Assembly: GCA_000004985.1 (NCBI GenBank) | Contig: GG738896.1 | Source of the DNA: Naegleria gruberi | Lineage: Eukaryota | Direction: 5' to 3' (one strand) | DNA length: 64,000 nucleotides | In this document: positions 1 to 64,000 of the stretch, piece by piece | Position numbering within the stretch: position 1 is the first letter of the stretch | How the letters are laid out: each line of letters starts with the position of its first letter | Made by a program: the position numbers and the translations under genes | The notes under the pieces: model-generated | The model's database searches: none | Seen by the model: the letters and a program-made list of their open reading frames with translations, nothing else | What the model was told of the DNA's origin: nothing

Positions 1-460
1 AAAGAAAACCTTAATATTTCAAATAAAGTTGTCGGTAAGAGCTCCGATTATGGAATTTTATGGTATGAAATCATTAAGGTGATTTTTCATAAAAGGTTTT
101 GCATAGAATAGCCCCTATATTGAGAGCAAACAACGTACACTCCTCAACTTCTCAGATTTTCCACTCTGGGTTGATTCTTTACTTTTGATTGATTTGTAAA
201 ATATCCGAGTAAGATGGTTTTGAATAATGGTTCCAAAAACTCTACAAAGCATCTTATGTAGCTTCCATTAAGCCAGAAGCAAGTTGTTGTGTGCAGAACA
301 ACACTGTATCAACACGCAAAACTCACCTTGCTCAAATTATTACTGAGAAAAAAAAGAACAAACCTATTTAACCTTATAAACTCAACAGTGCCTAATTTCC
401 CATCTGCTTGGAGTGAATTGTGGGGTGCCATCTGTAAAAGATTCTTAGAGGATAACGAAA

Positions 461-1111
461 ATGTATTCTTCATCGTCATCACTGCCAGATTTTAAAAAGT
501 CGAACAAATCATCATGCTTATCAACTGGTCAATGTGAAACCCAACTGATTCATTGTTCATCTTCTTGGTCCACCATTCTCACATCCTGTAACAATAGCCA
601 CAAGAGTCTCCAACAACAATTCCCACCATGTAAAAATACTACTACTCATTCACCAGAAAAACAGCAGCAATTACCATCAATGCACCAAAATGCAGCATTC
701 AACAATCAACAAACACTTCCTGGATCTTCCATCTACTTTCAAAAAGACACAACACCAATGAAAAGATTGCCATCATTTCAATCCCTTCTCTTTAATATCA
801 GTTTGGACTCTCAGGGATTTCCTGAATCGCTTCCTTCCCTTAATTCTTCTATTTTGAATAATATCTCTCCTCATGTAGACGCAACATGTACAGACACAAC
901 CTATTCAAATAAGGACCTTACATGTGAAATTAGTTCATCATCAACATCATCACTTGAACGTGATACTGTAGTAGTGAGAGAGGTCCTCCCAACGTATAAT
1001 TGGATCAATTTCCTCATTATTTATAAATCCCATATGGGAGTTAAATTTTGTGATGTAATCTGTGGTAATGTGTTGTGGCATTTTTTTGTAATATGTATAG
1101 AACAAGAGTAA
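461..1111 (+). CDS. hypothetical Ser/Thr/Gln-rich low-complexity protein, possibly only part of a spliced gene
   Basis: 216-aa ORF with no recognisable domain and a low-complexity S/T/Q/N-rich composition. Upstream exons cannot be excluded. Confidence 0.25.
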   Translation: MYSSSSSLPDFKKSNKSSCLSTGQCETQLIHCSSSWSTILTSCNNSHKSLQQQFPPCKNTTTHSPEKQQQLPSMHQNAAFNNQQTLPGSSIYFQKDTTPMKRLPSFQSLLFNISLDSQGFPESLPSLNSSILNNISPHVDATCTDTTYSNKDLTCEISSSSTSSLERDTVVVREVLPTYNWINFLIIYKSHMGVKFCDVICGNVLWHFFVICIEQE

Positions 1112-1230
1112 TTACAAATTTACTAAATCGGAATAGTCTTTCTAATTTAATAAATACATCCCTTTATTTTTGTAATATGTGATTCTTCAAGTCCATATAT
1201 AAAAGGGAGAAAGGCACCATTTGTGAAAAC

Positions 1231-3273
1231 TCAATACGAATTAATATCAATGTTTATTGCAAGATTTTCATCTTGTTGTGAATTGGAATGTAGGCAGAGT
1301 GATATTTCTCTCATTCTCTCATTGAATTTTTCAATAAATTGCTCCTTATCTATTGCTTTAGTGAAATAGACTGAATTATTCGAGTTATTATTGTGCTCTC
1401 CATAAAATTCATCGACGAGAGGATTTACTTTACATGCCCTTTCTAAAAATGATGGTCTGTTATTATTCCAACGATTTTTCCTATAGAGGAAATGTGTAAA
1501 TCTTGTGTATAATTGAAAATTCTCTTTCTTTTCCAGAATTTTCAGACAAGTTTCCTCATCCAAATCAGAACAATCATTAAATGCCAGGTAAGCAGATGGA
1601 TTTTTGAATAGATATATTTTCTTAATTTCACGTGGAATCGAGTTGCAATAAAGGTAGAGATTGTGTTTCGTAACACATTCTTCTAGAAATTCTAGGTCAG
1701 CAAAGATTGGATGTGTTGATAAGTCACTGATCAAAAATAAACACTTTGGGGATACCTTGATCAAATCACAATCTAATTTCAAAGTTTCACTAGCAAATGA
1801 AAATGATTGAAAATCCTGCTCAACCGCTTTCATCACTACTTCCTTGTCGTTCCAAAAATGTCTAAGGTATTGTAGTGAGCTACCAAATTTCCCAACACAT
1901 CTCAATGCAAAATTCTTATTTTGCTTAATCTCATGAGATGAATGAATAATCAAGTGAAATAGCCCTCCTGGAGTGACGCAATAATCAATCAGTAATGTTA
2001 CTTGTTCTAAGTTTGATCTTATTTCTATGGAAGCATATCTAAAGAGTTGAGGATTCAACCTCATGCATCCCTTAATCATTTCAAAATCATTTTGACAGCT
2101 TTCATCGAAATATTTAGATGGTTTTTTCAGTTTGGACATCATTTCTCTAATTAAATTTCTGTCTGTTGAATAGAGTCTTAATGCCTCTTCTATTGATTCA
2201 TTTGGGGCTAACAGCATTACATCCTTGTCCAGTCTGTATTCAGAATCTAAGGGAATCAATAAATAGTTTTTTGGATTATAGTTGATTAAACTAATTACAA
2301 AATCTTTAGATGGAATATCAAATTTGATATTCTCTTCTAGCAATCTTGAATAAAAATACATGTCACTCCTCAAATTAGATCCAATATATTGGAGAGTATC
2401 TGTAGATTTCTTAACAGCCTCAAGTGCCCAAACAGACATATTCCTCAAATTTTCCGTTGCAAATTGATATGCATTTACATTATTAGAAAGGGCTATTTCT
2501 ACAAAGGACCATTCGTTTCTTAATTTCCCTGAAGCAAATCTCAAATTCATTCCATCAAACTCAATAAATTCTTTCATAAATTCTTGGTTTCCTCTCAATG
2601 AATAACTAGCCCTAGATAAATCCACCTGTTCATATTGATTTGCATTAATCAAACAACCATACATTTCCATAAAATCCTCATCGTTAAGAATAATATCCTT
2701 TGTTCGTTCTTCCTCCAATCTGTCATATCTTTCCAATACTATAGCTCCATATTTTGATGAGAGAATTTCACGCTTTTCACTCTCATCCAAATTCTCAAAA
2801 TTATCAAGGAATTTTCTCGATACTTTCTCCATCAATTCAATTTCCTTTGTAAAAGAAATTGCTGAAAGTTTCGCAAACAGAGTAAAATTATTTTCCACAA
2901 TTTTGTAAATTAATTCTTCATCCTTCACATTCAAAGGATAGATTCTAAATTTTTGCAACATTCTTTTTGCAAATTCTACATCATTGGCAGCCACTATCGG
3001 ATACGGATTGATAAAGTTCAAACCAAGGTGACTCGTAATTATTTCATAAATTCTCGCATCACAAATAAATTCAATCGGAGTGAGTTTACTAATTGGAGCA
3101 TAATTTCTCATGAATTGCAATTGATCTTGGAGAGAACTTTCATAGGTGGCTGCTCCTTTTTGTTGATTGAAAAACCTTCTTGTGAGCAAGGTGTGAAAAT
3201 AATTATTGGGCTCAAAATCTAACACAGTAAAAACAATCGACATTTTTTTTGATATTGAAATTAATTTATTCAT
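1231..3273 (-). CDS. protein with interspersed 25-residue repeats (DUF4116-like; consensus L-x-[FY]-A-S-x-x-L-[KR]-x-D-x-E-V-V-x-x-A-V)
   Basis: 680-aa ORF. It carries repeat units such as LRFASGKLRNEWSFVEIALSNNVNA / YQFATENLRNMSVWALEAVKKSTDT / LQYIGSNLRSD and LQYLRHFWNDKEVVMKAVEQD. This is the same repeat family as the 42446..44341 ORF. Confidence 0.55.
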   Translation of the reverse strand: MNKLISISKKMSIVFTVLDFEPNNYFHTLLTRRFFNQQKGAATYESSLQDQLQFMRNYAPISKLTPIEFICDARIYEIITSHLGLNFINPYPIVAANDVEFAKRMLQKFRIYPLNVKDEELIYKIVENNFTLFAKLSAISFTKEIELMEKVSRKFLDNFENLDESEKREILSSKYGAIVLERYDRLEEERTKDIILNDEDFMEMYGCLINANQYEQVDLSRASYSLRGNQEFMKEFIEFDGMNLRFASGKLRNEWSFVEIALSNNVNAYQFATENLRNMSVWALEAVKKSTDTLQYIGSNLRSDMYFYSRLLEENIKFDIPSKDFVISLINYNPKNYLLIPLDSEYRLDKDVMLLAPNESIEEALRLYSTDRNLIREMMSKLKKPSKYFDESCQNDFEMIKGCMRLNPQLFRYASIEIRSNLEQVTLLIDYCVTPGGLFHLIIHSSHEIKQNKNFALRCVGKFGSSLQYLRHFWNDKEVVMKAVEQDFQSFSFASETLKLDCDLIKVSPKCLFLISDLSTHPIFADLEFLEECVTKHNLYLYCNSIPREIKKIYLFKNPSAYLAFNDCSDLDEETCLKILEKKENFQLYTRFTHFLYRKNRWNNNRPSFLERACKVNPLVDEFYGEHNNNSNNSVYFTKAIDKEQFIEKFNERMREISLCLHSNSQQDENLAINIDINSY

Positions 3274-3364
3274 GGTGAGATTGATCGTGGAATGGTTTCG
3301 ATCAATAGAGATGACAGTTCCATAAATTGAGTTTAAAAAAATACCATTCCAGGAATATATTTCT

Positions 3365-5440
3365 TTAAAAGCTATTGTAAAATAAATATTCTGATCTATT
3401 TGTCATTTGGCTAATATTACTCATCAAGTTAACACCGTAATCAGTCATGTCATTATTAGAAACATCAAAGATATTATAATGTCTCAAACTTTCCACATTC
3501 TCTGAGAAGACCTCAGCTCCTCTATCACAGATATTGTTATCATACAATACAAGGATGGAAAGATTTGGCAAACCACTCTTGCTCACAATGTATTGTGCTG
3601 ATATTGCTGTAATGGTGTTACCACAACAAAACAATGAGACTAAATTATTAAGATAAATGCTGGAACAAAGCAGTTGAATGCAATCATCATCAATAATATT
3701 CTTGAAATTTTGAATTTCCTGAGAGTTACCCAAATTAAGGTAGGCCAATTTTGACATGGTCTTACAGGATGTCAAGTACTTCACTCCATCTATTCCAATA
3801 CCATTATTTTCCACATCCAAACTTCTTAGGTTGCAACAGTTTGTACATATATTGTAAAGGCCCTCATTTCCAATGTTATTGTCACATAATATCAATTGGC
3901 TCATGTTTCTCAAGATGGTGCTATTAAAAATAGATGGAAAGCCAGTTAGTGAGCAGGAGAACATTTTCAATTTTCTCAATTTCTTCAATGATTCGGATTT
4001 GAATAAAGAACTCATCATTTCCAATGTTATTACAGAACAGTCATTCACTTCAATTTCTTCAAGATTTCCCAATACCTTACTCGTACCAATTTTTTCAAAT
4101 AGTTCATTATCTATGAGTGTAAATATTTGGAGAGACTTGGTTGTTCTAAAAAAATTATGGGAGAAGGAGTGTATTGAATGAATACCAAATTTAGGACAGT
4201 AGGCTTGAATCTTCTCCAAATCATCTAAACAATCTAGCCCGTTAGGATAATATGAAAACAATAATTCCATGCCCTTCTCCTTACTAGTATTGAGTGCTTT
4301 AACAGAAGAATTCAATGAATGAAACCAATTATTTCCCAATAACGAGAATAGTTTCAAATTTTCAAACTTATCAATTAATAATTGACATGTTTCGTGTGCT
4401 ATAAAATTTGATTCCAAAATTAGCTCCTCTAAATTTCTCAATGTAAAGCAATCATTTAAAACTAGAAAGTCTTGGCCAAGACGATTTTTGCTCAAGTTCA
4501 AATATTTCAGATTTGAAAGCTTATTCAAAAGTGGGATAATGTCATATTTTTTCAATGAACATTGAATAAGTGATAAGCTTGTGATAGTATTGTTCTCTAC
4601 ACAAGCATTGCAATAATCTTCTATCCGTTTGTATTCTGTATCCTCAAATAACAATCTTTCTAATTTGCAAATTAGTGTAGAGGTTTGAGAAATCTCAGTA
4701 ACACTTGAACCATTACCCAAACTCGCACTGAAATCTCTCAAATTATTAAAAGCAGAATGATAAAATATATTATCCAAAGTTTTCGTTGTAATTCTATTAC
4801 TTCTGACATCCAATTTTGTAAGATTTTGCAAATTCTTGCACGATGTAAGTAATTCCATCATGTCATCATTTAGAGAACAATTCATTAATTCCAAACTTTC
4901 AAAAGTCAATGTCAGTTTTTCATCGCTTAACAAACAATTTAAATTCTGCCAATCCAACACCACATAATTCAAACACAAATGTCTCAAGCTTTGCAATCTG
5001 CTTGTCAACGTTTCAAAATGACAATAATCTATACAATTAAATGACAAATTCAACATTTTAACTTTCTTGAAAATCAACCACTCATCCATCCTATTACCAA
5101 TCAAATCATAAGCTCCTCCGTCACCATCATCATAACATAAGAAATTATTTTCGTCTTTATATAAATTACCAGAAAAATCAAATTTCCATTCCAATCGTTC
5201 AGTGATGATTTTGTAAAATTGTGATGAAATAGAAACATAGGATTTCAAGGTTTCCGGTGAGATGAATGTAAAAATTGAATAAATGACATCATCAGGAAGG
5301 TATGTTTGGTCTTTCATTTTTTTGAAACTTTTCGAGCTTGATATCTTGAGTTTAAAATCTATTTTAAATTTAAATTCTAAATATTTGGGTTTCCCAGTTT
5401 CTTGTTGTAAAGGGATAATAAATGGTGAAATATTACTCAC
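3365..5440 (-). CDS. F-box / leucine-rich-repeat (RNI-like) protein
   Basis: N-terminal F-box-like segment (LPDDVIYSIFTFISPETLKSYVSISSQFYKII) followed by many LRR units (LNLSKNRLG, LRSLDVENNGIGIDGVKYL, LNLGNSQ). 691-aa uninterrupted ORF. Confidence 0.6.
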   Translation of the reverse strand: MSNISPFIIPLQQETGKPKYLEFKFKIDFKLKISSSKSFKKMKDQTYLPDDVIYSIFTFISPETLKSYVSISSQFYKIITERLEWKFDFSGNLYKDENNFLCYDDGDGGAYDLIGNRMDEWLIFKKVKMLNLSFNCIDYCHFETLTSRLQSLRHLCLNYVVLDWQNLNCLLSDEKLTLTFESLELMNCSLNDDMMELLTSCKNLQNLTKLDVRSNRITTKTLDNIFYHSAFNNLRDFSASLGNGSSVTEISQTSTLICKLERLLFEDTEYKRIEDYCNACVENNTITSLSLIQCSLKKYDIIPLLNKLSNLKYLNLSKNRLGQDFLVLNDCFTLRNLEELILESNFIAHETCQLLIDKFENLKLFSLLGNNWFHSLNSSVKALNTSKEKGMELLFSYYPNGLDCLDDLEKIQAYCPKFGIHSIHSFSHNFFRTTKSLQIFTLIDNELFEKIGTSKVLGNLEEIEVNDCSVITLEMMSSLFKSESLKKLRKLKMFSCSLTGFPSIFNSTILRNMSQLILCDNNIGNEGLYNICTNCCNLRSLDVENNGIGIDGVKYLTSCKTMSKLAYLNLGNSQEIQNFKNIIDDDCIQLLCSSIYLNNLVSLFCCGNTITAISAQYIVSKSGLPNLSILVLYDNNICDRGAEVFSENVESLRHYNIFDVSNNDMTDYGVNLMSNISQMTNRSEYLFYNSF

Positions 5441-5562
5441 CCATCAACCAATCAGTGACTAAGTGAAGCACTGACAAAACCAAATAACCTTAAGAACCAC
5501 AGCTCATTTCAACAAGTCCAAAACCAATCAAAAAAACAAAGACACAACAATTAAACTGAACA

Positions 5563-5721
5563 ATGGCCAAGTGTGACTGGTGTAGTTTCAATGCTTCAAC
5601 TTTGGGTTCAATCTCTTGTAAGAATGGTTGCTCTCACAAGGTTTGTCCTGGATGTAAGAGTTCTCCTTCTGGAAAGGTTGGATTGAAATGTCCAACATGT
5701 GGTAAACCAGCTGGTTGGTAA
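5563..5721 (+). CDS. small (52 aa) cysteine-rich putative zinc-ribbon protein
   Basis: ATG at 5563 and TAA at 5719-5721. Sequence MAKCDWCSFNASTLGSISCKNGCSHKVCPGCKSSPSGKVGLKCPTCGKPAGW has eight Cys arranged as CxxC...CxxxC...CxxC...CxxC. GC content is clearly higher than the AT-rich flanks. Not in the ORF track because it is under 60 aa. Confidence 0.4.
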   Translation: MAKCDWCSFNASTLGSISCKNGCSHKVCPGCKSSPSGKVGLKCPTCGKPAGW

Positions 5722-5827
5722 TTGAATCTGATGATCAATATGACAAGAATTGTAAATAAAGTTTCTTCTTTATCTAAACTGTTGGAAAGTATTTTAAATA
5801 GTTTTGTAAAAAATTGTGGAGTGATAT

Positions 5828-8800
5828 TTAGGCCTTAGTAGCACATTTTGTTCCTTTCCATCCCTCATTACACGAACACTTTCCATCAGTAATGCAAATT
5901 CCATGTTTCGAACAAACCAATGGATTCGAAGCTCCATAACCAAAACAAACGAATTCTGTCGTTTCACATTCATTTCCAATTCTTCCTAGAGGACAAGCAC
6001 ATGTATCTGGACTAGTACAATTACCAACTCCACTACAAACTAATCCACTTACAATTTTTCCATAACAAATTGGTAAGGAACATTGAGTAGCTCCATAACC
6101 AGAGTTACATAGACAAGTATCAGGAGATATGCATTGACCTCGATTGGTACAATTCAGGGAACAGATTGGAGTGTTACAAGTTTCACCAATCCATCCTTGG
6201 TTGCATTGACATGTGAAAGGAGCTGTACAGTTGCCATTACCATTGCAAGATTGAGCACAGAATGGTGGTTCGTAAATTCGTTGATGGAGAGCATCAATAT
6301 CTGGATCAGAAACTGAATCACCACAAACAGATTGAAAACCTGAAATGTCAGAAGGTAAAATTGGACTTGATGTCAAGTTGGCATCTGTCATTTGGGCATA
6401 TGATTCAGTAATGAAACGAACATCATCCATAATAAACTCTCTATAATCCAATGTGATGTCATCAACTGGTTTTTGCATAAAGGTTACTCTTTGAATTGAG
6501 TTCAAACCTGTTTGATTTGTGAAAGGAATGTCACTAACTGGAATTCTGACACGAGTTACTCTTGTGTGATCAATCTTGAAATGTTGAATATACTTTGGAT
6601 CAATGTAAATTGCTGGAATATCAGTGAATGCAGTATTCTTAATTTCAGAAAAGAAAATATTCAAATTTAATTGACCTTCAGAAATGGATTGGATAAAGAA
6701 TTCGAAATATCTAAATTTAGAAAGGTCAATTAATTGAACAGGGCCTCCTTTAGTATAACTTTTAGTAATCTGAACTTTACCCATTCCCATTCCAAATCTA
6801 ATACTTGTACTTCCACAAATTGCTGCGGTTGAGTAATCTTTCTGAGCTAGTGGAACATCTTGTTTGGCTACAGTTTGTAAAACCCATCCAGTTTGAGTTG
6901 AGATATCAGTCGATTCACTGTAGAACTTGAACATGTCATCAGAAGAAATAGCTCCACATGGTTGACTGGCAGAAATTGAAATAGGAAGTGAACATCTTGG
7001 TGTACCAAATTGAGTAATACCATTGTTACAAAATAATTGGGCTCTCAAATGACCATTTGGATTAGTACTTGTTCTCAACAAGACGAAAACTTCTCCCTTC
7101 AAAAGTGAGATAATTTCATCATATGAAAAATCCATTGAAAATCTTGAAACTGAATAAGGACTTGGATAAATTGATGGTTCTTGTAAAAATCTGACAATTT
7201 CACCAATTTTACCAATTCCAACTTGAATTTGAGTTGCTAAATGAGATAGATCATGATAAACTGTAAAATCAACTGTTCTCTTATTTGCTAATAAGCCAGC
7301 AAGAACTTTACCGTTTCCTCCAGCATTGATCATGCTTGAGCTTACTTGGCAAGGTTGTAAAATTCCAGAGAATCTTTCTTCAAGAGTTACCTTTTTGATT
7401 CTATCAATGCTTGCGGTTGGGAAATCCCAATTATAGACTTGACAATTATTATTTGGACATGTGGCAGTGATTGAAAACTTGGTGGAATAACCAGTATATA
7501 GAGAATATTCATCATAATATTCAGCAAAGGCAGTTCTTCCACCAGTGTTCTTAAAATGCAAGAATAAATGTTCAGTTTGATTTTCATAGAAATAAGAATT
7601 TGGGTTGACCATTAAATCGTCAATAGAATTGACACGAGGCAATGCTCTCTGACTCATTGATGCTGTTTCATATCTGATATCGAGAACGGCAGTTCTTGGA
7701 TATTGAACAGCTAATACAATCCAATCATTATTTGCAATCGATCTCAAATAATATTGCAAGTCATTTGGAGTTCCAATATTTAAGGCCCATCTCAATACAT
7801 AAACATTCTTCAAAACTAAATTAGAATCCATCCAGAAACCTCTTGTTCCCATATTCCATCCATGTACTTGATCATATTTACCAGGATTAGAAGTATCGTG
7901 AATGAAAAGTCTTGGCATTTTAACAGTCAACTTGTTAAGGTTGGGATCACTTCCAAGAGGTGAACTAGTTGAGAAACCTGCATAATTGACAAGAGTTAAA
8001 GCACCGTAACCTTCTTTAAAGACAGGACAATTATAACTATTCCAATCTGGTTGAGCATTACAACCTGGAACAGTCAAGAAAGAATTATTAGAAACTGACC
8101 ATCCCCCTCCGGTGAATCCTGTCTTACTTCCATCAGTATCCAAAACAGTCATACCTCTATTACCATCTGTAGGTGCTTCCAAGTAGAATGCACTGTTTGA
8201 ATTTACAAAAGTCAAATTTCTCAATCTTCCTCCAGTTTCGTATTTGAAATTAGCATTTGACAAGTTTGTAATAGCTCCTGCCTTTCTATACGAATTGGAC
8301 TTGTAATTTCTAAATACGGTATTTCTTACGTAGGAAGGTCCTCCATTATCATAAAACTCATATGCCTTAAACTCCTCAGTGTTAGAGAAGAAACCAGGAT
8401 AGGAACGTGAAACATCAATGCCAGCTCTGTAAGTCTCGCCTACATTATCACTTTCCGCCTCAAATACTGAATCTTCCACAACACTTGGTTCACCAGCGAC
8501 ATCAATACCAATTCTAGAGTCACCAACAAACATATTTCTCAAAGTAATTGTGTCTGCTCTCAACCACAAAGCCCACTTTCTAATTTTGAAAGCAACAAAG
8601 TTTTCAATAATGCTTTCAACGATGGGTTTACTTTTTGAGCCACGAACTGGATAAGGAGGTTCTACAGGAACCCAGGTGTCATTTTCAGGAAATCCATTGA
8701 CATCTACAAAGTCATCAATGTGAAGACCGACATGATTAGCAGAGTGAACAACGTTATTCTTGAATGAACCAAGTGGAAGCATTCTAGGTCTAATCAATGT

Positions 8801-10263
8801 GGTATTGGCATATTTATCTTGAACTAGACCGATAGCATACTCTGGAAGTGAAAACCAATAGCCAAATTTACCACCAATAGCTCTGTTTCCCTCAAAATAA
8901 TTCATTGCCTTTTGTTGTGTAAGAATTGTGTAAAATTAAGGAATTACTTACATTGGTAATCCAGAAAACTGATACATCGTTATCTGTAGGTATTATTTGA
9001 AGCGGGTCTGAATCGATAATTGGTAAAACTTTAGCTCCCAAATTATTTTTGAACAAGTTGTACATTTCTGATCCATTTTCCAAGAAAAAGGCATGTCCAT
9101 TGATATTATAACAAACATTATTCTCAATTTGAATATAATTTGAATCATGAACAGTGATACATCTTTGATAAGAATTATAAATACTGTTATCCTTTAGAAT
9201 AAAAGGTTTGACAGTAGAGTTCAATGCCTTATCTCCTAATAAGTGAAAGTGAATTGAATAACGTCCCATTAAACCCTTTAAAATATAATTGTTAATCATT
9301 ATAATTCAATAGAATAAACTCACCTTTTGTCCCATTCGTCTCAATTCCACACCAACCATTTCGAATTGTTCAACAAGACGAATGATAACATGACCACCAA
9401 ATGAAGAAGAAGCACTGGATACATCCCCTTCAAACACAATATTCCTATTGAGTTTGGCAACTTCTCCTCTTGTAACTCCACTTGCATAGTGAGTGAACAA
9501 GAGTGTTTGGTTGACTATAAAAGTAGTCGAGTTAATAATTGAAACAATGGTTCTTTCCTCACTCTGATCAGGAAATGGAACACCAACTCGCCAAGTTGGA
9601 AGGGTGACTTTAGTTTTATCTAGAAGTTCTCCGTAATCTGTCGAGGTCAATAAGATGGAATCGCCAACTTTCCAATTGGTTGGAGAACGAGTCTTGATAA
9701 TGGTTGTTCCTTTGACGGCACTTTCAGCCAATTCTACCCAAGATAAACCATCAACAGAACCAACGATTTGAATGAAAGAACCTGAACAAGATGTAAAATT
9801 CATTCAAATGTCAAAACTTACCTGACATGGCAGCAAGACCTTTGGCTCCACCACTACTTCCATCAAATGGATCAATTCCAATAATATTGGAAGCAGTTCT
9901 ATTTCCATAGAAAGTAACCACAATTTTACCAGTAATTGGACAACTAGAGCTGCCAGCAATCAATTTACCTCCCTTGTCAACTCTAATAAATTGGAGAGTC
10001 AAATTTAAATTGACATTGTTAAATATCAAGCTTGCATTTTGTTGGACAATAATTCCATACAACAAAACACCAGGTGACTTATCCAAAAGCGTATTTTGTG
10101 AAATGGTAATGGTAGAATTGACCTTGTTCCAATCAGCAATCGAAGAAAACATTTTCAAGCCAGATTGTTGATGTGGACATTGACCAACTACCATCTTTAC
10201 ATTTCCAGCTACTAAAAACAAGATAGTTATTAGTAGAATAGTTTGTAAGAAACGGTTTAACAT
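5828..10263 (-). CDS. secreted G8-domain / right-handed beta-helix (PbH1) protein with C-terminal EGF-like repeats (CEMIP/TMEM2-like); four exons
   Basis: Exons on the minus strand are approximately 10263..9822, 9781..9324, 9275..8952 and 8908..5828. They are joined by GTAAGT/GTGAGT...AG mini-introns of 40, 48 and 43 nt at approximately 9782..9821, 9276..9323 and 8909..8951. Exon lengths sum to a multiple of 3, about 1434 aa. There is an N-terminal signal peptide (MLNRFLQTILLITILFLVAG). The G8-like signature is WKVGDSILLTSTDYGELL...RGEVAKLNRNIVFEG. PbH1-like repeats appear as SIYNSYQRCITVHDSNYIQIENNVCYNINGHAFFLENGS. The C terminus holds about 6 tenascin-type EGF repeats (CNGNGNCTAPFTCQCNQGWIGETC...). 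Confidence 0.7.
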
Positions 10264-11035
10264 TTTTTTTTGATAATCTTTGAGTTGACTGTCTCAGTTC
10301 AATGTGACTAGATTGAAATTGTTCCACAATGAAAAATAACAAGCACTTTCTAGTATGAACTTGTCCAGAACTTGAAAGAATTAGTACCTGCCATATCAGA
10401 TATTCTGTATTTGTTAAAATCTTTGATAAGCCAAATCTTTTGAACTCCAAAACTGAACTCATCAACAAGCATTGTGAACATTTGCAATATTACAATTAAC
10501 TAATTTACAATTCTGTACAGAGTTTCAACACCGAACTCAAGTGAATATTTTGTATCAGAGAGCAGTTTCCTTCAAGTTAGATAGAACTTGGATACATTCG
10601 AGGAGCTTTACAAAATAGAAATGCTCTCAACTGTGAGAAGTATTTTTCAATAGGAGATAGAATTACTTTCATTGTGTAGATGAATCTTGGCTGATGTTCT
10701 CCCTTTGCTTGTAGCATGATGAAGGTTGGTATTTGGCAGGGTGATATCATGTTTGTTGTTTTTTTGTTGAAAATTTAACGGTCAGAACAGGCAATTTTCA
10801 GCGGTTTTTTTGTTAGAGAGAAATTGCAGGACTGTCTACTGAAGAAAATCAACATTTATGAGTTTATGTTTTTTATTAACAAACTTTGAATTTTCTCAAA
10901 TAAATTGGTTAGACGAAGTACAAGTATTTTCATCTTAGGCCAGTTTCAATATTCATTGTAAAGTTGGCATTCAAAATATTTTTAGATTTTATTTTTAGAT
11001 TGTAGCTTCATGTTAAAAGTAGCAAATGTACAACC
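10264..11035. promoter_or_regulatory. divergent intergenic/promoter region between the G8 gene (-) and the CCDC25-like gene (+)
   Basis: 772 bp of AT-rich non-coding DNA lies between two divergently oriented start codons. No ORF is present. Confidence 0.3.
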
Positions 11036-11464
11036 TTGAATTTGAAACAAAAGAAGAACAACAATAACACAATGGTCGTCCAATACCAAACTTCCGATAA
11101 TCAATACTTAATCATTGTTGGTGAAAACGCCAAGGAAAACGACAAAATTCGTCAAGAAGCCTCTCAAAATGATTTGTGGTTTCACTTGGAAGATGTATCA
11201 TCACCACACGTAATTTTGAAACCAAATAATAGTTCATCATCCTCATCGTCATTTCCTGCCCAGGCTATTTATTATGCCGGCGTGTTGTGTAAAGCCTACA
11301 GTAAACAAAAGGCCACACAAACTTCATCCGTTATTTATGCACCAAGAAAATCAGTCAAAACTGTAAAGGAAATTGACGGGAGAGTTGAAGTGAAAGGACA
11401 TGTGGAGAAGATGAAGGTTTATCGGGATGATACTATCAAGGAAACATTGAAGAAAGTTGTTTAA
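11036..11464 (+). CDS. CCDC25-like protein (NFACT-R / DUF814-type domain)
   Basis: The ORF contains YLIIVGENAKENDKI...DLWFHLEDVSSPHVIL...AGVLCKAYS...VIYAPRKSVKT. This matches the CCDC25 pattern YMGKDKYENEDLI...DIWFHVDKLSSAHVYL...VVYTPWSNLKK. The start may be the internal Met at ~11072 (MVVQYQ). Confidence 0.6.
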   Translation: MNLKQKKNNNNTMVVQYQTSDNQYLIIVGENAKENDKIRQEASQNDLWFHLEDVSSPHVILKPNNSSSSSSSFPAQAIYYAGVLCKAYSKQKATQTSSVIYAPRKSVKTVKEIDGRVEVKGHVEKMKVYRDDTIKETLKKVV

Positions 11465-11933
11465 ATAATTCAAAATAGAACATGTAGACATTAGAAAACT
11501 ATTGTTTAACAATTACTTGATGGTCGCTACTACCAATAAGCAAAATTATAAGATGAAAAGTTTTTCAACAAAAGCCTTCGGAAACTAGTAAATTCATCAC
11601 AGGAAAAAATACTAAAATCTGTATGCACTAGAAAAAAAGATATTCCCTTTGAATATATTTATGATGATCCAAAATAAAATAGAAGGAAGATGAATACAGT
11701 ATCCTCACAGATGTATTAAAATATTGTGTTGCTATTAAATAATAGAATAATTGTGGTATACACTTCGTGCCTTCATAGTATACTTCTGTGAAGGTAAGTC
11801 GCCTTTCCTATTTGGTGCGATATGCCAGCTTTAATGAAGCAACATATTTCAAAGTGTCATCCATCTGTGCATGGACTTCTCCAAATTCGATTTCATTTGT
11901 CAACTGGCCTGAACATCATTTGAAACAAAAAAA

Positions 11934-14900
11934 ATGCAACAACCACATTCCAGAACGTTTCTCTATTTGCTTTTCATATTAATATTGCAAGTGTGTTTGC
12001 AAGTTCAACAACATTCCACCACACTAGCTGTCAACACATGTTGGGGATATTCAGCTACTGACATTTCGAATGTATGTGGAGGTCATGGTTTCTGTCAAAG
12101 TACTGATTCTTGCTATTGTGTAGATTCAACGAGTAGTAATACTTTATATTCATCAGGAGGATCCAACACTCTCTATCAGGAAACTTCTCTATGGTCCACC
12201 AACTCTCAATTCGAATTGAAACAACAAAATGATGGTAATTTGGTAGTTTATACGAGAAGTGGAGGAGTGGTTTTCTCTTTCTCAACTTGGCAACAAACAC
12301 CTGATACTCCCTATACTTTAGTTCTTTCTGGGGATGGTACATTACAAGTTAAAAGTGGTGGAGGTGCCATTATAAAGACAATTTCAGGAGCATGTGGTGG
12401 TACAGCCCCTTACAAATTACTAGTCCAAAATGATGGTAATATAGTGCTCTATGGAGCACAGAGAGAAGTTTGTTTTGCTTCTGGAACATCTCAAGGTGGT
12501 TATTCACTTACGTATAATTGGGGTGGAGACCAGTGCAATCAATATCTTTGTTACGGGTTGACTGGTGCTAATGCATGTAATGGTCACGGCTCTTGTAATT
12601 CGAGGGATAGTTGCTCATGTAATAATGGATACAGTGGAAGTCAATGTACTGAGTACTACTGCAATAGTGTACTGTATTCTCAGATTGGTACAGTTTGTAA
12701 TGGTCATGGAACGTGTACGGCTCCAAATACTTGTCAATGTACTGGTGGATATAATGGTACTTTTTGTGCTTCATATCAATGTTATGGATTTGAATCGAAT
12801 GACCCAGGAGCATGTAGTGGATTTGGAACTTGTTCTTCACCAAATACTTGTACTAATTGTCTTGCTGGAAGATATGGATCTGAGTGCCAATATTATGATT
12901 GCGGTGGAATTAGATTTGATCAACCAAACGTATGCTCTGGAAGAGGAGAATGTGGTTCTAAAAACAATTGTACTTGTTCAGAGCCATACTTTGGAGATAA
13001 TTGTGAAAATTTTATGTGTAATGGAATCATTAACAATTCTACGCTCGTTTGTTCAGGCCATGGAGCATGTTCTTCACCAGAGAATTGTACTTGCCAAGAG
13101 GGTTACTTTGGAGAGAATTGTGAATTGTTTGAATGCAGTGGAATTTTGAAAAATGAATCAAATGTGTGCACTGGATTTGGTAATTGCACAGCATTTGATA
13201 GTTGTCAATGTGATGAGCAACATTATGGTAAATTCTGTGAAATTAATATTTGCAATGGAGTACTCTCAAACAGTCCAAGTGTTTGCTCTTCACATGGTCA
13301 ATGTAACTCATTCAATAATTGTACTTGTGATGAAAATTATAGTGGACAAAATTGTGAAATTTATGATTGTTATGGAGCTTCTAAAAATTCCTCCTCCGTA
13401 TGCTCTGGAAGAGGAACATGTTCAGCATATAACAATTGTAGTTGCTCTGCACCTTTTTATGGATCTGATTGTGGATTATATAATTGTTTTGGAGTAGAGC
13501 ACTTGAACGACAGTTCATGTTCATCCCATGGTTCATGTGATTCACCAAACAATTGTACATGTAAACCTGGATATTATGGAAACCGTTGTGAGTTTCATAA
13601 TTGTTATGGCACTCTCTTCAACAGCTCAGGTGTTTGTTCCACTCATGGACAATGCTTATCACCAAATAATTGTTTCTGTGAAGCAGGATTCTATGGACCA
13701 GAATGTGCAGAATATGATTGTTTTGGAGTTCATAAGAATTCTTCAAATGTTTGTTTCCAACATGGAGCTTGTTTGAGTCCAAATAATTGTTCTTGCCAGG
13801 AAGGATACTTTTCGTTTGATTGTTCTAATCATAGATGTTATGGATATTTATTTAATGATACTACAAATGTTTGTAATGGCCATGGCTCATGTCCTTATCC
13901 AAATAATTGTACATGTCAATCAGGATATTATGGATATCAGTGTGAATCTCATGAATGCTTTGGAAAGTTATTCAATATCTCGACTGTTTGTTCCACCCAT
14001 GGACAATGTTTGTCACCAAATAATTGTTTCTGTGAAGCAGGATATTATGGACCAGAATGTGCAGAATATGATTGTTTTGGAGTTCATAAGAATTCTTCAA
14101 ATGTATGCTTCCAGCACGGTACATGTTTGAGTCCTAACAATTGCTCATGCCAAGAAGGATACTACGGATTCGATTGTTCTAATCACAACTGTTTTGGAAT
14201 TCTGTTTAATGATACCATGAATGTTTGTAATGGTCATGGTTCTTGTTTTGTTCCAGATAATTGTACATGTCATCCAGGATATTATGGAAAAACCTGTGAA
14301 ATGCACAATTGTTTCAATATTTTGTTCAATGACTCAAATGTTTGCTCAGGAAAAGGTCAATGCTTATCACCAAATAACTGTTCCTGTGTTGATGGTTTTA
14401 CCAATAAGGATTGCTCAGTGAATATCAGTCCTTTCCAAATCAACCTCACAAAATACGAAGAAGTTGTTTATTTGGAGTTTGATAACAAGACTATTAGTGT
14501 TGAAATTCAATTGACAGATCGAGTATTGAGCCAAAGTCCAAATATTTCCTACACTTGGTCTTGTGCTCAGTGCGATGGACAAAATGTGGTGTATTATGTT
14601 GATTCTAATCGTTTGTTCATCAACTCTACATTAACTGATGTTACTCAAGCAGGCAATTACACTTTCATTGCAAACGCATCCATTGCTAATATTCAACCAT
14701 TCCAAAGTAGAAAATCCAACATTGAGCAATTCAAATTGGTTGTAAAGTATGATTTGAATCAGCCAACTTTGGGCTCCTTTGGCTTACCTTCTGTACTTGT
14801 ATCTAATACTCAAGATCAAACTATTTCAACTGTTATTAATAGTATCACTCTTAATCAAACAACTGTAAGATACTTTTTGGGTTGTGGTAGAAATTGCTCA

Positions 14901-17900
14901 ACTTTGGTTTCGTATTTATACGAAGTGAAGGCTGGAGTGTTTTATTACAAAAAATCAGGTTCTGTAATGGCACAATTTGAGAGCTCTAATCTATTGACCT
15001 TTTCTCCATCTGTTCCTATTCAAGCAACCATTCCATCTGATTATTTGAATGAAACAGTCTCATTCACATTTACAGTTATCAATAACAAGCAACAGAATAT
15101 CAGTTCAACTGTACAAATTCAAATTGTCTCCTCTGCAAGCCCACCAACACGACTGACAAACATAGTGGATGTTGTACCAACATATGGTATTTCAATGAGT
15201 GAAAAGTTTACAATTAAGGTTTCGGAGTGGGTTGCATCACCTGAACTGTTACCACTAAAATACGCTTTTGGATATTTTGATAAATCCAAGGCAGAAGCTG
15301 TGAGATTGACCGAATATGGTCTTAATACTACGTTTTCATCTTATCTACCTTATATTAGATCATCATCTAGCTCTAAGGCAAGAAGCATCTTGGAAGCTAC
15401 AGAGACAATTGCTTTGGTTGTCTTTGTACAAGACTCTCTTGGAAATGTCGAAACTGAAACGGCAGCTAATGTAACAGTATCTCCATTTAATGGAACTCAA
15501 GAGCAATATATTGAGGTTGTTAAATCTTTGAGCGGAGAATCACTATTGGTTGCCTCAGTGGATCAAACATTCACAAGCTTAGCATCATCATCATTGGTTT
15601 CAGCCCTCATTTCTAATATTGAAATTGATCCAAAGAATCCTTCTTCTTCTCTTTCCAGCTTGGAAACGCTCACGTCCAACAATGAAACACTCACAGCCAA
15701 TACAGTTACTCAGGTCATCAACAAATTGGATTCATTTATCTCCAATCTAACAGAGCTCTATTTAAGTGAACTTGCTCTATATGGCTATGTGAAATCCGGG
15801 ATGTCCAGTACAGACATTAGCAAAACAGTTCAAATTATTTCGAACTGTTTCTCTACTTCATATGATGCCGAAAAAACCAAATCAACAGCAAGTCTCGTCA
15901 CAGGTCTGATTTATTATGGAACTATTCCTTCTGTTGTAGACACAACATCCACAGAATTACCAACAACCTCTTACAAATCAACTTCTATTAACATTACTGT
16001 TTCTAGTTTCAACATGCCAACACCGAGTACGAATCTACAATCAGTCTCAGATACTGAAAGCAAGGTAGCAATGAATTTGACATCTATTTTGTCCAAATAT
16101 GGTGCCTATTCGACAACATGTGGTGCAACAATGATAATTTATTCAAAGAACACTAATTATGATTCCTCTGTTAGTAACATGACTATCAGTTCCTCTGTTA
16201 CTGACTTTAAATTCATGAGAAAACTGGATATTTTAGTATTGAAAAATTTGGATTCACCGCTCATACTTTCCTTCAATGCAGCCACAATCCCAAGCTCAGT
16301 GATCGCCAACTCCACAGTTACCAACAGTACGTATCATTGTAAGTATTGGGATGAGAGTCTTAAATTGTGGAGCAGCAATGGATGTTTATTGAATAGAGTT
16401 TCATCAAATTCAATTGAATGCGCTTGCTCTCATACAACTATGTTTACAACTTTCCTTGAATCCAAGACCACAGCACTTACTGTTCAACTCAAGGATCAGG
16501 TTTCGTCTTTATACTATGCCCAAATATCATTCGGTATTATTTACTTGATTGCCGCCAGTGCTATTTTGGTTGGATTGATTGTTTTGAGAAAATCGCAACC
16601 TGTTAGCTCTAGATTACTGACTCCATATGTTGGTTTGATTGCCTTAATTGTGGAATGTACATTGATTTACATAGTACAAAGATCTGTTCTCGTTGATCAA
16701 TTGAACTCTGCCAATACTCAAATGTGGGAAAATGGAGATACTGCTGCCAACATTATTGCAAACATTGTAATGATTATTGTAAACACTCTCAATTTAACTG
16801 CCATTTTCTGTTACGTCATGCAAGTTTTCAGATTCCAATTCATGAAATTGCTTTACAAGAAACTTTCTGATAATAGAACTCAAGCTCAAAGTGCAACAGT
16901 TTTGAAAGTATTGAAGTATACCACTTCTCAAATATTATTTTATTCATTGATTGGAATTTTTACTGCCCTAAATATTGCCTATTGGGTTATTTGGGTCATT
17001 CTGAGAAGAACTGGAGTTCTCACATCAACACAGTACACCTATGTTGTATCCCTTTCTTATACGGTTTGCATTTTGGCATTTGGTTTGATAATTACTGCTG
17101 TTGCAATCCTTGACATGATTCTCTCCTCAAAGAAGGAAGTTGAGCAAAAGAAAAATAGAAGAAAAGCTATTAACTTTTCACAACCAACCAGCAACTTTAG
17201 TCTTGATAATGCTGAAAATGTACATGAAAAGAAGAAAATTAATAGGAATGTATTCTTGAATGCTTTCAATTGGTTTACATCAATGGATGGACCACTCTAT
17301 TTCAGAATGGAAATGTTCATTTATATCGTGTCTTTCATTTTGCTAATATTGAATCAAGTTATTGGATTGAGTAGCTTAGCATACAGATTTGAGAGTTTGA
17401 CAATGTTTAAACTTGCTTTGACTTTTGATTCCATTTCCTTCATCTTTGAGGTACTCTATGTGGTCTCATATATTTTAGTATTTGGTGGTTATGCACTCAT
17501 TGTCGCAATCATTTACAAGGTTAGACAACGTAGAACAAGAAAGGAAGAACAAAAGAAACAAAATGAGGAAATTATGAATCAAGAACTTTACAATACTTTG
17601 GAATCTGAAGAAGGTTATGAACTCTTTGCCAACTTTTGCGAAAAAGAATTCAGTTCAGAAAATCTATTCCTCTTCTCTGATATCAAAGCAAGTCCAGATG
17701 TGGCCTCTGGTGAAAATCTAGGAGGATTACTCTTCTTTGCTGAGAGAATTTATGAAAAGTACATCAAGACAGGTGCAGAAATGGAAGTTAACATTCCATC
17801 AAAGAGTAGAACTGCTTTTGTCCAACTCTATGAAAAATGTAAGAAAGTTGAAACAAACTCTTCATTGGAATTATTAGATTCTAATTCTCTAGCTAAATCT

Positions 17901-18077
17901 GGAATTGAAACCAATATTGTAAAGGATTGTTTCGATTTAATGATGAGACAAGTAGTAATGAATTTAGGAGATACCTTTTCTAGATTTGTTTTCACACCAG
18001 AATATGTTAATTTCAAGGCGGTTAGAGACGTTCAAATGCAAATTATCGAGAAGGCCAATGTTGTCTATGATATTTAA
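11934..18077 (+). CDS. giant receptor: signal peptide, 2 bulb-type lectin motifs, ~20 EGF-like repeats, Ser/Thr-rich stalk, GPS motif, 7 TM helices, C-terminal RGS domain
   Basis: Single 2047-aa ORF with no introns. Lectin motifs QNDGNLVVY and QNDGNIVLY match QxDxNxVxY. There are about 20 Cys-rich 31-32-aa EGF units (C..G.CxSPNNCxCxxGYYGxxCE). The GPS motif is CKYWDESLKLWSSNGC...CACSHTTMFTTF. Seven hydrophobic segments follow. The RGS signature is EEGYELFANFCEKEFSSENLFLFSDIKA. Confidence 0.75.
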   Translation: MQQPHSRTFLYLLFILILQVCLQVQQHSTTLAVNTCWGYSATDISNVCGGHGFCQSTDSCYCVDSTSSNTLYSSGGSNTLYQETSLWSTNSQFELKQQNDGNLVVYTRSGGVVFSFSTWQQTPDTPYTLVLSGDGTLQVKSGGGAIIKTISGACGGTAPYKLLVQNDGNIVLYGAQREVCFASGTSQGGYSLTYNWGGDQCNQYLCYGLTGANACNGHGSCNSRDSCSCNNGYSGSQCTEYYCNSVLYSQIGTVCNGHGTCTAPNTCQCTGGYNGTFCASYQCYGFESNDPGACSGFGTCSSPNTCTNCLAGRYGSECQYYDCGGIRFDQPNVCSGRGECGSKNNCTCSEPYFGDNCENFMCNGIINNSTLVCSGHGACSSPENCTCQEGYFGENCELFECSGILKNESNVCTGFGNCTAFDSCQCDEQHYGKFCEINICNGVLSNSPSVCSSHGQCNSFNNCTCDENYSGQNCEIYDCYGASKNSSSVCSGRGTCSAYNNCSCSAPFYGSDCGLYNCFGVEHLNDSSCSSHGSCDSPNNCTCKPGYYGNRCEFHNCYGTLFNSSGVCSTHGQCLSPNNCFCEAGFYGPECAEYDCFGVHKNSSNVCFQHGACLSPNNCSCQEGYFSFDCSNHRCYGYLFNDTTNVCNGHGSCPYPNNCTCQSGYYGYQCESHECFGKLFNISTVCSTHGQCLSPNNCFCEAGYYGPECAEYDCFGVHKNSSNVCFQHGTCLSPNNCSCQEGYYGFDCSNHNCFGILFNDTMNVCNGHGSCFVPDNCTCHPGYYGKTCEMHNCFNILFNDSNVCSGKGQCLSPNNCSCVDGFTNKDCSVNISPFQINLTKYEEVVYLEFDNKTISVEIQLTDRVLSQSPNISYTWSCAQCDGQNVVYYVDSNRLFINSTLTDVTQAGNYTFIANASIANIQPFQSRKSNIEQFKLVVKYDLNQPTLGSFGLPSVLVSNTQDQTISTVINSITLNQTTVRYFLGCGRNCSTLVSYLYEVKAGVFYYKKSGSVMAQFESSNLLTFSPSVPIQATIPSDYLNETVSFTFTVINNKQQNISSTVQIQIVSSASPPTRLTNIVDVVPTYGISMSEKFTIKVSEWVASPELLPLKYAFGYFDKSKAEAVRLTEYGLNTTFSSYLPYIRSSSSSKARSILEATETIALVVFVQDSLGNVETETAANVTVSPFNGTQEQYIEVVKSLSGESLLVASVDQTFTSLASSSLVSALISNIEIDPKNPSSSLSSLETLTSNNETLTANTVTQVINKLDSFISNLTELYLSELALYGYVKSGMSSTDISKTVQIISNCFSTSYDAEKTKSTASLVTGLIYYGTIPSVVDTTSTELPTTSYKSTSINITVSSFNMPTPSTNLQSVSDTESKVAMNLTSILSKYGAYSTTCGATMIIYSKNTNYDSSVSNMTISSSVTDFKFMRKLDILVLKNLDSPLILSFNAATIPSSVIANSTVTNSTYHCKYWDESLKLWSSNGCLLNRVSSNSIECACSHTTMFTTFLESKTTALTVQLKDQVSSLYYAQISFGIIYLIAASAILVGLIVLRKSQPVSSRLLTPYVGLIALIVECTLIYIVQRSVLVDQLNSANTQMWENGDTAANIIANIVMIIVNTLNLTAIFCYVMQVFRFQFMKLLYKKLSDNRTQAQSATVLKVLKYTTSQILFYSLIGIFTALNIAYWVIWVILRRTGVLTSTQYTYVVSLSYTVCILAFGLIITAVAILDMILSSKKEVEQKKNRRKAINFSQPTSNFSLDNAENVHEKKKINRNVFLNAFNWFTSMDGPLYFRMEMFIYIVSFILLILNQVIGLSSLAYRFESLTMFKLALTFDSISFIFEVLYVVSYILVFGGYALIVAIIYKVRQRRTRKEEQKKQNEEIMNQELYNTLESEEGYELFANFCEKEFSSENLFLFSDIKASPDVASGENLGGLLFFAERIYEKYIKTGAEMEVNIPSKSRTAFVQLYEKCKKVETNSSLELLDSNSLAKSGIETNIVKDCFDLMMRQVVMNLGDTFSRFVFTPEYVNFKAVRDVQMQIIEKANVVYDI
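16338..16456 (+). other. GPS (GPCR proteolysis site) motif inside the giant receptor
   Basis: C-x2-W-x6-W-x4-C-x11-C-x-C-x-H-T-T-x-F (CKYWDESLKLWSSNGCLLNRVSSNSIECACSHTTMFTTF), immediately before the first TM helix. Confidence 0.6.
17590..18060 (+). other. RGS (regulator of G-protein signalling) domain at the C terminus of the 7TM receptor
   Basis: LYNTLESEEGYELFANFCEKEFSSENLFLFSDIKA ... FVQLYEKCKK ... matches the RGS-box hallmark (F..F...EFS.ENL.FW). Confidence 0.55.
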
Positions 18078-18099
18078 TAAATGTAGAGTTTGAAATATT

Positions 18100-18858
18100 T
18101 TATTGATCTTTAATGCCGATGGTAACTGGTTGTAAAGTGACTGGTTGAGTAACCATACCTGGTGGATTGATAGTGCCGTAACCTTGTGGCATTGGTTGAC
18201 TAGAGGCTGATGATGGTGTAGGAATGAATTGTTGCTGTTGTGGTGGAACTAGCATTGGTTGTTGTTGATACGGTTGACCATATGGTTGTTGAATCATCAT
18301 TGGTTGTTGGGGTGGCATTGTCAAATTAGCTGTTCCAGTATAAACCAATCTCAATACGATACCAGTAGAAACATGAATCAATTTCCATTCGAAACCATTG
18401 CTAGTCAATTGAGAATTATTCAATCCTTGGAACATCTTATTCACTTCTTGTTTAACTTCAAGTTGTTTTTGCTGTTGTTGATAAATCATGTAAAACATTA
18501 CAAAAATATAAACAAATATCCACAATCCACATGTCAATACTATCAAAATAATATTGATCATCATTATCATGAAATATTTGCTTTTAATCTCACCAACAGT
18601 CCTATCAAGATAAGTATTCAAACTATTCATCGTGTCAGTAAACAATTGTCCATCAAGTGAATACGATTGTACCAAATTAGGAGCCAACTGATTATTGAAA
18701 GTTTTCATAGTGTGAGCGTAGGAATCTTCATAGACAACTTGTTGTCCTGGTTGAATGGCCAAAAGTTGTTGATCCATTGCCATGGCCATAGCAGCACGAG
18801 CTGCATAATTTCCACCATGATGATGATGGTGATGGCGATGGTGATGCATTCTTGTCAT
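18100..18858 (-). CDS. hypothetical membrane protein with His-rich N terminus, one or two TM helices and a Pro/Gln-rich tail
   Basis: 252-aa ORF starting MTRMHHHRHHHHHHGG. A hydrophobic stretch (FMIMMINIILIVLTCGLWIFVYIFVMFYMIY) is followed by a PQ-rich C terminus. Its stop codon lies 22 bp from the stop of the convergent receptor gene. Confidence 0.45.
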   Translation of the reverse strand: MTRMHHHRHHHHHHGGNYAARAAMAMAMDQQLLAIQPGQQVVYEDSYAHTMKTFNNQLAPNLVQSYSLDGQLFTDTMNSLNTYLDRTVGEIKSKYFMIMMINIILIVLTCGLWIFVYIFVMFYMIYQQQQKQLEVKQEVNKMFQGLNNSQLTSNGFEWKLIHVSTGIVLRLVYTGTANLTMPPQQPMMIQQPYGQPYQQQPMLVPPQQQQFIPTPSSASSQPMPQGYGTINPPGMVTQPVTLQPVTIGIKDQ

Positions 18859-19025
18859 TTTTTTTAACTGTCACTCTGAACAGGTTCATAGATGGTTCTA
18901 TTTAGAAGATAGATCACTTTTTTACAATAACTATTTTGTAAATGGTTTAAGAACAGTATTATAATTTTATTTCCATTTCCAAATTTAAGGTTCTCTAAAT
19001 TTAAATTGAATATTTATTAAAAAAA
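18859..19025. promoter_or_regulatory. compact bidirectional promoter region (167 bp) between divergent genes
   Basis: Start codons at 18858 (-) and 19026 (+) face outward across 167 bp of AT-rich sequence. Confidence 0.3.
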
Positions 19026-20039
19026 ATGTCGCAACAAGCAACAATTGATTCATCATCATCGCCAGCAAACATGTATTTTCCGGTGCAAACAAAAATTTCA
19101 TGCCTCTTTGAAATTGAATTTTTAGAGAAGGAGAAGAAAGTTCTTGCTGTCAATAGATTATATAAGAAGGTTGTTAATTTACCAACCAATTCTGATGATA
19201 TCCGAGTGAATCCGACCATAAAAATTGATGGCACTTGTTGTCTTGTTCGTCAAGAGAAATTATTTAAACGTTATGATAGAAAATTGAATGCTTCGGGATC
19301 GAAGAAGAATAAGCAATTTCAAAAAGAAATTTCTCAAGGTACTGCCGATACTAATATTTTACAATTTGATATTTCAAAGGATTTTAAGGAGGGACCAAAA
19401 GGATGGATACCTTGTGATAGTATTGCTCATTTATTTACTGAGGAGAATAATTCAAATGTGGTTTCGTCTCAACATTTAGTGGGATGGATTCCTGTGGATT
19501 CTAATGATGCTGCAGATAAATGGCATTCTTCTGCGATAGTTTCGATTAATAATGAGCCACATGCCATAATGTTAATTCCCTATTTTGACCAAAATGATGA
19601 ACAAGCCAAGTTTTCAGTTGAATTTAGAAAGTTATCAAGTTTAGAAAATCAAACATTGGAATTAATTGGATCAAAAATTAATGGTAACGTTTATAACTTT
19701 CCTGCAAATGAAAAACAACACTTTTTAGTTCCACATGGATGGGCTTCCTATTCTTGGAAAGCAAGTAATGCATTTTTGGAGAATGTTAAAGAGCTCACCG
19801 TGGAAAAGCTTAAATCTTGGTTCGAAGATGAATCCAATATCATGAGTAAAAGTGAAGGTATTGTATTTCACATAATGTACAAAACAGAGGAAGGTAAGGA
19901 TAAGGAAATGCTGATCAAAATACACAGACACCACCTTAATTTGGATTGGCCTTTGAAGGGCTCTGCCATTCCACAATTTCAATATCAGTTGCAATGGATA
20001 GAAGAAGTTTTGAGACTCAAGAGTGAAAATAAACTCTAA
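19026..20039 (+). CDS. RLIG1 (C12orf29)-type ATP-dependent RNA ligase homolog
   Basis: 337-aa ORF. It carries the KxDG nucleotidyltransferase motif KIDGTCCLV and further blocks GWIPCDSI, VGWIPVD, KWHSS, QTLELIGSKINGNVY, HFLVPHGW, SWFEDE, EGIVFHI and LIKIHRHHLNLDWP. These match my recollection of human C12orf29, which has EKVDGTCCYV, GWVPVE, LEQTLELIGTNINGNPYG, EGIVWHC and LIKVHRHHLGLCWP. This comparison is from memory, not a search. Confidence 0.7.
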   Translation: MSQQATIDSSSSPANMYFPVQTKISCLFEIEFLEKEKKVLAVNRLYKKVVNLPTNSDDIRVNPTIKIDGTCCLVRQEKLFKRYDRKLNASGSKKNKQFQKEISQGTADTNILQFDISKDFKEGPKGWIPCDSIAHLFTEENNSNVVSSQHLVGWIPVDSNDAADKWHSSAIVSINNEPHAIMLIPYFDQNDEQAKFSVEFRKLSSLENQTLELIGSKINGNVYNFPANEKQHFLVPHGWASYSWKASNAFLENVKELTVEKLKSWFEDESNIMSKSEGIVFHIMYKTEEGKDKEMLIKIHRHHLNLDWPLKGSAIPQFQYQLQWIEEVLRLKSENKL

Positions 20040-20185
20040 TATTATTTCTTCTTGCTGAATTTTTCTTGTAATGTGTCATTCATCTCAATGGCTTCTCTGG
20101 TTTTTTCAGGTTTTAATTTATAGACACTATGATAAATAAGTCTATCAAATATTAGAATTTTTCTTCAATTAATATTGTGAAATAC

Positions 20186-21844
20186 TTACTCGGGATAATC
20201 TTTAACAAGATTTTTCCATGTAGGACCGAATCTTTTTTGGGCCAATTTCTTGTTCCATTCCTTCTCCAGTCTCTTTCCTTCTGATCTTGGTGTGTTTAAA
20301 AGCACAAGTTCGCAAACATCTTCATTACACATCTCGTCTATTGACATACCATTCAAAGACTTGAAAATGGCTGTTAACAGTCTCTGATCATCACAATAAG
20401 GTCCAAATTTCATAATAAGATTAACAAGAGCATTGGTTGACACTCCCCTCATTTTTTCTCCTTTAACAATTCCTGCATTGGATGAAGAAGGATCTGAAGG
20501 AGGGTGATTAGTTTCGACTGGAACAGTACTGGCACTAGGGCCATTGGATGCCTCAGGAACACTCTGTTGATGACTTGTACTATTAAGATCAATTGGTGGT
20601 ACAGAACTAATTGGAAACTCGATAATAGGTTGTTCTTGAATTTGATGTTGTAGAGATTGAATTGGTGGAGGAAGAATTTGATCATTGGTTGGATGTGGAA
20701 TCATATTGTGTAAATGTTGAGGGTGTTGAGGGTGTTGAGGCATTGATGGAGGCATTTGGATAGTGTGTTGGATCATTTGGGAATGTTGGATTGCAAAATC
20801 ATTGAAAGATGGTCCAACAGTGGAAGCTGAAGCTCCAAATTGTTGGAATGGATAACTGAGTGCTCTGAAGTGATCTGGTGGAGGTAGTGAATGAGGATGA
20901 GCACCTATTGGAATTGGTTGATTTTGCATGTGCAAAGCATGTTGTAGTGATGCACTTGGTGGAGTTAATTTTGTTTTGGATGGATGGCTGTGACGTTTCT
21001 TCTTTTTCATTCTTTCAACAAACTTTACAATCTTCTTTGAATCACTTATGAAAGGTTGTGTCTTGTTTGATTTTTTAACCTTTTTTGGTGGTGGTGTTTG
21101 AGAAGATACCTCGGTTCTCAATGTAAGAACTGAATCCATTTCCAAATCAGAAACTTCTTCATCATCATCAGAAGATGAATAATAAAGTGAAGGAGTTGGT
21201 GCACTTCCTGTTAATTTTCTCTTTCGTTGTGTTTTGACTGGTGTGAGTGTGATTTGGCTAACTTCATCAGAGTCGCTGTCACTGTTCTGCTCACTTGCTC
21301 TTCCATTATTTGGTGATGGATTAGTAAAGCAAGGAGGTGGTTGACTACCAAGAAAAACCACATCATCATCCGAGTCATCAAAAACATCAGAATTATTTCC
21401 TTCTTCTTGTTGAACGGGTGTCAAGGCTTCCTCCTCTTGTACTACTGTTGTTCTTTTTGGTGTTTGGAATGATGGTGATTTACCAAAGGTAATAATGGGA
21501 CTAATTTCTTCTTCCTGTTGACTGTCGGGTACTATTGAATTATTAATTGTTTGTTGCTGTGTTATTAATTGATTATTATTATTTGTTGGTTGGCTTTTAC
21601 CATTTGCTAATTGATTATTATTATTATTGTTGGAAGGTTTGTTATTATTTCCTACTGATGGCGATTTTGAATTATTTTGTTGTTGATGGTTAGTTGTTGA
21701 TAAAGATGAGGATGAGCCATTATTATTATTAGTAGAAGCACCACGAGGTTTTGGTGGAGAGTTGGAGACGAGATTCGGAACAGTAAACAAATCACCAAGA
21801 CTCGATAGGGAATGTGAGACTGACATTCTTGTGCTGTAAAGCAA
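20186..21844 (-). CDS. Asn/Gln/Pro/His-rich low-complexity protein with a short conserved-looking C-terminal globular segment
   Basis: 552-aa ORF with poly-N/poly-Q tracts and acidic/Ser tracts. The C-terminal ~90 aa (ALVNLIMKFGPYCDDQRLLTAIFKSLNGMSIDEMCNEDVCELVLL...) is not low-complexity. No domain recognised. Confidence 0.45.
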   Translation of the reverse strand: MLYSTRMSVSHSLSSLGDLFTVPNLVSNSPPKPRGASTNNNNGSSSSLSTTNHQQQNNSKSPSVGNNNKPSNNNNNNQLANGKSQPTNNNNQLITQQQTINNSIVPDSQQEEEISPIITFGKSPSFQTPKRTTVVQEEEALTPVQQEEGNNSDVFDDSDDDVVFLGSQPPPCFTNPSPNNGRASEQNSDSDSDEVSQITLTPVKTQRKRKLTGSAPTPSLYYSSSDDDEEVSDLEMDSVLTLRTEVSSQTPPPKKVKKSNKTQPFISDSKKIVKFVERMKKKKRHSHPSKTKLTPPSASLQHALHMQNQPIPIGAHPHSLPPPDHFRALSYPFQQFGASASTVGPSFNDFAIQHSQMIQHTIQMPPSMPQHPQHPQHLHNMIPHPTNDQILPPPIQSLQHQIQEQPIIEFPISSVPPIDLNSTSHQQSVPEASNGPSASTVPVETNHPPSDPSSSNAGIVKGEKMRGVSTNALVNLIMKFGPYCDDQRLLTAIFKSLNGMSIDEMCNEDVCELVLLNTPRSEGKRLEKEWNKKLAQKRFGPTWKNLVKDYPE

Positions 21845-22103
21845 ATGAATTTTTTTTGCTTGAGATTTGCTGAATTTTCAGAAAGCATATTGTTTAGCAG
21901 TTTGGTAATTATTTAATAACTCAAAGTTTTTTCCTACGACAAAGTTTTGTGACTGGAATCCAAGAATACTGTATTAGAAAGTTGACTGTGGATTCAATCC
22001 CATCTGATGTGTTCCAATATTGATTGACCTGATGGTGACTTAATTTTTGAGCTTTTAATTCATGTCTCTTGCAAAAATTTTAATATTTTTAAATTAAAAA
22101 AAA

Positions 22104-24778
22104 ATGAAGAGAAACATATTACCAAATGTACTTCACTTTCTTCAAAAACAATCAGAGGGCAAGATGTTGTTAACAAATAAGTCCAACAACAAAACTTTTA
22201 ATTCAAATACTTCTTCTCTCAATTTCAGTAATTGGACCTCAGAACAAGTAGCAAAATGTCTTTCCAAACCTAAGGAAGAAGGTGGTATTGGTTTGTCTGA
22301 GAACCAATATGCTCCACTCATTAAGGCAAATATTGACGGACTTGTTCTTGATATTATTTACTCATCAGCTGATGCTAACAAAAGACAAAACATTCTTCCA
22401 AAATTTGGTGTAGAAATTACACCAGAAATTAAACAAGCCTTACCCATTATCATGAATTGGTTGAAATCTTACTCTCAAGAATCCTACTTACAAAGGATCA
22501 ACAAGGCAGAAAATATCTTTGGAGTTCTGAATATTTCTTTCGAATGGCAAGGCAATGGTTTAGAGAAAATACGACCTCCTTTTGTTGGCAGATATGAAGC
22601 AATTTTAGAAACCATAGAAACAATTTTCAAGCTTGGAACATATGAAAAACCCAAAATGTCACTTATTTCAACCACCATGGGAATGGGTAAATCTTCTTTT
22701 CTTTTTGAATGCATTAGTCAATTTCTAACTAGTAAGTTTTATATTTATTTTTCAACTTCTAATCTTTCCAGACCATAAGTTAATTAATAGCTTCTTATTT
22801 CAAACACCAATTAATGCAAATATTAATACTAGTAATCTGAAAAGGCAATTAGAGGTGTTTAATTCACCTGAATGCTACTTACGTGCTGATTTTGTTAACA
22901 AATTGAACAGGGCTTTTAAAATTAGACACATAATTCCTTTTAAGTGCAATACAAAACGAGTGGATGTGAATGGTTGTAAGTATCGAATTTTTTACTATTA
23001 GAAATATTATTTCAAAAGTGTTTCGTGAAATAGTGTTGGGGCAATTAGAATGCCTTTTTTTAAATGTTGCTATTAGAATTAACAAAAAAAAAGATTTAGT
23101 AATTTTCAACACGATGGATGAATTATTGGGTAATAATACACACAAATCTACTGCAAACTTAATACAGAAATTCTCGGAATTGGTGCAACTTAATGCACCT
23201 TTTGTAGCAGATATATTTGATATTCCCTATAAATATCAAACTCATCCATTACCTTTGATAATATTGGTAGATTCATTCCATAATATCAATATGGACACAA
23301 GTTCAAGAGGTTCTTTATACAAACTTGGCCAACAATTTTTTACAACTAATTTAGAAGTTTTAAACTTGGATAAGAATATATCTTTGTCTCTCATAATTAC
23401 AGCAAACTCATTACCAAATCAGTTCGTCTCTAAAGATAATACAATATTTTCTCTTAAAGTTATTAATTTGGAGTTATTATTTGGGGTAAATATATTTCAA
23501 CAAATTACAAACGATTTATTTTTGGCAAGCCTTAATAGAAAAATATTTGAGGAATTTGGAAGTTATTATTTTGCTGAAAACAATAATTACCTTTCTCCAT
23601 ATCTCTCAAAAATCATTATATCAATTTTAATCATGTGTAGTGGTAATGGAAGGGCAATAGAAATAATGTATAGAAAATGTGGTCAAGATATTAAAAATTT
23701 AGTTACAAAGGAATTGGCAATGGATATAACAACAAGGTTTGCTATTACCTATAATGCAGAGTACTTATTGATTTTACAAAAATGCAAAGAAGTGATTGTA
23801 GAATTTGTGACACATTTTGCAGAAAAAACCTTAGAACATTGTAATGATCGCTCCAAAAAGTATTTCAAGGTATTCAGAATAATGGGTATTACAACATCAC
23901 CAAATCATTTATTATTTCCCTATCACTTTAATTCAAACCAGAACTTGACTGTTGAAGAATTACAAAGACTTGGATTGCTAGTTAAAATTGGTGTTGATGA
24001 AAAGAAAAGCAATGCAAGTTATGTGGGATCTTTTATGATGCTTGATACTTTAGATTCAAACAAAGAGATAATTGAACTGAAGAATTTAACAGAAGTATCA
24101 AATAGTGATTATTATTATTTACCAATATATTACAATGATCTTTTAACACCTTTTGCAGATCTTGGGAAATTTAAAAACCAAGGTGACCGATTTGAAAAAA
24201 CAGTAGCTTCTTCAATATGGGCTAGGTATTACTTGGGCTGTATGGAATCTAACATACCAATTGGGTCAAGCATTCCAATTACAAAGATTCTCCCTTCTAA
24301 CATGATACCTGATAATTGCTTACAAGGTTCGGTTTCTCTTAAAGGAGTGATAAAATTACACAAACCATTTACTGTGGAGTCAGATATTAACGGTCTTCCT
24401 TTTGATCGAGTGATCTTAAATTCTGACCAAACCGTATTCTCTGACATTATTTTACCTTTAACCGTTAATGGAGAACAAAGATTCATTGGTATTCAAGTTT
24501 GTTATGTAAAATCAAAAAGAACACAACCTAAGCCCTTAAAAATTGTAAGCAACATGAAACAAGTGTTGAATTATTCTTCTTTTTCGTACCTATTTATTTC
24601 CACTTACTTACCTCCAAGTATTCTTTTATTAGGTCAAGAAAAGGTAAAAAGGGTTAAGGATGGTCAATTTCTTTTTCAAAATAGACAAAAGTTTCAAACT
24701 GCCCTACCAGACAAACTTGTATCCTATTGGTGGAGCCAATTGATGTTCAAGTATTATCCTGAATTTTATGAAAATTAG
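22104..24778 (+). CDS. SAM-like domain + P-loop NTPase (STAND/NACHT-like) protein; three exons
   Basis: Exons lie at approximately 22104..22731, 22772..22975 and 23019..24778. The two GTAAGT...AG mini-introns are 40 nt (22732..22771) and 43 nt (22976..23018). Exon lengths sum to 2592 nt = 864 codons, so the frame closes. The N-terminal SAM-like region is NWTSEQVAKCLSKPKEEGGIGLSENQYAPLIKANIDGLVL. Walker A is STTMGMGKSS, the Walker-B-like motif is LIILVDSFHN and the sensor-like motif is SLIITANS. Confidence 0.5.
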
Positions 24779-24888
24779 TCTCGTCTTTGGATAGAAGATT
24801 CCATAGTGGACAAATTAGTTGAAGTAACATTAGTTTGTACTGTATGACTTTTTCACAAGGAAGCAAAGAATGTAAAGATTGAATAAAT

Positions 24889-26067
24889 TTATTCCTCAAT
24901 GGCACGAACAATAAATTCCTCCACAAATTCGAAAAATGATAAACTACCATCTAGTTCAAAAGGATTTTCATGATCAAAATCTCCTGTAAATGGATCCTTA
25001 TCAGAGCTACCTGAATCTCTAATAAAGGATTGGCCATTACCAGCTCCATCATTGTTAAATTGGAGTACCTCTTTCTCCATATCCTCACCTGAATCCATGG
25101 GTGTCAAGAATTCTGATCTGAAAATGCCAGACTCCCAAGAATCTAATCTTATTCCAAAAGTTGTTAACCCATTGTTAACAGTATAGAATTTTGCTAACGA
25201 GGTTGGAATTTTTCCCCAACCATCAACTTCGAATTCTTCTGAATTCTTGAGTGGCGGTTCCGCAGAGAAGAATTCGAGCTTTTTTTCATTGAGAATATAG
25301 AGAAGATACCAAGTTTCGTCCTCACTCTTTTCTCTAGTTACATACAGTGATTTGACTTTTTCAACTAAAAGCTCAATAAGATCCGGTACCTCAGAGGCAA
25401 TTGGTTTCCAAATTTCCTCAATTATTTGTGGAACTGTCTTGCCTTTCAAATGGGACCAAGGTGAGTTGACTTGATCAATTGGAGCCAAAACTGAAACCTT
25501 TTGAAAAAAAGAAGGTTCCAAGAGGTATGGTTTCTTTTCAAATTCAGCCAATGAACAATCCCTCATCCTAGATGTGCTGCTAATTTCCTTTGCCTGATCC
25601 TGCCATACAGAACGAACACTCTTATCTCCAACAAATGTTTGCAAAGCTTGTTTGCCATACTTGGTGATATAGAGATTCTTCCACACACTTTCTTCACTTG
25701 CAATCTTGTTGAATGATTTACAAGTTGTTCCAAACTTTGAAACATCGGAAGGTGTGAGATATTGTGAAATATGTGAAAAGATAAATTCAGTTTCCAAGAT
25801 TGATTTGGCTTCACTAGTGAGAGGAGGCCATTTCTTTTCCTCTACAATTGGTTTCCTCTTCTTTCTTGGATTTTCGTATTCTTCTTGTTTTGCCAACTCC
25901 TCCAATCTTTTCTTTGTATTCTCCTCTTCAATCTTTTTCACCTTCTCCTCATGAGCTTTCTTCCACTGATCAAAATCATCAGTGGTGACTTGATCGGATG
26001 GCAACTTTTTAAAACATTGTGAACAATATCCTAAAGTTACACAACAACAACAACAATACGTGATCAA
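24889..26067 (-). CDS. F-box domain protein
   Basis: F-box segment LETEFIFSHISQYLTPSDVSKFGTTCKSFNKIASEESVWKNLY. There is an N-terminal Lys/Glu-rich coiled region. The C-terminal domain is unassigned (possibly SMI1/KNR4-like, as in FBXO3). Confidence 0.5.
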   Translation of the reverse strand: MITYCCCCCVTLGYCSQCFKKLPSDQVTTDDFDQWKKAHEEKVKKIEEENTKKRLEELAKQEEYENPRKKRKPIVEEKKWPPLTSEAKSILETEFIFSHISQYLTPSDVSKFGTTCKSFNKIASEESVWKNLYITKYGKQALQTFVGDKSVRSVWQDQAKEISSTSRMRDCSLAEFEKKPYLLEPSFFQKVSVLAPIDQVNSPWSHLKGKTVPQIIEEIWKPIASEVPDLIELLVEKVKSLYVTREKSEDETWYLLYILNEKKLEFFSAEPPLKNSEEFEVDGWGKIPTSLAKFYTVNNGLTTFGIRLDSWESGIFRSEFLTPMDSGEDMEKEVLQFNNDGAGNGQSFIRDSGSSDKDPFTGDFDHENPFELDGSLSFFEFVEEFIVRAIEE

Positions 26068-26455
26068 TGATTATTGTGAATGACAACAAACCCTTGTTAG
26101 CTTCAGAACCAAAAAAACCACAACCTCCTCTGCAATTACTCATTTTTTTTAATTTTTGATTATATTTAAAACTCTTTGATGGCGGGAAACTGATATTGTA
26201 ATCATGGTATGTAAATCCTGTTAATGGAGGAATATTTAAAATATTACAATAACAAAAGCTGATAATGATTCATAATGAAACTGACTTATTTAGAGTTTGA
26301 TGATACATTGTAAAGTGCATCAAATCTTTTAGTATGAAAAGAATTTAGTGAGCCAGTTCTTTCACTACACTTGCAAAAATTTTATATTCTTGGAAAGTAA
26401 GATGACAGTCCTGATATGAAATTCAACAAGCTCAAAAAAAACTCGACTATTTAAT

Positions 26456-27729
26456 TTAGAAAGTATCAATATCAACAGCCTTCAAAGTTTGACATTCTTC
26501 TCTCAAATCACTGAACAAGACAGTACTCAAGTAACGTTCACCAAAGCTAGGAATGATGGCAACAATCAATTTACCTTCATTTTCTGGTCGTTTAGCAACT
26601 TCCAATGCAGCATAAATAGCAGCACCAGAACTGATACCAACAAACAAACCTTCCTTCAATGCAGCTTCCTTAGCAAATTTAACAGCATTGTCAGAGTGAA
26701 CCTTAAAGATTTCATCAATGAGGGATGTATCCAAAGTGTTTGGAATGAATCCAGCACCAATACCTTGAATCTTGTGTGGGCTTGGGGTATTTCCACTAAT
26801 GACAGCACTTTCTTCTGGTTCAAGAACAATACCTCTAACCTTTGCACGACCTTCCTTTTCAGTTTGTTCATTGAAATACTTCATACATCCTGAAAAGGTA
26901 CCACCTGTACCGGCTCCACTGACGAAAATATCAATTTTGCCATCAGTATCTCTGTAAATTTCTGGACCAGTTGTATTGTAGTGAATCAATGGATTAGCTG
27001 GATTATCAAATTGACCCAAAATGAATGAATTTTCAGTTCTTTGGGCAAGCTTTTCAGCAACAGCAACAGCTCCCTTCATACCCTTGGCAGCAGGAGTCAA
27101 AATCAACTTGGCACCAAGTGATCTCAAGACAACTCTTCTTTCAATACTCATAGAATCAGGCATGATAATAGTACACTATTTTTACACAGCATTTCACATG
27201 TGGTTAACAATTTGTTCAAACACAAACAGCTAATGTTAGTGTGATTAATTCTAAACACTACACATACCTCATATCCCTTGCTAGCAGCAATAAAAGCAAT
27301 ACCAATACCAGTATTACCAGATGTTGGTTCAATCAAGACAGTTTTTCCAGGTTGAATTTTTCCTTCCTTTTCGGCGACTTCAATCATTGACAAGGCAATT
27401 CTGTCTGTTAATAATAATATAAAGGATTCCAATTTGTACAACAGCAGTACAAGGATGAACATTGAATCAATCCATAGATCAATTTTTAATTCATCATCAT
27501 CATCAAATTGAAATAGGAAATTAATTCCATCATCATGATCATCAATTGAAAACTATTAAAAACAATATGATCATCATCAGAATAACATACCCTTGACACT
27601 GCTCATTGGTTCCAAAGATTCCAACTTTAATGCAATCTTGGCTACAGCACCATGTTCCGCAGTGAGTTTATTCAAATATAAGAGTGGTGTGTTACCAATC
27701 AATTCAGTGATGGAATTAGCAATCTTCAT
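26456..27729 (-). CDS. cysteine synthase (O-acetylserine sulfhydrylase, PLP-dependent); three exons
   Basis: Exon 1 (~27729..27591) encodes [22 protein letters not shown]...[12 protein letters not shown]. Exon 2 (~27404..27267) encodes [46 protein letters not shown]. Exon 3 (~27174..26456) encodes [28 protein letters not shown]...GTGGT...[10 protein letters not shown]. The introns start GTATGT and are about 186 and 92 nt, AT-rich. The PLP-lysine motif SVKDR is split across intron 1. Confidence 0.8.
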
Positions 27730-27947
27730 CGTGTTTTTGAAATATGATACAAAAGGTGTGAGTTGTTTTTTTTTGATTTTTCTTGATCATTTCACGGATT
27801 CCAGGTATTTTTAGTGTGAAAGTTTCCAGGTCATGTTCATCAATCAATGAAATCAAGGTTGGAAGTTTCTAATATCACCGTGCTCAATGGGTGGAATAAT
27901 TAAATGGGGAATTTTATTAAGAGTGTGTGGAATGGTTTTAACACAGG

Positions 27948-29352
27948 TTAAGGAAAATCATATTCAAAGACAACATCTGACAAACTGGAAGATTGAAGGG
28001 ATTTGAAAAGGAGAGATTTCAATCTTTTTTCTGCTTCCAATTTAGTGTAATGATTCGAAAAGATGATGGCTGTTGAATATTGACCTGCTGCCACGAGTGA
28101 TAGATTGGCGGTGTGTTCAATAACTAGCTCTCTATTGACACCAGGGGATCTTGGAATCATATCGTCATCATTAAAACCACATTGTGCACAATCATTGACA
28201 CCGAGAGGATAAAACTTTTTGTCATCAATTACCAAAATGCAATGATAGTATCCAGCACTGATTCTTGAAACATTTTCCAATTTGATTTTCTTTGCATTTG
28301 GGTAATTTGATAATTTTTCCACATCTGTTTCAGGAAGCAAGAATCTAGTACCAAATACGTAAACTGTTCCATCTTTTGTCAAAATTAGAGAAAAGTCATA
28401 ACCAAGTGCAATGTCCTTAATATCTGGTACGAAAGGTAGCTTATTTTCTGTTATTGTGAAAATATTATTGGTGTGGGTGAGACCTAGTTGGTTATCTTCA
28501 TTCCATCCCTAAGTCAAGAAAATGGTCAATCTCATCAAATTATGATCTACTTACACAGACGAACAATTTAGTCTCCATTTCCATTGTTTTAACTAGGTAA
28601 TAGACGTGAGAATATCCTGTAAAAATCTTTTCAATTGTCAGATTTCTTTCACTAAAAAATGTTTCCTTCCTTGGCACTTGCTTATCACTTTTGGTCGAAA
28701 GCTCTCCTCTATAACTCCATCCAAAGACAATCAAGTTGTTAAAATTGGTCTTGCAAATAGTACCTTGTCCTAAACAGTGTACAGAAACAATTTTTTCATA
28801 TTGATCCAAATGATGTTCCACCTCGATTCTGTAACATTTTACATTATAGAACTGACTAAACATTCTAGATACCATATCTTCCATATTTACAGCTTCATGT
28901 GAAACACCTAGTCTGCAGTTTCCATTTGTACCGAATCCATAGAGCATATTCTCATTCTTTGTTAAAAACACACAATGTGAAAAACCAATAGCTACATCGA
29001 TAACATTTTTCTTCAAAATGTAAATATCATTACTGATATTCTCAAAATGAGTATGTGGAATAGGCTTCTTAGAGTCTGATCCTTTAGGTTCAGCACAAAT
29101 TTTACAAGCATTATAGGTAGATGGATTGTTGTTTCTATAATCGTTCAGAGTAATGATTAAATTATTTTCATATGTTATAAAGGCCAATCTATTTCCGCCC
29201 ATCTTCACAACTTTAATTCCTTCTTGTTCTAAATAATCATAATTTACAGTATTCTTAAAATTTAATTTGGTTGGTAGACATTTACTAGTCCTAACGTTCA
29301 ATCCCAATTGTTCATTTTCATTTCTTCCGAAAATAACAAATTCAATATTCAT
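27948..29352 (-). CDS. RCC1-repeat (beta-propeller) protein; two exons
   Basis: Repeats FGRNENEQLGL, GFGTNGNCRLGV, VFGWSYRGELS, G|WNEDNQLGL and VFGTRFLL. A 46-nt GTAAGT...AG intron at ~28494..28539 joins ...KLFVC to GWNEDNQLG in frame. Confidence 0.6.
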
Positions 29353-29597
29353 TTCCCTATGATTATTATATTATTTTTGATATTGATCAATAATTATTTT
29401 AAATAAATTGATGATGACGTGATGATAGGTTTCTCTCAAATGACGCTATTTTTTTTGTTGTTGTTATAAATAGATTGATGAATAACAATTTGGGATTTTC
29501 GTGGAATTCAAGATTGGGAAATTGAATGATTAGCTAATAATTCGAATAGAGCTTTTCGAATAAATTTACTTTATTTACAGTATCTGTAGATAGATAA

Positions 29598-31124
29598 TTA
29601 ATGATAGGTGGATTGTTGAGTGTTGACAATGTTTCTAACACATTGTTCGATACTATCGACGAATATATTCAAATCTCTTTCATGAATATTGAAGGGTGGA
29701 GTGATGAGAACAACTCTATCATTTTGTCTGGAATAATCTACGAGAATGTGATAACAGGTTGCCAATTCTTCATGGATTCTCTTGGCACTTACATGTTCAT
29801 CGAAAATCAATCCAAGCATGAAACCCATTCCACTAACTTCCTTGAAATGTGGAATGCCCTGAAGTCTTTGAACGAGTGTGGATTTGAGTTGAGTTCCCAT
29901 CACTGCAGCTCTCTGTACAAGATTTTCATCGAACATAATCTCTAAATTCTTCATTACAATTTCACAACATACTGGATGTCCAGAGAAGGTAAATTCATGA
30001 AGGAATGGATGTTCAATATTTGCCTTGAAGAGAACTTGACATAGGTGTCTTGCTAGCATCATTCCTCCCAATGGAAGATAGCCACTAGTGACTCCCTTTC
30101 CAAAAACAACAATATCTGGCTCAATTCCATAATGAGAGAGACCAAACCATTTACCAGTTTTACCAAATCCTGTCATGACTTCATCTGCAATGAGTAGAAC
30201 ACCATACTTGTCACAAATTCTTCTGGCTAATGGGAAGAAATCCTTATGTGGTTCAAGAGCTCCATTCACTCCTTGAATTGGTTCTGCAATGAATGCTGCA
30301 ATATTTTCTGGACCTTCAAGTTTGATGAGATTTTCCAATTGTTCAGCAATGAAGAAACCATTATTTGCATGTTGAGTGTGTTTCTGGAAGGAATTAACAA
30401 TAAAATCATGAGGGAAATCAATACTCAAAAAGATGCTATCCTTTGAGAAACGATCGGTTGGGCCTTTGAGATTCTGATAACCATACTCATCCTTTCCAAC
30501 TTGCTCATTGAGTGAAGAGCTGACGAAAGTGGAGCCATGATAGCAATTTCTGAATGAGATAATCTTCTTCTTTGTTTGACTATTATTTAACAAGGACCAG
30601 TATCTCTCAGCAAGGTGGATTGAAGCTTCCACTGCCTCACTTCCACCAGATGTGAAATAAACCCTCTCCATGGACGGATACTCATGTTTGGTAATGGATA
30701 CTAACTTTTCAGCACACTTGATAGCACTTGAATGAGAATAATTGTAAATATTGGGAGCAAATTCCATTGTTTTCATTTGGTTGTAAGCAACTTGAGCCAT
30801 TTCTTCTCTACCATGACCAATATGACACGTGTGTAATCCACCAATCATGTCTAAATATTGAACATTGTTAACATCCCAATAGTAAGAGTCCTTTGCTTTT
30901 TGGAAGACGATTGAGTGGACACTACTTCCCAATTCATGATTAGAATGAATGAGAGAACGATTGTCACGGAAAACCCACTCCTCTCTGGATGGAGATTCTT
31001 CAGAACTGGATGGAAAGTTTGCAGTTGATTCCAAGAATGAAGAAGGAGCTGTTAAATCAGTGGAGAGTGGAGGTTTAAGTTGGTCCTGTATTGGATTTTG
31101 TTGATATAATTTGCTTTCGACCAT
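29598..31124 (-). CDS. class III PLP-dependent aminotransferase (BioA / omega-transaminase-like)
   Basis: 508-aa ORF with DEVMTGFGKTGKWFG, FGKGVTSGYLPLGG (PLP lysine), YHGSTF, TSGGSEAVE and FIAEPIQGVNG. Confidence 0.7.
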   Translation of the reverse strand: MVESKLYQQNPIQDQLKPPLSTDLTAPSSFLESTANFPSSSEESPSREEWVFRDNRSLIHSNHELGSSVHSIVFQKAKDSYYWDVNNVQYLDMIGGLHTCHIGHGREEMAQVAYNQMKTMEFAPNIYNYSHSSAIKCAEKLVSITKHEYPSMERVYFTSGGSEAVEASIHLAERYWSLLNNSQTKKKIISFRNCYHGSTFVSSSLNEQVGKDEYGYQNLKGPTDRFSKDSIFLSIDFPHDFIVNSFQKHTQHANNGFFIAEQLENLIKLEGPENIAAFIAEPIQGVNGALEPHKDFFPLARRICDKYGVLLIADEVMTGFGKTGKWFGLSHYGIEPDIVVFGKGVTSGYLPLGGMMLARHLCQVLFKANIEHPFLHEFTFSGHPVCCEIVMKNLEIMFDENLVQRAAVMGTQLKSTLVQRLQGIPHFKEVSGMGFMLGLIFDEHVSAKRIHEELATCYHILVDYSRQNDRVVLITPPFNIHERDLNIFVDSIEQCVRNIVNTQQSTYH

Positions 31125-31352
31125 TTTGTTTTGTCTTTGTTCAATGATGGTGTTCGAAACTGAAATGTTATCGAAACGAAAGTGTTTGGTTATTTAGTAT
31201 ATTTCCAAAATGGGAAAATTTCTTTCTTGAAATTTCTTTAGTAGTATTATGCTCCAGATAATTCAAGTCACAGTAAAAGGTTTCTAATAAAAACCATAAC
31301 ACATCTTAGTCTTAATCAAATTATTTGGGGTATATTTTCTTAATGAACATAA

Positions 31353-31426
31353 GCAGCGATAGATCAGTTGGTTAGATCGTAAGCCTAACACGCTTAAGGT
31401 CGCGGGTTCAAGCCCCGCTCACTGTA
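31353..31426 (+). tRNA. tRNA-Val (anticodon AAC)
   Basis: Cloverleaf: acceptor GCAGCGA/TCACTGT (G1:U72 wobble plus one A:C mismatch), D-arm GATC-AGTTGGTTA-GATC, anticodon arm TAAGC-CTAACAC-GCTTA, variable AGGTC, T-arm GCGGG-TTCAAGC-CCCGC. It is followed by the T-runs CTTTTGCTTTTG. Confidence 0.7.
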
Positions 31427-31429
31427 TCC

Positions 31430-31439
31430 TTTTGCTTTT
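31430..31439 (+). terminator. Pol III terminator T-runs downstream of tRNA-Val
   Basis: TTTTGCTTTT begins 4 nt after the tRNA 3' end. Confidence 0.4.
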
Positions 31440-31463
31440 GAAAAATTCTTTATTTTTTTCCAT

Positions 31464-32541
31464 TTACAAGATAAAATCTGTTTCAGTCTTAATTAGATTC
31501 TTACTTCCTTCCCACAATTCCAGTTGCTTGGAAACTTCGTAGGACTCATCAGAGGATGGAATAATTTCATTTCCATCATAGTAAACACCATTCGAAACCT
31601 TATCTAATTGTGGATTCACCAAATCGGCCAAATATCTCGAGGAGTTTGCGATTGGTTTTCTATATTTCTTGCCTTCTCCCTCAACAATCATATTGAAAAG
31701 CTTTGGATCCAAATATCTTGCCAAACTATTTCATGTTTTAACAATTCGAAACCAAACTGAAATACTTACGAAGTTTCTGGCATAAATCCTGGATTGAAAC
31801 AATTGACACGAAAATGATTCTTAAATTCATCAGACTTATCCAATCTGTTTTTCAATTCGTAAGTAAATAAAATGTTACACAACTTTGATGTGGCATATCT
31901 GCTATCTCTTTTTGGAGTTTCTTGTGGTGGAATAATGAGCTTGTCAACTGGGCCATAGGTTGGTACTGGAACTGGAGTTCCATTCTTTGGGTCTTCTTTT
32001 GTTTAGTACTGAATTAAGGAAATATTCGAAACTTACCATGAGTATCACTCGTAACGTTTACAATAGAATTAATTTCGTCATTTTTGGCGAAATGAGGAAT
32101 CAATAAATTGGTCAATAAGAAATGTCCCAAATGATTAACACCAAATACAATATCATATCCTTGTTTGGTTGTTGAAATATTTGGAGGTGCTTGAGTTGCA
32201 GCATTACAAATCAATGCTTTCAATGGTGGTAATTTTTCTTGATTGAAATTTGTTACAAAATTTCTGACAGAATCCAAATCTGCAAGATCCAACTCTATAA
32301 ATGTCAATCTACTAGCATACTCTTGATCAATTTCAACAATTTGTTGAATAGCTTGCTTTCCTTTTGATTCATCTCTGCATGCCAACACAACATGCCACTC
32401 ATCAATTTTATCACTCAACAAGTATTTGGTACTTTCAAAGCCAAGTCCACAATTAGCACCAGTAACAATGACTGTTCTCTTTCCTTTACTCATTTCTTGG
32501 AGTTTTTTTAATAAATTGTTTCTTGTTATCTCCGTAACCAT
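31464..32541 (-). CDS. short-chain dehydrogenase/reductase (SDR; retinol-dehydrogenase/POR-like); three exons
   Basis: Exon 1 (~32541..32037) has the TGANCGLGFE Rossmann motif, with the probable start at MSKGKRTVIVTG. Exon 2 (~31995..31769) encodes EDPKNGTPVP...RYATSKLCNILFTYEL, carrying the catalytic YxxxK. Exon 3 (~31725..31464) encodes LARYLDPKLFNMIVEGEGKKYRK.... The introns are 41 and ~44 nt with GTAAGT donors. Confidence 0.65.
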
Positions 32542-32889
32542 TCAGAGCGCTTTAAGATGGGCTAGAAAATATGCGCTACTGAAATGACCGCTCACTTTAT
32601 GGGTTTTTCTATTGGTCTGAATAATTCCTAGCACAAATTATGTACAAATTGATAATTAAGAGTCAATTCAATGATTCCGATATGATATCAAACCATCAAG
32701 TATTGAATGTACGTAAGTCCAGCTTACTTAGTGTGTTAATATTGAATTCTTTTAGTAGTTTGTGTAACAGCCATAAATTTGATCTCCAAAACAAACACTT
32801 GTTTGTGACGTGTCCATCATTATTTCACTATTTTTCATTATTCCCATAAAATTGATTCAGATCTTCTTCCTCAAGAGATTATAAAAAAA

Positions 32890-34515
32890 ATGTGTACACC
32901 AAAGGCAAAGTGTTCATTGTGTCCACAAATTCAATGCAATCATCTTCCTCAATATTGTGTCTATCATGCATGGAACCACTTGTCGTGCCATCAATGTAAT
33001 CAACCAATTGTTGAAATAATTCACAATTTAATCTTTTATTTCTATAGGAAAAGATCAACTGCAAGATCCGAAGAAGAAAACTCAGATCATGTTGATTCAA
33101 TTAAAGATGCAGAAATTGAATATTTAAATGAACAATCTTCCGTTTATGAAATTTTAAGTGAAAATTTCATGGGAATGGAAAACGTTTTTTCACAATTCCC
33201 AATTCTGTCAAGATATTGGATGGGAGAGGAATTGAGAAGTGCATTGAATGTATTGTTGAGATATTTCTCAGATCATGATGAAGAATTGAGAGCTTTGAAA
33301 TTGGCAGAATTTAAGAATGTCACTCTGGAATTGTTAGATAATTTCCTGAAGGAAAATCTGTCAGATCTATTTCTATATTTTGCTGTTCCAGATAATGGAA
33401 ATATTCAATGTATTGAATGTGTTGAAAGAGGTCAATTGCAAGTTGTGGAAGAATTGAGAAGTAAACCACAAGAACAAGCTCTTGCTCCAGAGGATAACAT
33501 TCAATTTCAATGGATGAATGATGATGAATTGGGAGTGGTATTCTCCTTTTTAGAGTTTCCATTTGATTTTCCTGTAATTTCTTTGACTTGTAAGAGATTG
33601 TATCATTTCTTGCATTATTCCTCCAATTTTTCATGGCTCAGTAATGTAGTGTTTCCTCCAAGAGGTCAACTTCAACTTTGCAGTGCTGGATCTAGCTTTA
33701 ATTTTGAATTTTTTATTCGAAACATGTTCAGGACATATAGAGGTCTCACTAATCTTTCGTCCATTTCCAAAATTTACAACTTTTTTGATTCTTACTATTT
33801 CACAAATGGTCTACTGATCAACAAGCTATTCAGTGAAAATTTGATCACAGAGACATGTCTTGACACTCTATTTATCCAGGACTATGGAACTTCAGGTTAT
33901 CTCACTTATTATTGGTTGAGAAAAATACGTAGCTCCAGGCGAGGTCCAATACGAAGGATTTCCATATTTGTCATGAGTGGAAGTAAGAGTTTATTCCAAC
34001 TAATGATTATTTACAATTACTTGAAAAACAATAATATGGATCAGGAATTGTTAATTGACCTGATAGGTCCTTATCATATTTCTCTTTCTCTTAAATTATC
34101 TAATGATGATTTGAATATTCAGGAAACAGGACTACCAATCAAAATGGCAAATACCTTACTCGAAAGTTTACCAGGAGATTCAGGTTCCATTTTACCAATG
34201 GTAACTCATTTGGATTATTTCTTCATGAAAGATTATTCTTGGTTGGAGAAACATCAAGTTTCGAATGGTTTGGTCATTCGGCAGGTATGGGTTGATAGTT
34301 ACATTCCAAATTATACTCAATTATTGAGGAATATGAAAGAGAGGGGAATAGTTATTCACAAAATAATTCTCCATCATGATTATTTGCATAAAGTAACCGA
34401 AACTGAACAAGAAGAGTTGCTATCAATTACAAGCAATATTGAGATTTGTAAACTTGCAAGCTTTCTGCCAGATCCACCTGTAGATAGATGGCCATTATCG
34501 AGTGTTATTCAGTAA
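32890..34515 (+). CDS. hypothetical protein with F-box-like segment
   Basis: 541-aa ORF. The segment WMNDDELGVVFSFLEFPFDFPVISLTCKRLYHFLH resembles an F-box. The N-terminal ~50 aa (Cys/His-rich) may be spurious or a separate exon. Confidence 0.4.
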   Translation: MCTPKAKCSLCPQIQCNHLPQYCVYHAWNHLSCHQCNQPIVEIIHNLIFYFYRKRSTARSEEENSDHVDSIKDAEIEYLNEQSSVYEILSENFMGMENVFSQFPILSRYWMGEELRSALNVLLRYFSDHDEELRALKLAEFKNVTLELLDNFLKENLSDLFLYFAVPDNGNIQCIECVERGQLQVVEELRSKPQEQALAPEDNIQFQWMNDDELGVVFSFLEFPFDFPVISLTCKRLYHFLHYSSNFSWLSNVVFPPRGQLQLCSAGSSFNFEFFIRNMFRTYRGLTNLSSISKIYNFFDSYYFTNGLLINKLFSENLITETCLDTLFIQDYGTSGYLTYYWLRKIRSSRRGPIRRISIFVMSGSKSLFQLMIIYNYLKNNNMDQELLIDLIGPYHISLSLKLSNDDLNIQETGLPIKMANTLLESLPGDSGSILPMVTHLDYFFMKDYSWLEKHQVSNGLVIRQVWVDSYIPNYTQLLRNMKERGIVIHKIILHHDYLHKVTETEQEELLSITSNIEICKLASFLPDPPVDRWPLSSVIQ

Positions 34516-34697
34516 TTCGTGGGATATCCAACGGAGCTACAAATCTGAACACCAAAGAACACGATTACAAAAATTTGATATGTAATTTCCTTTTATGAGT
34601 GTTTTTAAGCTCCTTTAGAAACACCTCATGACCATTTGCTACTAATATTTAAACTACTCAACCAAACGAATAACATGTTAAATATTATTGAAAAAAT

Positions 34698-35252
34698 ATG
34701 AAGAAACAATTGTTGCTAATCTGTTTAATTGGTTTAATTCTTGCTGTTACCTATCAACATGCAGTTGAAGCCAGAAGAAAAATCAACAAACCACTTGACA
34801 AGTTGATCAAGTCTATCATTAGAGTTATTGAAGAGGAAGAAAGCATGTCTGATTCTTACATTCTTCCATCCATTGCTGTTGCTGATACTGCCAAAGCACT
34901 TGTTGGTCGTTGTGTCAATATCATTAAGGGATCTACTGAAAATGGAAAGCCATGTTTCAGAACACCTTTCGAATTTGCAGCTGAAGCTTACAAACTTGTT
35001 GGAAAGTCAAATCTTCCACTTGATGAAGATGGTTACTATGAAAGTTCAAGTGTTAAAAAGGTACCAAGATATGGTGATTTCAATTATGGTGATGTTCTTG
35101 TTACTAATGGTGGAAATACTGTTGGTATTTATGTTGGAGATGGAAAGATTGTTTATGCAATTAAGGTTAATTTTGTTACCAAGGTTGAAATGACAACAAT
35201 TTCTGGATTCACTTCAAAGAGAGGTTTACCTACTGCTTTTGAAGTTGTTTAA
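34698..35252 (+). CDS. secreted NlpC/P60-like (papain-fold) protein with substituted catalytic His positions
   Basis: Signal peptide MKKQLLLICLIGLILAVTYQHAVEA. The C-terminal block LPLDEDGYY...YGDVLVTNGGNTVGIYVGDGKIVYA aligns to the NlpC/P60 pattern GDLVFF....HVGIYxGNGxxIHA with His->Thr and His->Tyr substitutions. The candidate Cys lies in GKPCFRTPFEF. Confidence 0.45.
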   Translation: MKKQLLLICLIGLILAVTYQHAVEARRKINKPLDKLIKSIIRVIEEEESMSDSYILPSIAVADTAKALVGRCVNIIKGSTENGKPCFRTPFEFAAEAYKLVGKSNLPLDEDGYYESSSVKKVPRYGDFNYGDVLVTNGGNTVGIYVGDGKIVYAIKVNFVTKVEMTTISGFTSKRGLPTAFEVV

Positions 35253-35326
35253 ATTAATATTTAAACATATTTGGAAATTACTCTTTTCAAAATAAAGTTA
35301 AATTTCCAAAATTAGCATCGAATTTA

Positions 35327-35683
35327 TTACTTATTTTGATATTTTGTGGTCATTGCATATTCAATAGCCTTTACAAGTGAATTACCAGTTGTGCATGTTC
35401 CAGCAGCTGCAGTAATTTCAAATCCACCAGTTAACACCGATTGAGCAGCTGCAGCAGCCACACCAGTCAATCCTGCCAAAACATTCGATATTATGGCACT
35501 ATCCATTGAACTTTGATAAGTAGCACACAAACTATCCTCTTCTGCATCATAAATGATACATGTATAGTTCCAGGATTTTGCATTTTCAAATCCTAATTTT
35601 GCTTCCTCAAAAATGTCGGTGTCTGTTTCAATGTAGGGCGTATTGCCAACTGATCGATAGGTTACTACTTTATATTTTCCCAT
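35327..35683 (-). CDS. small hypothetical protein (118 aa) with Gly/Ala/Thr-rich C-terminal half
   Basis: ORF MGKYKVVTYRSVGNTPYIETD...AGLTGVAAAAAQSVLTGGFEITAAAGTCTTGNSL. No domain recognised. It is convergent with the NlpC/P60-like gene. Confidence 0.35.
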   Translation of the reverse strand: MGKYKVVTYRSVGNTPYIETDTDIFEEAKLGFENAKSWNYTCIIYDAEEDSLCATYQSSMDSAIISNVLAGLTGVAAAAAQSVLTGGFEITAAAGTCTTGNSLVKAIEYAMTTKYQNK

Positions 35684-35851
35684 TGTCAGTAGTACTAGTT
35701 GAATTGTTTTTTTTTTAATAATTCAATTTCAAGATTTTCAGTTTTGGGATTTTACCTTATTTGGAATATGATTAAAACAGAATTGAACGCATGTAGAAAG
35801 ATAGTTTTTGTTTCATTGATTCAAATTCCATATTCCATTTAACAAATTATT

Positions 35852-36997
35852 TTACAAATTAAGAATTTTAAGAGAGGATAGAGCTGACAAATAATTAACT
35901 CCTAATTTTGTAATTCTATTATTATCCAAATATAGAGCTGTTAAATTGGAAAGTTTGTGAAAATCTTTCAAACTTTCATCAGATATTAAATTATTAGAAA
36001 GTTTTAAAATCCTCAAACTTGTTACTGAACTTAAATATTCAACTTTTTGAATGGAACAGAAAGATAAATCCAATTCTGTCAAATTAATCAAATTTACAAA
36101 ATTAGAAAGTCCATTTCCAGTAATATCTCGCCTATCATTGCTACAACCGTTGAGTTTTAGAACTGTCAAGTTTCTAAAATTGGAGAAAAATTCCAGCAAT
36201 TCATCGTTCCAATCCCAAAGACACCTACATTCGAACTTTTTCAAATTTACAATGGAAGTGAGAAATTTCAACTCTTCATCAGTATTACTAAAATAACCCA
36301 TTTTCAAATCAGTTAAATTTTCAAATTTACAACCACCATGCAATGTCAATTCGAAAAGTTCAACATCAAGTTGTTGTAAAGTTTTACAAAATTTGCTTTC
36401 AAGAATTGAATTCCATGACGATTCAGACATTGAACTGAGAATGCTCAATTTCTCTAATGGCCAATCTACTTCATTAAATTTCAAATTCATTGCTTCTCCA
36501 TTCGAAATTGTCAATGATTTGATTTTTGAATGATGACATTTCAAAAATTCGCCTCCAAATTGAAAATTGTGTAATTCCAAGCTTTGTAAACTTTCAATTT
36601 TCATGAATTTTTCCAAAAGATTATAGCTACCATCGTTGTAAATGATTAATTCTTGCAGATTAGTCAATTTTGAAACAATTAATTGTTCTAAATTAGCCAA
36701 CCTCTTTCTCCTTTCCATTTCCTCCACTAAAAAGTTTAAACTAAACGATTCGATTGTTGCCGAAAATTTAGTAACCAAGTGTAACTTGTTAGAATCCATC
36801 AATTTTCGTTTTGCATCATTTTCCGATCCATCATAATTGATCATGAAATAATGAGGTCGAATGCTTTGATAATTTTCATTCCAATCTCTGCAAACTAATC
36901 TAACAGATGATAAAATCCACAAATAATCACAATAGGATAGAATTTCAAAAAAGATTACATTTATAGGAAGCTCTGATAAGTTTCCCTGTTTTAACAT
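35852..36997 (-). CDS. F-box-like / leucine-rich-repeat protein
   Basis: N-terminal INVIFFEILSYCDYLWILSSVRLVCRDWNENY (F-box-like), then LRRs (LTELDLSFCSIQKVEYLSSVTSLRILKLSNNLISDESL..LTALYLDNNRITKLG). Confidence 0.55.
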   Translation of the reverse strand: MLKQGNLSELPINVIFFEILSYCDYLWILSSVRLVCRDWNENYQSIRPHYFMINYDGSENDAKRKLMDSNKLHLVTKFSATIESFSLNFLVEEMERRKRLANLEQLIVSKLTNLQELIIYNDGSYNLLEKFMKIESLQSLELHNFQFGGEFLKCHHSKIKSLTISNGEAMNLKFNEVDWPLEKLSILSSMSESSWNSILESKFCKTLQQLDVELFELTLHGGCKFENLTDLKMGYFSNTDEELKFLTSIVNLKKFECRCLWDWNDELLEFFSNFRNLTVLKLNGCSNDRRDITGNGLSNFVNLINLTELDLSFCSIQKVEYLSSVTSLRILKLSNNLISDESLKDFHKLSNLTALYLDNNRITKLGVNYLSALSSLKILNL

Positions 36998-37039
36998 AGT
37001 TGATGCAAACGAATTTTTTTTGGAATTTAAATAATTATT

Positions 37040-38008
<969 letters not shown>

Positions 38009-39906
38009 AAAATCTAAGGAATATTGGAAGTATTACATGTGATTTTCTTATTATTATGTTATTAAACATCAAAACCTTTCTTTTGCAGTATGCAAAAAAT
38101 GAAGGAACACTAGGTGAAAAACCAATGATTCGGAGTTTGTTGATTTTCAACATGGTTTCACATCATCAAATAATGAAACCAACACATCATCATCTGGACA
38201 TCATCTAAGTAATAGTATTTGTGGAATTTTTAATTATTGGATTATTATCATTAAATTGGAAATGTTTTTTCAAGTTGAAAGTTTTATGAAATGGATTACC
38301 ATCATAAAGCATACCAACCATCCATATGGTGCCATTCATCATCAAAATATAATAGTAATGGTTGTGGAAATACATCTTGTAATAGTTAATAGATTCAATT
38401 TTTATAAATAAATATAATTTTTATTATATATAATATATATATTATATATAAAATCATCATCACTGGTCGATCTAATGGGAAAGATGGAAAACCAGCAATC
38501 TATCATTGTTCGGAATGATGAATAATAGGTTATGCAAATTTCTCCAGTGACTTTGTACCAAGAAATCATAGTATTAGGTTCATGTCAAATTTCACAATAT
38601 GTGCATGTGCCGTAGCTCAACATGTACTTCACCAACTTGGAAAATTTCTTCGAATAGTATTGTTCAAAATGACCTCCAACAACATTGTCATTATCGAATT
38701 TTTGATTTGATTGGTGGTTATGGAGATGAGAAAATTTCAAAATTTCCTTCATCAATTATTGGCTTGATTTCTCAAATTAAATCAACCAATTATTTACAAC
38801 AACACTATCATAGTATTAACAATAAATATTGTTAATAGTTTTTCTTCAATTTTTTTGAAATTTGCCTTAATTAAGATTTCTAAAATTTTATTAAGAATTG
38901 TTTCATTCAATTTTTATCCCACAAGCAATTATACAATGAACTGTAGATATATTGAATATAATAATTCATTCATTGAAATTTGCAATTCTAATCATGCAGA
39001 AACAGTTCTTAATTAACAAGTAGATCTACTGTTTCCCATGCATGATCTTGTTATTGAGTATGTACAGGAAAGTTCTAAACGAAACATTGGATGAAACTAA
39101 GGAATCAACAAAGTTTTTAAATTTTCCGTAATCTTTCTCTTCACGTTATCTAAAAAGAAGAAGGAGTTAGTCCAACTTCTTCGCTGGCATGATATGCCGC
39201 TATTCATTGATTGGTTTCTTGTTAAATTCATTGTAAACTAAACTAATGTTAGACAATGTCCCAAACACAAAACAATCAAGAAATCAAATGACAGTAAACT
39301 TCTTGTGGGCACTCAACTTACCTTCTTGGTACTGTTTTAATATGCCACCAAATAAATCCACATACATAAACTCACCATTTAATCGCTTTCGAATAATTAT
39401 TTGTTGCCAATGTTGGTTTATTGCATGTTGCATCTCTCGAAAATTTACTGAAACAAACGATTAATTGATTTATGGCAGTGTCCACTACTACCAAAAGACA
39501 AAACGCAGTTTTTGCTGATTGTTGACTGCTTGCTTTCTAATAATGCCGTATGAGCAAAACGATACCAAATGTGAAACTACTCCTTTCGAATAATTGCCTT
39601 CTCAAAGGTAACGTTTGTCATCAATCCTCATTTAAACCTCAATGGTAAGGTCCACCAAGCTTTTAAATGACTTATTTCTGACAAGTAGTGCGATACCTCA
39701 TGAAGCAACGTTTCGCTTTTTGTTACCCAAACATGAATTTAACAAAGGTTGTTGAGGGAGCGAAATGTTGTTTCGACCAGTTTCTTGTAAGTTTCGTATA
39801 TTTGTTTTTGCTTCAAATGTACCTCTCAGCAAGCGAAAACGCAAATTGTTGAAGTAAAAAACAAAACAATTCACAATCCACACTCTCTTCAAAGGAGACG
39901 AAACTT

Positions 39907-41433
39907 TTGAAAATGAACAGCTCTCAAGTTTTCACATCCCAAGTTGACTCGTCAATTATTCCTATTGATGTTGCAAATGTTGTTGTTGGAAATGATGAAG
40001 ACGATTTTTATAAAGCATTCGGTTCGTTTAGTTATGATGCTGAGTTGAATGTTGCCACAAATTGTGATGATAATCTTCAGTTGACCAACAATTTGTTTCC
40101 ACAAACATGCCACCCACTTTCTAATACCCTTTCGAATAATAATACTAACTGTAAAATCACAAAGCATCCACATAATAACCATGCAGATGATATCATTGAA
40201 CAAGAATCATTTAACTTTCTAACTGCCCTGACCGAAACTCATGATCACAACCAAACTAATCTTTCAGAATTTGTGAACAACAATCAACAACCCCATGACC
40301 CATCACTGTCCACACCACCTACCACATGCAACGAATCATCAAATCATTCACCAATCAGCAACAAATCAACCGTTCACAATAATAATGGGTCAACCAACAC
40401 CACCACCTCAACAGGTCCAGTTTCCATCTCTGCAATTACTGGTCGTCCACTTTATCCAAGACAACGACATACAGGAAGTACTCGTTGTGCCAATTGTAAT
40501 ATTGATCAAACTCCAATGTGGAGAAAGGGATTGCATGGTGAAATTTTGTGTAACAAGTGTGGACTCTATCTCACCAGACATGGAAAGGAAAGACCATTGA
40601 ATTTACAACAACAACAGCAACAACAATTGGATTCTGAGGAGGTGATGGTAGCAAGTACTGTTGCAGTGTCATCAGCAGAGGAGAAGGTAAATTCTGGTCA
40701 ATCAAGGAAAAGAAGAAATAAGGTAGCTAGTGAAAAGAAGGAAAAGAAGGAAAAGAAGGAAAGAAAGTCAAATAGTGAAAAGACGAAACGTTGTAATTTA
40801 AAGAATTGTGAAAATAAGGCAAAAAAGAAGAAAGGAAATGGTTCAGATTTCGAATTCAGTTCTCAAAGTCCAATTTTAAATGCTGCCATTCTTGATTGTA
40901 ATCAGGAATTTAAGATTTCAAGTCCAATCCAAACAGTTTCTAATCAATTAGTGGCCTCTCCAACTAATTCTTGCTGGAATGGTGCAACTAATGTTCACAC
41001 AATCATCTCACCAACCAGCACTCCTTCCCAAACACCAACCATGATTTATAAGAATGACCAACCAATCATGAATGTAATTCCAAATGATTGGATTCTTAAT
41101 CAACTAAGCACATGCACTCAATCAGTCATGCAAAAACAAGTATGGCCAAGCTATACAGTTCAACAATCAAATCCCAACACTGTTATCTATTCAATAGAAC
41201 CGAATCAAAGTTATCAACCATGGAATAATTACTTTACACTTGATAATTCTCCAGTATTTCAATCTGAAGATCAACAACTCTTTAATAACTTTTTCACTGA
41301 CAACCATTTTTTGAATCAATCTCAACAGACAATTCACAACCCTCAATATCACCACACTGATTTGTTTGCATTAAAATTGGATCAGCATGAGCTTATTAGT
41401 GAATTAATGTCAGACTTTCAATTTATCCAATAA
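39907..41433 (+). CDS. GATA-type zinc-finger transcription factor
   Basis: C-x2-C-x17-C-x2-C finger CANCNIDQTPMWRKGLHGEILCNKCGLYLTRHGKERP at ~40486..40590. There is a poly-Q tract, a KEKKEKKEKKERK basic tract and a Ser/Thr/Asn-rich low-complexity remainder. Confidence 0.75.
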   Translation: MKMNSSQVFTSQVDSSIIPIDVANVVVGNDEDDFYKAFGSFSYDAELNVATNCDDNLQLTNNLFPQTCHPLSNTLSNNNTNCKITKHPHNNHADDIIEQESFNFLTALTETHDHNQTNLSEFVNNNQQPHDPSLSTPPTTCNESSNHSPISNKSTVHNNNGSTNTTTSTGPVSISAITGRPLYPRQRHTGSTRCANCNIDQTPMWRKGLHGEILCNKCGLYLTRHGKERPLNLQQQQQQQLDSEEVMVASTVAVSSAEEKVNSGQSRKRRNKVASEKKEKKEKKERKSNSEKTKRCNLKNCENKAKKKKGNGSDFEFSSQSPILNAAILDCNQEFKISSPIQTVSNQLVASPTNSCWNGATNVHTIISPTSTPSQTPTMIYKNDQPIMNVIPNDWILNQLSTCTQSVMQKQVWPSYTVQQSNPNTVIYSIEPNQSYQPWNNYFTLDNSPVFQSEDQQLFNNFFTDNHFLNQSQQTIHNPQYHHTDLFALKLDQHELISELMSDFQFIQ

Positions 41434-41594
41434 ATTTTTGACTTGATTTAGTTCTTAATTGGATCACATGGTGGTGCTTGTTCGAAGGATTACTTTGTAA
41501 CTTTCTTCAAATAAATTTGCTAATATGGAATTTATGCGAAGGAAGAAAATGTATTCTCATCAAAGAACAATTCACAATCACTAACAACATGAAT

Positions 41595-41665
41595 GCGTCG
41601 ATGGTTTAGTGGTAGAATACGGCGTTGCCATCGCCGTGACCCGGGTTCAATTCCCGGTCGACGCA
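41595..41665 (+). tRNA. tRNA-Gly (anticodon GCC)
   Basis: Perfect 7-bp acceptor stem GCGTCGA/TCGACGC, D-arm GTTT-AGTGGTA-GAAT, anticodon arm CGGCG-TTGCCAT-CGCCG, T-arm CCGGG-TTCAATT-CCCGG. It resembles the usual eukaryotic tRNA-Gly-GCC framework and is followed by TTTTTT at 41674. Confidence 0.85.
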
Positions 41666-41673
41666 TGAATTAT

Positions 41674-41684
41674 TTTTTATTTTG
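41674..41684 (+). terminator. Pol III terminator T-run downstream of tRNA-Gly
   Basis: TTTTTTATTTT shortly after the 3' end. Confidence 0.4.
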
Positions 41685-41925
41685 ATGATTTTTTGATTTC
41701 ATGTCATAAATTTTGTTCGTCCAAATCTCGACATGTTATTCTACTATATTCTCTTGTTTAACGAAATTTTGTTTAGTATTCATCGAGATATTAAGCTCTG
41801 GATCCATACCATATTTCTATCTAAAAATGTCAAAATAAAAATAATTTGATATGTTACAAAAAATGTGACAATCTCCATCTTTTTATAACATTACTTGATA
41901 TTAACTGTAAGAATAAAGATGAATC

Positions 41926-42156
41926 TCATCCACCTCTCCAACTCAAAGCCAAGTAAATGGTACTATCCTGTTTCATTTCATAATCTTGAATTGTTTTTCC
42001 ATCTTCAAGTTTTTTGCCATTTAAAATCAATCGTTGACTTGGTGGAGGTATTCCTTGTTTTTCATTCACCAGTTCTTTAATTTTTTCGATAGAGTCTGTG
42101 CATTCAACGTCGATAGGGAAGGAATGACCTGATAGGGTCTTGATAAATAGTTGCAT
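41926..42156 (-). CDS. divergent 76-aa ubiquitin-like modifier ending in Gly-Gly-stop
   Basis: MQLFIKTLSGHSFPIDVECTDSIEKIKELVNEKQGIPPPSQRLILNGKKLEDGKTIQDYEMKQDSTIYLALSWRGG. It has ubiquitin length and the beta-grasp signature positions, about 50% identical to the ubiquitin encoded elsewhere in this window. The terminal GG lies directly before the stop codon. Confidence 0.6.
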   Translation of the reverse strand: MQLFIKTLSGHSFPIDVECTDSIEKIKELVNEKQGIPPPSQRLILNGKKLEDGKTIQDYEMKQDSTIYLALSWRGG

Positions 42157-42260
42157 TTTTTATTGTGTTTTTAGGATAATAATAATCATGAACTTTGTTT
42201 AAATAGTTCAGCTCTGAACAAGGAAATTACAAAACCTACAACTGAACACGAAACATGAAT

Positions 42261-42323
42261 CGCCCACCGTGGCACGACCATAAGGTTAAGAGCCTTGCGC
42301 TCTGCCGACTGAGCTAGACGGGC
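42261..42323 (-). pseudogene. tRNA-Lys(CUU)-like pseudogene lacking the T-loop
   Basis: Minus strand reads GCCCGTCTAGCTCAGTCGGCAGAGCGCAAGGCTCTTAACCTTATGGTCGTGCCACGGTGGGCG. The acceptor, D-arm and anticodon arm (loop CTCTTAA) are intact apart from one mismatch. About 10 nt of the T-arm (GGTTCGAGCC-equivalent) is missing, so no T stem-loop can form. The 3' acceptor strand GGTGGGC still pairs with the 5' strand. Confidence 0.5.
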
Positions 42324-42445
42324 TACATTCATTAAAAAAACAATTCATTGATATTCATCTCCCGAATAGCAAGGTTTTGACACATTTTCAAATAGGTTTT
42401 TTTCAAATAAGCAATGAGAGGAAAGGATTGCATTCAAAGAAGATA

Positions 42446-44341
42446 TTATTGTTTTTTCCAAACTTTATTCAAATTTCTTTGCACTTTGTGCCACACAGAA
42501 ATTTGAAATGGAATAAATGCATTGTATTGTTCCATAACTCTTTTCAACCTCATACTCTCCAAATCAATATTCTTTGCAAAAAATCTATAACATGTAGCAC
42601 AATGCTTGGCAGCCTCAATCATTATTTCCAAATCTACCTTGTATTGTTTTTTCAAATGTTCATAGACATCTCCATTATGTTGCAAAAGTTCCAAAATGAA
42701 TTTCTTATCCAATCTAAATTTTTCTGGAATAAAAGGGAAGGCAATAGCATTCAATTTAATAGCTTCCGTAATGAATTCTCTGTCCATTTTCAATTCATCA
42801 TTTGCACATCTCATAAAGCGTCCATCCTCCCTTATCTTATTCAACATATCTCCTCTTTGGTCAATAAATATATAACCGTGGTTAAGGGCATGCTCAATCA
42901 TTTTCTGGTTCTCTCGTATTTCATTTGATGCCCAATTCAGAGCAAATACGTCTTGATTAACAGCTTCGTAGACTACTTCCCAATCTGACTTTAATTCAGT
43001 AGAGGCAAAACTGACTGCTCTACCACAATTTCTCACGGCTTCCAAGACTACTTGCCTATCGTTTAGCAATCTTGGAGAGGCAAATTGTAGAGTGTGCCCA
43101 TTCTTTGAAACTGCAGAAATTACCACCTCCTTGTCATCCTTCAATTCAGCACAAACACTCATCAACACAAAAGGGTTGAACTCAATGGCTTCCATCACTA
43201 TCGACTTATTTCTCTGTAAGGTAGAATCTACATACTGAAATGCAAAAAAATCTTGTTTAAGTGCTGCCAATACAACTTCACGGTCTGCTCTCAAGTTTGA
43301 AGGAACATATTGCAAACATATGCCTTGTTTCTGTACGGCCATCAATGCTAAATCCTTTTGTCTTTTCATAGACTCTGATGCCCAATAATAAGCAGTAGCA
43401 TCATGTTGCATAGCTTCCAGTACAACTGCTCGTTCTGAACGCAACTCGAGAGATACATACTCAAGTGCCCTACCATTTTGCTGAACTGCCTTAATTACAA
43501 TTGATCTATTTCCCTTCAGATTTTCTGATGCGTATGCGAGTGCATAACCATAATTCGTTACAGCTTCATACACTACTTCATAATCATTCTTTAATTCATC
43601 AGAGGCAAATTGTAGCACACCACCTGCTCTTTTGACGGCTTGCAATACCAGTTGCTTATTATTAGAGAATGCATGTAAATTTACATGTTGAAGCATGTAA
43701 GGTTCTTTTTGAAGAGTTGCCTCTACCACATCCAGGTCCAATTTTAATCTGTGGGAGGTATATTCATAGGCCATTGCATTTGATGAGATAGCTTGCAATA
43801 CAAACCGTTTGTCATCCTGGAAAAAAGGACCTGCATATGATAAAGCCAATCCATTCTGTGAAATGGCTTGCCATACAATTTCCTCATCAGTTCTAAATTC
43901 CACAGCCCCATTAAAGAGAATTTTACCATCCAATTTCACTGCATCCAACATTATTTCTCTATCTATTAGACTAATAGGCACATATTTCAGAATGGTTGCA
44001 TTCTCCTTTACTGCCTTTCGAATAAAATCAACATTTCCAAGCCAAACCATTGGGAAATATTGACAAATTTGGGGAAATTTCCGATAACCTACAAAAACAC
44101 TCTCCTCATCTCCTAGGAATTCAAGAGGAAGTGCCTTTACAGTTTCAGGATCTCGTTCAAAGAAGGCCTCTTTGGCAGTTAACCATTTTCTTCTACCCTG
44201 CGATTGATAATCGAATTTAATCTTTAGCTTTTGACGATAAATGTGATGCGAAGGATCATCTAGTATGACAATCACTTGTGGAGAGATCAGGGTTGTATAC
44301 TCCTTCTCGGAAGATTTTAATGATGAATTATTGCAAATCAT
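42446..44341 (-). CDS. tandem 25-residue repeat protein (at least 13 consecutive copies; DUF4116-like)
   Basis: Consecutive 25-aa units: LQFASDELKNDYEVVYEAVTNYGYA / LAYASENLKGNRSIVIKAVQQNGRA / LEYVSLELRSERAVVLEAMQHDATA / ... / VSFASTELKSDWEVVYEAVNQDVFA. 631-aa ORF. Confidence 0.6.
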   Translation of the reverse strand: MICNNSSLKSSEKEYTTLISPQVIVILDDPSHHIYRQKLKIKFDYQSQGRRKWLTAKEAFFERDPETVKALPLEFLGDEESVFVGYRKFPQICQYFPMVWLGNVDFIRKAVKENATILKYVPISLIDREIMLDAVKLDGKILFNGAVEFRTDEEIVWQAISQNGLALSYAGPFFQDDKRFVLQAISSNAMAYEYTSHRLKLDLDVVEATLQKEPYMLQHVNLHAFSNNKQLVLQAVKRAGGVLQFASDELKNDYEVVYEAVTNYGYALAYASENLKGNRSIVIKAVQQNGRALEYVSLELRSERAVVLEAMQHDATAYYWASESMKRQKDLALMAVQKQGICLQYVPSNLRADREVVLAALKQDFFAFQYVDSTLQRNKSIVMEAIEFNPFVLMSVCAELKDDKEVVISAVSKNGHTLQFASPRLLNDRQVVLEAVRNCGRAVSFASTELKSDWEVVYEAVNQDVFALNWASNEIRENQKMIEHALNHGYIFIDQRGDMLNKIREDGRFMRCANDELKMDREFITEAIKLNAIAFPFIPEKFRLDKKFILELLQHNGDVYEHLKKQYKVDLEIMIEAAKHCATCYRFFAKNIDLESMRLKRVMEQYNAFIPFQISVWHKVQRNLNKVWKKQ

Positions 44342-44640
44342 CTAGATCACAGTAGGTCGGCTTGCTAAAGTGAAGGAAATTTTTTTGTTGGTATCACAAT
44401 CACAAGTTTTGTTCCTCATCTTAATAATTAAAAACAACAGTCACTCTGATTCATCCGGAATGGCTAAAATCACCAGCATTAAAATCATTGTTATCGTCAT
44501 GGATATTCAGTGGCGGTCCTAATAGCATGATGTAATAATTAAACCACTTGAATCATCGGATCATATTCATCCAATTTTATTGTTCATATCAATTTGAATC
44601 ATACTGTTCTAATCATAACATACATTCTATATCATGAGAT

Positions 44641-47600
44641 TTATAAATCATCTAATTTGTTTGTTGTTCTCTTTCTCTTTAACACCAAAGCAATTACAAC
44701 AATAATTATCATCAGGACACTAAGCAGAACACAACATCCACCAATACTTCCCACAATAGCTCCAATTAAGACTGCAGAATTATCTGTCACAACTCCAGAA
44801 CCTTTAGAAGGTGATTCCTTCTTATAATTTTGATCAATGACAACAATGGAACGTTCAAGACTGTATGTGTTACAAGTTACTGAAACTGCCTTGTCAGTTG
44901 AAGTTTTAGTCTCAATTCCATCTGATTTCCATTCCTTTGCAGTTTCGTCGAAATATATGCAGGAAACATTCAAATTTTCATTGTTGGAAATAGTCAAATT
45001 TTCGAAGAGTATGGCAACTGGATCTGCAAGGTTTTGAACTGGTATTTTCTGTCCAGAGTTTGCTTTAGCAATCACAGAAGAAACAATTGGCGAAACAAAT
45101 CCCAAAGTTTCTGATGATATGGTTGTGGTTGATAATGAGCTCAACACAACAACTTCCTCATTCTTCAATGAAGGATCAATTCCTTCCAGATATACAGACA
45201 TTGTTGGAGGTAGGTTAATTTTGACAGATGGTAGCTCAATATTTCTGGAGTTCAATAGAGTGATATCCGAAACTGGTGTAATCAACGTTTCTGGAGCATT
45301 GAAAATTGGAGAAGTGCAAATATGTGCAATGGTCAATACTGTGCAAATATTTGGGGTAGAACAATCAGATCCCATGTAGCCAACCTTACAGGCACAATTA
45401 TTAAAAGATTGACAAATTCCATTTCCAGAACAAACTTTCGAATCAGTTTCGGCAAAACCAAAGCATGTTGTCTGGTTACTGCAAATCATTCCTTGAGAGG
45501 ATTGAGTAAGGAAGTATCCTGAATCTTTACAGTATGGTGTTAGCATTCTAATTCTATTATTTCCTCTATCGACAAATAGAATTCTGTCGCCCTTCAAAAC
45601 TGTCAAACTTAATGGATCATTGAGTAAAGATATCTTTGCATTGGAAGAATCACCGTTCAATCCTAATTGTAAGAATGATCCTGCAATCAATGAAATCTGT
45701 CCAGTCAAATCAACCTTTCGAATAACATGTCCTTGTCTTTCAGCAATAATCATTTCACCATTCGAAAGGAAAGCAACAGAAGCTGGTGCTTTCAAATAAG
45801 CAGAAGTAGCAGGTACATTATCGATTAGTGAGGTTAAAGTTGTTGAACCATTACCAGCAATTGTTGTAACCATTCCCATTTCAGATAAACTTGTTTTTCT
45901 TATTCTAAAGTTAATGGTATCGGCAAAAACGAGTTCATTGTTATGAAATTGCATATCTAGAACAGTTCTAATATTGGTTTGATTTGCTAGGTTATCTCCG
46001 TTATATCCATTCACATAACCACCAACAACTGAATCAATAAGTCCAGTCGAAAGTGAAATTTTACGAATCTTGTACAGAGTATCAGAAAAGTACAAGTAAT
46101 CTCCAAGTATTTTCATGGAATAGACAGTTCTGAGTTTGGCATTGATTGCAGGTCCCTTATCACCAATTCCACCTGCAATCGTCTGCACATTTCCAAAAGA
46201 AGAAATCTTTCTCATCAATAAATTCTTACTATCAGTAAAATAGAGCTCATTACTGAATGGAGATATAGAAACACCCAATGGTTGATTCAAATTTGTTGCT
46301 AGGGCGCTTTGGTCACCATTTGAAACTGTTAAGCCTGTTCCAGCAATGTTATAAATGATGGAACTTTCAAAATCCATCTTTTTTATGACATTTTGTCCTT
46401 TGCAATAAATAAATCTCCTTTTGGTGAGAATGTAATGAATCCTAAAGAACCGAGAGAAGTCGAGTTGGCCAAACCAGTTGTACTCCAAATGGAAGTTCCA
46501 TTCACACCAGCTACATTGTAAATAATTTGATTGTTGACATTAATTTTTCTGATAAGATAATTCACACTATCTGAGATGAAGAGCTCACCTGTAATTGGAT
46601 GAATGGAAAGTCCGTAAGGTGAAATATTTGAAATGGAAGCTGGCATTGCATCGCCATTATATTCAGAGAGACCACTTCCTGCAATTGTTGAAATTATTCC
46701 AGTACTATTCGAAATCTTTCTAATAACCTTATTTCCAAAATCAGCAATGAAAACATCACCTGTACTAGCGTTATAAGCAACATCTGTTGGATGATTCAAT
46801 TGGGCACTTGTTGCCAATTGACCATCTCCAGAATATCCAGCTAATCCTCCAGCAATAGTTAAAACTTGTTTGCTACTTGCCAAATATTTTCTTATTCTAT
46901 TGTTATTGTAGTCAGCAATAAGCAAATCACCATTTGGAAGAACAGATAATCCTAAATTTGAATTGAATTGTGCAATTGATGCATTTCCATCTTTAAAACC
47001 AGCTATTCCATTTCCAGCAATTGTTGAAATAATTCCAGTTTCGTGGTCAATCTTACGAATTGCATGATTAATTGAATCACAAATGTACAAATCACCATTT
47101 ATAGCAAACGCCAAACCAGCTGGTTCATTCAATTGGGAGGCAATCGAATTGAAATTGTCACCTGCCAAGGTTGAAACTGAACCTGCCACTGTCGAAACTC
47201 TTTTATCCTTCTTTGAAACTTTCAATATTTTAAAGGTTGTTCCAATAAACACATCTCCTGATATTTCAGATTGCGTAACAGAATAAGGATAATTCAACGC
47301 AGTTTCATTTCCCAATTTACCATCAATATCATCTTGAACAAGACCTACAACACCAGCCACTGTTTCAATGAGTGAACTACTTTCAATATTACTCAATGAA
47401 TTTACTCTCAACACTCTATAATTATTGGTATCGGCAATTAGTAATTCATCTGTTTGATTATTATAGAAGGAGGTATAGGGTCTTTTAAGAGCTATTGTGG
47501 ATTGGTAGCCAGAGGTGCCACCTGTATAGATTTCAGAGCCATCTCCTGCTATGGTGTTGATAATGTTGGTTGTCAAGTTAATGTGTCGAATTCTGTTATT

Positions 47601-48629
47601 TGAAGCATCAGCAATATATAATTTTTTTCCATAAATGGCTAAACTTGTAATTCCATGAAAAGTTGCATTTAATGCATTTCCTCCATCTCCACTAAATCCT
47701 GGAGTAATTCCTGCATTATTGGCAATAACAGTTCGTACACCATTTGAAAATTTAACAATTTGATCGTAAGTTGCTTCTGCCACATACAAATCTCCATTCG
47801 AATCAAATACGATTCCTTTAGGTCCAAAAGACGAAACATAGGTATAAACACTGCCATTATTTGCAATGTACTTGATTGCATTATTGTCAAAATCAGAGAA
47901 ATACATTTCACCACTCACAGGATTGAAGACAATCGCCCAAACTTCACCAACATTCGAATATAAAGCCAAAGATCCCTCAGCACTGTTTCCCTTCACACCA
48001 CTACCAACAATATTGTAAATGATTCCATTGACAACCTTTCTAATTCTATAATTGTAGGTATCACAAATAAAAACATCACCATTCGAAACTGGAACGACAC
48101 ATCTTGGTTGATTCAATGAAACAGATAATGGAGAAACACCAGAAGATGAAGAGTCGAATCCACCACCTGCGAATGTAACCATGTTGTAATTGTTGATGGT
48201 AGAATTAAAATAAACCTTTCGAATTCGAGCATATTCAGCAATATACAGTTCTCCATTCGAATTCAGAGCAACACTACTCGGTGTCAACAATGTATCATTA
48301 GCGAGAGTGAAATAACTGCTTTCTCCTGCTGCCAAAGTTGGTGATCCAGCAGCGAGATGTGAAAAACCATTCGAATCAACATATCTTACCTGATGATTGT
48401 ACATGTCAGAGAAATAGACATTCCCATTCAATGGTGAAACAGCAACGCCAAGTGGGAAAGTCATGCCAACTTGAGTGGCCTTGACTCCCTCTCCGTACAT
48501 TTCTCCCAACAGTGTGGTTAGTTTGAAATCGACAGGTTTAGTTTGAGAAAAACATCTGACTGTCCATGCAAAACAAGAAATCAACACAACAACCACAAAC
48601 AGATTTACAGGTTGTAAGGTTTTCATTTT
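44641..48629 (-). CDS. NHL-repeat beta-propeller(s) + EGF-like module + Ser/Thr stalk + single TM; one gene interrupted by a frameshift near 46390
   Basis: The upstream ORF (..48629 to 46383) has a signal peptide MKTLQPVNLFVVVVLISCFAWTVRC and many NHL units (GDLYICDSINHAIRKIDHETGIISTIAG...). The downstream ORF (46488 to 44641) continues the same repeat (NVIKKMDFESSIIYNIAGTG...), then has an EGF module CSGNGICQSFNNCACKVGYMGSDC, a TM helix LIGAIVGSIGGCCVLLSVLMIIIVVIALVL and a KRKR tail. The two ORFs overlap in different frames across an A4 run (GACAAAATG). A single added A would restore one continuous repeat: FIAKDKNVIKKMD. Confidence 0.55.
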
Positions 48630-48993
48630 TTTGGAATGATATGAGAATCTGAATAGATTCGTTATTGTCGTAATAAAAGATTTTTTTGGAATGATAGAGG
48701 TGATGATTGTTTCACTCGCCATTACCGGGAAAAAATATATTTAATCCCAAGGTTACACATTGTTTTACTTACAACCCTAAAATGAGAAATTATTGTCGTT
48801 TTCAATTCTTACTACCCTATCGTCAGTATGGTGAATTGAGCCAAATTGCTCAAGTATGGTAAATTGAGCCAAATTGCTCTTGGATTCGGCAGGTATTCTC
48901 CATTGTAAATTGATTCTGTTGGTAGAATCTCCACTTACAATAATTGCAATAATTGCGCTCATAATTATCAATCTCTTTAATCCATTCCAACAT

Positions 48994-51919
48994 TTATTGT
49001 TGTTCTTGTTTAATTTTCTTTGTTGGAGGTTCATTGCTAGCTGATGCTTCTGCTGGTCTACTGTTTGGTTTCTGATCTGATAGGATGCCATATTGTAAAA
49101 GGGTTTTGAGTATTTGTTCAATTGCTGTCGAGAGTGATTTCTTAGATTCTGGACTTTTAAGAACTTTGGTCAATCTTAATGTTTGTGGAGATCCTCTGTT
49201 CAATATAATAAAATAGGTCATAATTACAATTAGTTGGTAAACTTACTTTTTGATGGTTTCCTTTTCAATGTCAATTGCATTTCGCAAGATTTGTTCGACG
49301 TGCTTCCTTGACTGTTGCTTTTCCTTAAAATTAAAAACAGTTTCAGAAGATTCTATAAATTGCTTCACTTTCAGACAACTATTGCATGTACAAGTAACAG
49401 GAATATGTGTAAATTTCCACTTGTTGGTATCACCCAAATTGAATTCTGTAAGGGATTCATTTGTTGAATTAGCAGCATTGTGTAATAGCTTGTAGCTATG
49501 ATCCAAAATGATTCTAAATCCTGATCCAGTCCAGAAACATTCATTTCCATTATTTTTGGCTAGTCCTTCAACCAATTCATACATATTATTTGTCGAATAA
49601 TTTTTGTTTGCAACAATAGCCTTTGAGATATTCATCTCATCTTCAGTTTTTCCAAGCTTTCTACATAATGTCAATAACTTTACACTGTTAAGTATAGAAA
49701 TATCCTTCTTTTGCATTTCTAATATTGCTTCAAACAATTTACTAGCCAAAAATTGTTCTTCCTTTCCATCCTTTACCAATATATTTTCCAAAACAGAAAT
49801 CAATGAAGGCATATTCTGGGGTCTTAATGTTGATAACGATTGGGAGAGAAGTGGAGAGATTTGTTCCAATCCAAAATGCTTCATAACTGGTATACATTGT
49901 TCAACATTAGCAATGGTAATAGAATATGAGCCAAAAGCAGTCTTGAAAACCTTAGGGCATAATTCAATTCTATTCAATCGGATGATAAGGTCGGCAGAGA
50001 AAGATGTATTATCATTCTTAAGGGATGCATTTACGAATTGGGTAATTTTTTCAGAGGTGGAGGGATACTTGTCCTTGATTCCTAAAAGCAAAACAATTGC
50101 ATCCGATTTGATTCCATAATAAGTGGAAGCAGCTATCATTGGAATATTTGATATAAATTTTTCAATCCATGTTGGTTCCTCTAATTCTAAAACCAAAGAT
50201 GCTATTACTTCAATTTCAGATGAAGTACTATATGAATGCTTGAAACATTTTTCAATATACTTATCAAATAAAACCTTAAAATTCTCAACACCATGATGTT
50301 TGATTAATGTGGTAGCTATTTTAGCCTCTTGTATATGTCCCAACCCTCCACCAAGCCATAATCTTTCTATAAACTTTAAGCTCAATGGCAAATAGGACAG
50401 AGCTATACAAGCTTCAAGAATATCTTTAGACTCAATATTATATGTGGAATTACATTCAGAATCTTCAGAACAAGTAAGTTTTGATGATGTTAGGGCCATT
50501 AGCAAACGTCTCGTATTTTCATGAGGGTTTTGTTTGAATTTTTCTAAAAGTTCTGTAACTTTGTCTTTGTGTTCCAAAGATTTCAATTCGTTTGGAATCA
50601 TAATAATACAAGCACTTTTGTACCATCGTTCAATCGTAGCTCCCTCATTACCAGTTGTTTCAATCTATTTAGTTTTGGTAAAGTTGTTACAAATTATTGA
50701 AACTTACATCTCTATTTTCTTCTGGCATGCTTCTTCTTACATCATCTGGAAAGATTTCATCCTCCATCAAATGAATTTTCTGATTAATTGGTTGTCCAAC
50801 AACATGACCTTGATAATACAATTTGGTTTCTTCAATATCCCTTACAGTAGATCCACAGGATCTTTCATGCTTTTCCAAAATTGCCAAAGATGTTTCCACG
50901 TTTGGTATTTGTTTAAGTAATTGATATATGGCTTCATCTTTGCCTTTTAGCAATTCAGGAGTTAAACCAGCAGTGGAATATTTGTGGTCCATAACATAGC
51001 AAAGCTTGGAATACATTGGTGCTTCTAACCATGATTTTACAATGGTCTCAATTTGTTTCAATTGAGTATCACTATCAAAAGCTTGAATTTTGTCGGCACC
51101 AGAGTATACCAAATTATAAATCAAAGCTAATCTATATCCAGATTTAACAGTCTCAACCTTATGTGAAACATCACAATAAAAGCTCACATAATATGGATTA
51201 AAAGTTGCATCTTCCGAAGTCTTGTAAATATTTTCTTTTTCTTTATGTCTTACAACTATTTCACCTCCTGTGAAAGAGCTTGGCAATTGAACAACTAGAG
51301 TGGCAATCATACCATTTTCCTTCTCAGTATCTCTATGAAAATCAAAGAATCCTCCTTCTTCATATAATAACATTTTGTAAAGAGAAAATCCAATTTTCTT
51401 TTCTTGTGCAATTCCTAAATCCTTTTTCACATTATTATTAACCAAATCCTCAATTAAACTATTCCACTTTGGATTTGTTATTTTAAATCTCTGTGGATCC
51501 AATTGCCATGATTTTCTAACAGACTCATCATAAATAGTTTTATCCAATCTTCCAAATGGGCTCATTGAGCAATTTTTAATCAAGTCCTTAGCTTGTTCCT
51601 CATAAATTATCGGAAGTGGCAAAGGCTTATAAACTCCTGATTCTTGTAAAATTTCAATAGCAGGTATTGAATATTCAGCACTTAATTTTCCACCAGTTGA
51701 AAAATCACCACTTCTGTCTGTGCTATTCATCACTTGTATGAGTTGTTTTTTAATATTTACTTCGGGAAGTGATTCCGCAATCGTTTCACGGATGATGATA
51801 GGAAGAGAAGCTACTGGACCTTGTCTAGTGTACTCTTCTTCCGAATCATAGGAACATGCGTAATCATCAGAATCATCAGAATCAAAGAAAGTTCTTTGAG
51901 CACTTTGTCGGTTGCCCAT
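48994..51919 (-). CDS. N-myristoylation-motif (MGNRQS) 2OG-Fe(II) oxygenase domain protein with a long alpha-helical C-terminal region; three exons
   Basis: Exon 1 (~51919..50688) carries the HxD...H...R oxygenase motifs FHRDTE, CDVSHKV and SGYRLAL. A 43-nt GTAAGT...TAG intron (~50645..50687) joins ...EENRD to IETTGNEGATIERW... in frame with ORF 49243..50601. A 51-nt GTAAGT...CAG intron (~49195..49245) joins ...ETIKK to GSPQTLRLTKVLKSPESKKSL...KKIKQEQQ, and the stop is at 48994. Confidence 0.6.
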
Positions 51920-52027
51920 TTTTTTTTGATTTTTTTTTAAATAATAAATAATGCGTTAATCTGCTTCAAACTGTTAATGTGATCATATTTCTTTTAACTT
52001 GATTGTAATCATTGGAACTGGATTGCC

Positions 52028-52679
52028 TAGACGGTGGGCAGTGCCATGTATTCGTTGTTCCAACCAAATTTTTTTAGAGTCGAGGCCAATTTATAAATAT
52101 TTTAATATTATTTATTCTTCTGATGATATTCTGATCCGCTGGTAGTATCGTCTTGGCAAATTCTTGGAAAGCTTTTGGAGTTTATGGTTTGATGGTTGGT
52201 ATTTCATCATCAACAGGATTTCCTCTTTTTGTTGCCAATTTCTTGGTTTCTTTGTTGGGTTGGAGATTTAGATGTAAGAAGAAGATTCCACCAGTCAAAG
52301 AAACTTCCTGATGATGGATGGGTTGTTGTATTAATTTTCTAGCCAACTGCCATGTTGTTCAGTTGCTTCCAAATACCAGCTTGTGATTGGACATTGTAGC
52401 CAGTAGACAAAATCTCTTAATTTTTTTAAATTTTAATTTAACGGTTTTTAATCAGCCAAATGTCAAAGCAACGGATCTTCTGTGGCTCGACTTGTAAATT
52501 TTTTTGTCTGACCCGGCTCGACTTGTAAAAATTTTTGTCTGACCCGGCTTGACTTGGAAATTTTTTAGCCTGACCCGGCTCGACTTGGAAATTTCGCAAG
52601 TTCTGCATAAAATGCCTCTGGCTCGACTTTGAAATTTTTACTCCCTGACCCGGCATTTTACATCACTGACCACCGTCTA
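52028..52679. mobile_element. non-autonomous TIR DNA transposon (MITE, hAT-like by 8-bp TSD), 652 bp
   Basis: The left end is TAGACGGTGGGCAGTGCCATGTA (52028..). The reverse complement of the right end is TAGACGGTGGTCAGTGATGTA (..52679). The element is flanked by identical direct repeats GGATTGCC at 52020..52027 and 52680..52687. It has no coding capacity and contains an internal tandem array. Confidence 0.6.
52478..52640. repeat. tandem repeat (~31-36-bp unit, 4-5 copies) inside the MITE
   Basis: Units GGCTCGACTTGTAAATTTTTTTGTCTGACCC / GGCTCGACTTGTAAAAATTTTTGTCTGACCC / GGCTTGACTTGGAAATTTTTTAGCCTGACCC / GGCTCGACTTGGAAATTTCGC... / GGCTCGACTTTGAAATTTTTACTCCCTGACCC. Confidence 0.6.
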
Positions 52680-52799
52680 GGATTGCCCATAAATTCAGTG
52701 TAATGGAATGGCCGTTGCTTTCGAATATCTTTATTTTTAAATCCAACAGTGTTTTTAAAGGAATATAAAAATGATTAAGGGTTTCTTACGTGGATTATT

Positions 52800-54932
52800 T
52801 TAAAATATTGCCTCATACTTATTTTTGACTTTTTCGTGCAATGAGTAAATGAATGAATTAAGTGAGAGATCTCCATCGTCATTTTGAATATCAATTTGCA
52901 TACTTGTAATATAGAGAATTACATTTCTTTCTAAATAATCATCCATAAATAATAAAAAGCCCAATAAATAGACTTTTTGGACCTGTTTGTCGTTAATCAC
53001 AGGAGAAAGGAAAAAGTCAACTTCACCACCTAATTTTTTAAGGTATTTGGCGAATAGATTATCTGAAATATCTATATCAATAAAATAGAATATTCCAACC
53101 ATAATCAAATACATGATGTGTGTATCTGTTTCTAACCCATTGATGGCGTCGCATACCTTCTTAGGAATTGGTAAACCAAGTCTCAAGCATTCAGCTAATA
53201 AACAACTCAAATTCCATCTATTTTGTGATGGATGGTCACAACATGTCTCAAGTAAAAGATATATATTTGATGTAGAATCCACGAGTGGCGGAAATTCATG
53301 ATATATTCTATTAGCAATAATTATTTCAGCTAACATGTCAGCAGGTAAATACACCCGAGGTTTGTAATAATCATATATAAATGGAATCAAATCACTTGAT
53401 AATTGTTCCAGAATTTCTCTTCTCGACTGAGAAACAGTGTCTTCCAATAATAGCTTAATTGAAGACTGACAAAGGGCTAATTGTGTCACAAGAGGAATAG
53501 AATTTTCCTTACGCTGCTTAATAGCATCAAAATATCCAGGTAGAACTATTGCAGATAAATAGGAAAAACCTCTTTCACGAATGAACTCAATAATTTCTTC
53601 CAAATATTTAGTATTTTCAAGTTCGTGAATATATTTGGTTGCCTTGTTTAAAATAATGGACAAAGAATAATCTAGATCTATATCAGCTAAATAGTCCTTA
53701 TAGGTAATAATGAAGATAAATAGCGATAATACATCATTAGTGCTCTCTACTTGGAAATTGTAAGCTGCCATCATCATTGAATCTTTCAAGACGTTACAAT
53801 CCTCTACAGTCAGCTCGGCAGTAATAGAAGCCATACGGATGGTTAAAGATTTGTTAAATGCATTTTGAATGATAGGTTGGGGAATATCGCTTCTGCAACA
53901 TTTGAGACACAAAGCTAGAGATTCTATTCCCCCTGGAAGTTCACAGAATGTAACCAATAGCATTGCAGATTTTCTAATTTCCAAAGTCTCTGTTTCATCT
54001 CCAATTATGGAGAAGAGATCAGGAATAAACATTTTAGGCTTAAGTTTAAATTTGATATATCTCATAAAAGATAAAATACCAATCATTCTTTTCGATCTCG
54101 ATTCATTTCTTTCCATGTATTTGAGTTTCTCTAATTCTAATGTTACTAATTTGTGGTAATAATCTCCAAAATATGACACAGCTTCAGGGTAACAATCTAG
54201 ATTAGTACAATGTTCATACATTAACTTGAACAATTCAAATTTGTCAATTTGTTTCAGTGGATGAATTCTAATACTATCATCAAGTAATCGCCTCTCTAAT
54301 TCTATCATGAATCTCTCAAACATTGACTGTTCAGATCCTCCCCATGTTGGACACAATGATTCATCACTCCAATTTCTCTTCTCATAATGAATCAAAAACA
54401 ACAAGAAAGTTTCCAGAAAATCATTCAAAGACAATTGATGAATCACTTCAAAAGTAAACAGGGAATATTTAAATATCCAGCTTGGAACCACTTCTTTAAA
54501 TTTAAACAGTGAGTCAATCACTAAACAATTTCTTTCCGAACTTGTTTCCATGTAGGATTTCATCAACATCTTCGGAACGTCTCCATGATGATAATTAAAC
54601 TCTTCATCCACTTCCCGATCATATAGAGCAATTACTTTAAATAAATTGGCTAAATCATCCTCTCCAAATGACAATTCTTCAAACACTTCTAATACTTCCT
54701 TTTCCTCATTTCCCAATTCATCAGATAATTGTGCATAGGTGATGTAAATTGTTTCCATGACATTTTCAAAATTACCATAATAATCACCCTGTTCAAGGAT
54801 AAACTTTAGGAGAGTGTGAATATCTGGTGGGAGTGGTAGTTTCATTTTTTTTTCGAAATTCAATATTTTTTCAATACTATTGAAAATAATTATATTTTCT
54901 AATTGAATATTCTTTTGTTGGAATTTCCACAA
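52800..54932 (-). CDS. hypothetical protein (710 aa), no recognisable domain
   Basis: Uninterrupted ORF with coding-like composition. It is Leu/Ile/Phe-rich and largely helical-looking. No motif identified. Confidence 0.45.
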   Translation of the reverse strand: MWKFQQKNIQLENIIIFNSIEKILNFEKKMKLPLPPDIHTLLKFILEQGDYYGNFENVMETIYITYAQLSDELGNEEKEVLEVFEELSFGEDDLANLFKVIALYDREVDEEFNYHHGDVPKMLMKSYMETSSERNCLVIDSLFKFKEVVPSWIFKYSLFTFEVIHQLSLNDFLETFLLFLIHYEKRNWSDESLCPTWGGSEQSMFERFMIELERRLLDDSIRIHPLKQIDKFELFKLMYEHCTNLDCYPEAVSYFGDYYHKLVTLELEKLKYMERNESRSKRMIGILSFMRYIKFKLKPKMFIPDLFSIIGDETETLEIRKSAMLLVTFCELPGGIESLALCLKCCRSDIPQPIIQNAFNKSLTIRMASITAELTVEDCNVLKDSMMMAAYNFQVESTNDVLSLFIFIITYKDYLADIDLDYSLSIILNKATKYIHELENTKYLEEIIEFIRERGFSYLSAIVLPGYFDAIKQRKENSIPLVTQLALCQSSIKLLLEDTVSQSRREILEQLSSDLIPFIYDYYKPRVYLPADMLAEIIIANRIYHEFPPLVDSTSNIYLLLETCCDHPSQNRWNLSCLLAECLRLGLPIPKKVCDAINGLETDTHIMYLIMVGIFYFIDIDISDNLFAKYLKKLGGEVDFFLSPVINDKQVQKVYLLGFLLFMDDYLERNVILYITSMQIDIQNDDGDLSLNSFIYSLHEKVKNKYEAIF

Positions 54933-54966
54933 AACAACTTTATGAAATTGTTACAAGTTATATTTA

Positions 54967-56736
54967 TTAAAGAGCTAAATACAAAACCACCATCAAACTC
55001 CATCCAAGAGAGAAAATATAACCAATGGATGAAGAAACATTGAGTCTTGTTGAGGTTTTACCCTTAGTAGATGTTGCTGCACTTCCACCACCTCCAGTTC
55101 CACCTCCATTTCCTCCAGTTCCACCACCTCCATTATTTGGAGTGCTCGCAACTGGATCAATCAATGGATTGTACTTGTTACAGAACCCAGTTGAACAACA
55201 ATAGTATCCATTACAACTTGATGAAAGAATGACACCGTACTCATAACGAGTTTTCTTTGCATTCACATCTTCAAGAGAACACTTTGAAGTCACAGCTGTG
55301 CAGGTATAAGAACGACGATAGCAATTATAGGAACCAGCAGATGGCAAAGTAATGATACTATTTCTTGGCATACCTTCTCCAAAGGCAAAATCTCCAACAT
55401 AGCAAGTCAAATTTCCTTTGAGTGGTTCGTACTTGTTACATTTAGAGTTCTTGCAACAGATTGGATCCAAATAATTGAAATAGTCCTTTTGAGCAGCAGC
55501 ACATTCAGAATCTGTTGCTGTGAAGTAAATGGTCTTGATTGTTGATTTGGAAATCTCATTGGCAGAGCAGTACTTCTTCCACATTGGATTGGAACAAGCA
55601 TATGAATGTCTAGCACAATTCTTAATACCATACATTTCAATAGATTTAAAAGTATCTGGTTGAGTAGAGTTATAGATATTGGTAGTGTTATAACAATCAA
55701 CAGAGTATGGTCTATTACAACCCGCTTCATAACAACAACTTCCCTTTGAACATGTTCCATATGTGAAATAGGGTTTTGAGACACCTTGTGCAATCTCGGA
55801 CGGTGAGCAATCCTGTTGCTCAATAGAACAATTTCTTGGAATTGTTAGACAATACAATTCATTAGCAGGAAATAATGTATCTTGAATCATTGGTTTCAAT
55901 TGAGCAGTTTCAGGGCTCATACCAACATAGCATGTTTTTGGTTGATTGCATCCATCATAGTAACAACAATTGGTAAAAACTGAACAATCAGTCTGATTCA
56001 TATATCCATAACTTTGACGACGATCACAATCTCTATTGGAACATGACCAGCTATTATAACAAGAATAGGCATTCTCATCATATGGAGATTCTTTCACATC
56101 AATTGATCTCAATTCAGTGTCTGATATGCCACTATAACATTTCACAGTTGGTGGTTTGTTACATTTTTCACCTTTACAACATGTAGCATTGGCAATTTCT
56201 GAATAATACTTATAGTTTTCACAATCTTGTTTGGTAGCTACACTGGAGACATGATATGTCGTTCCAACAGGAATTTTACGATCTGAACAGTACGGATTAT
56301 AGGAAGCACATTTGTTTTCATATTGTGAACAAAAGTTATCACTACTATTCGAAACGAAAACGAGTTCATAATTTTGTTGACCATAGAAGCCAAGTCCTGA
56401 ATAACACCAGAATCCATCAGATGGTAAGTTAACTGGTTCATTACAAAGTGGAGTGGTACAAATGGTTTGATTATTATCTGGATAGAGAGGATAGAGTGAA
56501 GATGTGGAAAAGTAAACCCATTTGCTGATATCTGCTTTGAATTCTTCAGTTGTACAGGTAAACCTGTAGCTACTGCAGGGAAGATAAGCTTTGGTGCAAT
56601 ATTTGTCATATTTGTCAACTTTTTCGGTGGTGTCTGTGCGAACATTCAAGCCAGAGCCATAGTAGCAGCGAATAGCAAAAGTTTCAGCTATTTCGAATAA
56701 AAGTATGAGAAGTATTGCAATTTGAAATAGTCTCAT
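54967..56736 (-). CDS. secreted Cys-rich modular surface protein with predicted GPI-anchor signal; modules end in a CCxxxCN(K/R/Q)P motif (Ly6/uPAR three-finger-like)
   Basis: Signal peptide MRLFQIAILLILLFEIAETFA. There are about 7 modules ending CCKGEKCNKP, CCYYDGCNQP, CCYEAGCNRP, CCKNSKCNKY, CCSTGFCNKY. The C terminus is a Gly-rich linker GGGGTGGNGGGTGGGGS followed by a hydrophobic tail IGYIFSLGWSLMVVLYLAL. Confidence 0.55.
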   Translation of the reverse strand: MRLFQIAILLILLFEIAETFAIRCYYGSGLNVRTDTTEKVDKYDKYCTKAYLPCSSYRFTCTTEEFKADISKWVYFSTSSLYPLYPDNNQTICTTPLCNEPVNLPSDGFWCYSGLGFYGQQNYELVFVSNSSDNFCSQYENKCASYNPYCSDRKIPVGTTYHVSSVATKQDCENYKYYSEIANATCCKGEKCNKPPTVKCYSGISDTELRSIDVKESPYDENAYSCYNSWSCSNRDCDRRQSYGYMNQTDCSVFTNCCYYDGCNQPKTCYVGMSPETAQLKPMIQDTLFPANELYCLTIPRNCSIEQQDCSPSEIAQGVSKPYFTYGTCSKGSCCYEAGCNRPYSVDCYNTTNIYNSTQPDTFKSIEMYGIKNCARHSYACSNPMWKKYCSANEISKSTIKTIYFTATDSECAAAQKDYFNYLDPICCKNSKCNKYEPLKGNLTCYVGDFAFGEGMPRNSIITLPSAGSYNCYRRSYTCTAVTSKCSLEDVNAKKTRYEYGVILSSSCNGYYCCSTGFCNKYNPLIDPVASTPNNGGGGTGGNGGGTGGGGSAATSTKGKTSTRLNVSSSIGYIFSLGWSLMVVLYLAL

Positions 56737-56984
56737 TTTTTTCTTGTTGTGTCATAAAGAATGGTGAACAAAACCAATTTAACCCATACAAACAGTTGAC
56801 AGTTATGGACAAATATGGATTATCTTAATTGTCAGCCACATTGGCTTAACGAAATCTCATTGAAAAGTTACTATCTCTTGGTCTTCTTCTACATCAACAA
56901 CCAAGTGTTTCTGTAGTACTTCCTTGTGCAAATAACTGTAACAAGACATATCAATAATAAATTAATTCCCTTTGATTGTGATTT

Positions 56985-57957
<973 letters not shown>

Positions 57958-58254
57958 AATCTGATTTTAATCTTATAAATCATCACTAGACAAAATATGA
58001 ATTGATTTGCCTTAATTGAACTTTTGATCCTAAAATTTCAGAAGGGAACGTGTTTAGTCCCAACACTGCAAAGTTCATACGAATAGTATCCAAAAGTTCG
58101 TAGAATTGATTTGTTATTTTAATGTTCTCCAGTGGTGATGATAAGGAAAACATTGGTTTTTGATAAAGGTGGACCACTCGGAAGAAAAAGGAAAGTCTCA
58201 ATGAACTCATTTCCGATATCATAATTAGATAACATTGTTTTGTATTTTTCTTAA

Positions 58255-60120
58255 TTGTTGTATCAAAAATTGGCGCCAAATTGTATTACAAGTTTTTTAA
58301 ATAGAAAAAAAATGTCATCACAACAAGTAAGCAACAAGGAAGGAAGCGAATATGATCATTTATTGAATAGAAGGTTTGAATACAACATTGCCAAACAACA
58401 AGTGAAAAGTGAAGACAATAATACAACAACTGCAGCAACATTTGAGGCATCCAATTCTCTGTATGCTCCTGCATCGAGTAGAAGCGATGTTTCAAGAGGG
58501 TTTGTGAGGTTTATCGGAAAGATTGATCAAGCTAGTTCTCAACTTTTTGTTGGTGTTGAATGGGATTATGAAGAGAGAGGCAAACATGATGGTGAATTGA
58601 ATGGGGTTAGATATTTTGTCACAAGTACTGGAAAGAAGAGTGCTAGTTTTATCAAATTAGAAACCTTCCTTAGATTCTCCAGTCTAGGAATTGATTTCAT
58701 GCAAGCTGTTTCTGGAAAATACAAGAATAAGGACTTTAAGGAAGAGGAAATGTTCATTTATTCATCAAGCAAAAAGACTCAAATTTCTGTGGAATTAGTT
58801 GGACGACAAGACCTTGAATCAAAATTGGAAAAGATTGAAAAGCTCACAGACCTAGGATTGCAAGATTGTAAAGTGTCATCTATCGAAAAGGGAATTGGTG
58901 CTAACTTTGAAAATGTGAGAGGAATTGATCTTTCAGCCAACCTCATTGAAACATGGTCACAAGTTGAAACTCTTTTGGAGGAATTTCCAAAGTTGACAAA
59001 TTTAATTATTTCATCAAACAGATTCTCCCAAGTGGTAGTTAGCAAGGGTAGAACCTATCCAAACTTGAAGATGCTTGTGGTTAATGATGTGTCGTTTGGA
59101 TGGAAAACTTTTGTGGAAGAAATTTTACCACTCTTCCCTAACATTGAGGAAGTTCACTTTAGAGACAATAATGTGACCGATGAAGATTTGAAATCATCTC
59201 AATTACCAACTTTGTCATCAATTCAGTCATTGAATCTTTCAGGAAACAAAATTGCAAACTGGGATGCTGTTTGGAATTCTTTCAGTAACTTTGCAACATT
59301 GACAAGATTGCTTTTGAACTATAATGCCCTCTCATCTGTTAAATTCATGAAGGAAGGTGGATTCTCTTCTCTCAAGAGTATTTCCGTAGCCAGTAATAAG
59401 ATTGAAGAGTATGATTCTTTGAATGAACTCAACAATATGCCACTCTTGGAAGAATTGAGATTAGAAAGTAATCCAATTCAAGAAAAGTATGGTGTCAACA
59501 ATGTAAGACAATATGCTGTGGCTAGAATCAGAGGATTAATCTCCTTCAATGGCAGTGAAGTAAGAAAGAAGGAAAGAGAAGATGCTGAAAAGTACTACTT
59601 GAAGCAATGTGGAAGAGAAAAGACAAGTAATCCTTCACTCGAAATTACCACTCTCCATCCAAGATATAATGAATTGGTGAAAATCTACGGAGACCCATGT
59701 GAAGCTGATAATGCCAATCAAGGAGTAACCAAGGTTAGCAATGAATTTGTCGTGTTGAACATTAAGAATGTAGCTGCATCTGTAGTTTCATCCTCACAGG
59801 GTCATGTTGTGGAGAAGAAGATTCCGTATGGATTTACCATTCAAAAACTCAAGTTAATGTGTCAAAGATTATTCAAACTTGAGGCCTCCAAGCAAAGATT
59901 ATTCTACATTGATGTTGGCCACTCGCTTCCAGAACCACTTGGTGATGACTTTAAAGATATTGATTTTTATGCTGTTAAAGACGGAGGCACAATCATTATG
60001 GAAGAAATTGATGAATTTGCTCAACAAAAAGAGGAAGAATTAAAGAGAAAAGAAAGAGAAAGAACCATCAAGGAACAGGAAGAGCAAGTCAGCCGTGAGT
60101 TGAGGTGGAAGCAATTGTAA
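58255..60120 (+). CDS. tubulin-specific chaperone (folding cofactor) E-like: CAP-Gly + LRR + C-terminal ubiquitin-like domain
   Basis: CAP-Gly region GFVRFIGKIDQASSQLFVGVEWDYEERGKHDGELNGVRYF. LRRs include IDLSANLIETW and LNLSGNKIANW. The probable start is MSSQQVSNKEG at ~58312. Confidence 0.7.
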   Translation: MLYQKLAPNCITSFLNRKKMSSQQVSNKEGSEYDHLLNRRFEYNIAKQQVKSEDNNTTTAATFEASNSLYAPASSRSDVSRGFVRFIGKIDQASSQLFVGVEWDYEERGKHDGELNGVRYFVTSTGKKSASFIKLETFLRFSSLGIDFMQAVSGKYKNKDFKEEEMFIYSSSKKTQISVELVGRQDLESKLEKIEKLTDLGLQDCKVSSIEKGIGANFENVRGIDLSANLIETWSQVETLLEEFPKLTNLIISSNRFSQVVVSKGRTYPNLKMLVVNDVSFGWKTFVEEILPLFPNIEEVHFRDNNVTDEDLKSSQLPTLSSIQSLNLSGNKIANWDAVWNSFSNFATLTRLLLNYNALSSVKFMKEGGFSSLKSISVASNKIEEYDSLNELNNMPLLEELRLESNPIQEKYGVNNVRQYAVARIRGLISFNGSEVRKKEREDAEKYYLKQCGREKTSNPSLEITTLHPRYNELVKIYGDPCEADNANQGVTKVSNEFVVLNIKNVAASVVSSSQGHVVEKKIPYGFTIQKLKLMCQRLFKLEASKQRLFYIDVGHSLPEPLGDDFKDIDFYAVKDGGTIIMEEIDEFAQQKEEELKRKERERTIKEQEEQVSRELRWKQL

Positions 60121-60156
60121 AAATATTCTTTTTTTATTTAAATAATTATTTAAATT

Positions 60157-63100
60157 GTGAATGAAACTGAAATTAAAACTGTCACCCATCACCAGCTAAC
60201 AAAAATCATCATTAAAAAAATGAGTCTTCAATTCAATGCCCGTAAGGCCATCGAAGTCCTTGCAGACAATGAAGGAGAATCAGCCACTCGTGAAAAGTTG
60301 AAAATTCTCAACCAACTGTCAACCATTCCCAATGTCAACATTATTCCTGTTGAAGTTCTTCAACTTGTTATTCAAATTTTAGGAGAAACAGAAAATAGAA
60401 TGATCATCAACTCTATCCTCTCTGCCATCCAACATTTAGCTTCTTTTGAAAGAACTAGAATGTTACTCGGAGATGACACCAATTGTATTCAATTATTGGT
60501 TCCACACATGTCTCAATTCAATTTTCCAAATATTCAATCTGGTGCTTTGGATGCAATGGCAGAATTATTGAAAGGTAGCAAGAAGAATCAAGAAAATTTA
60601 GTACAATATGTTTCTGAATTTTTCAATCCATTGATGGGTATTATTCAGAGAGAAAATGATGCAACTACAAAGAAGGCATTTGCTGTTTTGGATTCCCTGT
60701 TTGAAAATCCTATTTGTGTTCATGCTGTTTTCGGTGATAAGGATAGATATGATGAATATTTGGAACCTTTGATTATTTGTTTGCAAATTGAGAATAACAG
60801 ATTGGTTTTACAATGGGCTTTACAAACAATTGAAAAAGCTTGTAGACAAAATCAATTATATGCTAAACATTTACTTGATATTGGTATTATAGATTCATTG
60901 GTTCAAATTATTTTGGATCCAAGACATGTCAGTGCCCAATCGGTTAAAATTAGTGCTTTGAATGCTCTTATTCATTGTGTGAAATATTCAAATGAAGCTG
61001 GTTTATGGGCAGGTGAATCAGGAATTGTTGAACCTCTCATTGAAATCATGTATCATACTTCACTTGAATTGAACTCTTCAAATATTTCACTTTCTTATGC
61101 TCAATCTAACGAAACACAAGATTTGAGAGAAGCTTGTTTTGAATTGGCAATGAATTTGACAAACTTTGAAGCTGGAAGAATTCATGCTCGTATGATTAAT
61201 TCAACAACAATTATTTCAAGTAGTGATATTGACTTGTCAGCAGATAATCCAACCACTCCAAAAGAAGAAAAACAAGTCAAATTGGATAAATTAGATGTAG
61301 ATACCAAGATTCTCAATCCATACTTTGATGAAACTGAAGAAAAGAAGGAAAATATCGATATTTTATCTGAAAATAAGAAGAAATTCATAACACATACCAA
61401 TGGTTTGAATGTTCTCTTTGCCTACATTGGTCAAGAAGAACCAAATGAAAAGTCTGATTTGAAATACAAAAAACACGTCAAACAGATTAGAAAGATGGCC
61501 ATTATGATCATTTCAAACATTTCCACTATTGCCGAGAATGGTGTCACCATCTTGTCAAGAGAACAAAAATTATTGAGCTTTGACCATCCAATGAACATTG
61601 TAGACTTGCTATTGGACATTATCATTCACAAGAAGGAACACGAAAAGGATAGCACCAAGTCCAAGAGAAGAATCGACGATGGAAAAGATTTTAAACTCGA
61701 CATGAAACAATGTATTATTAATGCTATGGGTTCTTTTGCCTTACATGACGATTGTATTCAAAAACTAGGAGAAATGGGTGTTATTAAACGTCTATTAAAG
61801 ATGATTGATGAAAGGAATGAAGCTGCTGAAATTGCCAAATTGCTAGCCAAGATGTGTGAACACAGCAACTTCCAAAAGGTTCTATTCGAGGAAGCTGGTC
61901 TTGCCAGAGTCATTAAATTATTGGAAGCTCAAGATAATCCAGAGGATAGATTGTCCGGTTTAATGATTTGCTTGCCTCTTGCTTCAAATCCAAATGGTTG
62001 TGTTGCCTTGTCACGTGATGGCATTGATAAGAAGATCAGAGATATTTCAAAGAGAGAAGTCGTATTCGAGGAAGTGAGAAAGATGGCTAAACAAGTCATT
62101 AAGGTATTCAAAGAGAATAACAAGTCATCACTTCGTGCAACTAAAGCAGCTGTTGGTGGTTCTGATGAGAATGGTAAACCAATTAATAATATGAACATAT
62201 TCAAGTTCAACTATGAACAAGTTGCAAGAATTGACAAGGAATTTGTCACACTTTGTGAAGAGAGAATTTGTTCCTTGTTGGATAATCCAAAATTCAAACT
62301 CCAAATCAATTGGCGTCAAGTAGAAAGATTGGGAGATATTAACTTCTCTGACGAGGCCATTACCTTGTTGGGCAGATTGGATTTATATGAGGAATTCTAT
62401 ATGGCCATTGAAGCATTTATTGAAGCTGCTGAGATTAATGCTAACATTTTCAATGCTAACGTTCCACTTGTTGTTTTGGAAGTCTTGCCACCTGTCAAGA
62501 AGGAAGAAAATTCAAAGAAGAAGGACGAAGAAGAGGAAGAAGCCGTTCCTTGTGAATTGGAAATTGGAGATTTGATTATGAAATACAAATTATCTCCTGA
62601 TGGTATTTTGTGGACTCCTAAACAATTGGCTGGTCTTATCAGTTATGAATTGTTGGGTTATGACATTATTGAATTGAATGACATGTTGATTGGTGATGGT
62701 GAAGAAGATCGTGATGACCAATATGAACTCGGTGTTGATCAGCTCAAGAAGATTTGTAGAGACTCTAGATTGGCACTTTTGGGTGATATCAATCTCTTGT
62801 ATTTCCATATTGAAACAACTGATTTGTTATGGAAGGCAGGTTTTGCTGAATCCCAACAAATTGTTGCCTCAAAGAGTGTTATTTCAGATGAGGAATTGTT
62901 TATTAAGGGTTGGCGTATTCTCAAGATGAACAAGGATGGTATGCTTCAAGAGAGAATTCTCCTCCTCACCAATACCTCTTACTATACTGTTTGTTTTGAT
63001 CCAAAATCAAAGAAGATTGACTACAAACACACCAAGCATCACAATATTGAAGATTACTTCTTGTGTGATGTTGGTAAAATTGTCAAATCACGTCACGACA

Positions 63101-63726
63101 GCACTTCTTCCACTGTTCACTTGCATGAAGATGGTAGAAATAAGTTTGCTTTGAATTTGGTGACTAAAGAAAAACCACACGTTTCCAAATCACAAAACAA
63201 GTTGGAAGAGGAAGCTGAAGAATTGGAAAAGATCAAACGTATGAGCTCTGTTTTCCACACTTCTGAACTCAAATCTCAACTTTCTGCAATTTCAAATTCT
63301 GACATTCTCTCTCAATCAGACGAAACTGTTTCAACTGAGGAAGAATTGAACAAATCATTGGTTCCAGATGAGGATCAAGCTGAAAGACCATCCACTGCTG
63401 GAAAGTATTGTTCCATTTTCTTGTGCCCTGATACTGTTCCACGTGGTAAGCAAAAGTTCTACCTCCAAGAAATTGCTTGGTGTTTCCGTGCTGTTGCTTG
63501 TTGTGCTACCAGAACCGAATGCCACAGCGTCTTTAATAGAGACATTGTCAAACCAATTGAAGGTAAATTGGCTCGTTTCTACAACCTTACTGGTATGGGT
63601 AAAAAGAAGGATAATTCCATCATTGCCAAACACATGGAAACCAAGATGAGAAGAGAGCAAGAAAAGCAAGAAGAAAGAGTCAAACAAGCTCAAGCTAAGG
63701 GTGCCAAGAATATTAAGGAAAAGTAA
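60157..63726 (+). CDS. large armadillo/HEAT-like repeat protein with a PH/GRAM-like segment; hypothetical
   Basis: 1189-aa ORF. The N-terminal half has a helical-repeat character (ARM-like). A central segment ELFIKGWRILKMNKDGMLQERILLLTNTSYYTVCFDP resembles a PH/GRAM beta-sandwich start. The C terminus is basic with a coiled region. The start may be MSLQFNARK at ~60220. Confidence 0.45.
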   Translation: MNETEIKTVTHHQLTKIIIKKMSLQFNARKAIEVLADNEGESATREKLKILNQLSTIPNVNIIPVEVLQLVIQILGETENRMIINSILSAIQHLASFERTRMLLGDDTNCIQLLVPHMSQFNFPNIQSGALDAMAELLKGSKKNQENLVQYVSEFFNPLMGIIQRENDATTKKAFAVLDSLFENPICVHAVFGDKDRYDEYLEPLIICLQIENNRLVLQWALQTIEKACRQNQLYAKHLLDIGIIDSLVQIILDPRHVSAQSVKISALNALIHCVKYSNEAGLWAGESGIVEPLIEIMYHTSLELNSSNISLSYAQSNETQDLREACFELAMNLTNFEAGRIHARMINSTTIISSSDIDLSADNPTTPKEEKQVKLDKLDVDTKILNPYFDETEEKKENIDILSENKKKFITHTNGLNVLFAYIGQEEPNEKSDLKYKKHVKQIRKMAIMIISNISTIAENGVTILSREQKLLSFDHPMNIVDLLLDIIIHKKEHEKDSTKSKRRIDDGKDFKLDMKQCIINAMGSFALHDDCIQKLGEMGVIKRLLKMIDERNEAAEIAKLLAKMCEHSNFQKVLFEEAGLARVIKLLEAQDNPEDRLSGLMICLPLASNPNGCVALSRDGIDKKIRDISKREVVFEEVRKMAKQVIKVFKENNKSSLRATKAAVGGSDENGKPINNMNIFKFNYEQVARIDKEFVTLCEERICSLLDNPKFKLQINWRQVERLGDINFSDEAITLLGRLDLYEEFYMAIEAFIEAAEINANIFNANVPLVVLEVLPPVKKEENSKKKDEEEEEAVPCELEIGDLIMKYKLSPDGILWTPKQLAGLISYELLGYDIIELNDMLIGDGEEDRDDQYELGVDQLKKICRDSRLALLGDINLLYFHIETTDLLWKAGFAESQQIVASKSVISDEELFIKGWRILKMNKDGMLQERILLLTNTSYYTVCFDPKSKKIDYKHTKHHNIEDYFLCDVGKIVKSRHDSTSSTVHLHEDGRNKFALNLVTKEKPHVSKSQNKLEEEAEELEKIKRMSSVFHTSELKSQLSAISNSDILSQSDETVSTEEELNKSLVPDEDQAERPSTAGKYCSIFLCPDTVPRGKQKFYLQEIAWCFRAVACCATRTECHSVFNRDIVKPIEGKLARFYNLTGMGKKKDNSIIAKHMETKMRREQEKQEERVKQAQAKGAKNIKEK

Positions 63727-64000
63727 ATATTAAACACGATGAAGAAATAAATTTATAAAATATGCCCAACACATCTAAAATCTATCATTTTACCAATGCA
63801 AGGTTCAATCATTACAAAATTAGTCTTTTCGAATTTACAATAGATTGCTTTGATTCAATTTAGTAAAGAGAATATCAGCAATTCTGTCATACCCCTGTGG
63901 TGTAAAATGCAAACTATCATCCCAATACATATCCTTTTCCTCATCGGTACATTTACAAAAATTCAATTCTTCCATCAAGTCCACAAAAATCATCTTTTGA

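What the first reader, a model, noticed from the sequence alone, without database searches (positions are those of the whole stretch)
11934..18077. Single-exon 2047-aa chimeric receptor: bulb-lectin + ~20 EGF + GPS + 7TM + C-terminal RGS domain
The sequence shows one uninterrupted 6.1-kb ORF. It opens with a signal peptide and two QxDxNxVxY bulb-lectin motifs. About 20 tenascin-type EGF units follow, then a long Ser/Thr stalk and a textbook GPS motif (C..W......W....C...........C.C.H.T.F), then seven hydrophobic helices. The cytoplasmic tail carries the RGS-box signature EFSSENLFLF. The architecture is adhesion-GPCR-like (large adhesive ectodomain with an autoproteolysis motif before the 7TM). 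It is also a 7TM-RGS fusion, a receptor carrying its own GTPase-accelerating domain, the principle known from plant RGS1-type proteins. Having both in one polypeptide, with carbohydrate-binding modules on top, is unusual. It would predict a self-limiting, ligand (glycan/adhesion)-gated G-protein switch.
Basis: partly seen in the sequence, partly recalled or inferred. Interest (0 to 1): 0.65.

Follow-up and report, generated by a model that had tools for sequence, protein, structure and literature searches.

The report
Naegleria lectin-EGF-GAIN 7TM-RGS receptor
This is an intact Naegleria gruberi gene for a large surface receptor that joins sugar-binding and adhesion modules, a self-cleaving GAIN domain and seven membrane helices to a built-in G-protein "off-switch" (RGS) domain; the design is interesting, but it was already described in 2022 for a family of 28 such proteins in the sister species N. 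fowleri.

Summary
Window 11934-18077 (+) is one 2047-codon ORF with a signal peptide, a bulb-type lectin, 16-17 EGF units (not ~20), a GPS motif, seven TM helices and a C-terminal RGS box. All are supported by profile or structure searches.

Corrections:
- The organism is Naegleria gruberi (Heterolobosea), not an amoebozoan. The identical protein is already deposited.
- The "Ser/Thr stalk" is a REJ domain followed by a complete GAIN domain.
- The 7TM bundle is a true GPCR fold but shows no sequence or structural affinity to the adhesion/secretin class.

It belongs to a large heterolobosean family. Of 69 cluster representatives with GPS+7TM, 68 end in RGS. The cleavage triplet is H-T-T rather than H-L-T.

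Bosch, Jeck and Siderovski (JBC 2022) already described N. fowleri "7TM RGS" proteins with GPS motifs, EGF repeats and lectin domains, and measured GAP activity of their RGS domains. One of them, Nf 7TM RGS1, shares every domain with this protein in the same order.

Most likely function: an adhesion- or glycan-sensing receptor whose output is regulated GTPase acceleration on Naegleria G-alpha subunits.

Verdict: a real feature and a new member of a known kind. Interest is modest.

The parts
11934..18077 (+). Complete single-ORF coding sequence (2047 aa plus stop) of the N. gruberi lectin-EGF-REJ-GAIN-7TM-RGS receptor
   Evidence: It is identical to the deposited N. gruberi protein P0001, 'B-lectin domain-containing protein' (100% identity, 2047 aa).
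11934..12011 (+). Signal peptide (aa 1-26, approximate)
   Evidence: Hydrophobic segment at aa 6-26, KD 1.79, preceded by Arg7. No dedicated signal-peptide predictor was run.
12039..12119 (+). N-terminal Cys-rich partial EGF-like unit (aa 36-62)
   Evidence: Weak EGF_2 hit at aa 45-65, E=0.022. The sequence reads CWGY..CGGHGFCQSTDSCYC.
12156..12503 (+). Bulb-type (GNA-like, beta-prism II) lectin domain, aa ~75-190. It has two intact QxDxNxVxY motifs (aa 98, 165) and a degenerate middle one (SGDGTLQVK).
   Evidence: PDB sequence hits to gastrodianin-4 (6.9e-9), putidacin L1 (8.7e-9), and the SCAfet, garlic and snowdrop lectins. Pfam B_lectin is sub-threshold at 20.6 bits. Homologous N-terminal lectin modules occur in family members P0008, P0009, P0007 and P0034.
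12549..14417 (+). Array of 16 teneurin/tenascin-type EGF units (aa 206-828), heavily sequon-rich (27 NxS/T)
   Evidence: Pfam EGF_TEN 226.6 bits and EGF_2 206 bits with 16 stretches.
13526..14290 (+). Tandem duplication of a 354-nt (three-EGF) block inside the EGF array
   Evidence: TRF: period 354, 2.2 copies, 82% matches, no indels.
14523..15515 (+). REJ domain (aa ~864-1194).
   Evidence: Pfam PF02010 REJ, 39.8 bits (cutoff 25), E=3e-10, profile positions 115-424 of 452. The region is conserved in at least 15 family representatives.
15504..15920 (+). GAIN subdomain A (helical, aa ~1191-1329)
   Evidence: AlphaFold model helices H2-H140. The family profile aligns to the ADGRL3, ADGRG6 and latrophilin-1 GAIN domains over ~280 positions. 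Foldseek hits the BAI3, BAI2, CELSR1 and Lphn GAIN structures at E 6e-9 to 4e-6.
15966..16463 (+). GAIN subdomain B (beta-sandwich, aa ~1345-1510), which includes the GPS motif
   Evidence: Model strands E156-E321, pLDDT mostly 85-95. Foldseek and profile hits as above. Pfam GPS 31-33 bits.
16431..16439 (+). Putative autoproteolysis triplet His1500-Thr1501 | Thr1502 (P-2, P-1, P+1)
   Evidence: H1500 and T1502 are invariant and T1501 nearly invariant in the 31-sequence family alignment. The triplet is HTT in 64 and HAT in 3 of 69 representatives. The adhesion-GPCR consensus is His-Leu/Ile-Ser/Thr (PMC13197933). Cleavage itself is not shown.
16437..16463 (+). Stachel-like last GAIN strand, TMFTTFLES (aa 1502-1510). 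It is a candidate tethered agonist.
   Evidence: It is a beta-strand in the model (E314-321). The family pattern is T(68/68)-x-F(67)-x-x-F(67)-[ILV], against the adhesion-GPCR TIA consensus TxFxxLM.
16482..17537 (+). Seven-transmembrane GPCR-fold domain (aa ~1517-1868) with a long basic ICL3 (aa ~1735-1789). It is a family-specific 7TM, not 7tm_2.
17592..18011 (+). RGS domain (aa 1887-2026). Its G-alpha-contact motifs are EFSSEN (1905-1910), EVN (1951-1953) and DTFSRF (2013-2018).
   Evidence: Pfam RGS 37.9-40.5 bits, cutoff 23.9. The family profile hits RGS10 and RGS5 at 2e-15, with the three motifs aligned. Foldseek TM-scores of 0.7-0.77 to RGS9, RGS16, RGS8 and RGS4. E1905, E1909, N1910, N1953, N2010, D2013, T2014 and R2017 are invariant in the family.

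Best explanation
The ORF encodes a type-I-oriented, N-out/C-in surface receptor of a heterolobosean-specific family (the Naegleria '7TM RGS' proteins).

Shown here:
- The ectodomain consists of a signal peptide, a bulb-type lectin, 16 EGF units, a REJ domain and a complete GAIN domain. The GAIN domain's last strand follows a conserved His-Thr|Thr triplet.
- A seven-helix GPCR-fold bundle of a family-specific type follows.
- After a short linker that continues the TM7 helix comes a canonical RGS box with all three G-alpha-contact motifs intact.

Shown by others for N. fowleri relatives (Bosch et al. 2022): isolated RGS domains of such proteins bind the transition-state form of Naegleria G-alpha subunits and accelerate their GTP hydrolysis through the canonical switch-I interface.

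Inferred:
- The RGS domain of this protein is likewise a membrane-tethered GAP for one or more N. gruberi G-alpha subunits.
- The lectin/EGF/REJ ectodomain engages glycans or surfaces such as prey, substrate or other cells.
- Engagement or force on the ectodomain is relayed to the RGS output through the GAIN domain and the 7TM bundle. This could involve exposure of the T-x-F-x-x-F-[ILV] strand after autoproteolysis. The relay would work by changing the position or accessibility of the RGS domain, or by receptor removal from the membrane as in plant AtRGS1. Either way, the lifetime of G-alpha-GTP would be set by the extracellular cue.
For: ORF and topology:
- The ORF is intact and matches the deposited model.
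- There are seven TM segments, with basic intracellular loops. The 44 NxS/T sequons upstream of the GPS lie within the predicted ectodomain.

Domains:
- RGS is above the Pfam cutoff. Its contact motifs align to RGS10 and RGS5 and are invariant across the family.
- The GAIN fold is supported by profile hits to ADGRL3 (3.4e-11) and ADGRG6 (1.8e-10), by Foldseek hits to CD97 full-length (4e-10) and to the BAI3, BAI2, CELSR1 and Lphn GAIN domains, and by a model with pLDDT 81.
- REJ. Lectin.

Fusion and family:
- 68 of 69 representatives with GPS+7TM carry a C-terminal RGS.
- Members occur in N. gruberi, N. fowleri, N. lovaniensis and Willaertia magna.
- The published Nf 7TM RGS1 corresponds to cluster P0008, identified by its primer-encoded peptides. 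It shares lectin (32%), REJ (34%), GAIN-B (38%), 7TM (54%) and RGS (42%) with this protein, in the same order.

Biochemistry of relatives: GAP activity and binding of Nf 7TM RGS2/3/4 RGS domains on Nf G-alpha 2, 3, 5 and 7, abolished by the switch-I Gly-to-Ser mutation (PMC9283941).
Against: - No experiment on this protein exists, and no transcript evidence was examined.
- GAP activity was measured only on isolated RGS domains of N. fowleri paralogs. The closest identified one, RGS1, gave uninterpretable assays.
- Whether any 7TM-RGS in Naegleria responds to an extracellular cue is explicitly stated to be unknown by Bosch et al..
- The P-1 residue of the cleavage site is Thr instead of the Leu/Ile of cleavage-competent adhesion GPCRs, so autoproteolysis is uncertain.
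- Conservation of the post-cleavage strand could simply reflect its role in the GAIN beta-sandwich core.
- TM6 lacks the Trp toggle that contacts the tethered agonist in adhesion GPCRs (sequence).
- The sugar specificity of the lectin domain is unknown, and its Pfam score is sub-threshold.
Confidence: 0.7

Rival explanations
1. This is a genuine adhesion-class GPCR that works. The tethered agonist activates the 7TM as a GEF for a heterotrimeric G protein, and the fused RGS then shuts the same G-alpha off. The result is a self-limiting pulse generator.
For: - A GAIN domain lies immediately before TM1, and the best Foldseek hit of the GAIN+7TM+RGS model is full-length CD97, aligned over 644 columns.
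- The Stachel-like T-x-F-x-x-F-[ILV] strand is conserved.
- The 7TM is a GPCR fold.
- Charged residues at the cytoplasmic helix ends are invariant: R1633 at the end of TM3, D1727 at the end of TM5, and F1790-R1791 before TM6. This is compatible with a G-protein-facing microswitch.
- Some Naegleria G-alpha subunits are slow exchangers that would need a GEF.
Against: - No Pfam 7tm_2 or any other 7TM family hit.
- Profile matches to adhesion GPCRs stop just after the GPS.
- There is no Trp in TM6.
- No GEF activity has been reported for any 7TM-RGS protein. The published data show only the GAP side.
Confidence: 0.15
2. This is mainly an adhesion or glycan-binding surface protein with a constitutive, unregulated membrane-anchored GAP. 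The GAIN domain is a non-cleaving structural spacer, and the 7TM is only a membrane anchor that positions the RGS near G-alpha.
For: - The P-1 Thr deviates from the cleavage consensus.
- Many metazoan GAIN domains do not cleave.
- The ectodomain is dominated by adhesion-type modules, and EGF blocks expand by recent tandem duplication.
- No ligand dependence is known for any Naegleria 7TM-RGS.
Against: - The catalytic His and the nucleophile Thr are invariant across a family whose overall identity falls to about 20%.
- The 7TM bundle has invariant polar and charged residues at its cytoplasmic face, which a passive anchor would not need. A single TM helix would be enough to anchor the protein.
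- Plant AtRGS1 sets a precedent for ligand-regulated 7TM-RGS proteins (cited).
Confidence: 0.13
3. This is an annotation or assembly artefact, or a pseudogene: two neighbouring genes (an adhesion protein and a 7TM-RGS) read through by chance, or a decaying copy.
For: No transcript evidence was examined here. Several family gene models in the databases are visibly truncated or mis-started (P0003, P0004, P0005, P0006).
Against: - The frame is open for 6144 nt without interruption.
- The same contiguous order is kept in an 85%-identical paralog and in N. fowleri, N. lovaniensis and Willaertia proteins.
- All catalytic and contact residues are intact.
Confidence: 0.02

Closest known systems
Naegleria fowleri '7TM RGS' family (Bosch, Jeck and Siderovski, J Biol Chem 2022, PMC9283941), in particular Nf 7TM RGS1 (NF0014590 / FDP41_005437, cluster P0008)
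   Same: The domain order is the same: bulb lectin, EGF array, REJ, GAIN/GPS, 7TM, C-terminal RGS. Each domain is detectably homologous, at 32-54% identity. The paper explicitly notes GPS motifs, EGF repeats and lectin domains in these proteins and likens them to adhesion GPCRs.
   Different: - This is the N. gruberi member, 2047 aa against 2632-2720 aa, with 16 EGF units against ~29.
- The paper does not mention the REJ domain, the full GAIN fold, the H-T-T cleavage triplet or the class of the 7TM.
- The tested protein that may be the true ortholog is Nf 7TM RGS4, which ends in VVYGI like this gene's paralog. It could not be retrieved.
Metazoan adhesion GPCRs (class B2; e.g. CD97/ADGRE5, latrophilins, BAI, CELSR)
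   Same: A large adhesive ectodomain with EGF repeats. A GAIN domain with four conserved Cys, two Trp, a His and a Thr nucleophile directly before TM1. A Stachel-like strand. Significant profile and fold matches to the GAIN domains.
   Different: - The 7TM is not 7tm_2.
- P-1 is Thr, not Leu/Ile.
- The strand is TxFxxF[ILV], not TxFxxLM.
- There is no TM6 Trp toggle.
- The cytoplasmic tail is an RGS domain, which no metazoan adhesion GPCR has.
Plant AtRGS1-type 7TM-RGS proteins (also found in Trichomonas, chytrids, filastereans and ichthyosporeans)
   Same: A seven-TM domain fused to a C-terminal RGS box that acts as a GAP on G-alpha. The concept of a 'receptor GAP' for self-activating G-alpha.
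   Different: AtRGS1 has only a short extracellular N-terminus (established knowledge), whereas this protein has a ~1500-aa ectodomain with a GAIN domain. Homology between the two 7TM bundles was not tested here.
Polycystin-1 / sea-urchin REJ / PKDREJ proteins
   Same: A REJ domain is immediately followed by GAIN/GPS next to the membrane. Lectin-type modules sit further out.
   Different: Polycystin-1 has 11 TM helices with a PLAT domain after TM1 and a channel-like C-terminal half. Here there are 7 TM helices and an RGS, and no PLAT hit.

Membership tests
Heterolobosean 7TM-RGS family (Bosch et al. 2022) | Seven TM helices followed by a C-terminal RGS domain in one polypeptide | tested here: met
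   Hydropathy, AlphaFold models, and Pfam RGS 38-40 bits against a cutoff of 23.9.
Heterolobosean 7TM-RGS family (Bosch et al. 2022) | Sequence homology of the 7TM and RGS to published N. fowleri members | tested here: met
   Nf 7TM RGS1 was identified as P0008 through its primer-encoded peptides. Its 7TM is 54% identical (E 7e-130) and its RGS 42% identical (E 5e-45). Nf 7TM RGS3 is likely P0026, at 35% and 31%.
Heterolobosean 7TM-RGS family (Bosch et al. 2022) | GAP activity of the RGS domain on Naegleria G-alpha subunits | not testable with these tools
   Only the conservation of contact motifs could be checked: EFSxEN, EVN and DTFSRF are invariant in the family and align to RGS10 and RGS5.
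Adhesion GPCR (class B2) | GAIN domain (subdomains A and B, with GPS) immediately N-terminal to TM1 | tested here: met
   Profile hits to ADGRL3 (3.4e-11), ADGRG6 (1.8e-10) and the latrophilin-1 GAIN domain (6.7e-8). Foldseek hits to BAI3, BAI2, CELSR1, Lphn and CD97. Pfam GPS above its cutoff.
Adhesion GPCR (class B2) | 7TM domain belonging to the secretin/adhesion family (Pfam 7tm_2) | tested here: not met
   [not shown]
Adhesion GPCR (class B2) | [quoted passage not shown] | tested here: inconclusive
   His1500 and Thr1502 are present and invariant. P-1 is Thr, and this holds across the family (HTT in 64 of 69, HAT in 3). The consensus is taken from PMC13197933. Cleavage was not assayed.
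Adhesion GPCR (class B2) | Tethered agonist TxFxxLM engaging a TM6 Trp toggle (W6.53) | tested here: inconclusive
   The strand reads TMFTTFL, and the family pattern is TxFxxF[ILV]. TM6 (MEMFIYIVSFILLILNQVIGLSSL) contains no Trp.
Plant AtRGS1-type 7TM-RGS | 7TM + RGS with a short N-terminus, and a 7TM homologous to that of AtRGS1 | not tested
   The general architecture is shared, but the ~1500-aa ectodomain is not. No AtRGS1 sequence or AFDB search was available (the afdb50 library was unavailable).
Polycystin-1 / REJ family | REJ domain directly followed by GPS/GAIN | tested here: met
   Pfam REJ 39.8 bits (cutoff 25) at aa ~864-1194, followed by GAIN at aa ~1191-1510.
Polycystin-1 / REJ family | 11 TM helices with a PLAT domain after TM1 and a polycystin channel-like C-terminus | tested here: not met
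   There are seven TM helices. No PLAT or PKD_channel Pfam hit.
Bulb-type (GNA-like) mannose-binding lectins | Beta-prism II domain of three subdomains carrying QxDxNxVxY sugar-binding motifs | tested here: met
   Homology: PDB hits at E 7e-9 to 1e-6 to GNA-family lectins. Two intact motifs and one degenerate one. Pfam B_lectin is below its gathering score. Sugar binding is not testable here.
RGS (R4/RZ-like RGS box) | Nine-helix RGS fold with G-alpha switch-contact residues, equivalent to RGS4 S85/E87/N88, N128 and D163/R167 (Tesmer et al. 1997; recalled from established knowledge) | tested here: met
   Foldseek TM-scores of 0.7-0.77 to RGS4, RGS8, RGS9 and RGS16. The motifs EFSSEN, EVN and DTFSRF align with EFSEEN, (E/Q)VN and DSYSRF of RGS5 and RGS10 and are invariant in the family.

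The most novel reading that the evidence does not exclude
In Heterolobosea, a REJ-GAIN autoproteolysis and tethered-strand module has been coupled to a 7TM bundle that is not of the adhesion/secretin class, and the receptor's cytoplasmic output is GAP rather than GEF activity.

If the H-T|T site really cleaves, and the T-x-F-x-x-F-[ILV] strand really gates the bundle, two things would follow. First, GAIN/Stachel mechanosensing would be an ancient, portable module that works on unrelated GPCR folds. Second, it could act by turning a G protein off rather than on, as a 'mechanosensitive receptor-GAP'.
Probability: 0.2. Interest if true: 0.65.

Novelty: new member of a known kind. Interest (0 to 1): 0.3.

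Why it matters
7TM-RGS proteins are the proposed ancestral way of controlling heterotrimeric G proteins in many non-animal eukaryotes. How extracellular cues regulate them is unknown outside plants.

The Naegleria family, including this gene, offers receptors with recognisable ligand-binding modules (lectin, EGF, REJ) and a GAIN domain. That makes the question experimentally approachable in a non-pathogenic relative of the brain-eating amoeba N. fowleri.

The incremental points found here sharpen the picture but do not change it. They are the REJ+GAIN assignment, the family-wide H-T-T cleavage triplet, and a 7TM bundle that is a GPCR fold but not adhesion-class. The architecture itself was published in 2022, and the protein is already in the databases.

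Tried and rejected
- Exact-sequence look-ups of the window protein and of paralog P0002 in the assembly index found nothing. No paralog DNA could be obtained, so no dN/dS test was possible.
- The word-index homolog search performed poorly on this low-complexity, repeat-rich protein, returning 2-4 hits per query. The last search, seeded with the N. lovaniensis fragment P0003, failed to recover N. fowleri 7TM RGS4. Orthology to that tested protein therefore rests only on a shared C-terminal VVYGI and remains a weak inference.
- An alignment of 55 full-length members failed internally. Subsets of 31 and 35 sequences worked.
- The afdb50 fold library was unavailable, so the 7TM could not be compared with AtRGS1, Dictyostelium cAR-like or other non-PDB GPCR models.
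- Bradford et al. 2013 (PMC4871593) is not held. Anantharaman et al. 2011 was not found as a held paper.
- Literature searches for '7TM-RGS' together with 'GAIN domain', and for Naegleria together with REJ, GAIN or polycystin, found nothing beyond Bosch et al. 2022.
- I considered and rejected the idea that the region between the EGF array and the GPS is a mucin-like stalk. It is REJ + GAIN, with a high-confidence fold for the GAIN part.
- I considered and rejected an amoebozoan origin.
- I checked the window for a partner G-alpha gene or a second family member and found none.

Full report
**Observation.**
The window contains a single uninterrupted ORF at 11934-18077 on the + strand (ATG start, 2047 aa). 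A Kyte-Doolittle scan finds an N-terminal hydrophobic signal-like segment (aa 6-26) and seven further hydrophobic segments between aa 1526 and 1864.

- QNDGNLVVY at aa 98 and QNDGNIVLY at aa 165;
- the GPS string CKYW......W....C...........CACSHTTMF at aa 1469-1504;
- EFSSENLFLF at aa 1905-1914.

Pfam confirms most of the domain claims:
- An EGF array: EGF_TEN 226.6 bits, and EGF_2 206 bits in 16 stretches.
- RGS at 37.9-40.5 bits against a gathering score of 23.9, at aa 1887-2026.
- GPS at 31-33 bits against a cutoff of 22.5, once the EGF part is removed from the query.
- B_lectin is sub-threshold at 20.6 bits against 32.4. However, a phmmer search of aa 60-205 against PDB sequences hits GNA-type bulb lectins at E=7e-9 to 1e-6 (gastrodianin, putidacin L1, SCAfet, garlic and snowdrop agglutinins). 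The lectin call therefore stands.

Two details need correcting. There are 16 complete EGF units plus a partial one, not about 20. And the region called a 'Ser/Thr stalk' is a REJ domain (PF02010, 39.8 bits against 25, E=3e-10, aa ~864-1194) followed by a folded GAIN domain.

**Source and database status.**
The identical 2047-aa protein is deposited for Naegleria gruberi as 'B-lectin domain-containing protein'. There is also an 85%-identical N. gruberi paralog whose gene model is N-terminally truncated. The organism is therefore a heterolobosean (Discoba), not an amoebozoan. The deposited model equals the single ORF, so the annotators also called it intron-less. I examined no transcript data.

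**Anatomy from structure prediction.**
I modelled aa 1190-2047 with a 31-sequence family alignment. The model has mean pLDDT 81 and shows, in order:
- a helical subdomain (aa ~1191-1329);
- a beta-sandwich (aa ~1345-1510) whose last strand is TMFTTFLES, directly after His1500-Thr1501-Thr1502;
- seven long TM helices;
- a helical bundle, reached after a short linker that continues the TM7 helix.

Foldseek against the PDB returns full-length CD97/ADGRE5 first (E=4e-10, 644 aligned columns). Next come the GAIN crystal structures of BAI3, BAI2, CELSR1, latrophilin-1 and -3, GPR110 and GPR56 (E 6e-9 to 2.5e-4). After those come RGS9, RGS16, RGS8, RGS1 and RGS4, with target-normalised TM-scores of 0.7-0.77.

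Independently, an HMM of the family alignment hits RGS10 and RGS5 at 2e-15. It also hits ADGRL3 (3.4e-11), ADGRG6 (1.8e-10) and the latrophilin-1 GAIN domain (6.7e-8) over ~280 profile positions that end just after the GPS. The GAIN assignment, covering both subdomains and not just the GPS motif, is therefore solid.

**The 7TM bundle.**
No Pfam 7TM family matches aa 1513-1869, even at E<=10. The family profile does not align to any GPCR 7TM sequence in the PDB.

TM6 contains no tryptophan. Adhesion GPCRs use W6.53 as the toggle that contacts the tethered agonist (PMC13197933).

I conclude that the protein is adhesion-GPCR-like in its ectodomain and GAIN module, but that its 7TM is a family-specific GPCR-fold bundle. 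It should not be filed as a class B2 member.

**Family.**
An exhaustive profile search with the GPS+7TM part found 630 proteins at E<=1e-3 and 83 at E<=1e-30 among 1.84 billion cluster representatives. Of these, 69 representatives match the whole GPS+7TM profile, and 68 of those carry an RGS domain C-terminal to the 7TM.

Named members come from N. gruberi, N. fowleri, N. lovaniensis and Willaertia magna. The rest are unnamed environmental contigs. Below about rank 93 the hits match only the GPS segment; the one I looked up is a crustacean protein.

Columns that are invariant or nearly so across the 31-sequence alignment, in which identity to this protein falls to ~20%, include:
- the four GPS cysteines, W1479, H1500, T1501, T1502, F1504 and F1507;
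- several residues at the cytoplasmic ends of helices: R1633 after TM3, D1727 at the end of TM5, and L1788, F1790, R1791 and E1793 before TM6;
- the RGS residues E1905, E1909, N1910, N1953, N2010, D2013, T2014 and R2017.

The RGS motifs align with EFSEEN, (E/Q)VN and DSYSRF of RGS5 and RGS10. From established knowledge of the RGS4-Gi-alpha1 complex, these are the three loops that contact the G-alpha switch regions.

One family-wide peculiarity is the cleavage triplet. It is H-T-T in 64 representatives and H-A-T in 3 of the 69, whereas the distant GPS-only hits mostly have H-L-T. The adhesion-GPCR consensus is His-Leu/Ile-Ser/Thr. The strand after the triplet follows T-x-F-x-x-F-[ILV] almost without exception. 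The adhesion-GPCR tethered-agonist consensus is TxFxxLM.

**What is already known.**
Bosch, Jeck and Siderovski (J Biol Chem 2022, PMC9283941) reported the following:
- N. fowleri expresses 28 seven-transmembrane proteins with C-terminal RGS domains.
- 'A number' of them have GPS motifs reminiscent of adhesion GPCRs.
- Isolated RGS domains of Nf 7TM RGS2, 3 and 4 accelerate GTP hydrolysis on Nf G-alpha 2, 3, 5 and 7. They bind with affinities from sub-micromolar to micromolar, and the switch-I Gly-to-Ser mutation abolishes the effect.
- Two of these G-alpha subunits are self-activating, as in plants, where AtRGS1 is the paradigm 7TM-RGS.
- The authors state that whether these proteins act as receptors, and how cues alter GAP activity, is unknown.

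I used the primer sequences in their Table S1 to link their proteins to my hits. Nf 7TM RGS1 is the N. fowleri cluster P0008 (FDP41_005437): NKDMSI occurs at residue 2453 and the C-terminus is NVVYLC. BLASTP shows that it shares every module with the window protein in the same order:

| Module | Identity to window protein |
|---|---|
| Lectin | 32% |
| REJ | 34% |
| GAIN-B | 38% |
| 7TM | 54% |
| RGS | 42% |

Nf 7TM RGS4 ends in VVYGI, like the window gene's paralog and an N. lovaniensis fragment, so it may be the closer ortholog. I could not retrieve its sequence.

De Mendoza et al. 2014 (PMC3971589) had already noted 7TM-RGS architectures in many bikonts and in some opisthokonts.

**Mechanism.**
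- Shown: the domain composition, the topology, and the integrity and conservation of the catalytic and contact residues.
- Shown by others for paralogs and orthologs: canonical GAP activity of the RGS box on Naegleria G-alpha.
- Inferred: this protein sits in the plasma membrane with lectin, EGF, REJ and GAIN outside and the RGS inside. It binds glycans or surfaces through the ectodomain. It converts that event into a change in GAP action on G-alpha-GTP through the GAIN-7TM unit.

The change in GAP action could come about in either of two ways. One is a conformational change of the bundle that repositions the closely tethered RGS. The other is removal of the receptor from the membrane, as for AtRGS1.

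The invariant His and Thr nucleophile and the conserved hydrophobic strand make autoproteolysis and a Stachel-type step plausible. But the Thr at P-1 and the non-class-B bundle leave this open.

It is not excluded, but it has no specific support. A third possibility is a constitutive GAP on an adhesion protein.

**Novelty and verdict.**
The kind is known and the protein is already deposited.

The points added here are:
- the REJ domain, and hence a polycystin-1-like REJ-GAIN juxtamembrane module;
- the complete GAIN fold;
- the family-wide H-T-T triplet and TxFxxF[ILV] strand;
- the near-obligate RGS fusion (68 of 69);
- evidence that the 7TM is a GPCR fold outside the adhesion class.

I rate it as a new member of a known kind, with modest interest.

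**Surroundings.**
No G-alpha gene and no second family member lie in the window. Upstream on the opposite strand is a G8/CEMIP-like gene with teneurin-type EGF repeats. A small NFACT-R ORF ends at 11464, which leaves ~470 bp of AT-rich intergenic DNA before the start codon.

Noticed in passing
window 13526-14290: A 354-nt unit encoding three EGF modules is tandemly duplicated (2.2 copies, 82% matches, no indels). The EGF array of this receptor has therefore grown by recent in-frame block duplication. EGF counts in family members range from 0 to ~34.
   Followed up: partly
window 5828-8905 (-) and 9811-10263 (-): A divergently oriented neighbour encodes a G8 domain, a CEMIP beta-helix, CEMIP domain X and teneurin-type EGF repeats. 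It is a CEMIP/TMEM2-like (hyaluronidase-family-like) surface protein in a heterolobosean. The pieces lie in separate ORFs, so the gene probably has introns.
   Followed up: partly
family-wide (P0007-P0089); window aa 1500-1508 = nt 16431-16457: The GPS cleavage triplet is H-T-T (64 of 69) or H-A-T (3 of 69) instead of the metazoan H-L/I-T. The following strand is T-x-F-x-x-F-[ILV]. Whether a GAIN domain with Thr at P-1 self-cleaves does not appear to have been tested.
   Followed up: partly
P0004 (N. gruberi, 523 aa), P0003, P0005, P0006: Several deposited gene models of family members are truncated. P0004 starts at the Met two residues after the predicted cleavage site (HTT-M-F...). P0005 lacks TM7. 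P0003 starts within the extracellular loop just before TM3. Database counts of GPS-7TM-RGS proteins in Naegleria are therefore probably underestimates.
   Followed up: no
window 19026-20039 (+): An ORF with a strong match to RNA ligase 1 (RLIG1, PF17720, 146 bits) lies immediately downstream of the receptor gene.
   Followed up: no
window 44641-48722 (-): Two overlapping ORFs (44641-46488 and 46383-48722) both carry NHL / teneurin-NHL repeats. They are probably one gene split by an intron or a frameshift. Together with the teneurin-type EGF repeats elsewhere in the window, Naegleria carries several teneurin-like modules in unrelated proteins.
   Followed up: no
window 1231-3273 (-) and 42446-44341 (-): Two proteins are built of DUF4116 repeats (up to 9 repeats, 420 bits). 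This is an expanded repeat family of unknown function.
   Followed up: no
window 37070-37759 (-); 31353-31426 (+); 41594-41666 (+); 11036-11464 (+): Housekeeping items: a polyubiquitin gene with three ubiquitin repeats, tRNA-Val(AAC), tRNA-Gly(GCC), and a small NFACT-R (CCDC25-like) ORF just upstream of the receptor gene.
   Followed up: no
[not shown]
   Followed up: no

What the first reader, a model, noticed from the sequence alone, without database searches (positions are those of the whole stretch)
19026..20039. Homolog of the recently characterised human RNA ligase RLIG1 (C12orf29) with intact KxDG adenylation motif
The ORF reproduces, block for block, the conserved motifs I recall from C12orf29. 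These are KIDGTCC with the catalytic Lys, the WHSS, LELIG.NINGN and EGIV.H blocks, and the terminal KIHRHHL..WP. It would be a 5'-3' RNA ligase of the nucleotidyltransferase superfamily implicated in RNA repair under oxidative stress. Its presence as a compact single-exon gene shows the family is ancient in eukaryotes. It is a tractable candidate for RNA-repair function in this organism.
Basis: established knowledge. Interest (0 to 1): 0.5.

Follow-up and report, generated by a model that had tools for sequence, protein, structure and literature searches.

The report
Naegleria gruberi RLIG1-family RNA ligase gene
This is an intact Naegleria gruberi gene for an RLIG1-type RNA-joining enzyme with every catalytic residue in place; public databases already assign it to that family, so it is a correct but ordinary identification, and it does not by itself show that the family is ancient in eukaryotes.

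The parts
19026..20039 (+). Complete single-exon CDS (337 aa plus stop) of the N. gruberi RLIG1-family RNA ligase
19221..19232 (+). Motif I, K66-I-D68-G69: predicted AMP-accepting lysine and metal-binding aspartate
   Evidence: Invariant in alignments A1 and A2. Aligns with Yasminevirus K73/D75 and human K57/D59, whose mutation abolishes adenylylation (PMC11494293, PMC9931718).
19269..19271 (+). Motif Ia arginine R82, predicted to contact the ATP ribose 3'-OH
   Evidence: Invariant. Aligns with Yasminevirus R89 in the phmmer alignment. Role of R89 is from PMC11494293.
19656..19670 (+). Motif III, L-E212-L-I-G: glutamate contacting the ribose 2'-OH and metal
   Evidence: E212 is invariant. Aligns with Yasminevirus E174, which corresponds to human E195.
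19734..19739 (+). Motif IIIa, H237-G238
   Evidence: Invariant. Aligns with Yasminevirus H195 (role).
19854..19865 (+). Motif IV, E277-G-I-V: metal-binding glutamate
   Evidence: E277 is invariant. Aligns with Yasminevirus E240, which corresponds to human E250.
19917..19937 (+). Motif V, K298-I-H-R-H-H-L: lysine neutralising the nucleotide phosphate
   Evidence: K298 is invariant. Aligns with Yasminevirus K253, which corresponds to human K263.
19989..20036 (+). C-terminal helix (residues 322-334 within about 322-337) specific to the Naegleria/Willaertia group; it replaces the roughly 45-residue vertebrate C-terminal tail
   Evidence: The Pfam match stops at profile position 279 of 324. The model has a helix at 322-334. 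The W-[ILM]-[ED]-E-[VL]..LK pattern is shared only with Naegleria, Willaertia and P0003.

Best explanation
The ORF encodes the Naegleria gruberi member of the RLIG1 (C12orf29, Pfam PF17720) family. RLIG1 enzymes are minimal, single-domain, ATP-dependent 5'-to-3' RNA ligases. The predicted mechanism is the classic three-step ligase pathway. [quoted passage not shown] Divalent metal is held by D68, E212 and E277; the ribose is positioned by R82, E212 and H237; charge is neutralised by K298. Second, AMP is transferred to an RNA 5'-phosphate to give AppRNA. Third, an RNA 3'-OH attacks AppRNA, which seals the break and releases AMP. The likely substrates are 5'-PO4/3'-OH breaks in single-stranded or loop RNA, such as tRNA anticodon loops or rRNA, so the role would be RNA repair or maintenance. 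Shown here: family membership, residue conservation, fold, conservation and synteny within Naegleria, and native composition. Inferred: catalytic activity, from biochemistry on human, Yasminevirus and several bacterial and viral homologs. Speculative: the in vivo substrate and any link to stress.
Confidence: 0.85

Rival explanations
1. The protein uses the same chemistry but mainly as an RNA 5'-adenylyltransferase. It would leave AppN-'capped' (Ap2N) RNAs as products rather than sealing breaks, thereby marking or protecting 5'-monophosphate RNAs such as tRNAs.
For: Human RLIG1 converts 5'-p-RNA to Ap2A/Ap2G-RNA in vitro, and its knockout lowers basal Ap2N-RNA (PMC13598233). The Naegleria protein keeps every residue needed for steps 1 and 2.
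Against: The same paper attributes only about 20% of cellular Ap2N-RNA to RLIG1. Human, viral and bacterial homologs complete ligation efficiently in vitro. AppRNA is the normal ligation intermediate. Nothing in the Naegleria sequence suggests loss of step 3.
Confidence: 0.08
2. The gene is a relatively recent horizontal acquisition by heterolobosean amoebae from a giant virus (Klosneuvirinae-like) or a bacterium or phage, not an anciently inherited eukaryotic gene. It would be a domesticated viral RNA-repair or counter-defence ligase.
For: The eukaryotic distribution is patchy. Homologs occur in a giant-virus-like contig carrying two aminoacyl-tRNA synthetases (P0185) and in Yasminevirus, which the papers read here do not describe beyond its name; that Yasminevirus infects amoebae is my own background knowledge, not a tool result. 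The bacterial and phage family is very large. The tree backbone is unresolved. Percolomonas scores equally against the Naegleria-clade, metazoan and virus-like HMMs.
Against: Base composition and GC3 match flanking genes. Orthologs in three Naegleria species and Willaertia form a 100%-supported clade, within a 90% clade containing metagenomic relatives on eukaryote-type contigs with Ran, SUN and CH-domain genes. Micro-synteny holds within Naegleria. The best IMG/VR and prokaryote matches are at most 29% identical in all but one case (one 34% outlier, L124) and are short forms. The closest relatives outside the clade by BLAST are animal RLIG1s at 31-35%. Any transfer would therefore predate the Naegleria/Willaertia split.
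Confidence: 0.3
3. The ORF is an inactive relic or a chance ORF, or it is the already characterised Naegleria ligase NgrRnl under another name.
For: None beyond the lack of experimental data. NgrRnl is of similar length (340 residues in chain 5cot_A).
Confidence: 0.01

Closest known systems
Human/vertebrate RLIG1 (C12orf29), Pfam PF17720
   Same: Same Pfam family. 31-35% identity over about 86% of the length. Same KxDG lysine and motifs Ia-V. Same single-domain architecture with no OB or C-terminal RNA-binding domain.
   Different: It lacks the roughly 45-residue vertebrate C-terminal tail, since the Pfam match ends at profile position 279 of 324. In its place is a short lineage-specific helix (322-334). 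It carries extra segments at about 240-262 and 283-295. It is from a heterolobosean amoeba, not an animal. No activity data exist.
Yasminevirus RLIG1 (PDB 9c6l/9c6m)
   Different: Sequence identity is 21-31%, depending on the alignment method. The viral protein is shorter (277 aa). It falls in a separate giant-virus-like group on the tree.
NgrRnl (Rnl5 family), the characterised nick-sealing RNA ligase of N. gruberi, PDB 5cot
   Different: A different family. There is no detectable sequence match. According to PMC9931718, NgrRnl has an N-terminal OB domain that RLIG1 lacks. N. gruberi therefore encodes at least two unrelated minimal 5'-3' RNA ligases.
T4 Rnl1/Rnl2, fungal Trl1 ligase domain, and trypanosome REL1
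   Different: There is no Pfam match to those families at E <= 1. They carry extra domains for RNA binding or end-healing.
Short bacterial and phage RLIG1-like proteins (about 190-240 aa)
   Same: Same Pfam family and motifs (P0012-P0014). Hu et al. showed that several bacterial and viral homologs ligate tRNA halves.
   Different: They are 23-29% identical. They lack the beta-hairpin insert (Naegleria residues about 171-205) and other long-form segments. They fall outside the 95%-supported long-form clade.

Membership tests
RLIG1 / C12orf29 (Pfam PF17720) | Scores above the curated Pfam gathering threshold | tested here: met
   146 bits against a cutoff of 25, E = 1.6e-42, residues 19-314 on profile positions 6-279 of 324.
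RLIG1 / C12orf29 (Pfam PF17720) | Motif I KxDG with the AMP-accepting lysine | tested here: met
   K66-I-D68-G69, invariant in A1 and A2. Aligned to Yasminevirus K73/D75.
RLIG1 / C12orf29 (Pfam PF17720) | Motifs Ia, III, IIIa, IV and V: catalytic Arg, Glu, His, Glu and Lys | tested here: met
   R82, E212, H237, E277 and K298 are all invariant. They align to Yasminevirus R89, E174, H195, E240 and K253 (roles).
RLIG1 / C12orf29 (Pfam PF17720) | Best hits in large databases are RLIG1 family members (reciprocity) | tested here: met
   All hits carry PF17720. Named hits are 'RNA ligase 1' or 'C12orf29 homolog'. Zebrafish RLIG1 (RLIG1_DANRE) aligns at E = 3e-37.
RLIG1 / C12orf29 (Pfam PF17720) | Minimal ATP-grasp/nucleotidyltransferase fold as in the Yasminevirus RLIG1 crystal structure, with no appended OB or RNA-binding domain | tested here: met
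RLIG1 / C12orf29 (Pfam PF17720) | ATP-dependent auto-adenylylation and ligation of 5'-PO4/3'-OH RNA | not testable with these tools
   This needs recombinant protein. It has been shown only for human, Yasminevirus and some bacterial and viral homologs.
Rnl5 (NgrRnl / DraRnl type) | Sequence similarity to NgrRnl and an N-terminal OB domain fused to the nucleotidyltransferase domain | tested here: not met
T4 Rnl1-like (Pfam PF09511) and Rnl2/REL1-like ligases | A match to those Pfam models | tested here: not met

The most novel reading that the evidence does not exclude
RLIG1 is not an animal (or animal-plus-virus) invention. It would be an old eukaryotic RNA-repair ligase retained in at least two distant supergroups: Discoba (Naegleria, Willaertia, Percolomonas, a euglenid) and Holozoa (choanoflagellate plus animals). 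Giant viruses would have captured it from their hosts. In Naegleria it would work beside the unrelated NgrRnl as a division of labour, with RLIG1 sealing single-strand or loop breaks and NgrRnl sealing duplex nicks. That would make Naegleria a tractable two-ligase model for eukaryotic RNA repair.
Probability: 0.25. Interest if true: 0.45.

Novelty: already known. Interest (0 to 1): 0.25.

Why it matters
RLIG1 was recognised as an RNA ligase only in 2022-2024, and its physiological substrate is still debated. A clear, catalytically intact ortholog in a culturable free-living amoeba, and in its pathogenic relative N. fowleri, offers a non-animal system for asking what the enzyme does. That amoeba already supplied the best-studied minimal RNA ligase, NgrRnl. 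My survey also finds the long-form family in heteroloboseans, a euglenid and a choanoflagellate. That is wider than the first paper's 'chordates and some molluscs' (PMC9931718). It adds named protists to the 'bacteria, viruses and many metazoans' of PMC11494293. Even so, the sequence and its family assignment are already in NCBI, UniProt and Pfam, so the finding confirms an existing automatic annotation and is not a discovery.

Tried and rejected
1. I looked for RNA-repair partners next to the gene, such as a kinase/phosphatase, cyclic phosphodiesterase or Tpt1. The flanking genes are an EGF-repeat/RGS receptor-like protein, two low-complexity proteins with no Pfam match, an F-box protein, a PLP enzyme, an RCC1 protein and an aminotransferase. 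There is no functional neighbourhood, as expected for a eukaryote.

2. I tested whether the NFACT-R (RNA-binding) gene, adjacent to RLIG1 in the N. fowleri-type contig, is a conserved partner. It lies 7.5 kb upstream in N. gruberi. It is absent next to RLIG1 in the deeper relatives L140 and L141, where the upstream gene in L141 is a Ran-type GTPase. I read this as synteny only.

3. I searched for a close viral or bacterial donor. The best IMG/VR match is 29% identical, and every viral ORF I extracted (12 of the 62 loci, chosen from the top hits and longest contigs) is a short form of 165-240 aa, apart from two ORF-extraction artefacts. The best prokaryote matches are 26-29% identical, with one 34% outlier (L124). 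I found no recent donor.

4. I searched for paralogs in the window by tblastn and found none.

5. A first NJ bootstrap with Biopython timed out. I replaced it with my own vectorised NJ and 500 bootstraps. Neither that tree nor the clade-HMM scoring resolves the deep branching.

6. The NCBIfam scan gave no hit, which is unsurprising for a prokaryote-oriented library.

7. The third word-indexed search, using a Discoba-only profile, found no further named protists.

Full report
**Observation**

The window carries an uninterrupted ORF at 19026..20039 on the + strand, 337 codons plus TAA.
- An in-frame stop lies six codons upstream of the ATG, so no longer N-terminus is possible.
- Only 146 bp separate the stop codon from the end of the next ORF (a ORF listing ORF with no Pfam match), which is on the opposite strand. 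That leaves no room for a further coding exon.
- There are two trivial slips. The sequence reads LELIGSKINGN, whereas 'TNINGN' is the vertebrate version. Three residues, not two, lie between KIHRHHL and WP.

**Source organism and existing annotation**

The translated ORF is 100% identical over its full length to a deposited Naegleria gruberi protein. NCBI labels it 'predicted protein'. UniRef already names it 'RNA ligase 1', and its precomputed Pfam domain is PF17720. The rest of the window is ordinary AT-rich eukaryotic sequence (GC 0.339). It holds EGF/teneurin-like, RGS, LRR, DUF4116, F-box, RCC1, GATA and metabolic genes and two tRNA genes.

**Family membership**

- The protein matches Pfam RLIG1 (PF17720) at E = 1.6e-42, 146 bits against a curated cutoff of 25. 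No other Pfam family matches at E <= 1.
- Against all PDB sequences, the only significant hits are the two Yasminevirus RLIG1 entries, 9c6l and 9c6m (E = 6e-12).
- Every hit of the single-sequence search and of the profile search carries PF17720. The named ones are RLIG1 or 'C12orf29 homolog'.
- Zebrafish RLIG1 aligns at 32% identity, E = 3e-37.
Neither is met.

**Catalytic residues**

In alignments spanning heteroloboseans, animals and short bacterial forms, K66, D68, G69, R82, E212, H237, E277 and K298 are invariant. I indexed the phmmer alignment to the Yasminevirus chain. These residues correspond one-to-one to K73 and D75 (motif I), R89 (Ia), E174 (III), H195 (IIIa), E240 (IV) and K253 (V). 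Hu et al. showed by structure and mutagenesis that these residues are needed for adenylylation and ligation (PMC11494293). They also correspond to human K57, D59, E195, E250 and K263 (PMC9931718).

**Structure**

- An AlphaFold2 model built on the 14-sequence alignment is confident: mean pLDDT 89.1, pTM 0.85. Only residues 1-11 are disordered.
- Foldseek against the PDB finds only Yasminevirus RLIG1 chains as significant (E = 4e-15, target TM 0.74).
- The fold is therefore that of the ligase superfamily, and the specific family is RLIG1.
- This protein is not NgrRnl, the well-known N. gruberi ligase. The two share only the 132-residue core at 19% identity. N. gruberi thus encodes two unrelated minimal 5'-3' RNA ligases.

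**Mechanism (inferred)**

By homology the protein should follow the classic three-step ligase pathway.
1. K66 forms a lysyl-AMP intermediate from ATP.
2. AMP is transferred to an RNA 5'-phosphate.
3. An RNA 3'-OH attacks the resulting AppRNA and seals the break.

This chemistry has been shown for the human enzyme, the Yasminevirus enzyme and several bacterial and viral homologs, which ligate single-stranded RNA and tRNA cut in the anticodon loop. It has not been shown for any heterolobosean protein.

The biological role is uncertain even in humans. Published proposals include 28S rRNA integrity and survival under menadione stress, tRNA maintenance, and a minor contribution to Ap2N 'capping' of RNA.

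The Naegleria protein differs from vertebrate RLIG1 in three ways.
- It lacks the roughly 45-residue C-terminal tail; the Pfam match ends at profile position 279 of 324.
- It has a lineage-specific C-terminal helix at residues 322-334.
- It carries small insertions at about 240-262 and 283-295.

Substrate preference could therefore differ.

**Is it a native gene?**

The evidence says yes.
- GC (0.338) and GC3 (0.284) match the flanking genes, whose GC3 is 0.23-0.29.
- Orthologs exist in N. fowleri (FDP41_001740) and N. lovaniensis (C9374_011757). They belong to the cluster of P0002, which is 60% identical to the N. gruberi protein. Willaertia magna has a 40%-identical ortholog.
- In the N. fowleri-type contig, a small NFACT-R gene lies 190 bp upstream of RLIG1. 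Its 67%-identical ortholog lies at 11072-11464 in this window, with two genes intercalated between it and RLIG1. The locus is therefore orthologous within the genus.

**Distribution and age**

An exhaustive profile search of 1.84 billion cluster representatives finds 2007 family members at E <= 1e-3. Most are short proteins of about 200 aa. Scans recover 76 bacterial or archaeal genome loci and 62 IMG/VR loci, nearly all at or below 29% identity (one bacterial outlier at 34%). All the viral ORFs I extracted (12 of the 62 loci) are short forms.

Among the long forms, cluster look-ups identify:
- molluscs, a tunicate, a leech, a centipede and a hemichordate
- the choanoflagellate Salpingoeca kvevrii
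- the heterolobosean Percolomonas
- the euglenid Jenningsia, from a transcriptome

One relative (P0185) lies on a densely packed contig with two aminoacyl-tRNA synthetases, HSP70 and a Bax inhibitor, which is typical of giant viruses. The nearest metagenomic relatives of the Naegleria clade (P0005, P0133) lie among eukaryote-type genes: CH domain, SUN domain and a Ran-type GTPase.

A neighbour-joining tree with 500 bootstraps gives these supports:
- 95% for a long-form clade of eukaryotes plus giant-virus-like sequences, separate from the short forms
- 90% for Naegleria, Willaertia and three metagenomic relatives together

The order of the heterolobosean, metazoan, virus-like, Percolomonas and euglenid groups is unresolved, with support below 25%.

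Clade-specific HMMs score the Naegleria protein at 174 bits (Metazoa), 149 (giant-virus-like) and 124 (short forms). Percolomonas is equidistant from all long-form groups.

The family is therefore older than the Naegleria/Willaertia split and is present in two eukaryotic supergroups. Whether that reflects ancient vertical descent with many losses or transfers involving giant viruses cannot be decided from these data.

**Literature**

- The first paper stated that orthologs were limited to chordates and a few molluscs (PMC9931718).
- The only paper in the library containing both 'Naegleria' and 'RLIG1' mentions Naegleria solely for NgrRnl.
- No one appears to have discussed or assayed the Naegleria RLIG1, although databases already assign it to the family.

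**Verdict**

The activity is a strong homology-based inference. The evolutionary claim is not supported as stated. Because the sequence and its RLIG1 assignment are already public, I rate the novelty as already known and the interest as low to moderate. The mildly interesting points are the coexistence of RLIG1 with NgrRnl in one amoeba and the Discoba/Holozoa/giant-virus distribution of the long form.

Noticed in passing
window 11072-11464 (+); L139 4423-4812: A small NFACT-R (PF05670) RNA-binding-domain gene is 67% identical to the gene lying 190 bp upstream of RLIG1 in the N. fowleri-type contig. In N. gruberi two genes are intercalated between it and RLIG1. The linkage is absent in the deeper relatives L140 and L141, so it looks like synteny and not functional coupling.
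   Followed up: yes
window 11934-18077 (+): A 2047-aa protein with an N-terminal signal-like segment, many teneurin/Jagged-type EGF repeats, a multi-pass hydrophobic region and a C-terminal RGS domain. This is a receptor-like EGF-7TM-RGS architecture. A related EGF/CEMIP-like ORF lies at 5828-8905 (-), and an NHL/teneurin-like ORF at 46383-48722 (-).
   Followed up: partly
window 18100-18858 (-) and 20186-21844 (-): The two immediate neighbours of the ligase gene are low-complexity proteins with no Pfam match. One is His- and Gln-rich with a hydrophobic segment; the other is Asn-, Gln-, Ser- and Pro-rich.
   Followed up: partly
window 31353-31426 (+) and 41594-41666 (+): Two tRNA genes, tRNA-Val(AAC) and tRNA-Gly(GCC). 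ARAGORN reports no intron in either.
   Followed up: no
window 1231-3273 (-) and 42446-44341 (-): Two proteins made of DUF4116 repeats. The second has 9 repeats and scores 420 bits.
   Followed up: no
L142 1-14785 (Logan SRR26992424 contig, 28.9 kb): A giant-virus-like contig carries an RLIG1 homolog (P0185). It sits among densely packed same-strand genes that include two aminoacyl-tRNA synthetases, HSP70, dCMP deaminase, a Bax inhibitor and a Ras-like GTPase.
   Followed up: partly
P0155 (Percolomonas sp. WS), P0149 (Jenningsia fusiforme), P0152 (Salpingoeca kvevrii): Long-form RLIG1 homologs appear in transcriptomes of a second heterolobosean lineage, a euglenid and a choanoflagellate. None of these is mentioned in the RLIG1 papers I read. 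Contamination has not been excluded for the transcriptome-only sequences.
   Followed up: partly

What the first reader, a model, noticed from the sequence alone, without database searches (positions are those of the whole stretch)
22104..24778. SAM-like domain fused to a STAND/NACHT-like P-loop NTPase, reconstructed across two 40- and 43-nt introns
The two ORFs in the track (22104..22778 and 22970..24778) join in frame only if a hidden 204-nt middle exon is spliced with two GTAAGT...AG mini-introns. The result is an 863-aa protein. It has an N-terminal SAM-like helical bundle, Walker A GMGKSS, an hhhhD Walker-B-like LIILVDSF motif and a sensor-like SLIITANS motif. SAM + STAND ATPase combinations recur in innate-immunity and cell-death signalling across kingdoms (SAM-mediated oligomerisation of nucleotide-switch scaffolds). 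Finding one in this protist, with a large uncharacterised C-terminal region, makes it a candidate stress- or defence-sensor gene.
Basis: partly seen in the sequence, partly recalled or inferred. Interest (0 to 1): 0.5.

Follow-up and report, generated by a model that had tools for sequence, protein, structure and literature searches.

The report
Unannotated Naegleria NTPase–nuclease-fold fusion gene
The three-exon gene is real and encodes an 863-residue protein of a very rare protist family that joins a divergent P-loop NTPase to a restriction-endonuclease-like C-terminal domain; the proposed SAM and STAND/NACHT identities could not be confirmed.

Summary
Exons 22104-22731, 22772-22975 and 23019-24778 join in frame into 863 aa across 40- and 43-nt GTAAGT...AG introns. 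Two homologous genes on eukaryotic metagenome contigs (31-34% identical) have introns at the same two codon positions and phase, and their middle exon is conserved at protein level. The window is Naegleria gruberi, and the gene appears absent from its public protein set.

Walker A (K196), Walker B (D362) and the 'IITANS' strand are conserved family motifs. No Pfam, PADLOC, NCBIfam or PDB sequence search recognises SAM, NACHT, NB-ARC or any other family. A profile comparison with the STAND protein MalT aligns only the P-loop. The SAM-like N-terminus is absent from the homologues, and its model was too poor to test.

Best reading: an NTP-gated switch coupled to a nuclease-like module, possibly catalytically attenuated in N. 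gruberi. The family is tiny, 8 clusters among 1.84 billion representatives. Function is inferred, not shown.

The parts
22104..22731 (+). Exon 1 (aa 1-209 plus the first base of codon 210). It holds the N-terminal region, the pre-Walker-A helix and Walker A.
   Evidence: ATG after a run of A's, 260 bp from the divergent upstream ORF. Codon score +0.23 in frame. Residues from about 127 onward align to L001, L002 and L004.
22230..22472 (+). Its identity is unverified.
   Evidence: The sequence pattern W-T-S-E-Q-V ... Y ... N-I-D-G-L-V-L resembles SAM (my reading from memory, not a test). There is no Pfam or PDB hit. AF2 pLDDT is 37, with five helices predicted at 46-54, 66-74, 80-87, 91-94 and 107-123. 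The region is not shared by homologues.
22575..22628 (+). Conserved pre-Walker-A segment PPFVGRYEAILETIETIF (aa 158-175).
   Evidence: P, F and R are invariant in four full-length family members.
22671..22697 (+). Walker A / P-loop TTMGMGKSS (K196).
   Evidence: G-x-G-K-[ST] is invariant in all four full-length members. It aligns to the MalT P-loop SPAGYGKTT.
22732..22771 (+). Intron 1, 40 nt, GTAAGT...CAG, phase 1.
   Evidence: It carries an in-frame stop if retained (ORF1 ends at 22778). L001 (44 nt) and L002 (61 nt) have introns at the same codon position and phase.
22772..22975 (+). Exon 2, 204 nt (68 codons). It is part of the insertion between Walker A and Walker B.
   Evidence: It is open only in the proposed frame, where the codon score is positive. 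Its protein sequence is conserved in L001 and L002.
22976..23018 (+). Intron 2, 43 nt, GTAAGT...AAG, phase 1.
   Evidence: L001 (46 nt) and L002 (47 nt) have introns at the same position and phase. An alternative acceptor at 23033 cannot be excluded without RNA data.
23019..24778 (+). Exon 3, ending in the stop codon (aa 278-863).
   Evidence: This exon found 8 homologue clusters in the exhaustive phmmer search, best E = 2e-68. P0015 matched at 4e-138.
23252..23281 (+). Walker B strand PLIILVDSFH (D362). The second acidic residue is replaced by Ser.
   Evidence: hhhhVDSF[QH] in N. gruberi, L001 and L002; LVLGLDECQ (canonical D-E) in L004 at the aligned position.
23384..23428 (+). Sensor-1-like strand LSLIITANSLPNQFV (N407).
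   Evidence: Conserved as hII[AT]ANS[LM]P[NG]QF[VI]. L004 has WVVTGTIIPGEYV.
23636..23662 (+). Lid motif CSGNGRAIE (R489), a helix-turn-helix that follows the NTPase core.
   Evidence: G..RAIE is invariant in four full-length members; in the fragment P0012 it reads G..RLIE. P0008/L004 reads GLPRAIE and P0012 reads GIPRLIE. In the AF2 model, helix 193-205 and helix 210-232 (exon-3 numbering) flank the motif, with pLDDT 72-86.
23687..24106 (+). Helical bundle plus a probable winged-helix region (aa 501-640).
   Evidence: AF2 pLDDT is 70-88. The model shows helices followed by a beta-hairpin, 320-326/331-336 in exon-3 numbering. The N. gruberi paralogue fragment P0006 aligns here.
24107..24775 (+). 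C-terminal PD-(D/E)xK (restriction-endonuclease-like) fold domain, aa 641-863. Motif residues are E670, D753 and Q770-x-C772.

Best explanation
This is a real three-exon gene of Naegleria gruberi, apparently unannotated. Its 863-aa product belongs to a very small protist-only family.

Architecture, from N- to C-terminus:
- A lineage-variable N-terminus, helical and SAM-like by eye in N. gruberi.
- A divergent P-loop NTPase with a helical insertion of about 130 residues between Walker A (K196) and Walker B (D362).
- A lid helix pair carrying G-N-G-R-A-I-E, then a helical and winged-helix region.
- A C-terminal restriction-endonuclease-fold (PD-(D/E)xK) domain.

Proposed mechanism (inferred). 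Nucleotide binding at the P-loop sets the position of the lid and winged-helix region. That in turn controls access or oligomerisation of the C-terminal nuclease-like, DNA-binding module. This would make the protein an NTP-gated nucleic-acid effector or sensor, the design used by many genome-conflict (defence) ATPase-nuclease proteins.

The N. gruberi copy has Ser in place of the catalytic Walker-B Glu and Cys in place of the nuclease Lys. Distant relatives keep D-E and Q-x-K. The N. gruberi protein is therefore more likely a slow-hydrolysing, nucleotide-bound switch with weakened or altered nuclease chemistry than a vigorous enzyme.

Shown here: the gene structure, motif conservation, the fold of the C-terminal domain, and the rarity of the family. 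Inferred: the coupling between domains, a nucleic-acid target, and a conflict or defence role.
For: - Gene model: the spliced frame is open. Intron positions and phases are conserved, and the middle exon is conserved, in L001 and L002. The coding score is positive only in the proposed frame.
- Organism: the neighbouring ORF is 100% identical to an N. gruberi protein.
- Annotation gap: the best database match to exon 3 is 35% identical, and there is no self hit.
- NTPase: Walker A, Walker B, the sensor-like strand and the lid motif are invariant or conserved in four full-length models. The L004 Walker B is LDECQ.
- Nuclease motif: E670 is conserved in 7 of 8 sequences, D753 is invariant, and Q/K/H-x-K/C/H lies on the following strand.
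- Ordinary host gene: it is packed tightly between host genes, with no terminal repeats. Homologues sit among ordinary eukaryotic genes.
Against: - No sequence-based method links any part of the protein to a named family.
- The family's C-terminal profile does not align with E. coli Mrr.
- The NTPase core itself could not be modelled.
- The N. gruberi protein lacks two canonical catalytic residues, so the nuclease module may serve only for binding.
- There are no expression data and no functional or genomic-context evidence for defence. No synteny or defence-gene neighbours were found.
Confidence: 0.55

Rival explanations
1. One reading: a SAM-domain plus STAND/NACHT-type NTPase, meaning a NOD-like oligomerising innate-immunity or cell-death sensor in which SAM mediates assembly.
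For: - The motif order (FVGR helix, GxGK[ST], hhhhD, a polar residue at the end of the next strand, and a GxP-like lid motif: GLPRAIE in L004, GIPRLIE in P0012) is the order typical of STAND and ORC-like NTPases (family definition from my own knowledge of Leipe et al. 2004).
- A winged-helix-like hairpin follows the lid.
- Weak Foldseek alignments of 360-400 columns to the plant NLRs NRC3 and Sr35.
- nSTAND_NTPase5 at E=0.12 on the L001 P-loop.
- The N-terminus varies between homologues, as effector domains of STAND proteins do.
Against: - No significant HMM hit to NACHT, NB-ARC, AAA_16, nSTAND or SAM models for any of 5 family members.
- hhalign against MalT aligns the P-loop only, at 3% probability.
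- NLR Foldseek probabilities are 0.14-0.25, with E>0.1.
- There are no LRR, WD40 or TPR sensor repeats; the C-terminus is a globular nuclease fold.
- The Walker A to B spacing is 166 aa.
- The SAM-like region is unique to the N. gruberi copy, and its model is unusable.
Confidence: 0.2
2. An AAA+ ORC/Cdc6-like or 'archaeal ATPase' (Pfam ATPase_2 plus DUF234-type nuclease) descendant. This would be a DNA-associated ATPase-nuclease with a housekeeping or DNA-maintenance role rather than an immune one, possibly acquired from prokaryotes.
For: - The lid motif SGNGRAIE, with an invariant Arg, resembles the sensor-2 'GDxRxA[IL]' of clamp-loader and ORC/Cdc6 AAA+ proteins.
- 'DSFQ'/'DECQ' resembles the DEfQ Walker B of Pfam ATPase_2 proteins.
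- ATPase_2 proteins often carry a C-terminal PD-(D/E)xK-type DUF234 domain after a winged helix.
- These three resemblances are from memory and are leads only. The human ORC-Cdc6-Cdt1-MCM (OCCM) complex appears among weak Foldseek hits.
Against: - No Pfam hit to ATPase_2, DUF234, AAA_16, Cdc6 or ORC models.
- No relatives were found in 185,579 prokaryotic genomes with the conserved peptide patterns.
- Family members are all intron-bearing or of eukaryote-like composition.
- The family is far too rare and patchy for a core housekeeping function.
Confidence: 0.15
3. A decaying or non-functional locus, or a different isoform. The true transcript might skip the middle exon (a single 287-nt intron, 22732-23018), or the gene might be an untranscribed relic, which would explain its absence from the annotation.
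For: - Exon-skipping also keeps the frame.
- The gene is missing from the public protein set.
- Its codon score (0.08-0.23) is below the window's average of 0.33.
- Two catalytic positions are substituted.
- The related locus L003 is clearly degraded.
- The other N. gruberi family member is known only as a 123-aa fragment.
Against: - 863 codons are uninterrupted across three exons in 29% GC DNA.
- The middle exon is conserved at protein level, and both intron positions are conserved over about 33% protein identity.
- All structural motifs are intact.
Confidence: 0.1

Closest known systems
Prokaryotic ATPase-nuclease conflict proteins: Avs/antiviral STAND proteins with Mrr-/REase-type effector domains, and the Pfam ATPase_2 (PF01637) plus DUF234 (PF03008) proteins. 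The comparison rests on my own knowledge of these families.
   Same: One polypeptide that combines a P-loop NTPase, a lid and winged-helix region, and a PD-(D/E)xK-fold domain. There is also a variable extra domain at one end.
   Different: - No detectable sequence similarity to PADLOC or Pfam models.
- The nuclease-fold domain is C-terminal, and there is no repeat or sensor domain.
- There is a large insertion of about 130 aa between Walker A and Walker B.
- The genes are eukaryotic and contain introns.
- The catalytic Glu and Lys are substituted in the N. gruberi copy.
Mrr/MspJI/Type ISP (LlaBIII) nuclease domains, the D...(Q/E)xK variant of PD-(D/E)xK
   Different: The profile does not align with E. 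coli Mrr (probability 0.05%). N. gruberi has Q-x-C. There is no N-terminal modified-DNA reader domain.
Eukaryotic STAND/NLR proteins (NACHT, NB-ARC) and SAM-containing immune adaptors such as SARM1
   Same: The general logic of a nucleotide switch flanked by variable domains. The order of NTPase motifs, and the GxP-like lid motif followed by a winged-helix-like element, also match.
   Different: No HMM or profile support. There are no LRR, WD40 or TPR repeats. The Walker spacing is atypical. SAM identity is untested and is not conserved in the family.
CBASS/CRISPR ancillary effector nucleases Cap4, Can2/Card1 and VC1899
   Different: Their regulatory domain is SAVED or CARF and binds cyclic oligonucleotides. 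Here it is a P-loop NTPase.

Membership tests
STAND NTPases (NACHT / NB-ARC / AAA_16 / nSTAND) | Significant match to a family HMM or profile | tested here: not met
   Pfam scans of the N. gruberi protein and 4 homologues give nothing. The only trace is nSTAND_NTPase5 at E=0.12 (cut-off 34 bits, observed 12.7), covering only the P-loop of L001. PADLOC gives none. hhalign against E. coli MalT aligns 22 P-loop columns at 3% probability.
STAND NTPases (NACHT / NB-ARC / AAA_16 / nSTAND) | Walker A GxxGxGK[ST] and Walker B hhhhD[DE] | tested here: inconclusive
   Walker A is met (TTMGMGKSS, invariant GxGK[ST]). The Walker B Asp is present, but the following acid is Ser in N. gruberi, L001 and L002, and Glu only in L004. 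The A to B spacing is 166 aa, against roughly 60-80 in typical members by my own knowledge.
STAND NTPases (NACHT / NB-ARC / AAA_16 / nSTAND) | Helical lid (GxP motif) plus a winged-helix domain after the NTPase core | tested here: inconclusive
   The motif G-[NLI]-[GP]-R-[AL]-I-E lies between two confident helices, and a beta-hairpin lies downstream. Structural matches to NLRs reach only probability 0.14-0.25. The NTPase core was not modelled.
STAND NTPases (NACHT / NB-ARC / AAA_16 / nSTAND) | C-terminal repeat-type sensor domain (LRR, WD40, TPR and similar) | tested here: not met
   No repeat families were found by Pfam. The C-terminus folds as a single alpha/beta nuclease-like domain.
SAM domain | Match to the SAM_1, SAM_2 or related HMMs, or to solved SAM domains by sequence | tested here: not met
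   No Pfam hit at E<=10 for the full protein or for the isolated N-terminal region (aa 39-139). No SAM protein appears among PDB sequence hits.
SAM domain | Compact five-helix bundle fold | tested here: inconclusive
   The single-sequence AF2 model has pLDDT 37. Five helices are predicted in a SAM-like order, but the model is unusable for fold search. No homologue shares this region, so no MSA can be built.
PD-(D/E)xK (restriction-endonuclease-like) superfamily | alpha-beta-beta-beta-alpha-beta core fold | tested here: met
PD-(D/E)xK (restriction-endonuclease-like) superfamily | Catalytic signature E ... D ... (D/E/Q)xK on helix 1, strand 2 and strand 3 | tested here: inconclusive
   E670 is conserved in 7 of 8 sequences and D753 is invariant. 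The third motif is QxK in L004 and P0005/P0012, KxK in L002, QxH in P0002, HxC in L001 and QxC in N. gruberi. The Lys is therefore missing in this protein, although nearby K775 and K777 might substitute.
Mrr-family Type IV restriction nucleases | Sequence or profile similarity to the Mrr catalytic domain | tested here: not met
   hhalign of the 8-sequence C-terminal profile against E. coli K-12 Mrr gives probability 0.05% over 3 columns. No Mrr_cat Pfam hit.
PD-(D/E)xK (restriction-endonuclease-like) superfamily | Metal-dependent nuclease activity | not testable with these tools
   This requires purified protein and DNA/RNA cleavage assays.

The most novel reading that the evidence does not exclude
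A eukaryote-born (heterolobosean or allied protist) family of NTP-gated restriction-endonuclease-fold proteins. It would have no detectable sequence link to any described NTPase or nuclease family. It would work as a cell-autonomous anti-virus or anti-mobile-element sensor-effector, analogous to bacterial Avs and other ATPase-nuclease defence proteins but independently assembled, with lineage-swapped N-terminal adaptor domains (SAM-like in N. gruberi).
Probability: 0.2. Interest if true: 0.65.

Novelty: new variant of a known kind. Interest (0 to 1): 0.42.

Why it matters
Three reasons.

1. It adds a missing gene to the reference annotation of a model free-living amoeba. It also shows that 40-47-nt introns at conserved positions can hide multi-exon genes from annotation.

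2. It defines an orphan protein family, 8 clusters among 1.84 billion representatives. The family is built from two ancient catalytic folds, a P-loop NTPase and a PD-(D/E)xK nuclease, joined in one chain. That design is used by many prokaryotic immune proteins but is little documented in protists. If the protein proves to be an NTP-gated nuclease or DNA sensor, it gives an entry point into innate immunity or genome defence in Heterolobosea, which host giant viruses and many intracellular bacteria.

3. The substitutions at the Walker-B Glu and the nuclease Lys offer a natural series, from L004 to L002 to N. gruberi, for asking how such modules turn from enzymes into switches.

If it turns out to be a decaying lineage-specific gene, it matters little beyond annotation.

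Tried and rejected
- Word-indexed homology search with the spliced protein found nothing. Low-complexity words probably saturated the 8000-candidate limit, because the exhaustive phmmer search later found relatives.
The NTPase core, which spans all three exons, could therefore not be modelled.
- Exon 1 alone gave pLDDT 37. No fold search was run on it, because the result would be meaningless.
- The AFDB50 fold library was unavailable.
- Scans of metagenome contigs (two alignments), viral contigs and prokaryotic genome contigs for relatives all returned nothing.
- Exact look-ups of window ORFs and of the N. gruberi proteins P0006 and P0016 in the contig index failed. I could therefore not view the official gene calls at this locus, nor the paralogous N. 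gruberi locus.
- Profile against PDB sequences gave only a chance hit to ribosomal uL3 at E=0.55. The single-sequence hit to S100-A3 (E=0.35) was ignored.
- Synteny between the window and L001-L003: none.
- The transposon hypothesis found no support: there are no terminal inverted or flanking direct repeats around the gene, and the homologues lie among ordinary host genes.
- KAP-type and ABC/RecF-type NTPases were considered because of the long Walker A to B spacing. There is no transmembrane insertion, no ABC signature or Q-loop conservation, and no HMM hit, so neither was adopted. Neither is excluded.
- A literature search for Naegleria STAND, NLR or REase-fusion proteins found nothing relevant.
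Full report
**1. What is in the sequence**

The region 21.6-25.3 kb was read directly. Removing 22732..22771 (40 nt, GTAAGT...CAG) and 22976..23018 (43 nt, GTAAGT...AAG) yields a 2592-nt CDS. It encodes 863 aa plus a stop, and the middle exon is 204 nt.

The gene fills the space between two other ORFs. The upstream ORF is divergent and starts 260 bp away. The downstream F-box gene is convergent and ends 110 bp away. No terminal or flanking repeats suggest a mobile element.

**2. Is the splice model more than chance?**

GT..AG pairs alone are weak evidence in 29% GC DNA. 24 single-intron and 312 double-intron GT-AG models keep the frame open, 8 of them with consensus donors at both introns. Because the middle exon is 68 whole codons, skipping it also keeps the frame. 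Three independent observations favour the proposed model.

- Only 2.5% of out-of-frame 68-codon windows in the genes of this window are free of stops.
- A codon-usage log-odds score trained on 18 other ORFs of the window is positive only in the proposed frame. This holds for exon 1 (+0.23), exon 2 (+0.08) and exon 3 (+0.17). The other frames score -0.41 to -1.06.
- Comparative evidence is decisive. The exhaustive phmmer search with exon 3 found 8 protein clusters. Fetching their contigs gave homologous genes L001 and L002, on eukaryotic contigs of JGI metagenome 3300062347, and L004, from Logan run SRR31602988.
  - In L001 and L002 I found short GT-AG introns (44/46 nt and 61/47 nt) at exactly the same two codon positions and in the same phase (phase 1) as in the window gene.
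  - Between those introns lies a middle exon whose product aligns with ours. Compare NHKLINSFLFQ...FVNKLN...CNT (window gene) with EPDLVYQFIFP...FVNMLN...CDT (L001) and TPTILFKFIFE...FINNLY...CTS (L002).
  - Proteins only 31-34% identical that share two intron positions and a coding middle exon make the three-exon model very likely correct.

The acceptor of intron 2 (23018, against 23033) and possible exon-skipping isoforms still need RNA data. Other introns in the window are longer: 186 and 92 nt, with GTATGT donors, in the cysteine synthase gene.

**3. Organism and annotation status**

The aminotransferase ORF at 29598-31124 is 100% identical to a "predicted protein [Naegleria gruberi]" on a 331,721-bp scaffold. 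Yet neither the word-indexed search nor the exhaustive search returned anything closer than 35% identity to the target. The collection does hold N. gruberi proteins from NCBI, UniRef and EukProt. The gene therefore appears to be missing from the public N. gruberi protein set.

One N. gruberi paralogue is present only as a 123-aa fragment (EFC37240.1 / NAEGRDRAFT_75063, 32-34% identical) on another scaffold.

The family is tiny, with 8 clusters among 1.84 billion representatives. No relatives were found in viral, prokaryotic or further metagenome contigs. The three members whose genes I modelled (L001, L002, L004) contain spliceosomal-type introns.

**4. The NTPase**

Four full-length models (N. 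gruberi, L001, L002, L004) align throughout from residue about 150. The invariant or conserved elements are listed below.

| Element | N. gruberi | Other family members |
|---|---|---|
| Pre-Walker-A helix | APF[VL][GN]R, about 30 residues before the P-loop | conserved |
| Walker A | TTMGMGKSS (K196) | GxGK[ST] invariant |
| Walker B | hhhhVDSF (D362) | LVLGLDECQ in L004 |
| Sensor-1-like strand | LIITANSLPNQFV (N407) | WVVTGTIIPGEYV in L004 |
| Lid motif | C-S-G-N-G-R-A-I-E (R489) | GLPRAIE in L004, GIPRLIE in P0012 |

The canonical D-E in L004 confirms that 'LVDSF' is the Walker B strand.

Two peculiarities stand out. The Walker A to B spacing is 166 residues, and the insertion includes the middle exon. 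The N. gruberi, L001 and L002 proteins have Ser in place of the second acidic residue.

Classification failed at the sequence level.
- There is no Pfam, NCBIfam or PADLOC hit for the protein, its isolated domains, or any homologue.
- The sole trace is nSTAND_NTPase5 at E=0.12 over the P-loop of L001.
- PDB sequence and profile searches are empty.
- A profile of the NTPase module aligns only 22 P-loop columns with E. coli MalT, a bona fide STAND protein, at 3% probability.

The motif order and the lid motif fit the AAA+ ORC/Cdc6-STAND assemblage. That fit is my reading from established family descriptions, not a test. I leave the class open.

**5. Structure**

Exon 3 was modelled with a 12-sequence alignment, giving mean pLDDT 65 and pTM 0.66. 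Residues 1-155, the remainder of the NTPase core, were poor. Residues 156-575 were good, and the last about 190 residues reached about 90.

After the lid helices the model shows a helical bundle and a helix plus beta-hairpin that resembles a winged helix. The final domain has the order helix (GDRFEKTVASSIWARY), three strands, helix, strand.

- Foldseek gave no significant hit, but MspJI had the highest probabilities (0.77-0.80). Cdn1, Can2, HincII, PaqCI, MUS81 and BamHI also appear.
- The viral library gave VRR-NUC, Cas4 and PD-(D/E)XK entries at weak scores.

On the alignment of eight C-terminal domains, the helix Glu (E670) is present in 7 of 8 and the strand-2 Asp (D753) is invariant. Strand 3 carries Q-x-K in the distant members, but Q-x-C in N. 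gruberi and H-x-C in L001.

I conclude that the C-terminal domain has the restriction-endonuclease fold, with an Mrr/MspJI-like D...QxK ancestry. That assignment is from my own knowledge of those motifs. Its catalytic Lys is lost in the N. gruberi copy. Direct profile comparison with E. coli Mrr is negative, so I do not file it in the Mrr family.

**6. The N-terminus**

Residues 43-123 look SAM-like by eye (W-T-S-E-Q-V...Y...N-I-D-G-L-V-L). However:
- there is no Pfam or PDB hit;
- the single-sequence model has pLDDT 37;
- L001, L002 and L004 have short, unrelated N-termini.

SAM identity is thus untested. At best it is a lineage-specific addition.

**7. Mechanism and rivals**

The best-supported reading is an NTP-gated switch (P-loop, lid and winged helix) coupled to a nuclease-fold, nucleic-acid-binding module, with a swappable N-terminal adaptor. 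This is the logic of many conflict or defence ATPase-nuclease proteins.

In N. gruberi the S363 and C772 substitutions argue for slow hydrolysis and weakened or altered nuclease chemistry. The coupling, the substrate and the biological role are inferences. There is no context, expression or functional evidence.

The rivals are:
- a true SAM-STAND NOD-like sensor (confidence 0.2);
- an ORC/Cdc6- or ATPase_2/DUF234-like DNA-maintenance ATPase (0.15);
- a decaying or differently spliced locus (0.1).

The degraded paralogue L003 and the fragmentary N. gruberi paralogue show birth-and-death dynamics. That pattern is compatible with either a conflict gene family or a dispensable one.

**8. Verdict**

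The feature is a new variant of a known kind, an NTPase-nuclease fusion, carried by an orphan protist family and missing from the reference annotation. Interest is moderate (0.42). The architecture is unusual and the family is undescribed, but function is unknown and the key enzymatic residues are degenerate in this copy.

Noticed in passing
window 22104-24778: The gene has no identical or near-identical protein in the 15-billion-protein collection, although other N. gruberi proteins from this window are present (100% hit for the aminotransferase). It therefore seems to be missing from the public N. gruberi annotation.
   Followed up: partly
L003 4500-6800 (JGI 3300062347, contig Ga0606064_0024): A close paralogue of the L001 gene carries frameshifts around the CSGNGRAIE motif. 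It also has a deletion of about 50 aa in the helical and winged-helix region, so it is probably a pseudogene. An F-box gene lies next to it, as in the window, but there is no detectable synteny.
   Followed up: partly
L004 592-3069 (Logan SRR31602988): A distant family member with five short GT-AG introns (43-83 nt), none at the positions of the N. gruberi introns. It keeps the canonical Walker B D-E and the nuclease Q-x-K, but lacks the helix-1 Glu.
   Followed up: partly
window 29598-31124 (-): A class-III aminotransferase. After N. gruberi itself, an unnamed 80%-identical sequence and N. fowleri (55% identity), most of the nearest relatives are bacterial omega-transaminases (35-40% identity). 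This hints at an old bacterial origin.
   Followed up: no
window 22059-22082 and 26361-26384: The 24-nt motif TTCATGTCTCTTGCAAAAATTTTA lies 22-45 nt upstream of the target's ATG. It recurs at 83% identity in the intergenic region between the F-box gene and the cysteine synthase gene. This could be chance or a shared promoter element.
   Followed up: no
window 26456-27729 (-): A cysteine synthase (PALP) gene split by two introns of 186 nt (27590-27405) and 92 nt (27267-27176), both with GTATGT donors. They are longer than the target's introns and have a different donor hexamer.
   Followed up: partly
window 11934-18077 (+) and 5828-8905 (-): Very large ORFs with many teneurin/Delta-type EGF repeats. 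One of them (2047 aa) ends in an RGS domain, and the other carries CEMIP beta-helix pieces.
   Followed up: no
window 19026-20039 (+): An intronless ORF of the RLIG1 (C12orf29-type) RNA ligase family, Pfam E = 1.6e-42.
   Followed up: no
window 1231-3273 (-), 42446-44341 (-), 44641-48722 (-): Two DUF4116-repeat proteins. There is also an NHL/teneurin-like gene whose two long ORFs overlap (44641-46488 and 46383-48722), which suggests an intron or a frameshift.
   Followed up: no

What the first reader, a model, noticed from the sequence alone, without database searches (positions are those of the whole stretch)
52020..52687. 652-bp MITE with 23-bp terminal inverted repeats, perfect 8-bp target-site duplication (GGATTGCC) and an internal 31-36-bp tandem array
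Read directly from the sequence. The left terminus is TAGACGGTGGGCAGTGCCATGTA. The reverse complement of the right terminus is TAGACGGTGGTCAGTGATGTA. Identical 8-bp direct repeats GGATTGCC abut both ends. An 8-bp TSD with short TIRs is the hallmark of hAT-superfamily elements. The element has no transposase ORF, so it is non-autonomous. It carries 4-5 tandem copies of a GGCTCGACTTG(T/G)AAA...TTTTTGTCTGACCC unit. It sits in the intergenic space between two convergently oriented genes. It is the only recognisable mobile DNA in the window and would reveal which autonomous transposon family is active in this genome.
Basis: seen in the sequence. Interest (0 to 1): 0.6.

Follow-up and report, generated by a model that had tools for sequence, protein, structure and literature searches.

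The report
Small non-coding DNA transposon insertion
A 652-bp piece of non-coding mobile DNA, with inverted-repeat ends and a duplicated 8-bp target site, sits between two genes of a Naegleria-like amoeba; it is an ordinary "cut-and-paste" transposon relic, probably of the hAT type, though that family could not be proven from one copy.

Summary
The structure is real and lies exactly where reported. The element spans 52028-52679. Its inverted ends are 23 and 21 nt (20 of 21 aligned bases plus a 2-nt gap). A perfect GGATTGCC abuts both ends. There is a 31-bp tandem array next to the right end and no ORF longer than 72 aa. In 200 dinucleotide shuffles no 8-bp direct repeat had adjoining inverted ends better than 13/16, against 15/16 here. 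Removing the element leaves a 220-bp gap, close to the window's median of 252 bp. The host is an intron-poor heterolobosean near Naegleria.

The best reading is a non-autonomous cut-and-paste DNA transposon, most likely hAT. The evidence for hAT is the 8-bp duplication, the short TAG... inverted ends and the asymmetric subterminal repeats.

Superfamily membership is not shown:
- There is only one copy in the window.
- No transposase relic was detectable.
- No related copy was found in any searchable collection.
- The target does not fit nTnnnnAn.
- Because the duplication reads GG....CC, 6-bp or 4-bp duplications with longer inverted ends cannot be strictly excluded.

This is a new member of a known kind and of low interest.

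The parts
52028..52679 (.). Whole element, 652 bp, 38% G+C, no ORF over 72 aa
   Evidence: Single copy in the window.
52020..52027 (.). Left copy of the target-site duplication GGATTGCC
   Evidence: GGATTGCC occurs only twice in the window, and both copies abut the inverted ends.
52028..52050 (+). Left terminal inverted repeat TAGACGGTGGGCAGTGCCATGTA (23 nt)
   Evidence: (pair I3); end alignment.
52077..52088 (-). AGAGTCGAGGCC, an inverted copy of the core of the repeat unit (GGCTCGACT), about 50 bp in from the left end. The right end carries AAAGTCGAGCC at the same distance.
   Evidence: (pairs I4, I16) and the alignment. Only the short core is shared. A whole-unit match at the left end is not significant.
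52111..52360 (.). Internal segment, less A+T-rich (37% G+C), with short ORFs in several frames and no detectable homology
   Evidence: No Pfam, PDB or protein-database match in any frame or in stitched frames.
52484..52594 (+). Tandem array, 3.6 units of 31 bp. Consensus GGCTCGACTTGGAAATTTTTTTGTCTGACCC.
52620..52650 (+). Fifth, diverged unit GGCTCGACTTTGAAATTTTTACTCCCTGACC, separated from the array by 25 bp
52659..52679 (-). Right terminal inverted repeat (reverse complement TAGACGGTGGTCAGTGATGTA, 21 nt). It contains CTGACC, the motif that also ends each repeat unit.
52680..52687 (.). Right copy of the target-site duplication GGATTGCC
50687..51919 (-). Neighbouring gene: 2OG-Fe(II) oxygenase, 410 aa. 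Its start codon is 100 bp from the left duplication copy.
   Evidence: PF13640, E = 9e-8; homologues up to 64% identity.
52800..54932 (-). Neighbouring ORF, 710 aa (681 aa from the first ATG), no family match. Its stop codon is 112 bp from the right duplication copy.

Best explanation
This is a non-autonomous, cut-and-paste (class II, terminal-inverted-repeat) DNA transposon. It inserted into a compact intergenic spacer of a Naegleria-like heterolobosean.

Inferred mechanism:
1. A transposase encoded elsewhere in the genome recognised the 21-23-nt inverted ends. It probably also recognised the repeated subterminal motifs (CTCGAC...CTGACC): five direct copies inside the right end and one inverted core copy inside the left end.
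2. It excised the element and joined it to staggered nicks 8 bp apart in the target AACT|GGATTGCC|CATA.
3. Gap repair duplicated the 8 bp.

Among known superfamilies this combination fits hAT best: an 8-bp duplication, short ends starting with TAG, and asymmetric subterminal repeats. I rate 'DNA transposon insertion' at about 0.85. The 0.55 below is for the full statement including the hAT assignment.

Shown: the anatomy, its non-random nature, the lack of coding capacity, and the normal size of the spacer once the element is removed. Inferred: mobilisation in trans, the role of the repeats as transposase-binding sites, and the superfamily.
For: - Ends and duplication lie exactly as reported.
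- The 16-nt core and the 8-mer occur nowhere else in 64 kb.
- An 8-bp direct repeat with adjoining 15/16 inverted ends was never approached in 200 shuffles (maximum 13/16).
- Both ends share the terminal 21-23 nt and an AGTCGAG core about 50 bp inside.
- Five of the eight plus-strand CTGACC in the window lie in the element: one in the right inverted end and four at unit ends.
- No ORF is longer than 72 aa and there is no Pfam hit. There is no Rfam match.
- The inter-ORF gap is 880 bp with the element and 220 bp without it, against a window median of 252 bp.
- Published hAT features: 8-bp duplications made by one transposase dimer, short imperfect inverted ends, and subterminal repeats bound by BED domains and arranged asymmetrically at the two ends (PMC10368747). 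Ac/Ds has short inverted ends plus subterminal repeats, and Ds elements share little internal sequence (PMC3260210).
- From memory, not tested: several hAT ends resemble this one, for example rice nDart TAGAGGTGGCC...
Against: - There is one copy only, so transposition is inferred from a single footprint.
- GGATTGCC does not fit nTnnnnAn, the Hermes preference given in PMC10368747.
- The ends begin TAGAC. This matches 4 of 5 positions of the hAT consensus YARNG, which I recall from memory.
- No remnant of a hAT transposase was found. Six-frame and frame-stitched translations give no Pfam, PDB or protein-database hit.
- No related sequence turned up in viral, prokaryotic or (capped) metagenome scans.
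- Other superfamilies also make 8-bp duplications.
Confidence: 0.55

Rival explanations
1. It is a non-autonomous DNA transposon of another superfamily that also makes duplications of about 8 bp. Candidates are P, Merlin, Mutator-like, Zisupton/KDZ, Novosib or an undescribed one. The mechanism is the same; the transposase differs.
For: - Duplication length alone does not identify hAT.
- The target does not match nTnnnnAn (PMC10368747).
- No hAT-derived internal sequence was found.
- The duplication lengths of these superfamilies are from memory.
Against: From memory, not tested:
- Mutator-like elements usually have 9-11-bp duplications and long inverted ends.
- P and Merlin ends have different terminal motifs.
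- TAG...GGTGG-type ends are common in hAT.
Confidence: 0.25
2. The element is 654 or 656 bp with ends (C)CTAGACGG..., and the true duplication is 6 bp (GATTGC) or 4 bp (ATTG). The outer G/C bases match only because the target happened to read GG....CC. This would point to a superfamily with short duplications.
For: - The inverted repeat does extend 2 bp into the flanking 8-mers (pair I3: 52026-52043 / 52664-52681).
- The scan lists all three parses.
- All three give the same empty site, AACTGGATTGCCCATAAA.
Against: My own estimate from base composition:
- Under an 8-bp duplication, a 2-bp extension of the inverted repeat needs only that the 8-mer's ends be complementary, about 0.08.
- Under a 4-bp duplication, four specific G/C bases must flank the site in a 34% G+C genome, about 0.001.
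- This gives roughly 100:1 for 8 bp.
Confidence: 0.05
3. It is not a transposon. It is a resident intergenic region, with a repeat array acting for example as a regulatory or protein-binding minisatellite upstream of the oxygenase gene. Its bounding inverted and direct repeats would come from another process, such as site-specific recombination, or from chance.
For: - Single copy, with no relatives found anywhere.
- The array lies about 570-730 bp upstream of the start codon of the oxygenase gene.
Against: - The inverted ends abutted exactly by a perfect 8-bp direct repeat are far beyond chance.
- The spacer has the normal size only if the element is removed.
- The nearest relatives' oxygenase loci carry nothing similar. 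They are too distant (68-71% nucleotide identity in the coding region) and not syntenic upstream, so this is weak evidence.
Confidence: 0.1

Closest known systems
Non-autonomous hAT elements and hAT-type MITEs (for example maize Ds1, rice nDart)
   Same: - 8-bp target-site duplication.
- Short imperfect inverted ends beginning TAG.
- Subterminal repeated motifs.
- No transposase gene, and internal sequence unrelated to any protein.
- For Ds, PMC3260210 reports 11-bp inverted ends, subterminal repeats and heterogeneous interiors.
   Different: - No autonomous partner or second copy is known.
- The subterminal repeats form a regular 31-bp tandem array rather than scattered hexamers.
- The target does not fit nTnnnnAn.
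- The host is a heterolobosean; my literature searches found no hAT MITE described there.
Hermes (house fly hAT transposon)
   Same: PMC10368747 reports 8-bp duplications, imperfect 17-bp inverted ends, and subterminal repeats that are transposase (BED domain) binding sites arranged asymmetrically at the two ends. Here there are five direct units at the right end against one inverted core at the left end.
   Different: - Hermes is autonomous and about 3 kb.
- Its subterminal repeats are 4-bp AAG(T/C) motifs, not 31-bp units.
- There is no sequence similarity.
MITEs as a structural class (for example Arabidopsis Emigrant, rice mPing)
   Same: - Small and non-coding, with inverted ends plus a duplication, inserted close to genes.
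- Subterminal repeated motifs bound by the partner's transposase are documented for Emigrant/Lemi1 (PMC1636448, title and abstract).
   Different: - Those families have 2-3-bp TA/TAA duplications and belong to other superfamilies (from memory).
- They are defined by high copy number, which is unknown here.

Membership tests
hAT superfamily (non-autonomous member) | 8-bp target-site duplication | tested here: met
   A perfect GGATTGCC abuts both ends. This is one copy only. 6-bp and 4-bp parses are possible but about 100 times less likely by my estimate.
hAT superfamily (non-autonomous member) | Short terminal inverted repeats (about 10-25 bp) starting with 5'-YARNG (consensus recalled from memory) | tested here: inconclusive
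   The ends are 23 and 21 nt, with 20 of 21 aligned bases identical plus a 2-nt gap. They start TAGAC, which matches 4 of 5 consensus positions.
hAT superfamily (non-autonomous member) | Target preference nTnnnnAn (Ac/Hermes type; PMC10368747) | tested here: not met
   GGATTGCC has G at position 2 and C at position 7. This is a statistical preference judged on a single site, so it counts only weakly against membership.
hAT superfamily (non-autonomous member) | Subterminal repeats that serve as transposase (BED domain) binding sites | tested here: inconclusive
   Repeated motifs are present: five units at the right end and one inverted core at the left. A whole unit at the left end is not significant. 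Binding cannot be tested here.
hAT superfamily (non-autonomous member) | Shares its ends or internal sequence with an autonomous element encoding a hAT transposase (BED finger, DDE core, hAT C-terminal dimerisation domain) | tested here: not met
   No transposase-like ORF or relic is present in the element. None of the window ORFs over 150 aa that I scanned hits a transposase family.
MITE (structural class) | Small (under about 800 bp), non-coding, with inverted ends and a flanking duplication | tested here: met
MITE (structural class) | Multi-copy, homogeneous family with different duplications at different sites | not testable with these tools
   - One copy in 64 kb.
- The source genome is not in the protein/contig collection.
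- A 22-mer of the repeat gives 0 hits in viral and prokaryotic collections.
Other superfamilies with roughly 8-bp duplications (P, Merlin, Mutator-like, Zisupton, Novosib) | Their characteristic terminal motifs and transposase | not tested
This was considered from memory only.

The most novel reading that the evidence does not exclude
The element belongs to a transposon lineage not yet described. This could be a hAT branch specific to Heterolobosea or a new superfamily making 8-bp duplications. Its transposase would read a regular 31-bp tandem array at one end only, as an extreme form of the asymmetric end recognition seen in Hermes. The element may still be active in this Naegleria-like species.
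Probability: 0.08. Interest if true: 0.45.

Novelty: new member of a known kind. Interest (0 to 1): 0.2.

Why it matters
It marks at least one past DNA-transposon insertion in a compact, repeat-poor heterolobosean genome. It also supplies end sequences that could be used to find the family and its autonomous partner in the full assembly. Transposons of Naegleria and its relatives are poorly catalogued: one study notes that only a small fraction of N. gruberi repeats could be classified (PMC12344493). The insertion sits 100 bp upstream of a 2OG-Fe(II) oxygenase gene and might affect its expression. Beyond that it is a routine annotation item.

Tried and rejected
1. **A hAT C-terminal relic.** By eye I read a possible remnant of the hAT dimerisation domain on the minus strand (FDWW ... 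LA ... IP ... F, about 52300-52130). A frame-stitched translation and all frames gave no Pfam hit even at E = 10. Against PDB only irrelevant weak hits appeared, with no Hermes match. Rejected as unsupported.
2. **Other copies via proteins.** I ran a pseudo-protein made of all six-frame stop-to-stop segments of at least 25 aa against 5.8 billion proteins. Nothing scored at E <= 0.001.
3. **Other copies via DNA.** The 16-mer TAGACGGTGGKCAGTG was too short. All were single, mostly G+C-rich, and did not extend beyond 19-20 nt. A 22-mer from the repeat junction gave 0 hits in viral and prokaryotic genome collections.
4. **Empty site.** Exact-protein look-ups of the four neighbouring ORFs found no record. 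The closest oxygenase loci (L138-L141) are only 68-71% identical at the nucleotide level in the coding region and not syntenic upstream. They are not informative.
5. **A second mobile element.** The 969-bp inverted dispersed repeat (37051-38011 / 56982-57948) turned out to be two polyubiquitin genes.
6. **Known RNA families.** None match in 51900-52820.
7. **An inverted full repeat unit at the left end.** Not significant: 111 of 500 shuffles scored as high. Only the short GTCGAG core is shared.
8. **Bacterial promoter and terminator scan**. Not applicable to a eukaryote.

Full report
**Observation**

- GGATTGCC at 52020-52027.
- Left end TAGACGGTGGGCAGTGCCATGTA at 52028-52050.
- Right end at 52659-52679, reverse complement TAGACGGTGGTCAGTGATGTA.
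- GGATTGCC again at 52680-52687.

The element is 652 bp. The two ends align with 20 of 21 identical bases plus a 2-nt gap. The 16-nt terminal core is found only at these two places in the window, even with three mismatches allowed (expected 0.07). GGATTGCC also occurs only at these two places.

**Chance test**

I took every pair of identical 8-mers lying 50-3000 bp apart (10,887 pairs). For each I scored the 16 nt just inside them for inverted complementarity. This pair scores 15/16 and the next best scores 11/16. In 200 dinucleotide-preserving shuffles the best value was 11-13 and never reached 14. The structure is not a chance product.

**Anatomy**

- Tandem Repeats Finder reports a 31-bp unit, 3.6 copies, 88% matches, at 52484-52594.
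- A fifth, diverged unit follows at 52620, after 25 unrelated bases.
- The array ends 8 bp before the right inverted end.
- Each unit starts with GGCTCGACTT and ends with CTGACCC.
- CTGACC also occurs inside the right inverted end. Five of the eight plus-strand copies of this hexamer in the 64-kb window lie in the element.
- The left end carries one inverted copy of the unit's core (AGAGTCGAGGCC, 52077-52088). It lies at the same distance from the tip, about 50 bp, as the last core at the right end.
- A whole inverted unit at the left end is not statistically supported.

The two ends are therefore asymmetric: five direct units at one end and one inverted core at the other.

The interior (52111-52360) is less A+T-rich, but it holds no ORF over 58 codons stop-to-stop. 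The longest ORF of the element, 72 aa, merely runs across the repeat array.

**Context**

The window is from an intron-poor eukaryote with 34% G+C. Its genes encode EGF/teneurin, NHL, RGS, GATA, DUF4116 and polyubiquitin domains.

A tubulin-cofactor-E-like protein in the window is 55% identical to one in Naegleria fowleri and 49% to one in Willaertia magna. The host is therefore a heterolobosean near Naegleria (taxonomy). A 3.3-kb contig of an ENA metagenome (ERZ929261) is 99.4% identical to window 58175-60696. The genome itself is not in the searchable protein/contig collection.

Both neighbours of the element lie on the minus strand:
- A 2OG-Fe(II) oxygenase gene at 50687-51919 (PF13640; homologues).
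- A 710-aa ORF at 52800-54932.

The genes are in tandem, not convergent. The element lies 112 bp past one stop codon and 100 bp before the next start codon.

The inter-ORF gap is 880 bp. Without the element and one duplication copy it would be 220 bp, next to the window median of 252 bp. This is what one expects if 660 bp were added to an ordinary spacer.

**Search for relatives**

- There is no other copy or fragment in the window.
- A general scan for inverted ends with flanking duplications finds nothing comparable.
- The only large dispersed repeat is a pair of polyubiquitin genes.
- My first collection scan used a 16-mer, which was too short. A negative there is therefore weak.
- A 22-mer from the repeat junction has no match in viral or prokaryotic genome collections.
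- A query made from all six-frame segments of the element found nothing among 5.8 billion proteins.
- The closest oxygenase loci from metagenomes are too distant and not syntenic upstream. They give no empty site.

Copy number, duplications at other copies and an empty allele therefore remain untested.

**Coding relic**

By eye, the minus strand of the interior can be read as a decayed hAT C-terminal dimerisation domain. Neither the single frames nor a stitched translation hits Pfam at E <= 10. Against PDB sequences only irrelevant weak hits appear. I do not count this as evidence. No Rfam family matches the region.

**Interpretation**

The anatomy is that of a non-autonomous cut-and-paste DNA transposon. 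Its inverted ends define the cleavage sites, and a staggered 8-bp cut in the target was repaired into a direct duplication.

The regular subterminal motifs are most simply read as binding sites for the transposase's DNA-binding domain. This is inference by analogy:
- In Hermes, BED domains bind short subterminal repeats that are arranged asymmetrically at the two ends, and one transposase dimer spans the 8-bp target (PMC10368747).
- Ac/Ds elements share short inverted ends and subterminal repeats while their interiors vary (PMC3260210).
- For the Emigrant MITE, the partner's proteins bind both the ends and subterminal repeats (PMC1636448).

hAT is the best-fitting known superfamily. Membership is not shown, for these reasons:
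- The single target does not fit nTnnnnAn.
- The tip matches the recalled YARNG consensus at 4 of 5 positions.
- No partner is known.
- Other superfamilies also give duplications of about 8 bp.

**A caveat on the duplication length**

The duplication begins with GG and ends with CC, so the inverted repeat extends 2 bp into it (pair I3). Two other parses are therefore formally possible:
- A 654-bp element with a 6-bp duplication.
- A 656-bp element with a 4-bp duplication.

All three parses give the same empty site, AACTGGATTGCCCATAAA. From base composition I estimate the 8-bp reading to be about 100 times more likely. Only further copies can settle it.

**Verdict**

It is a genuine transposon-type insertion, probably hAT, and non-autonomous. 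Its family and activity are unproven, and the stated gene orientation is wrong. It is a new member of a known kind and of low general interest. Its main use is as a probe for cataloguing transposons in the source genome.

Noticed in passing
window 37051-38011 and 56982-57948: Two polyubiquitin genes in inverted orientation, 91% identical over 969 bp, each built of 228-bp tandem ubiquitin units. This is the only large dispersed repeat in the window and it is not mobile DNA.
   Followed up: yes
window 58175-60696; locus L142: A 3.3-kb contig of ENA metagenome assembly ERZ929261 (run ERR1078381) is 99.4% identical to this stretch. The same species is therefore present in that sample. The source genome itself is absent from the protein/contig collection.
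   Followed up: partly
window 54967-56736 (minus strand): A 589-aa cysteine-rich ORF with a signal-like N-terminus, a glycine-rich stretch and a hydrophobic C-terminus. It has repeated modules ending in CC....CN, which from memory resemble Ly6/uPAR three-finger domains. No Pfam or NCBIfam hit.
   Followed up: no
window about 10080-10097 and 15255-15272: A perfect 18-nt inverted repeat (TATCCAAAAGCGTATTTT) 5.2 kb apart. The two arms lie inside a G8-domain ORF and the 2047-aa EGF/RGS ORF on opposite strands. It is probably shared coding sequence of paralogues. Not examined.
   Followed up: no
window 5828-10263 (minus strand): G8, CEMIP beta-helix and EGF domains are spread over three consecutive ORFs (9811-10263, 9306-9803, 5828-8905). 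This suggests one CEMIP-like gene interrupted by short introns.
   Followed up: no
window 42261-42323 (minus strand): A third tRNA-like match was found by Rfam only (37.9 bits) and not by ARAGORN. ARAGORN reports tRNA-Val at 31353-31426 and tRNA-Gly at 41594-41666.
   Followed up: no
L139 5861-5970 versus window 63869-63978: A 110-bp stretch is 82% identical between a distant relative's contig and the far end of the window. It lies outside the syntenic oxygenase region. Its nature is unknown.
   Followed up: no
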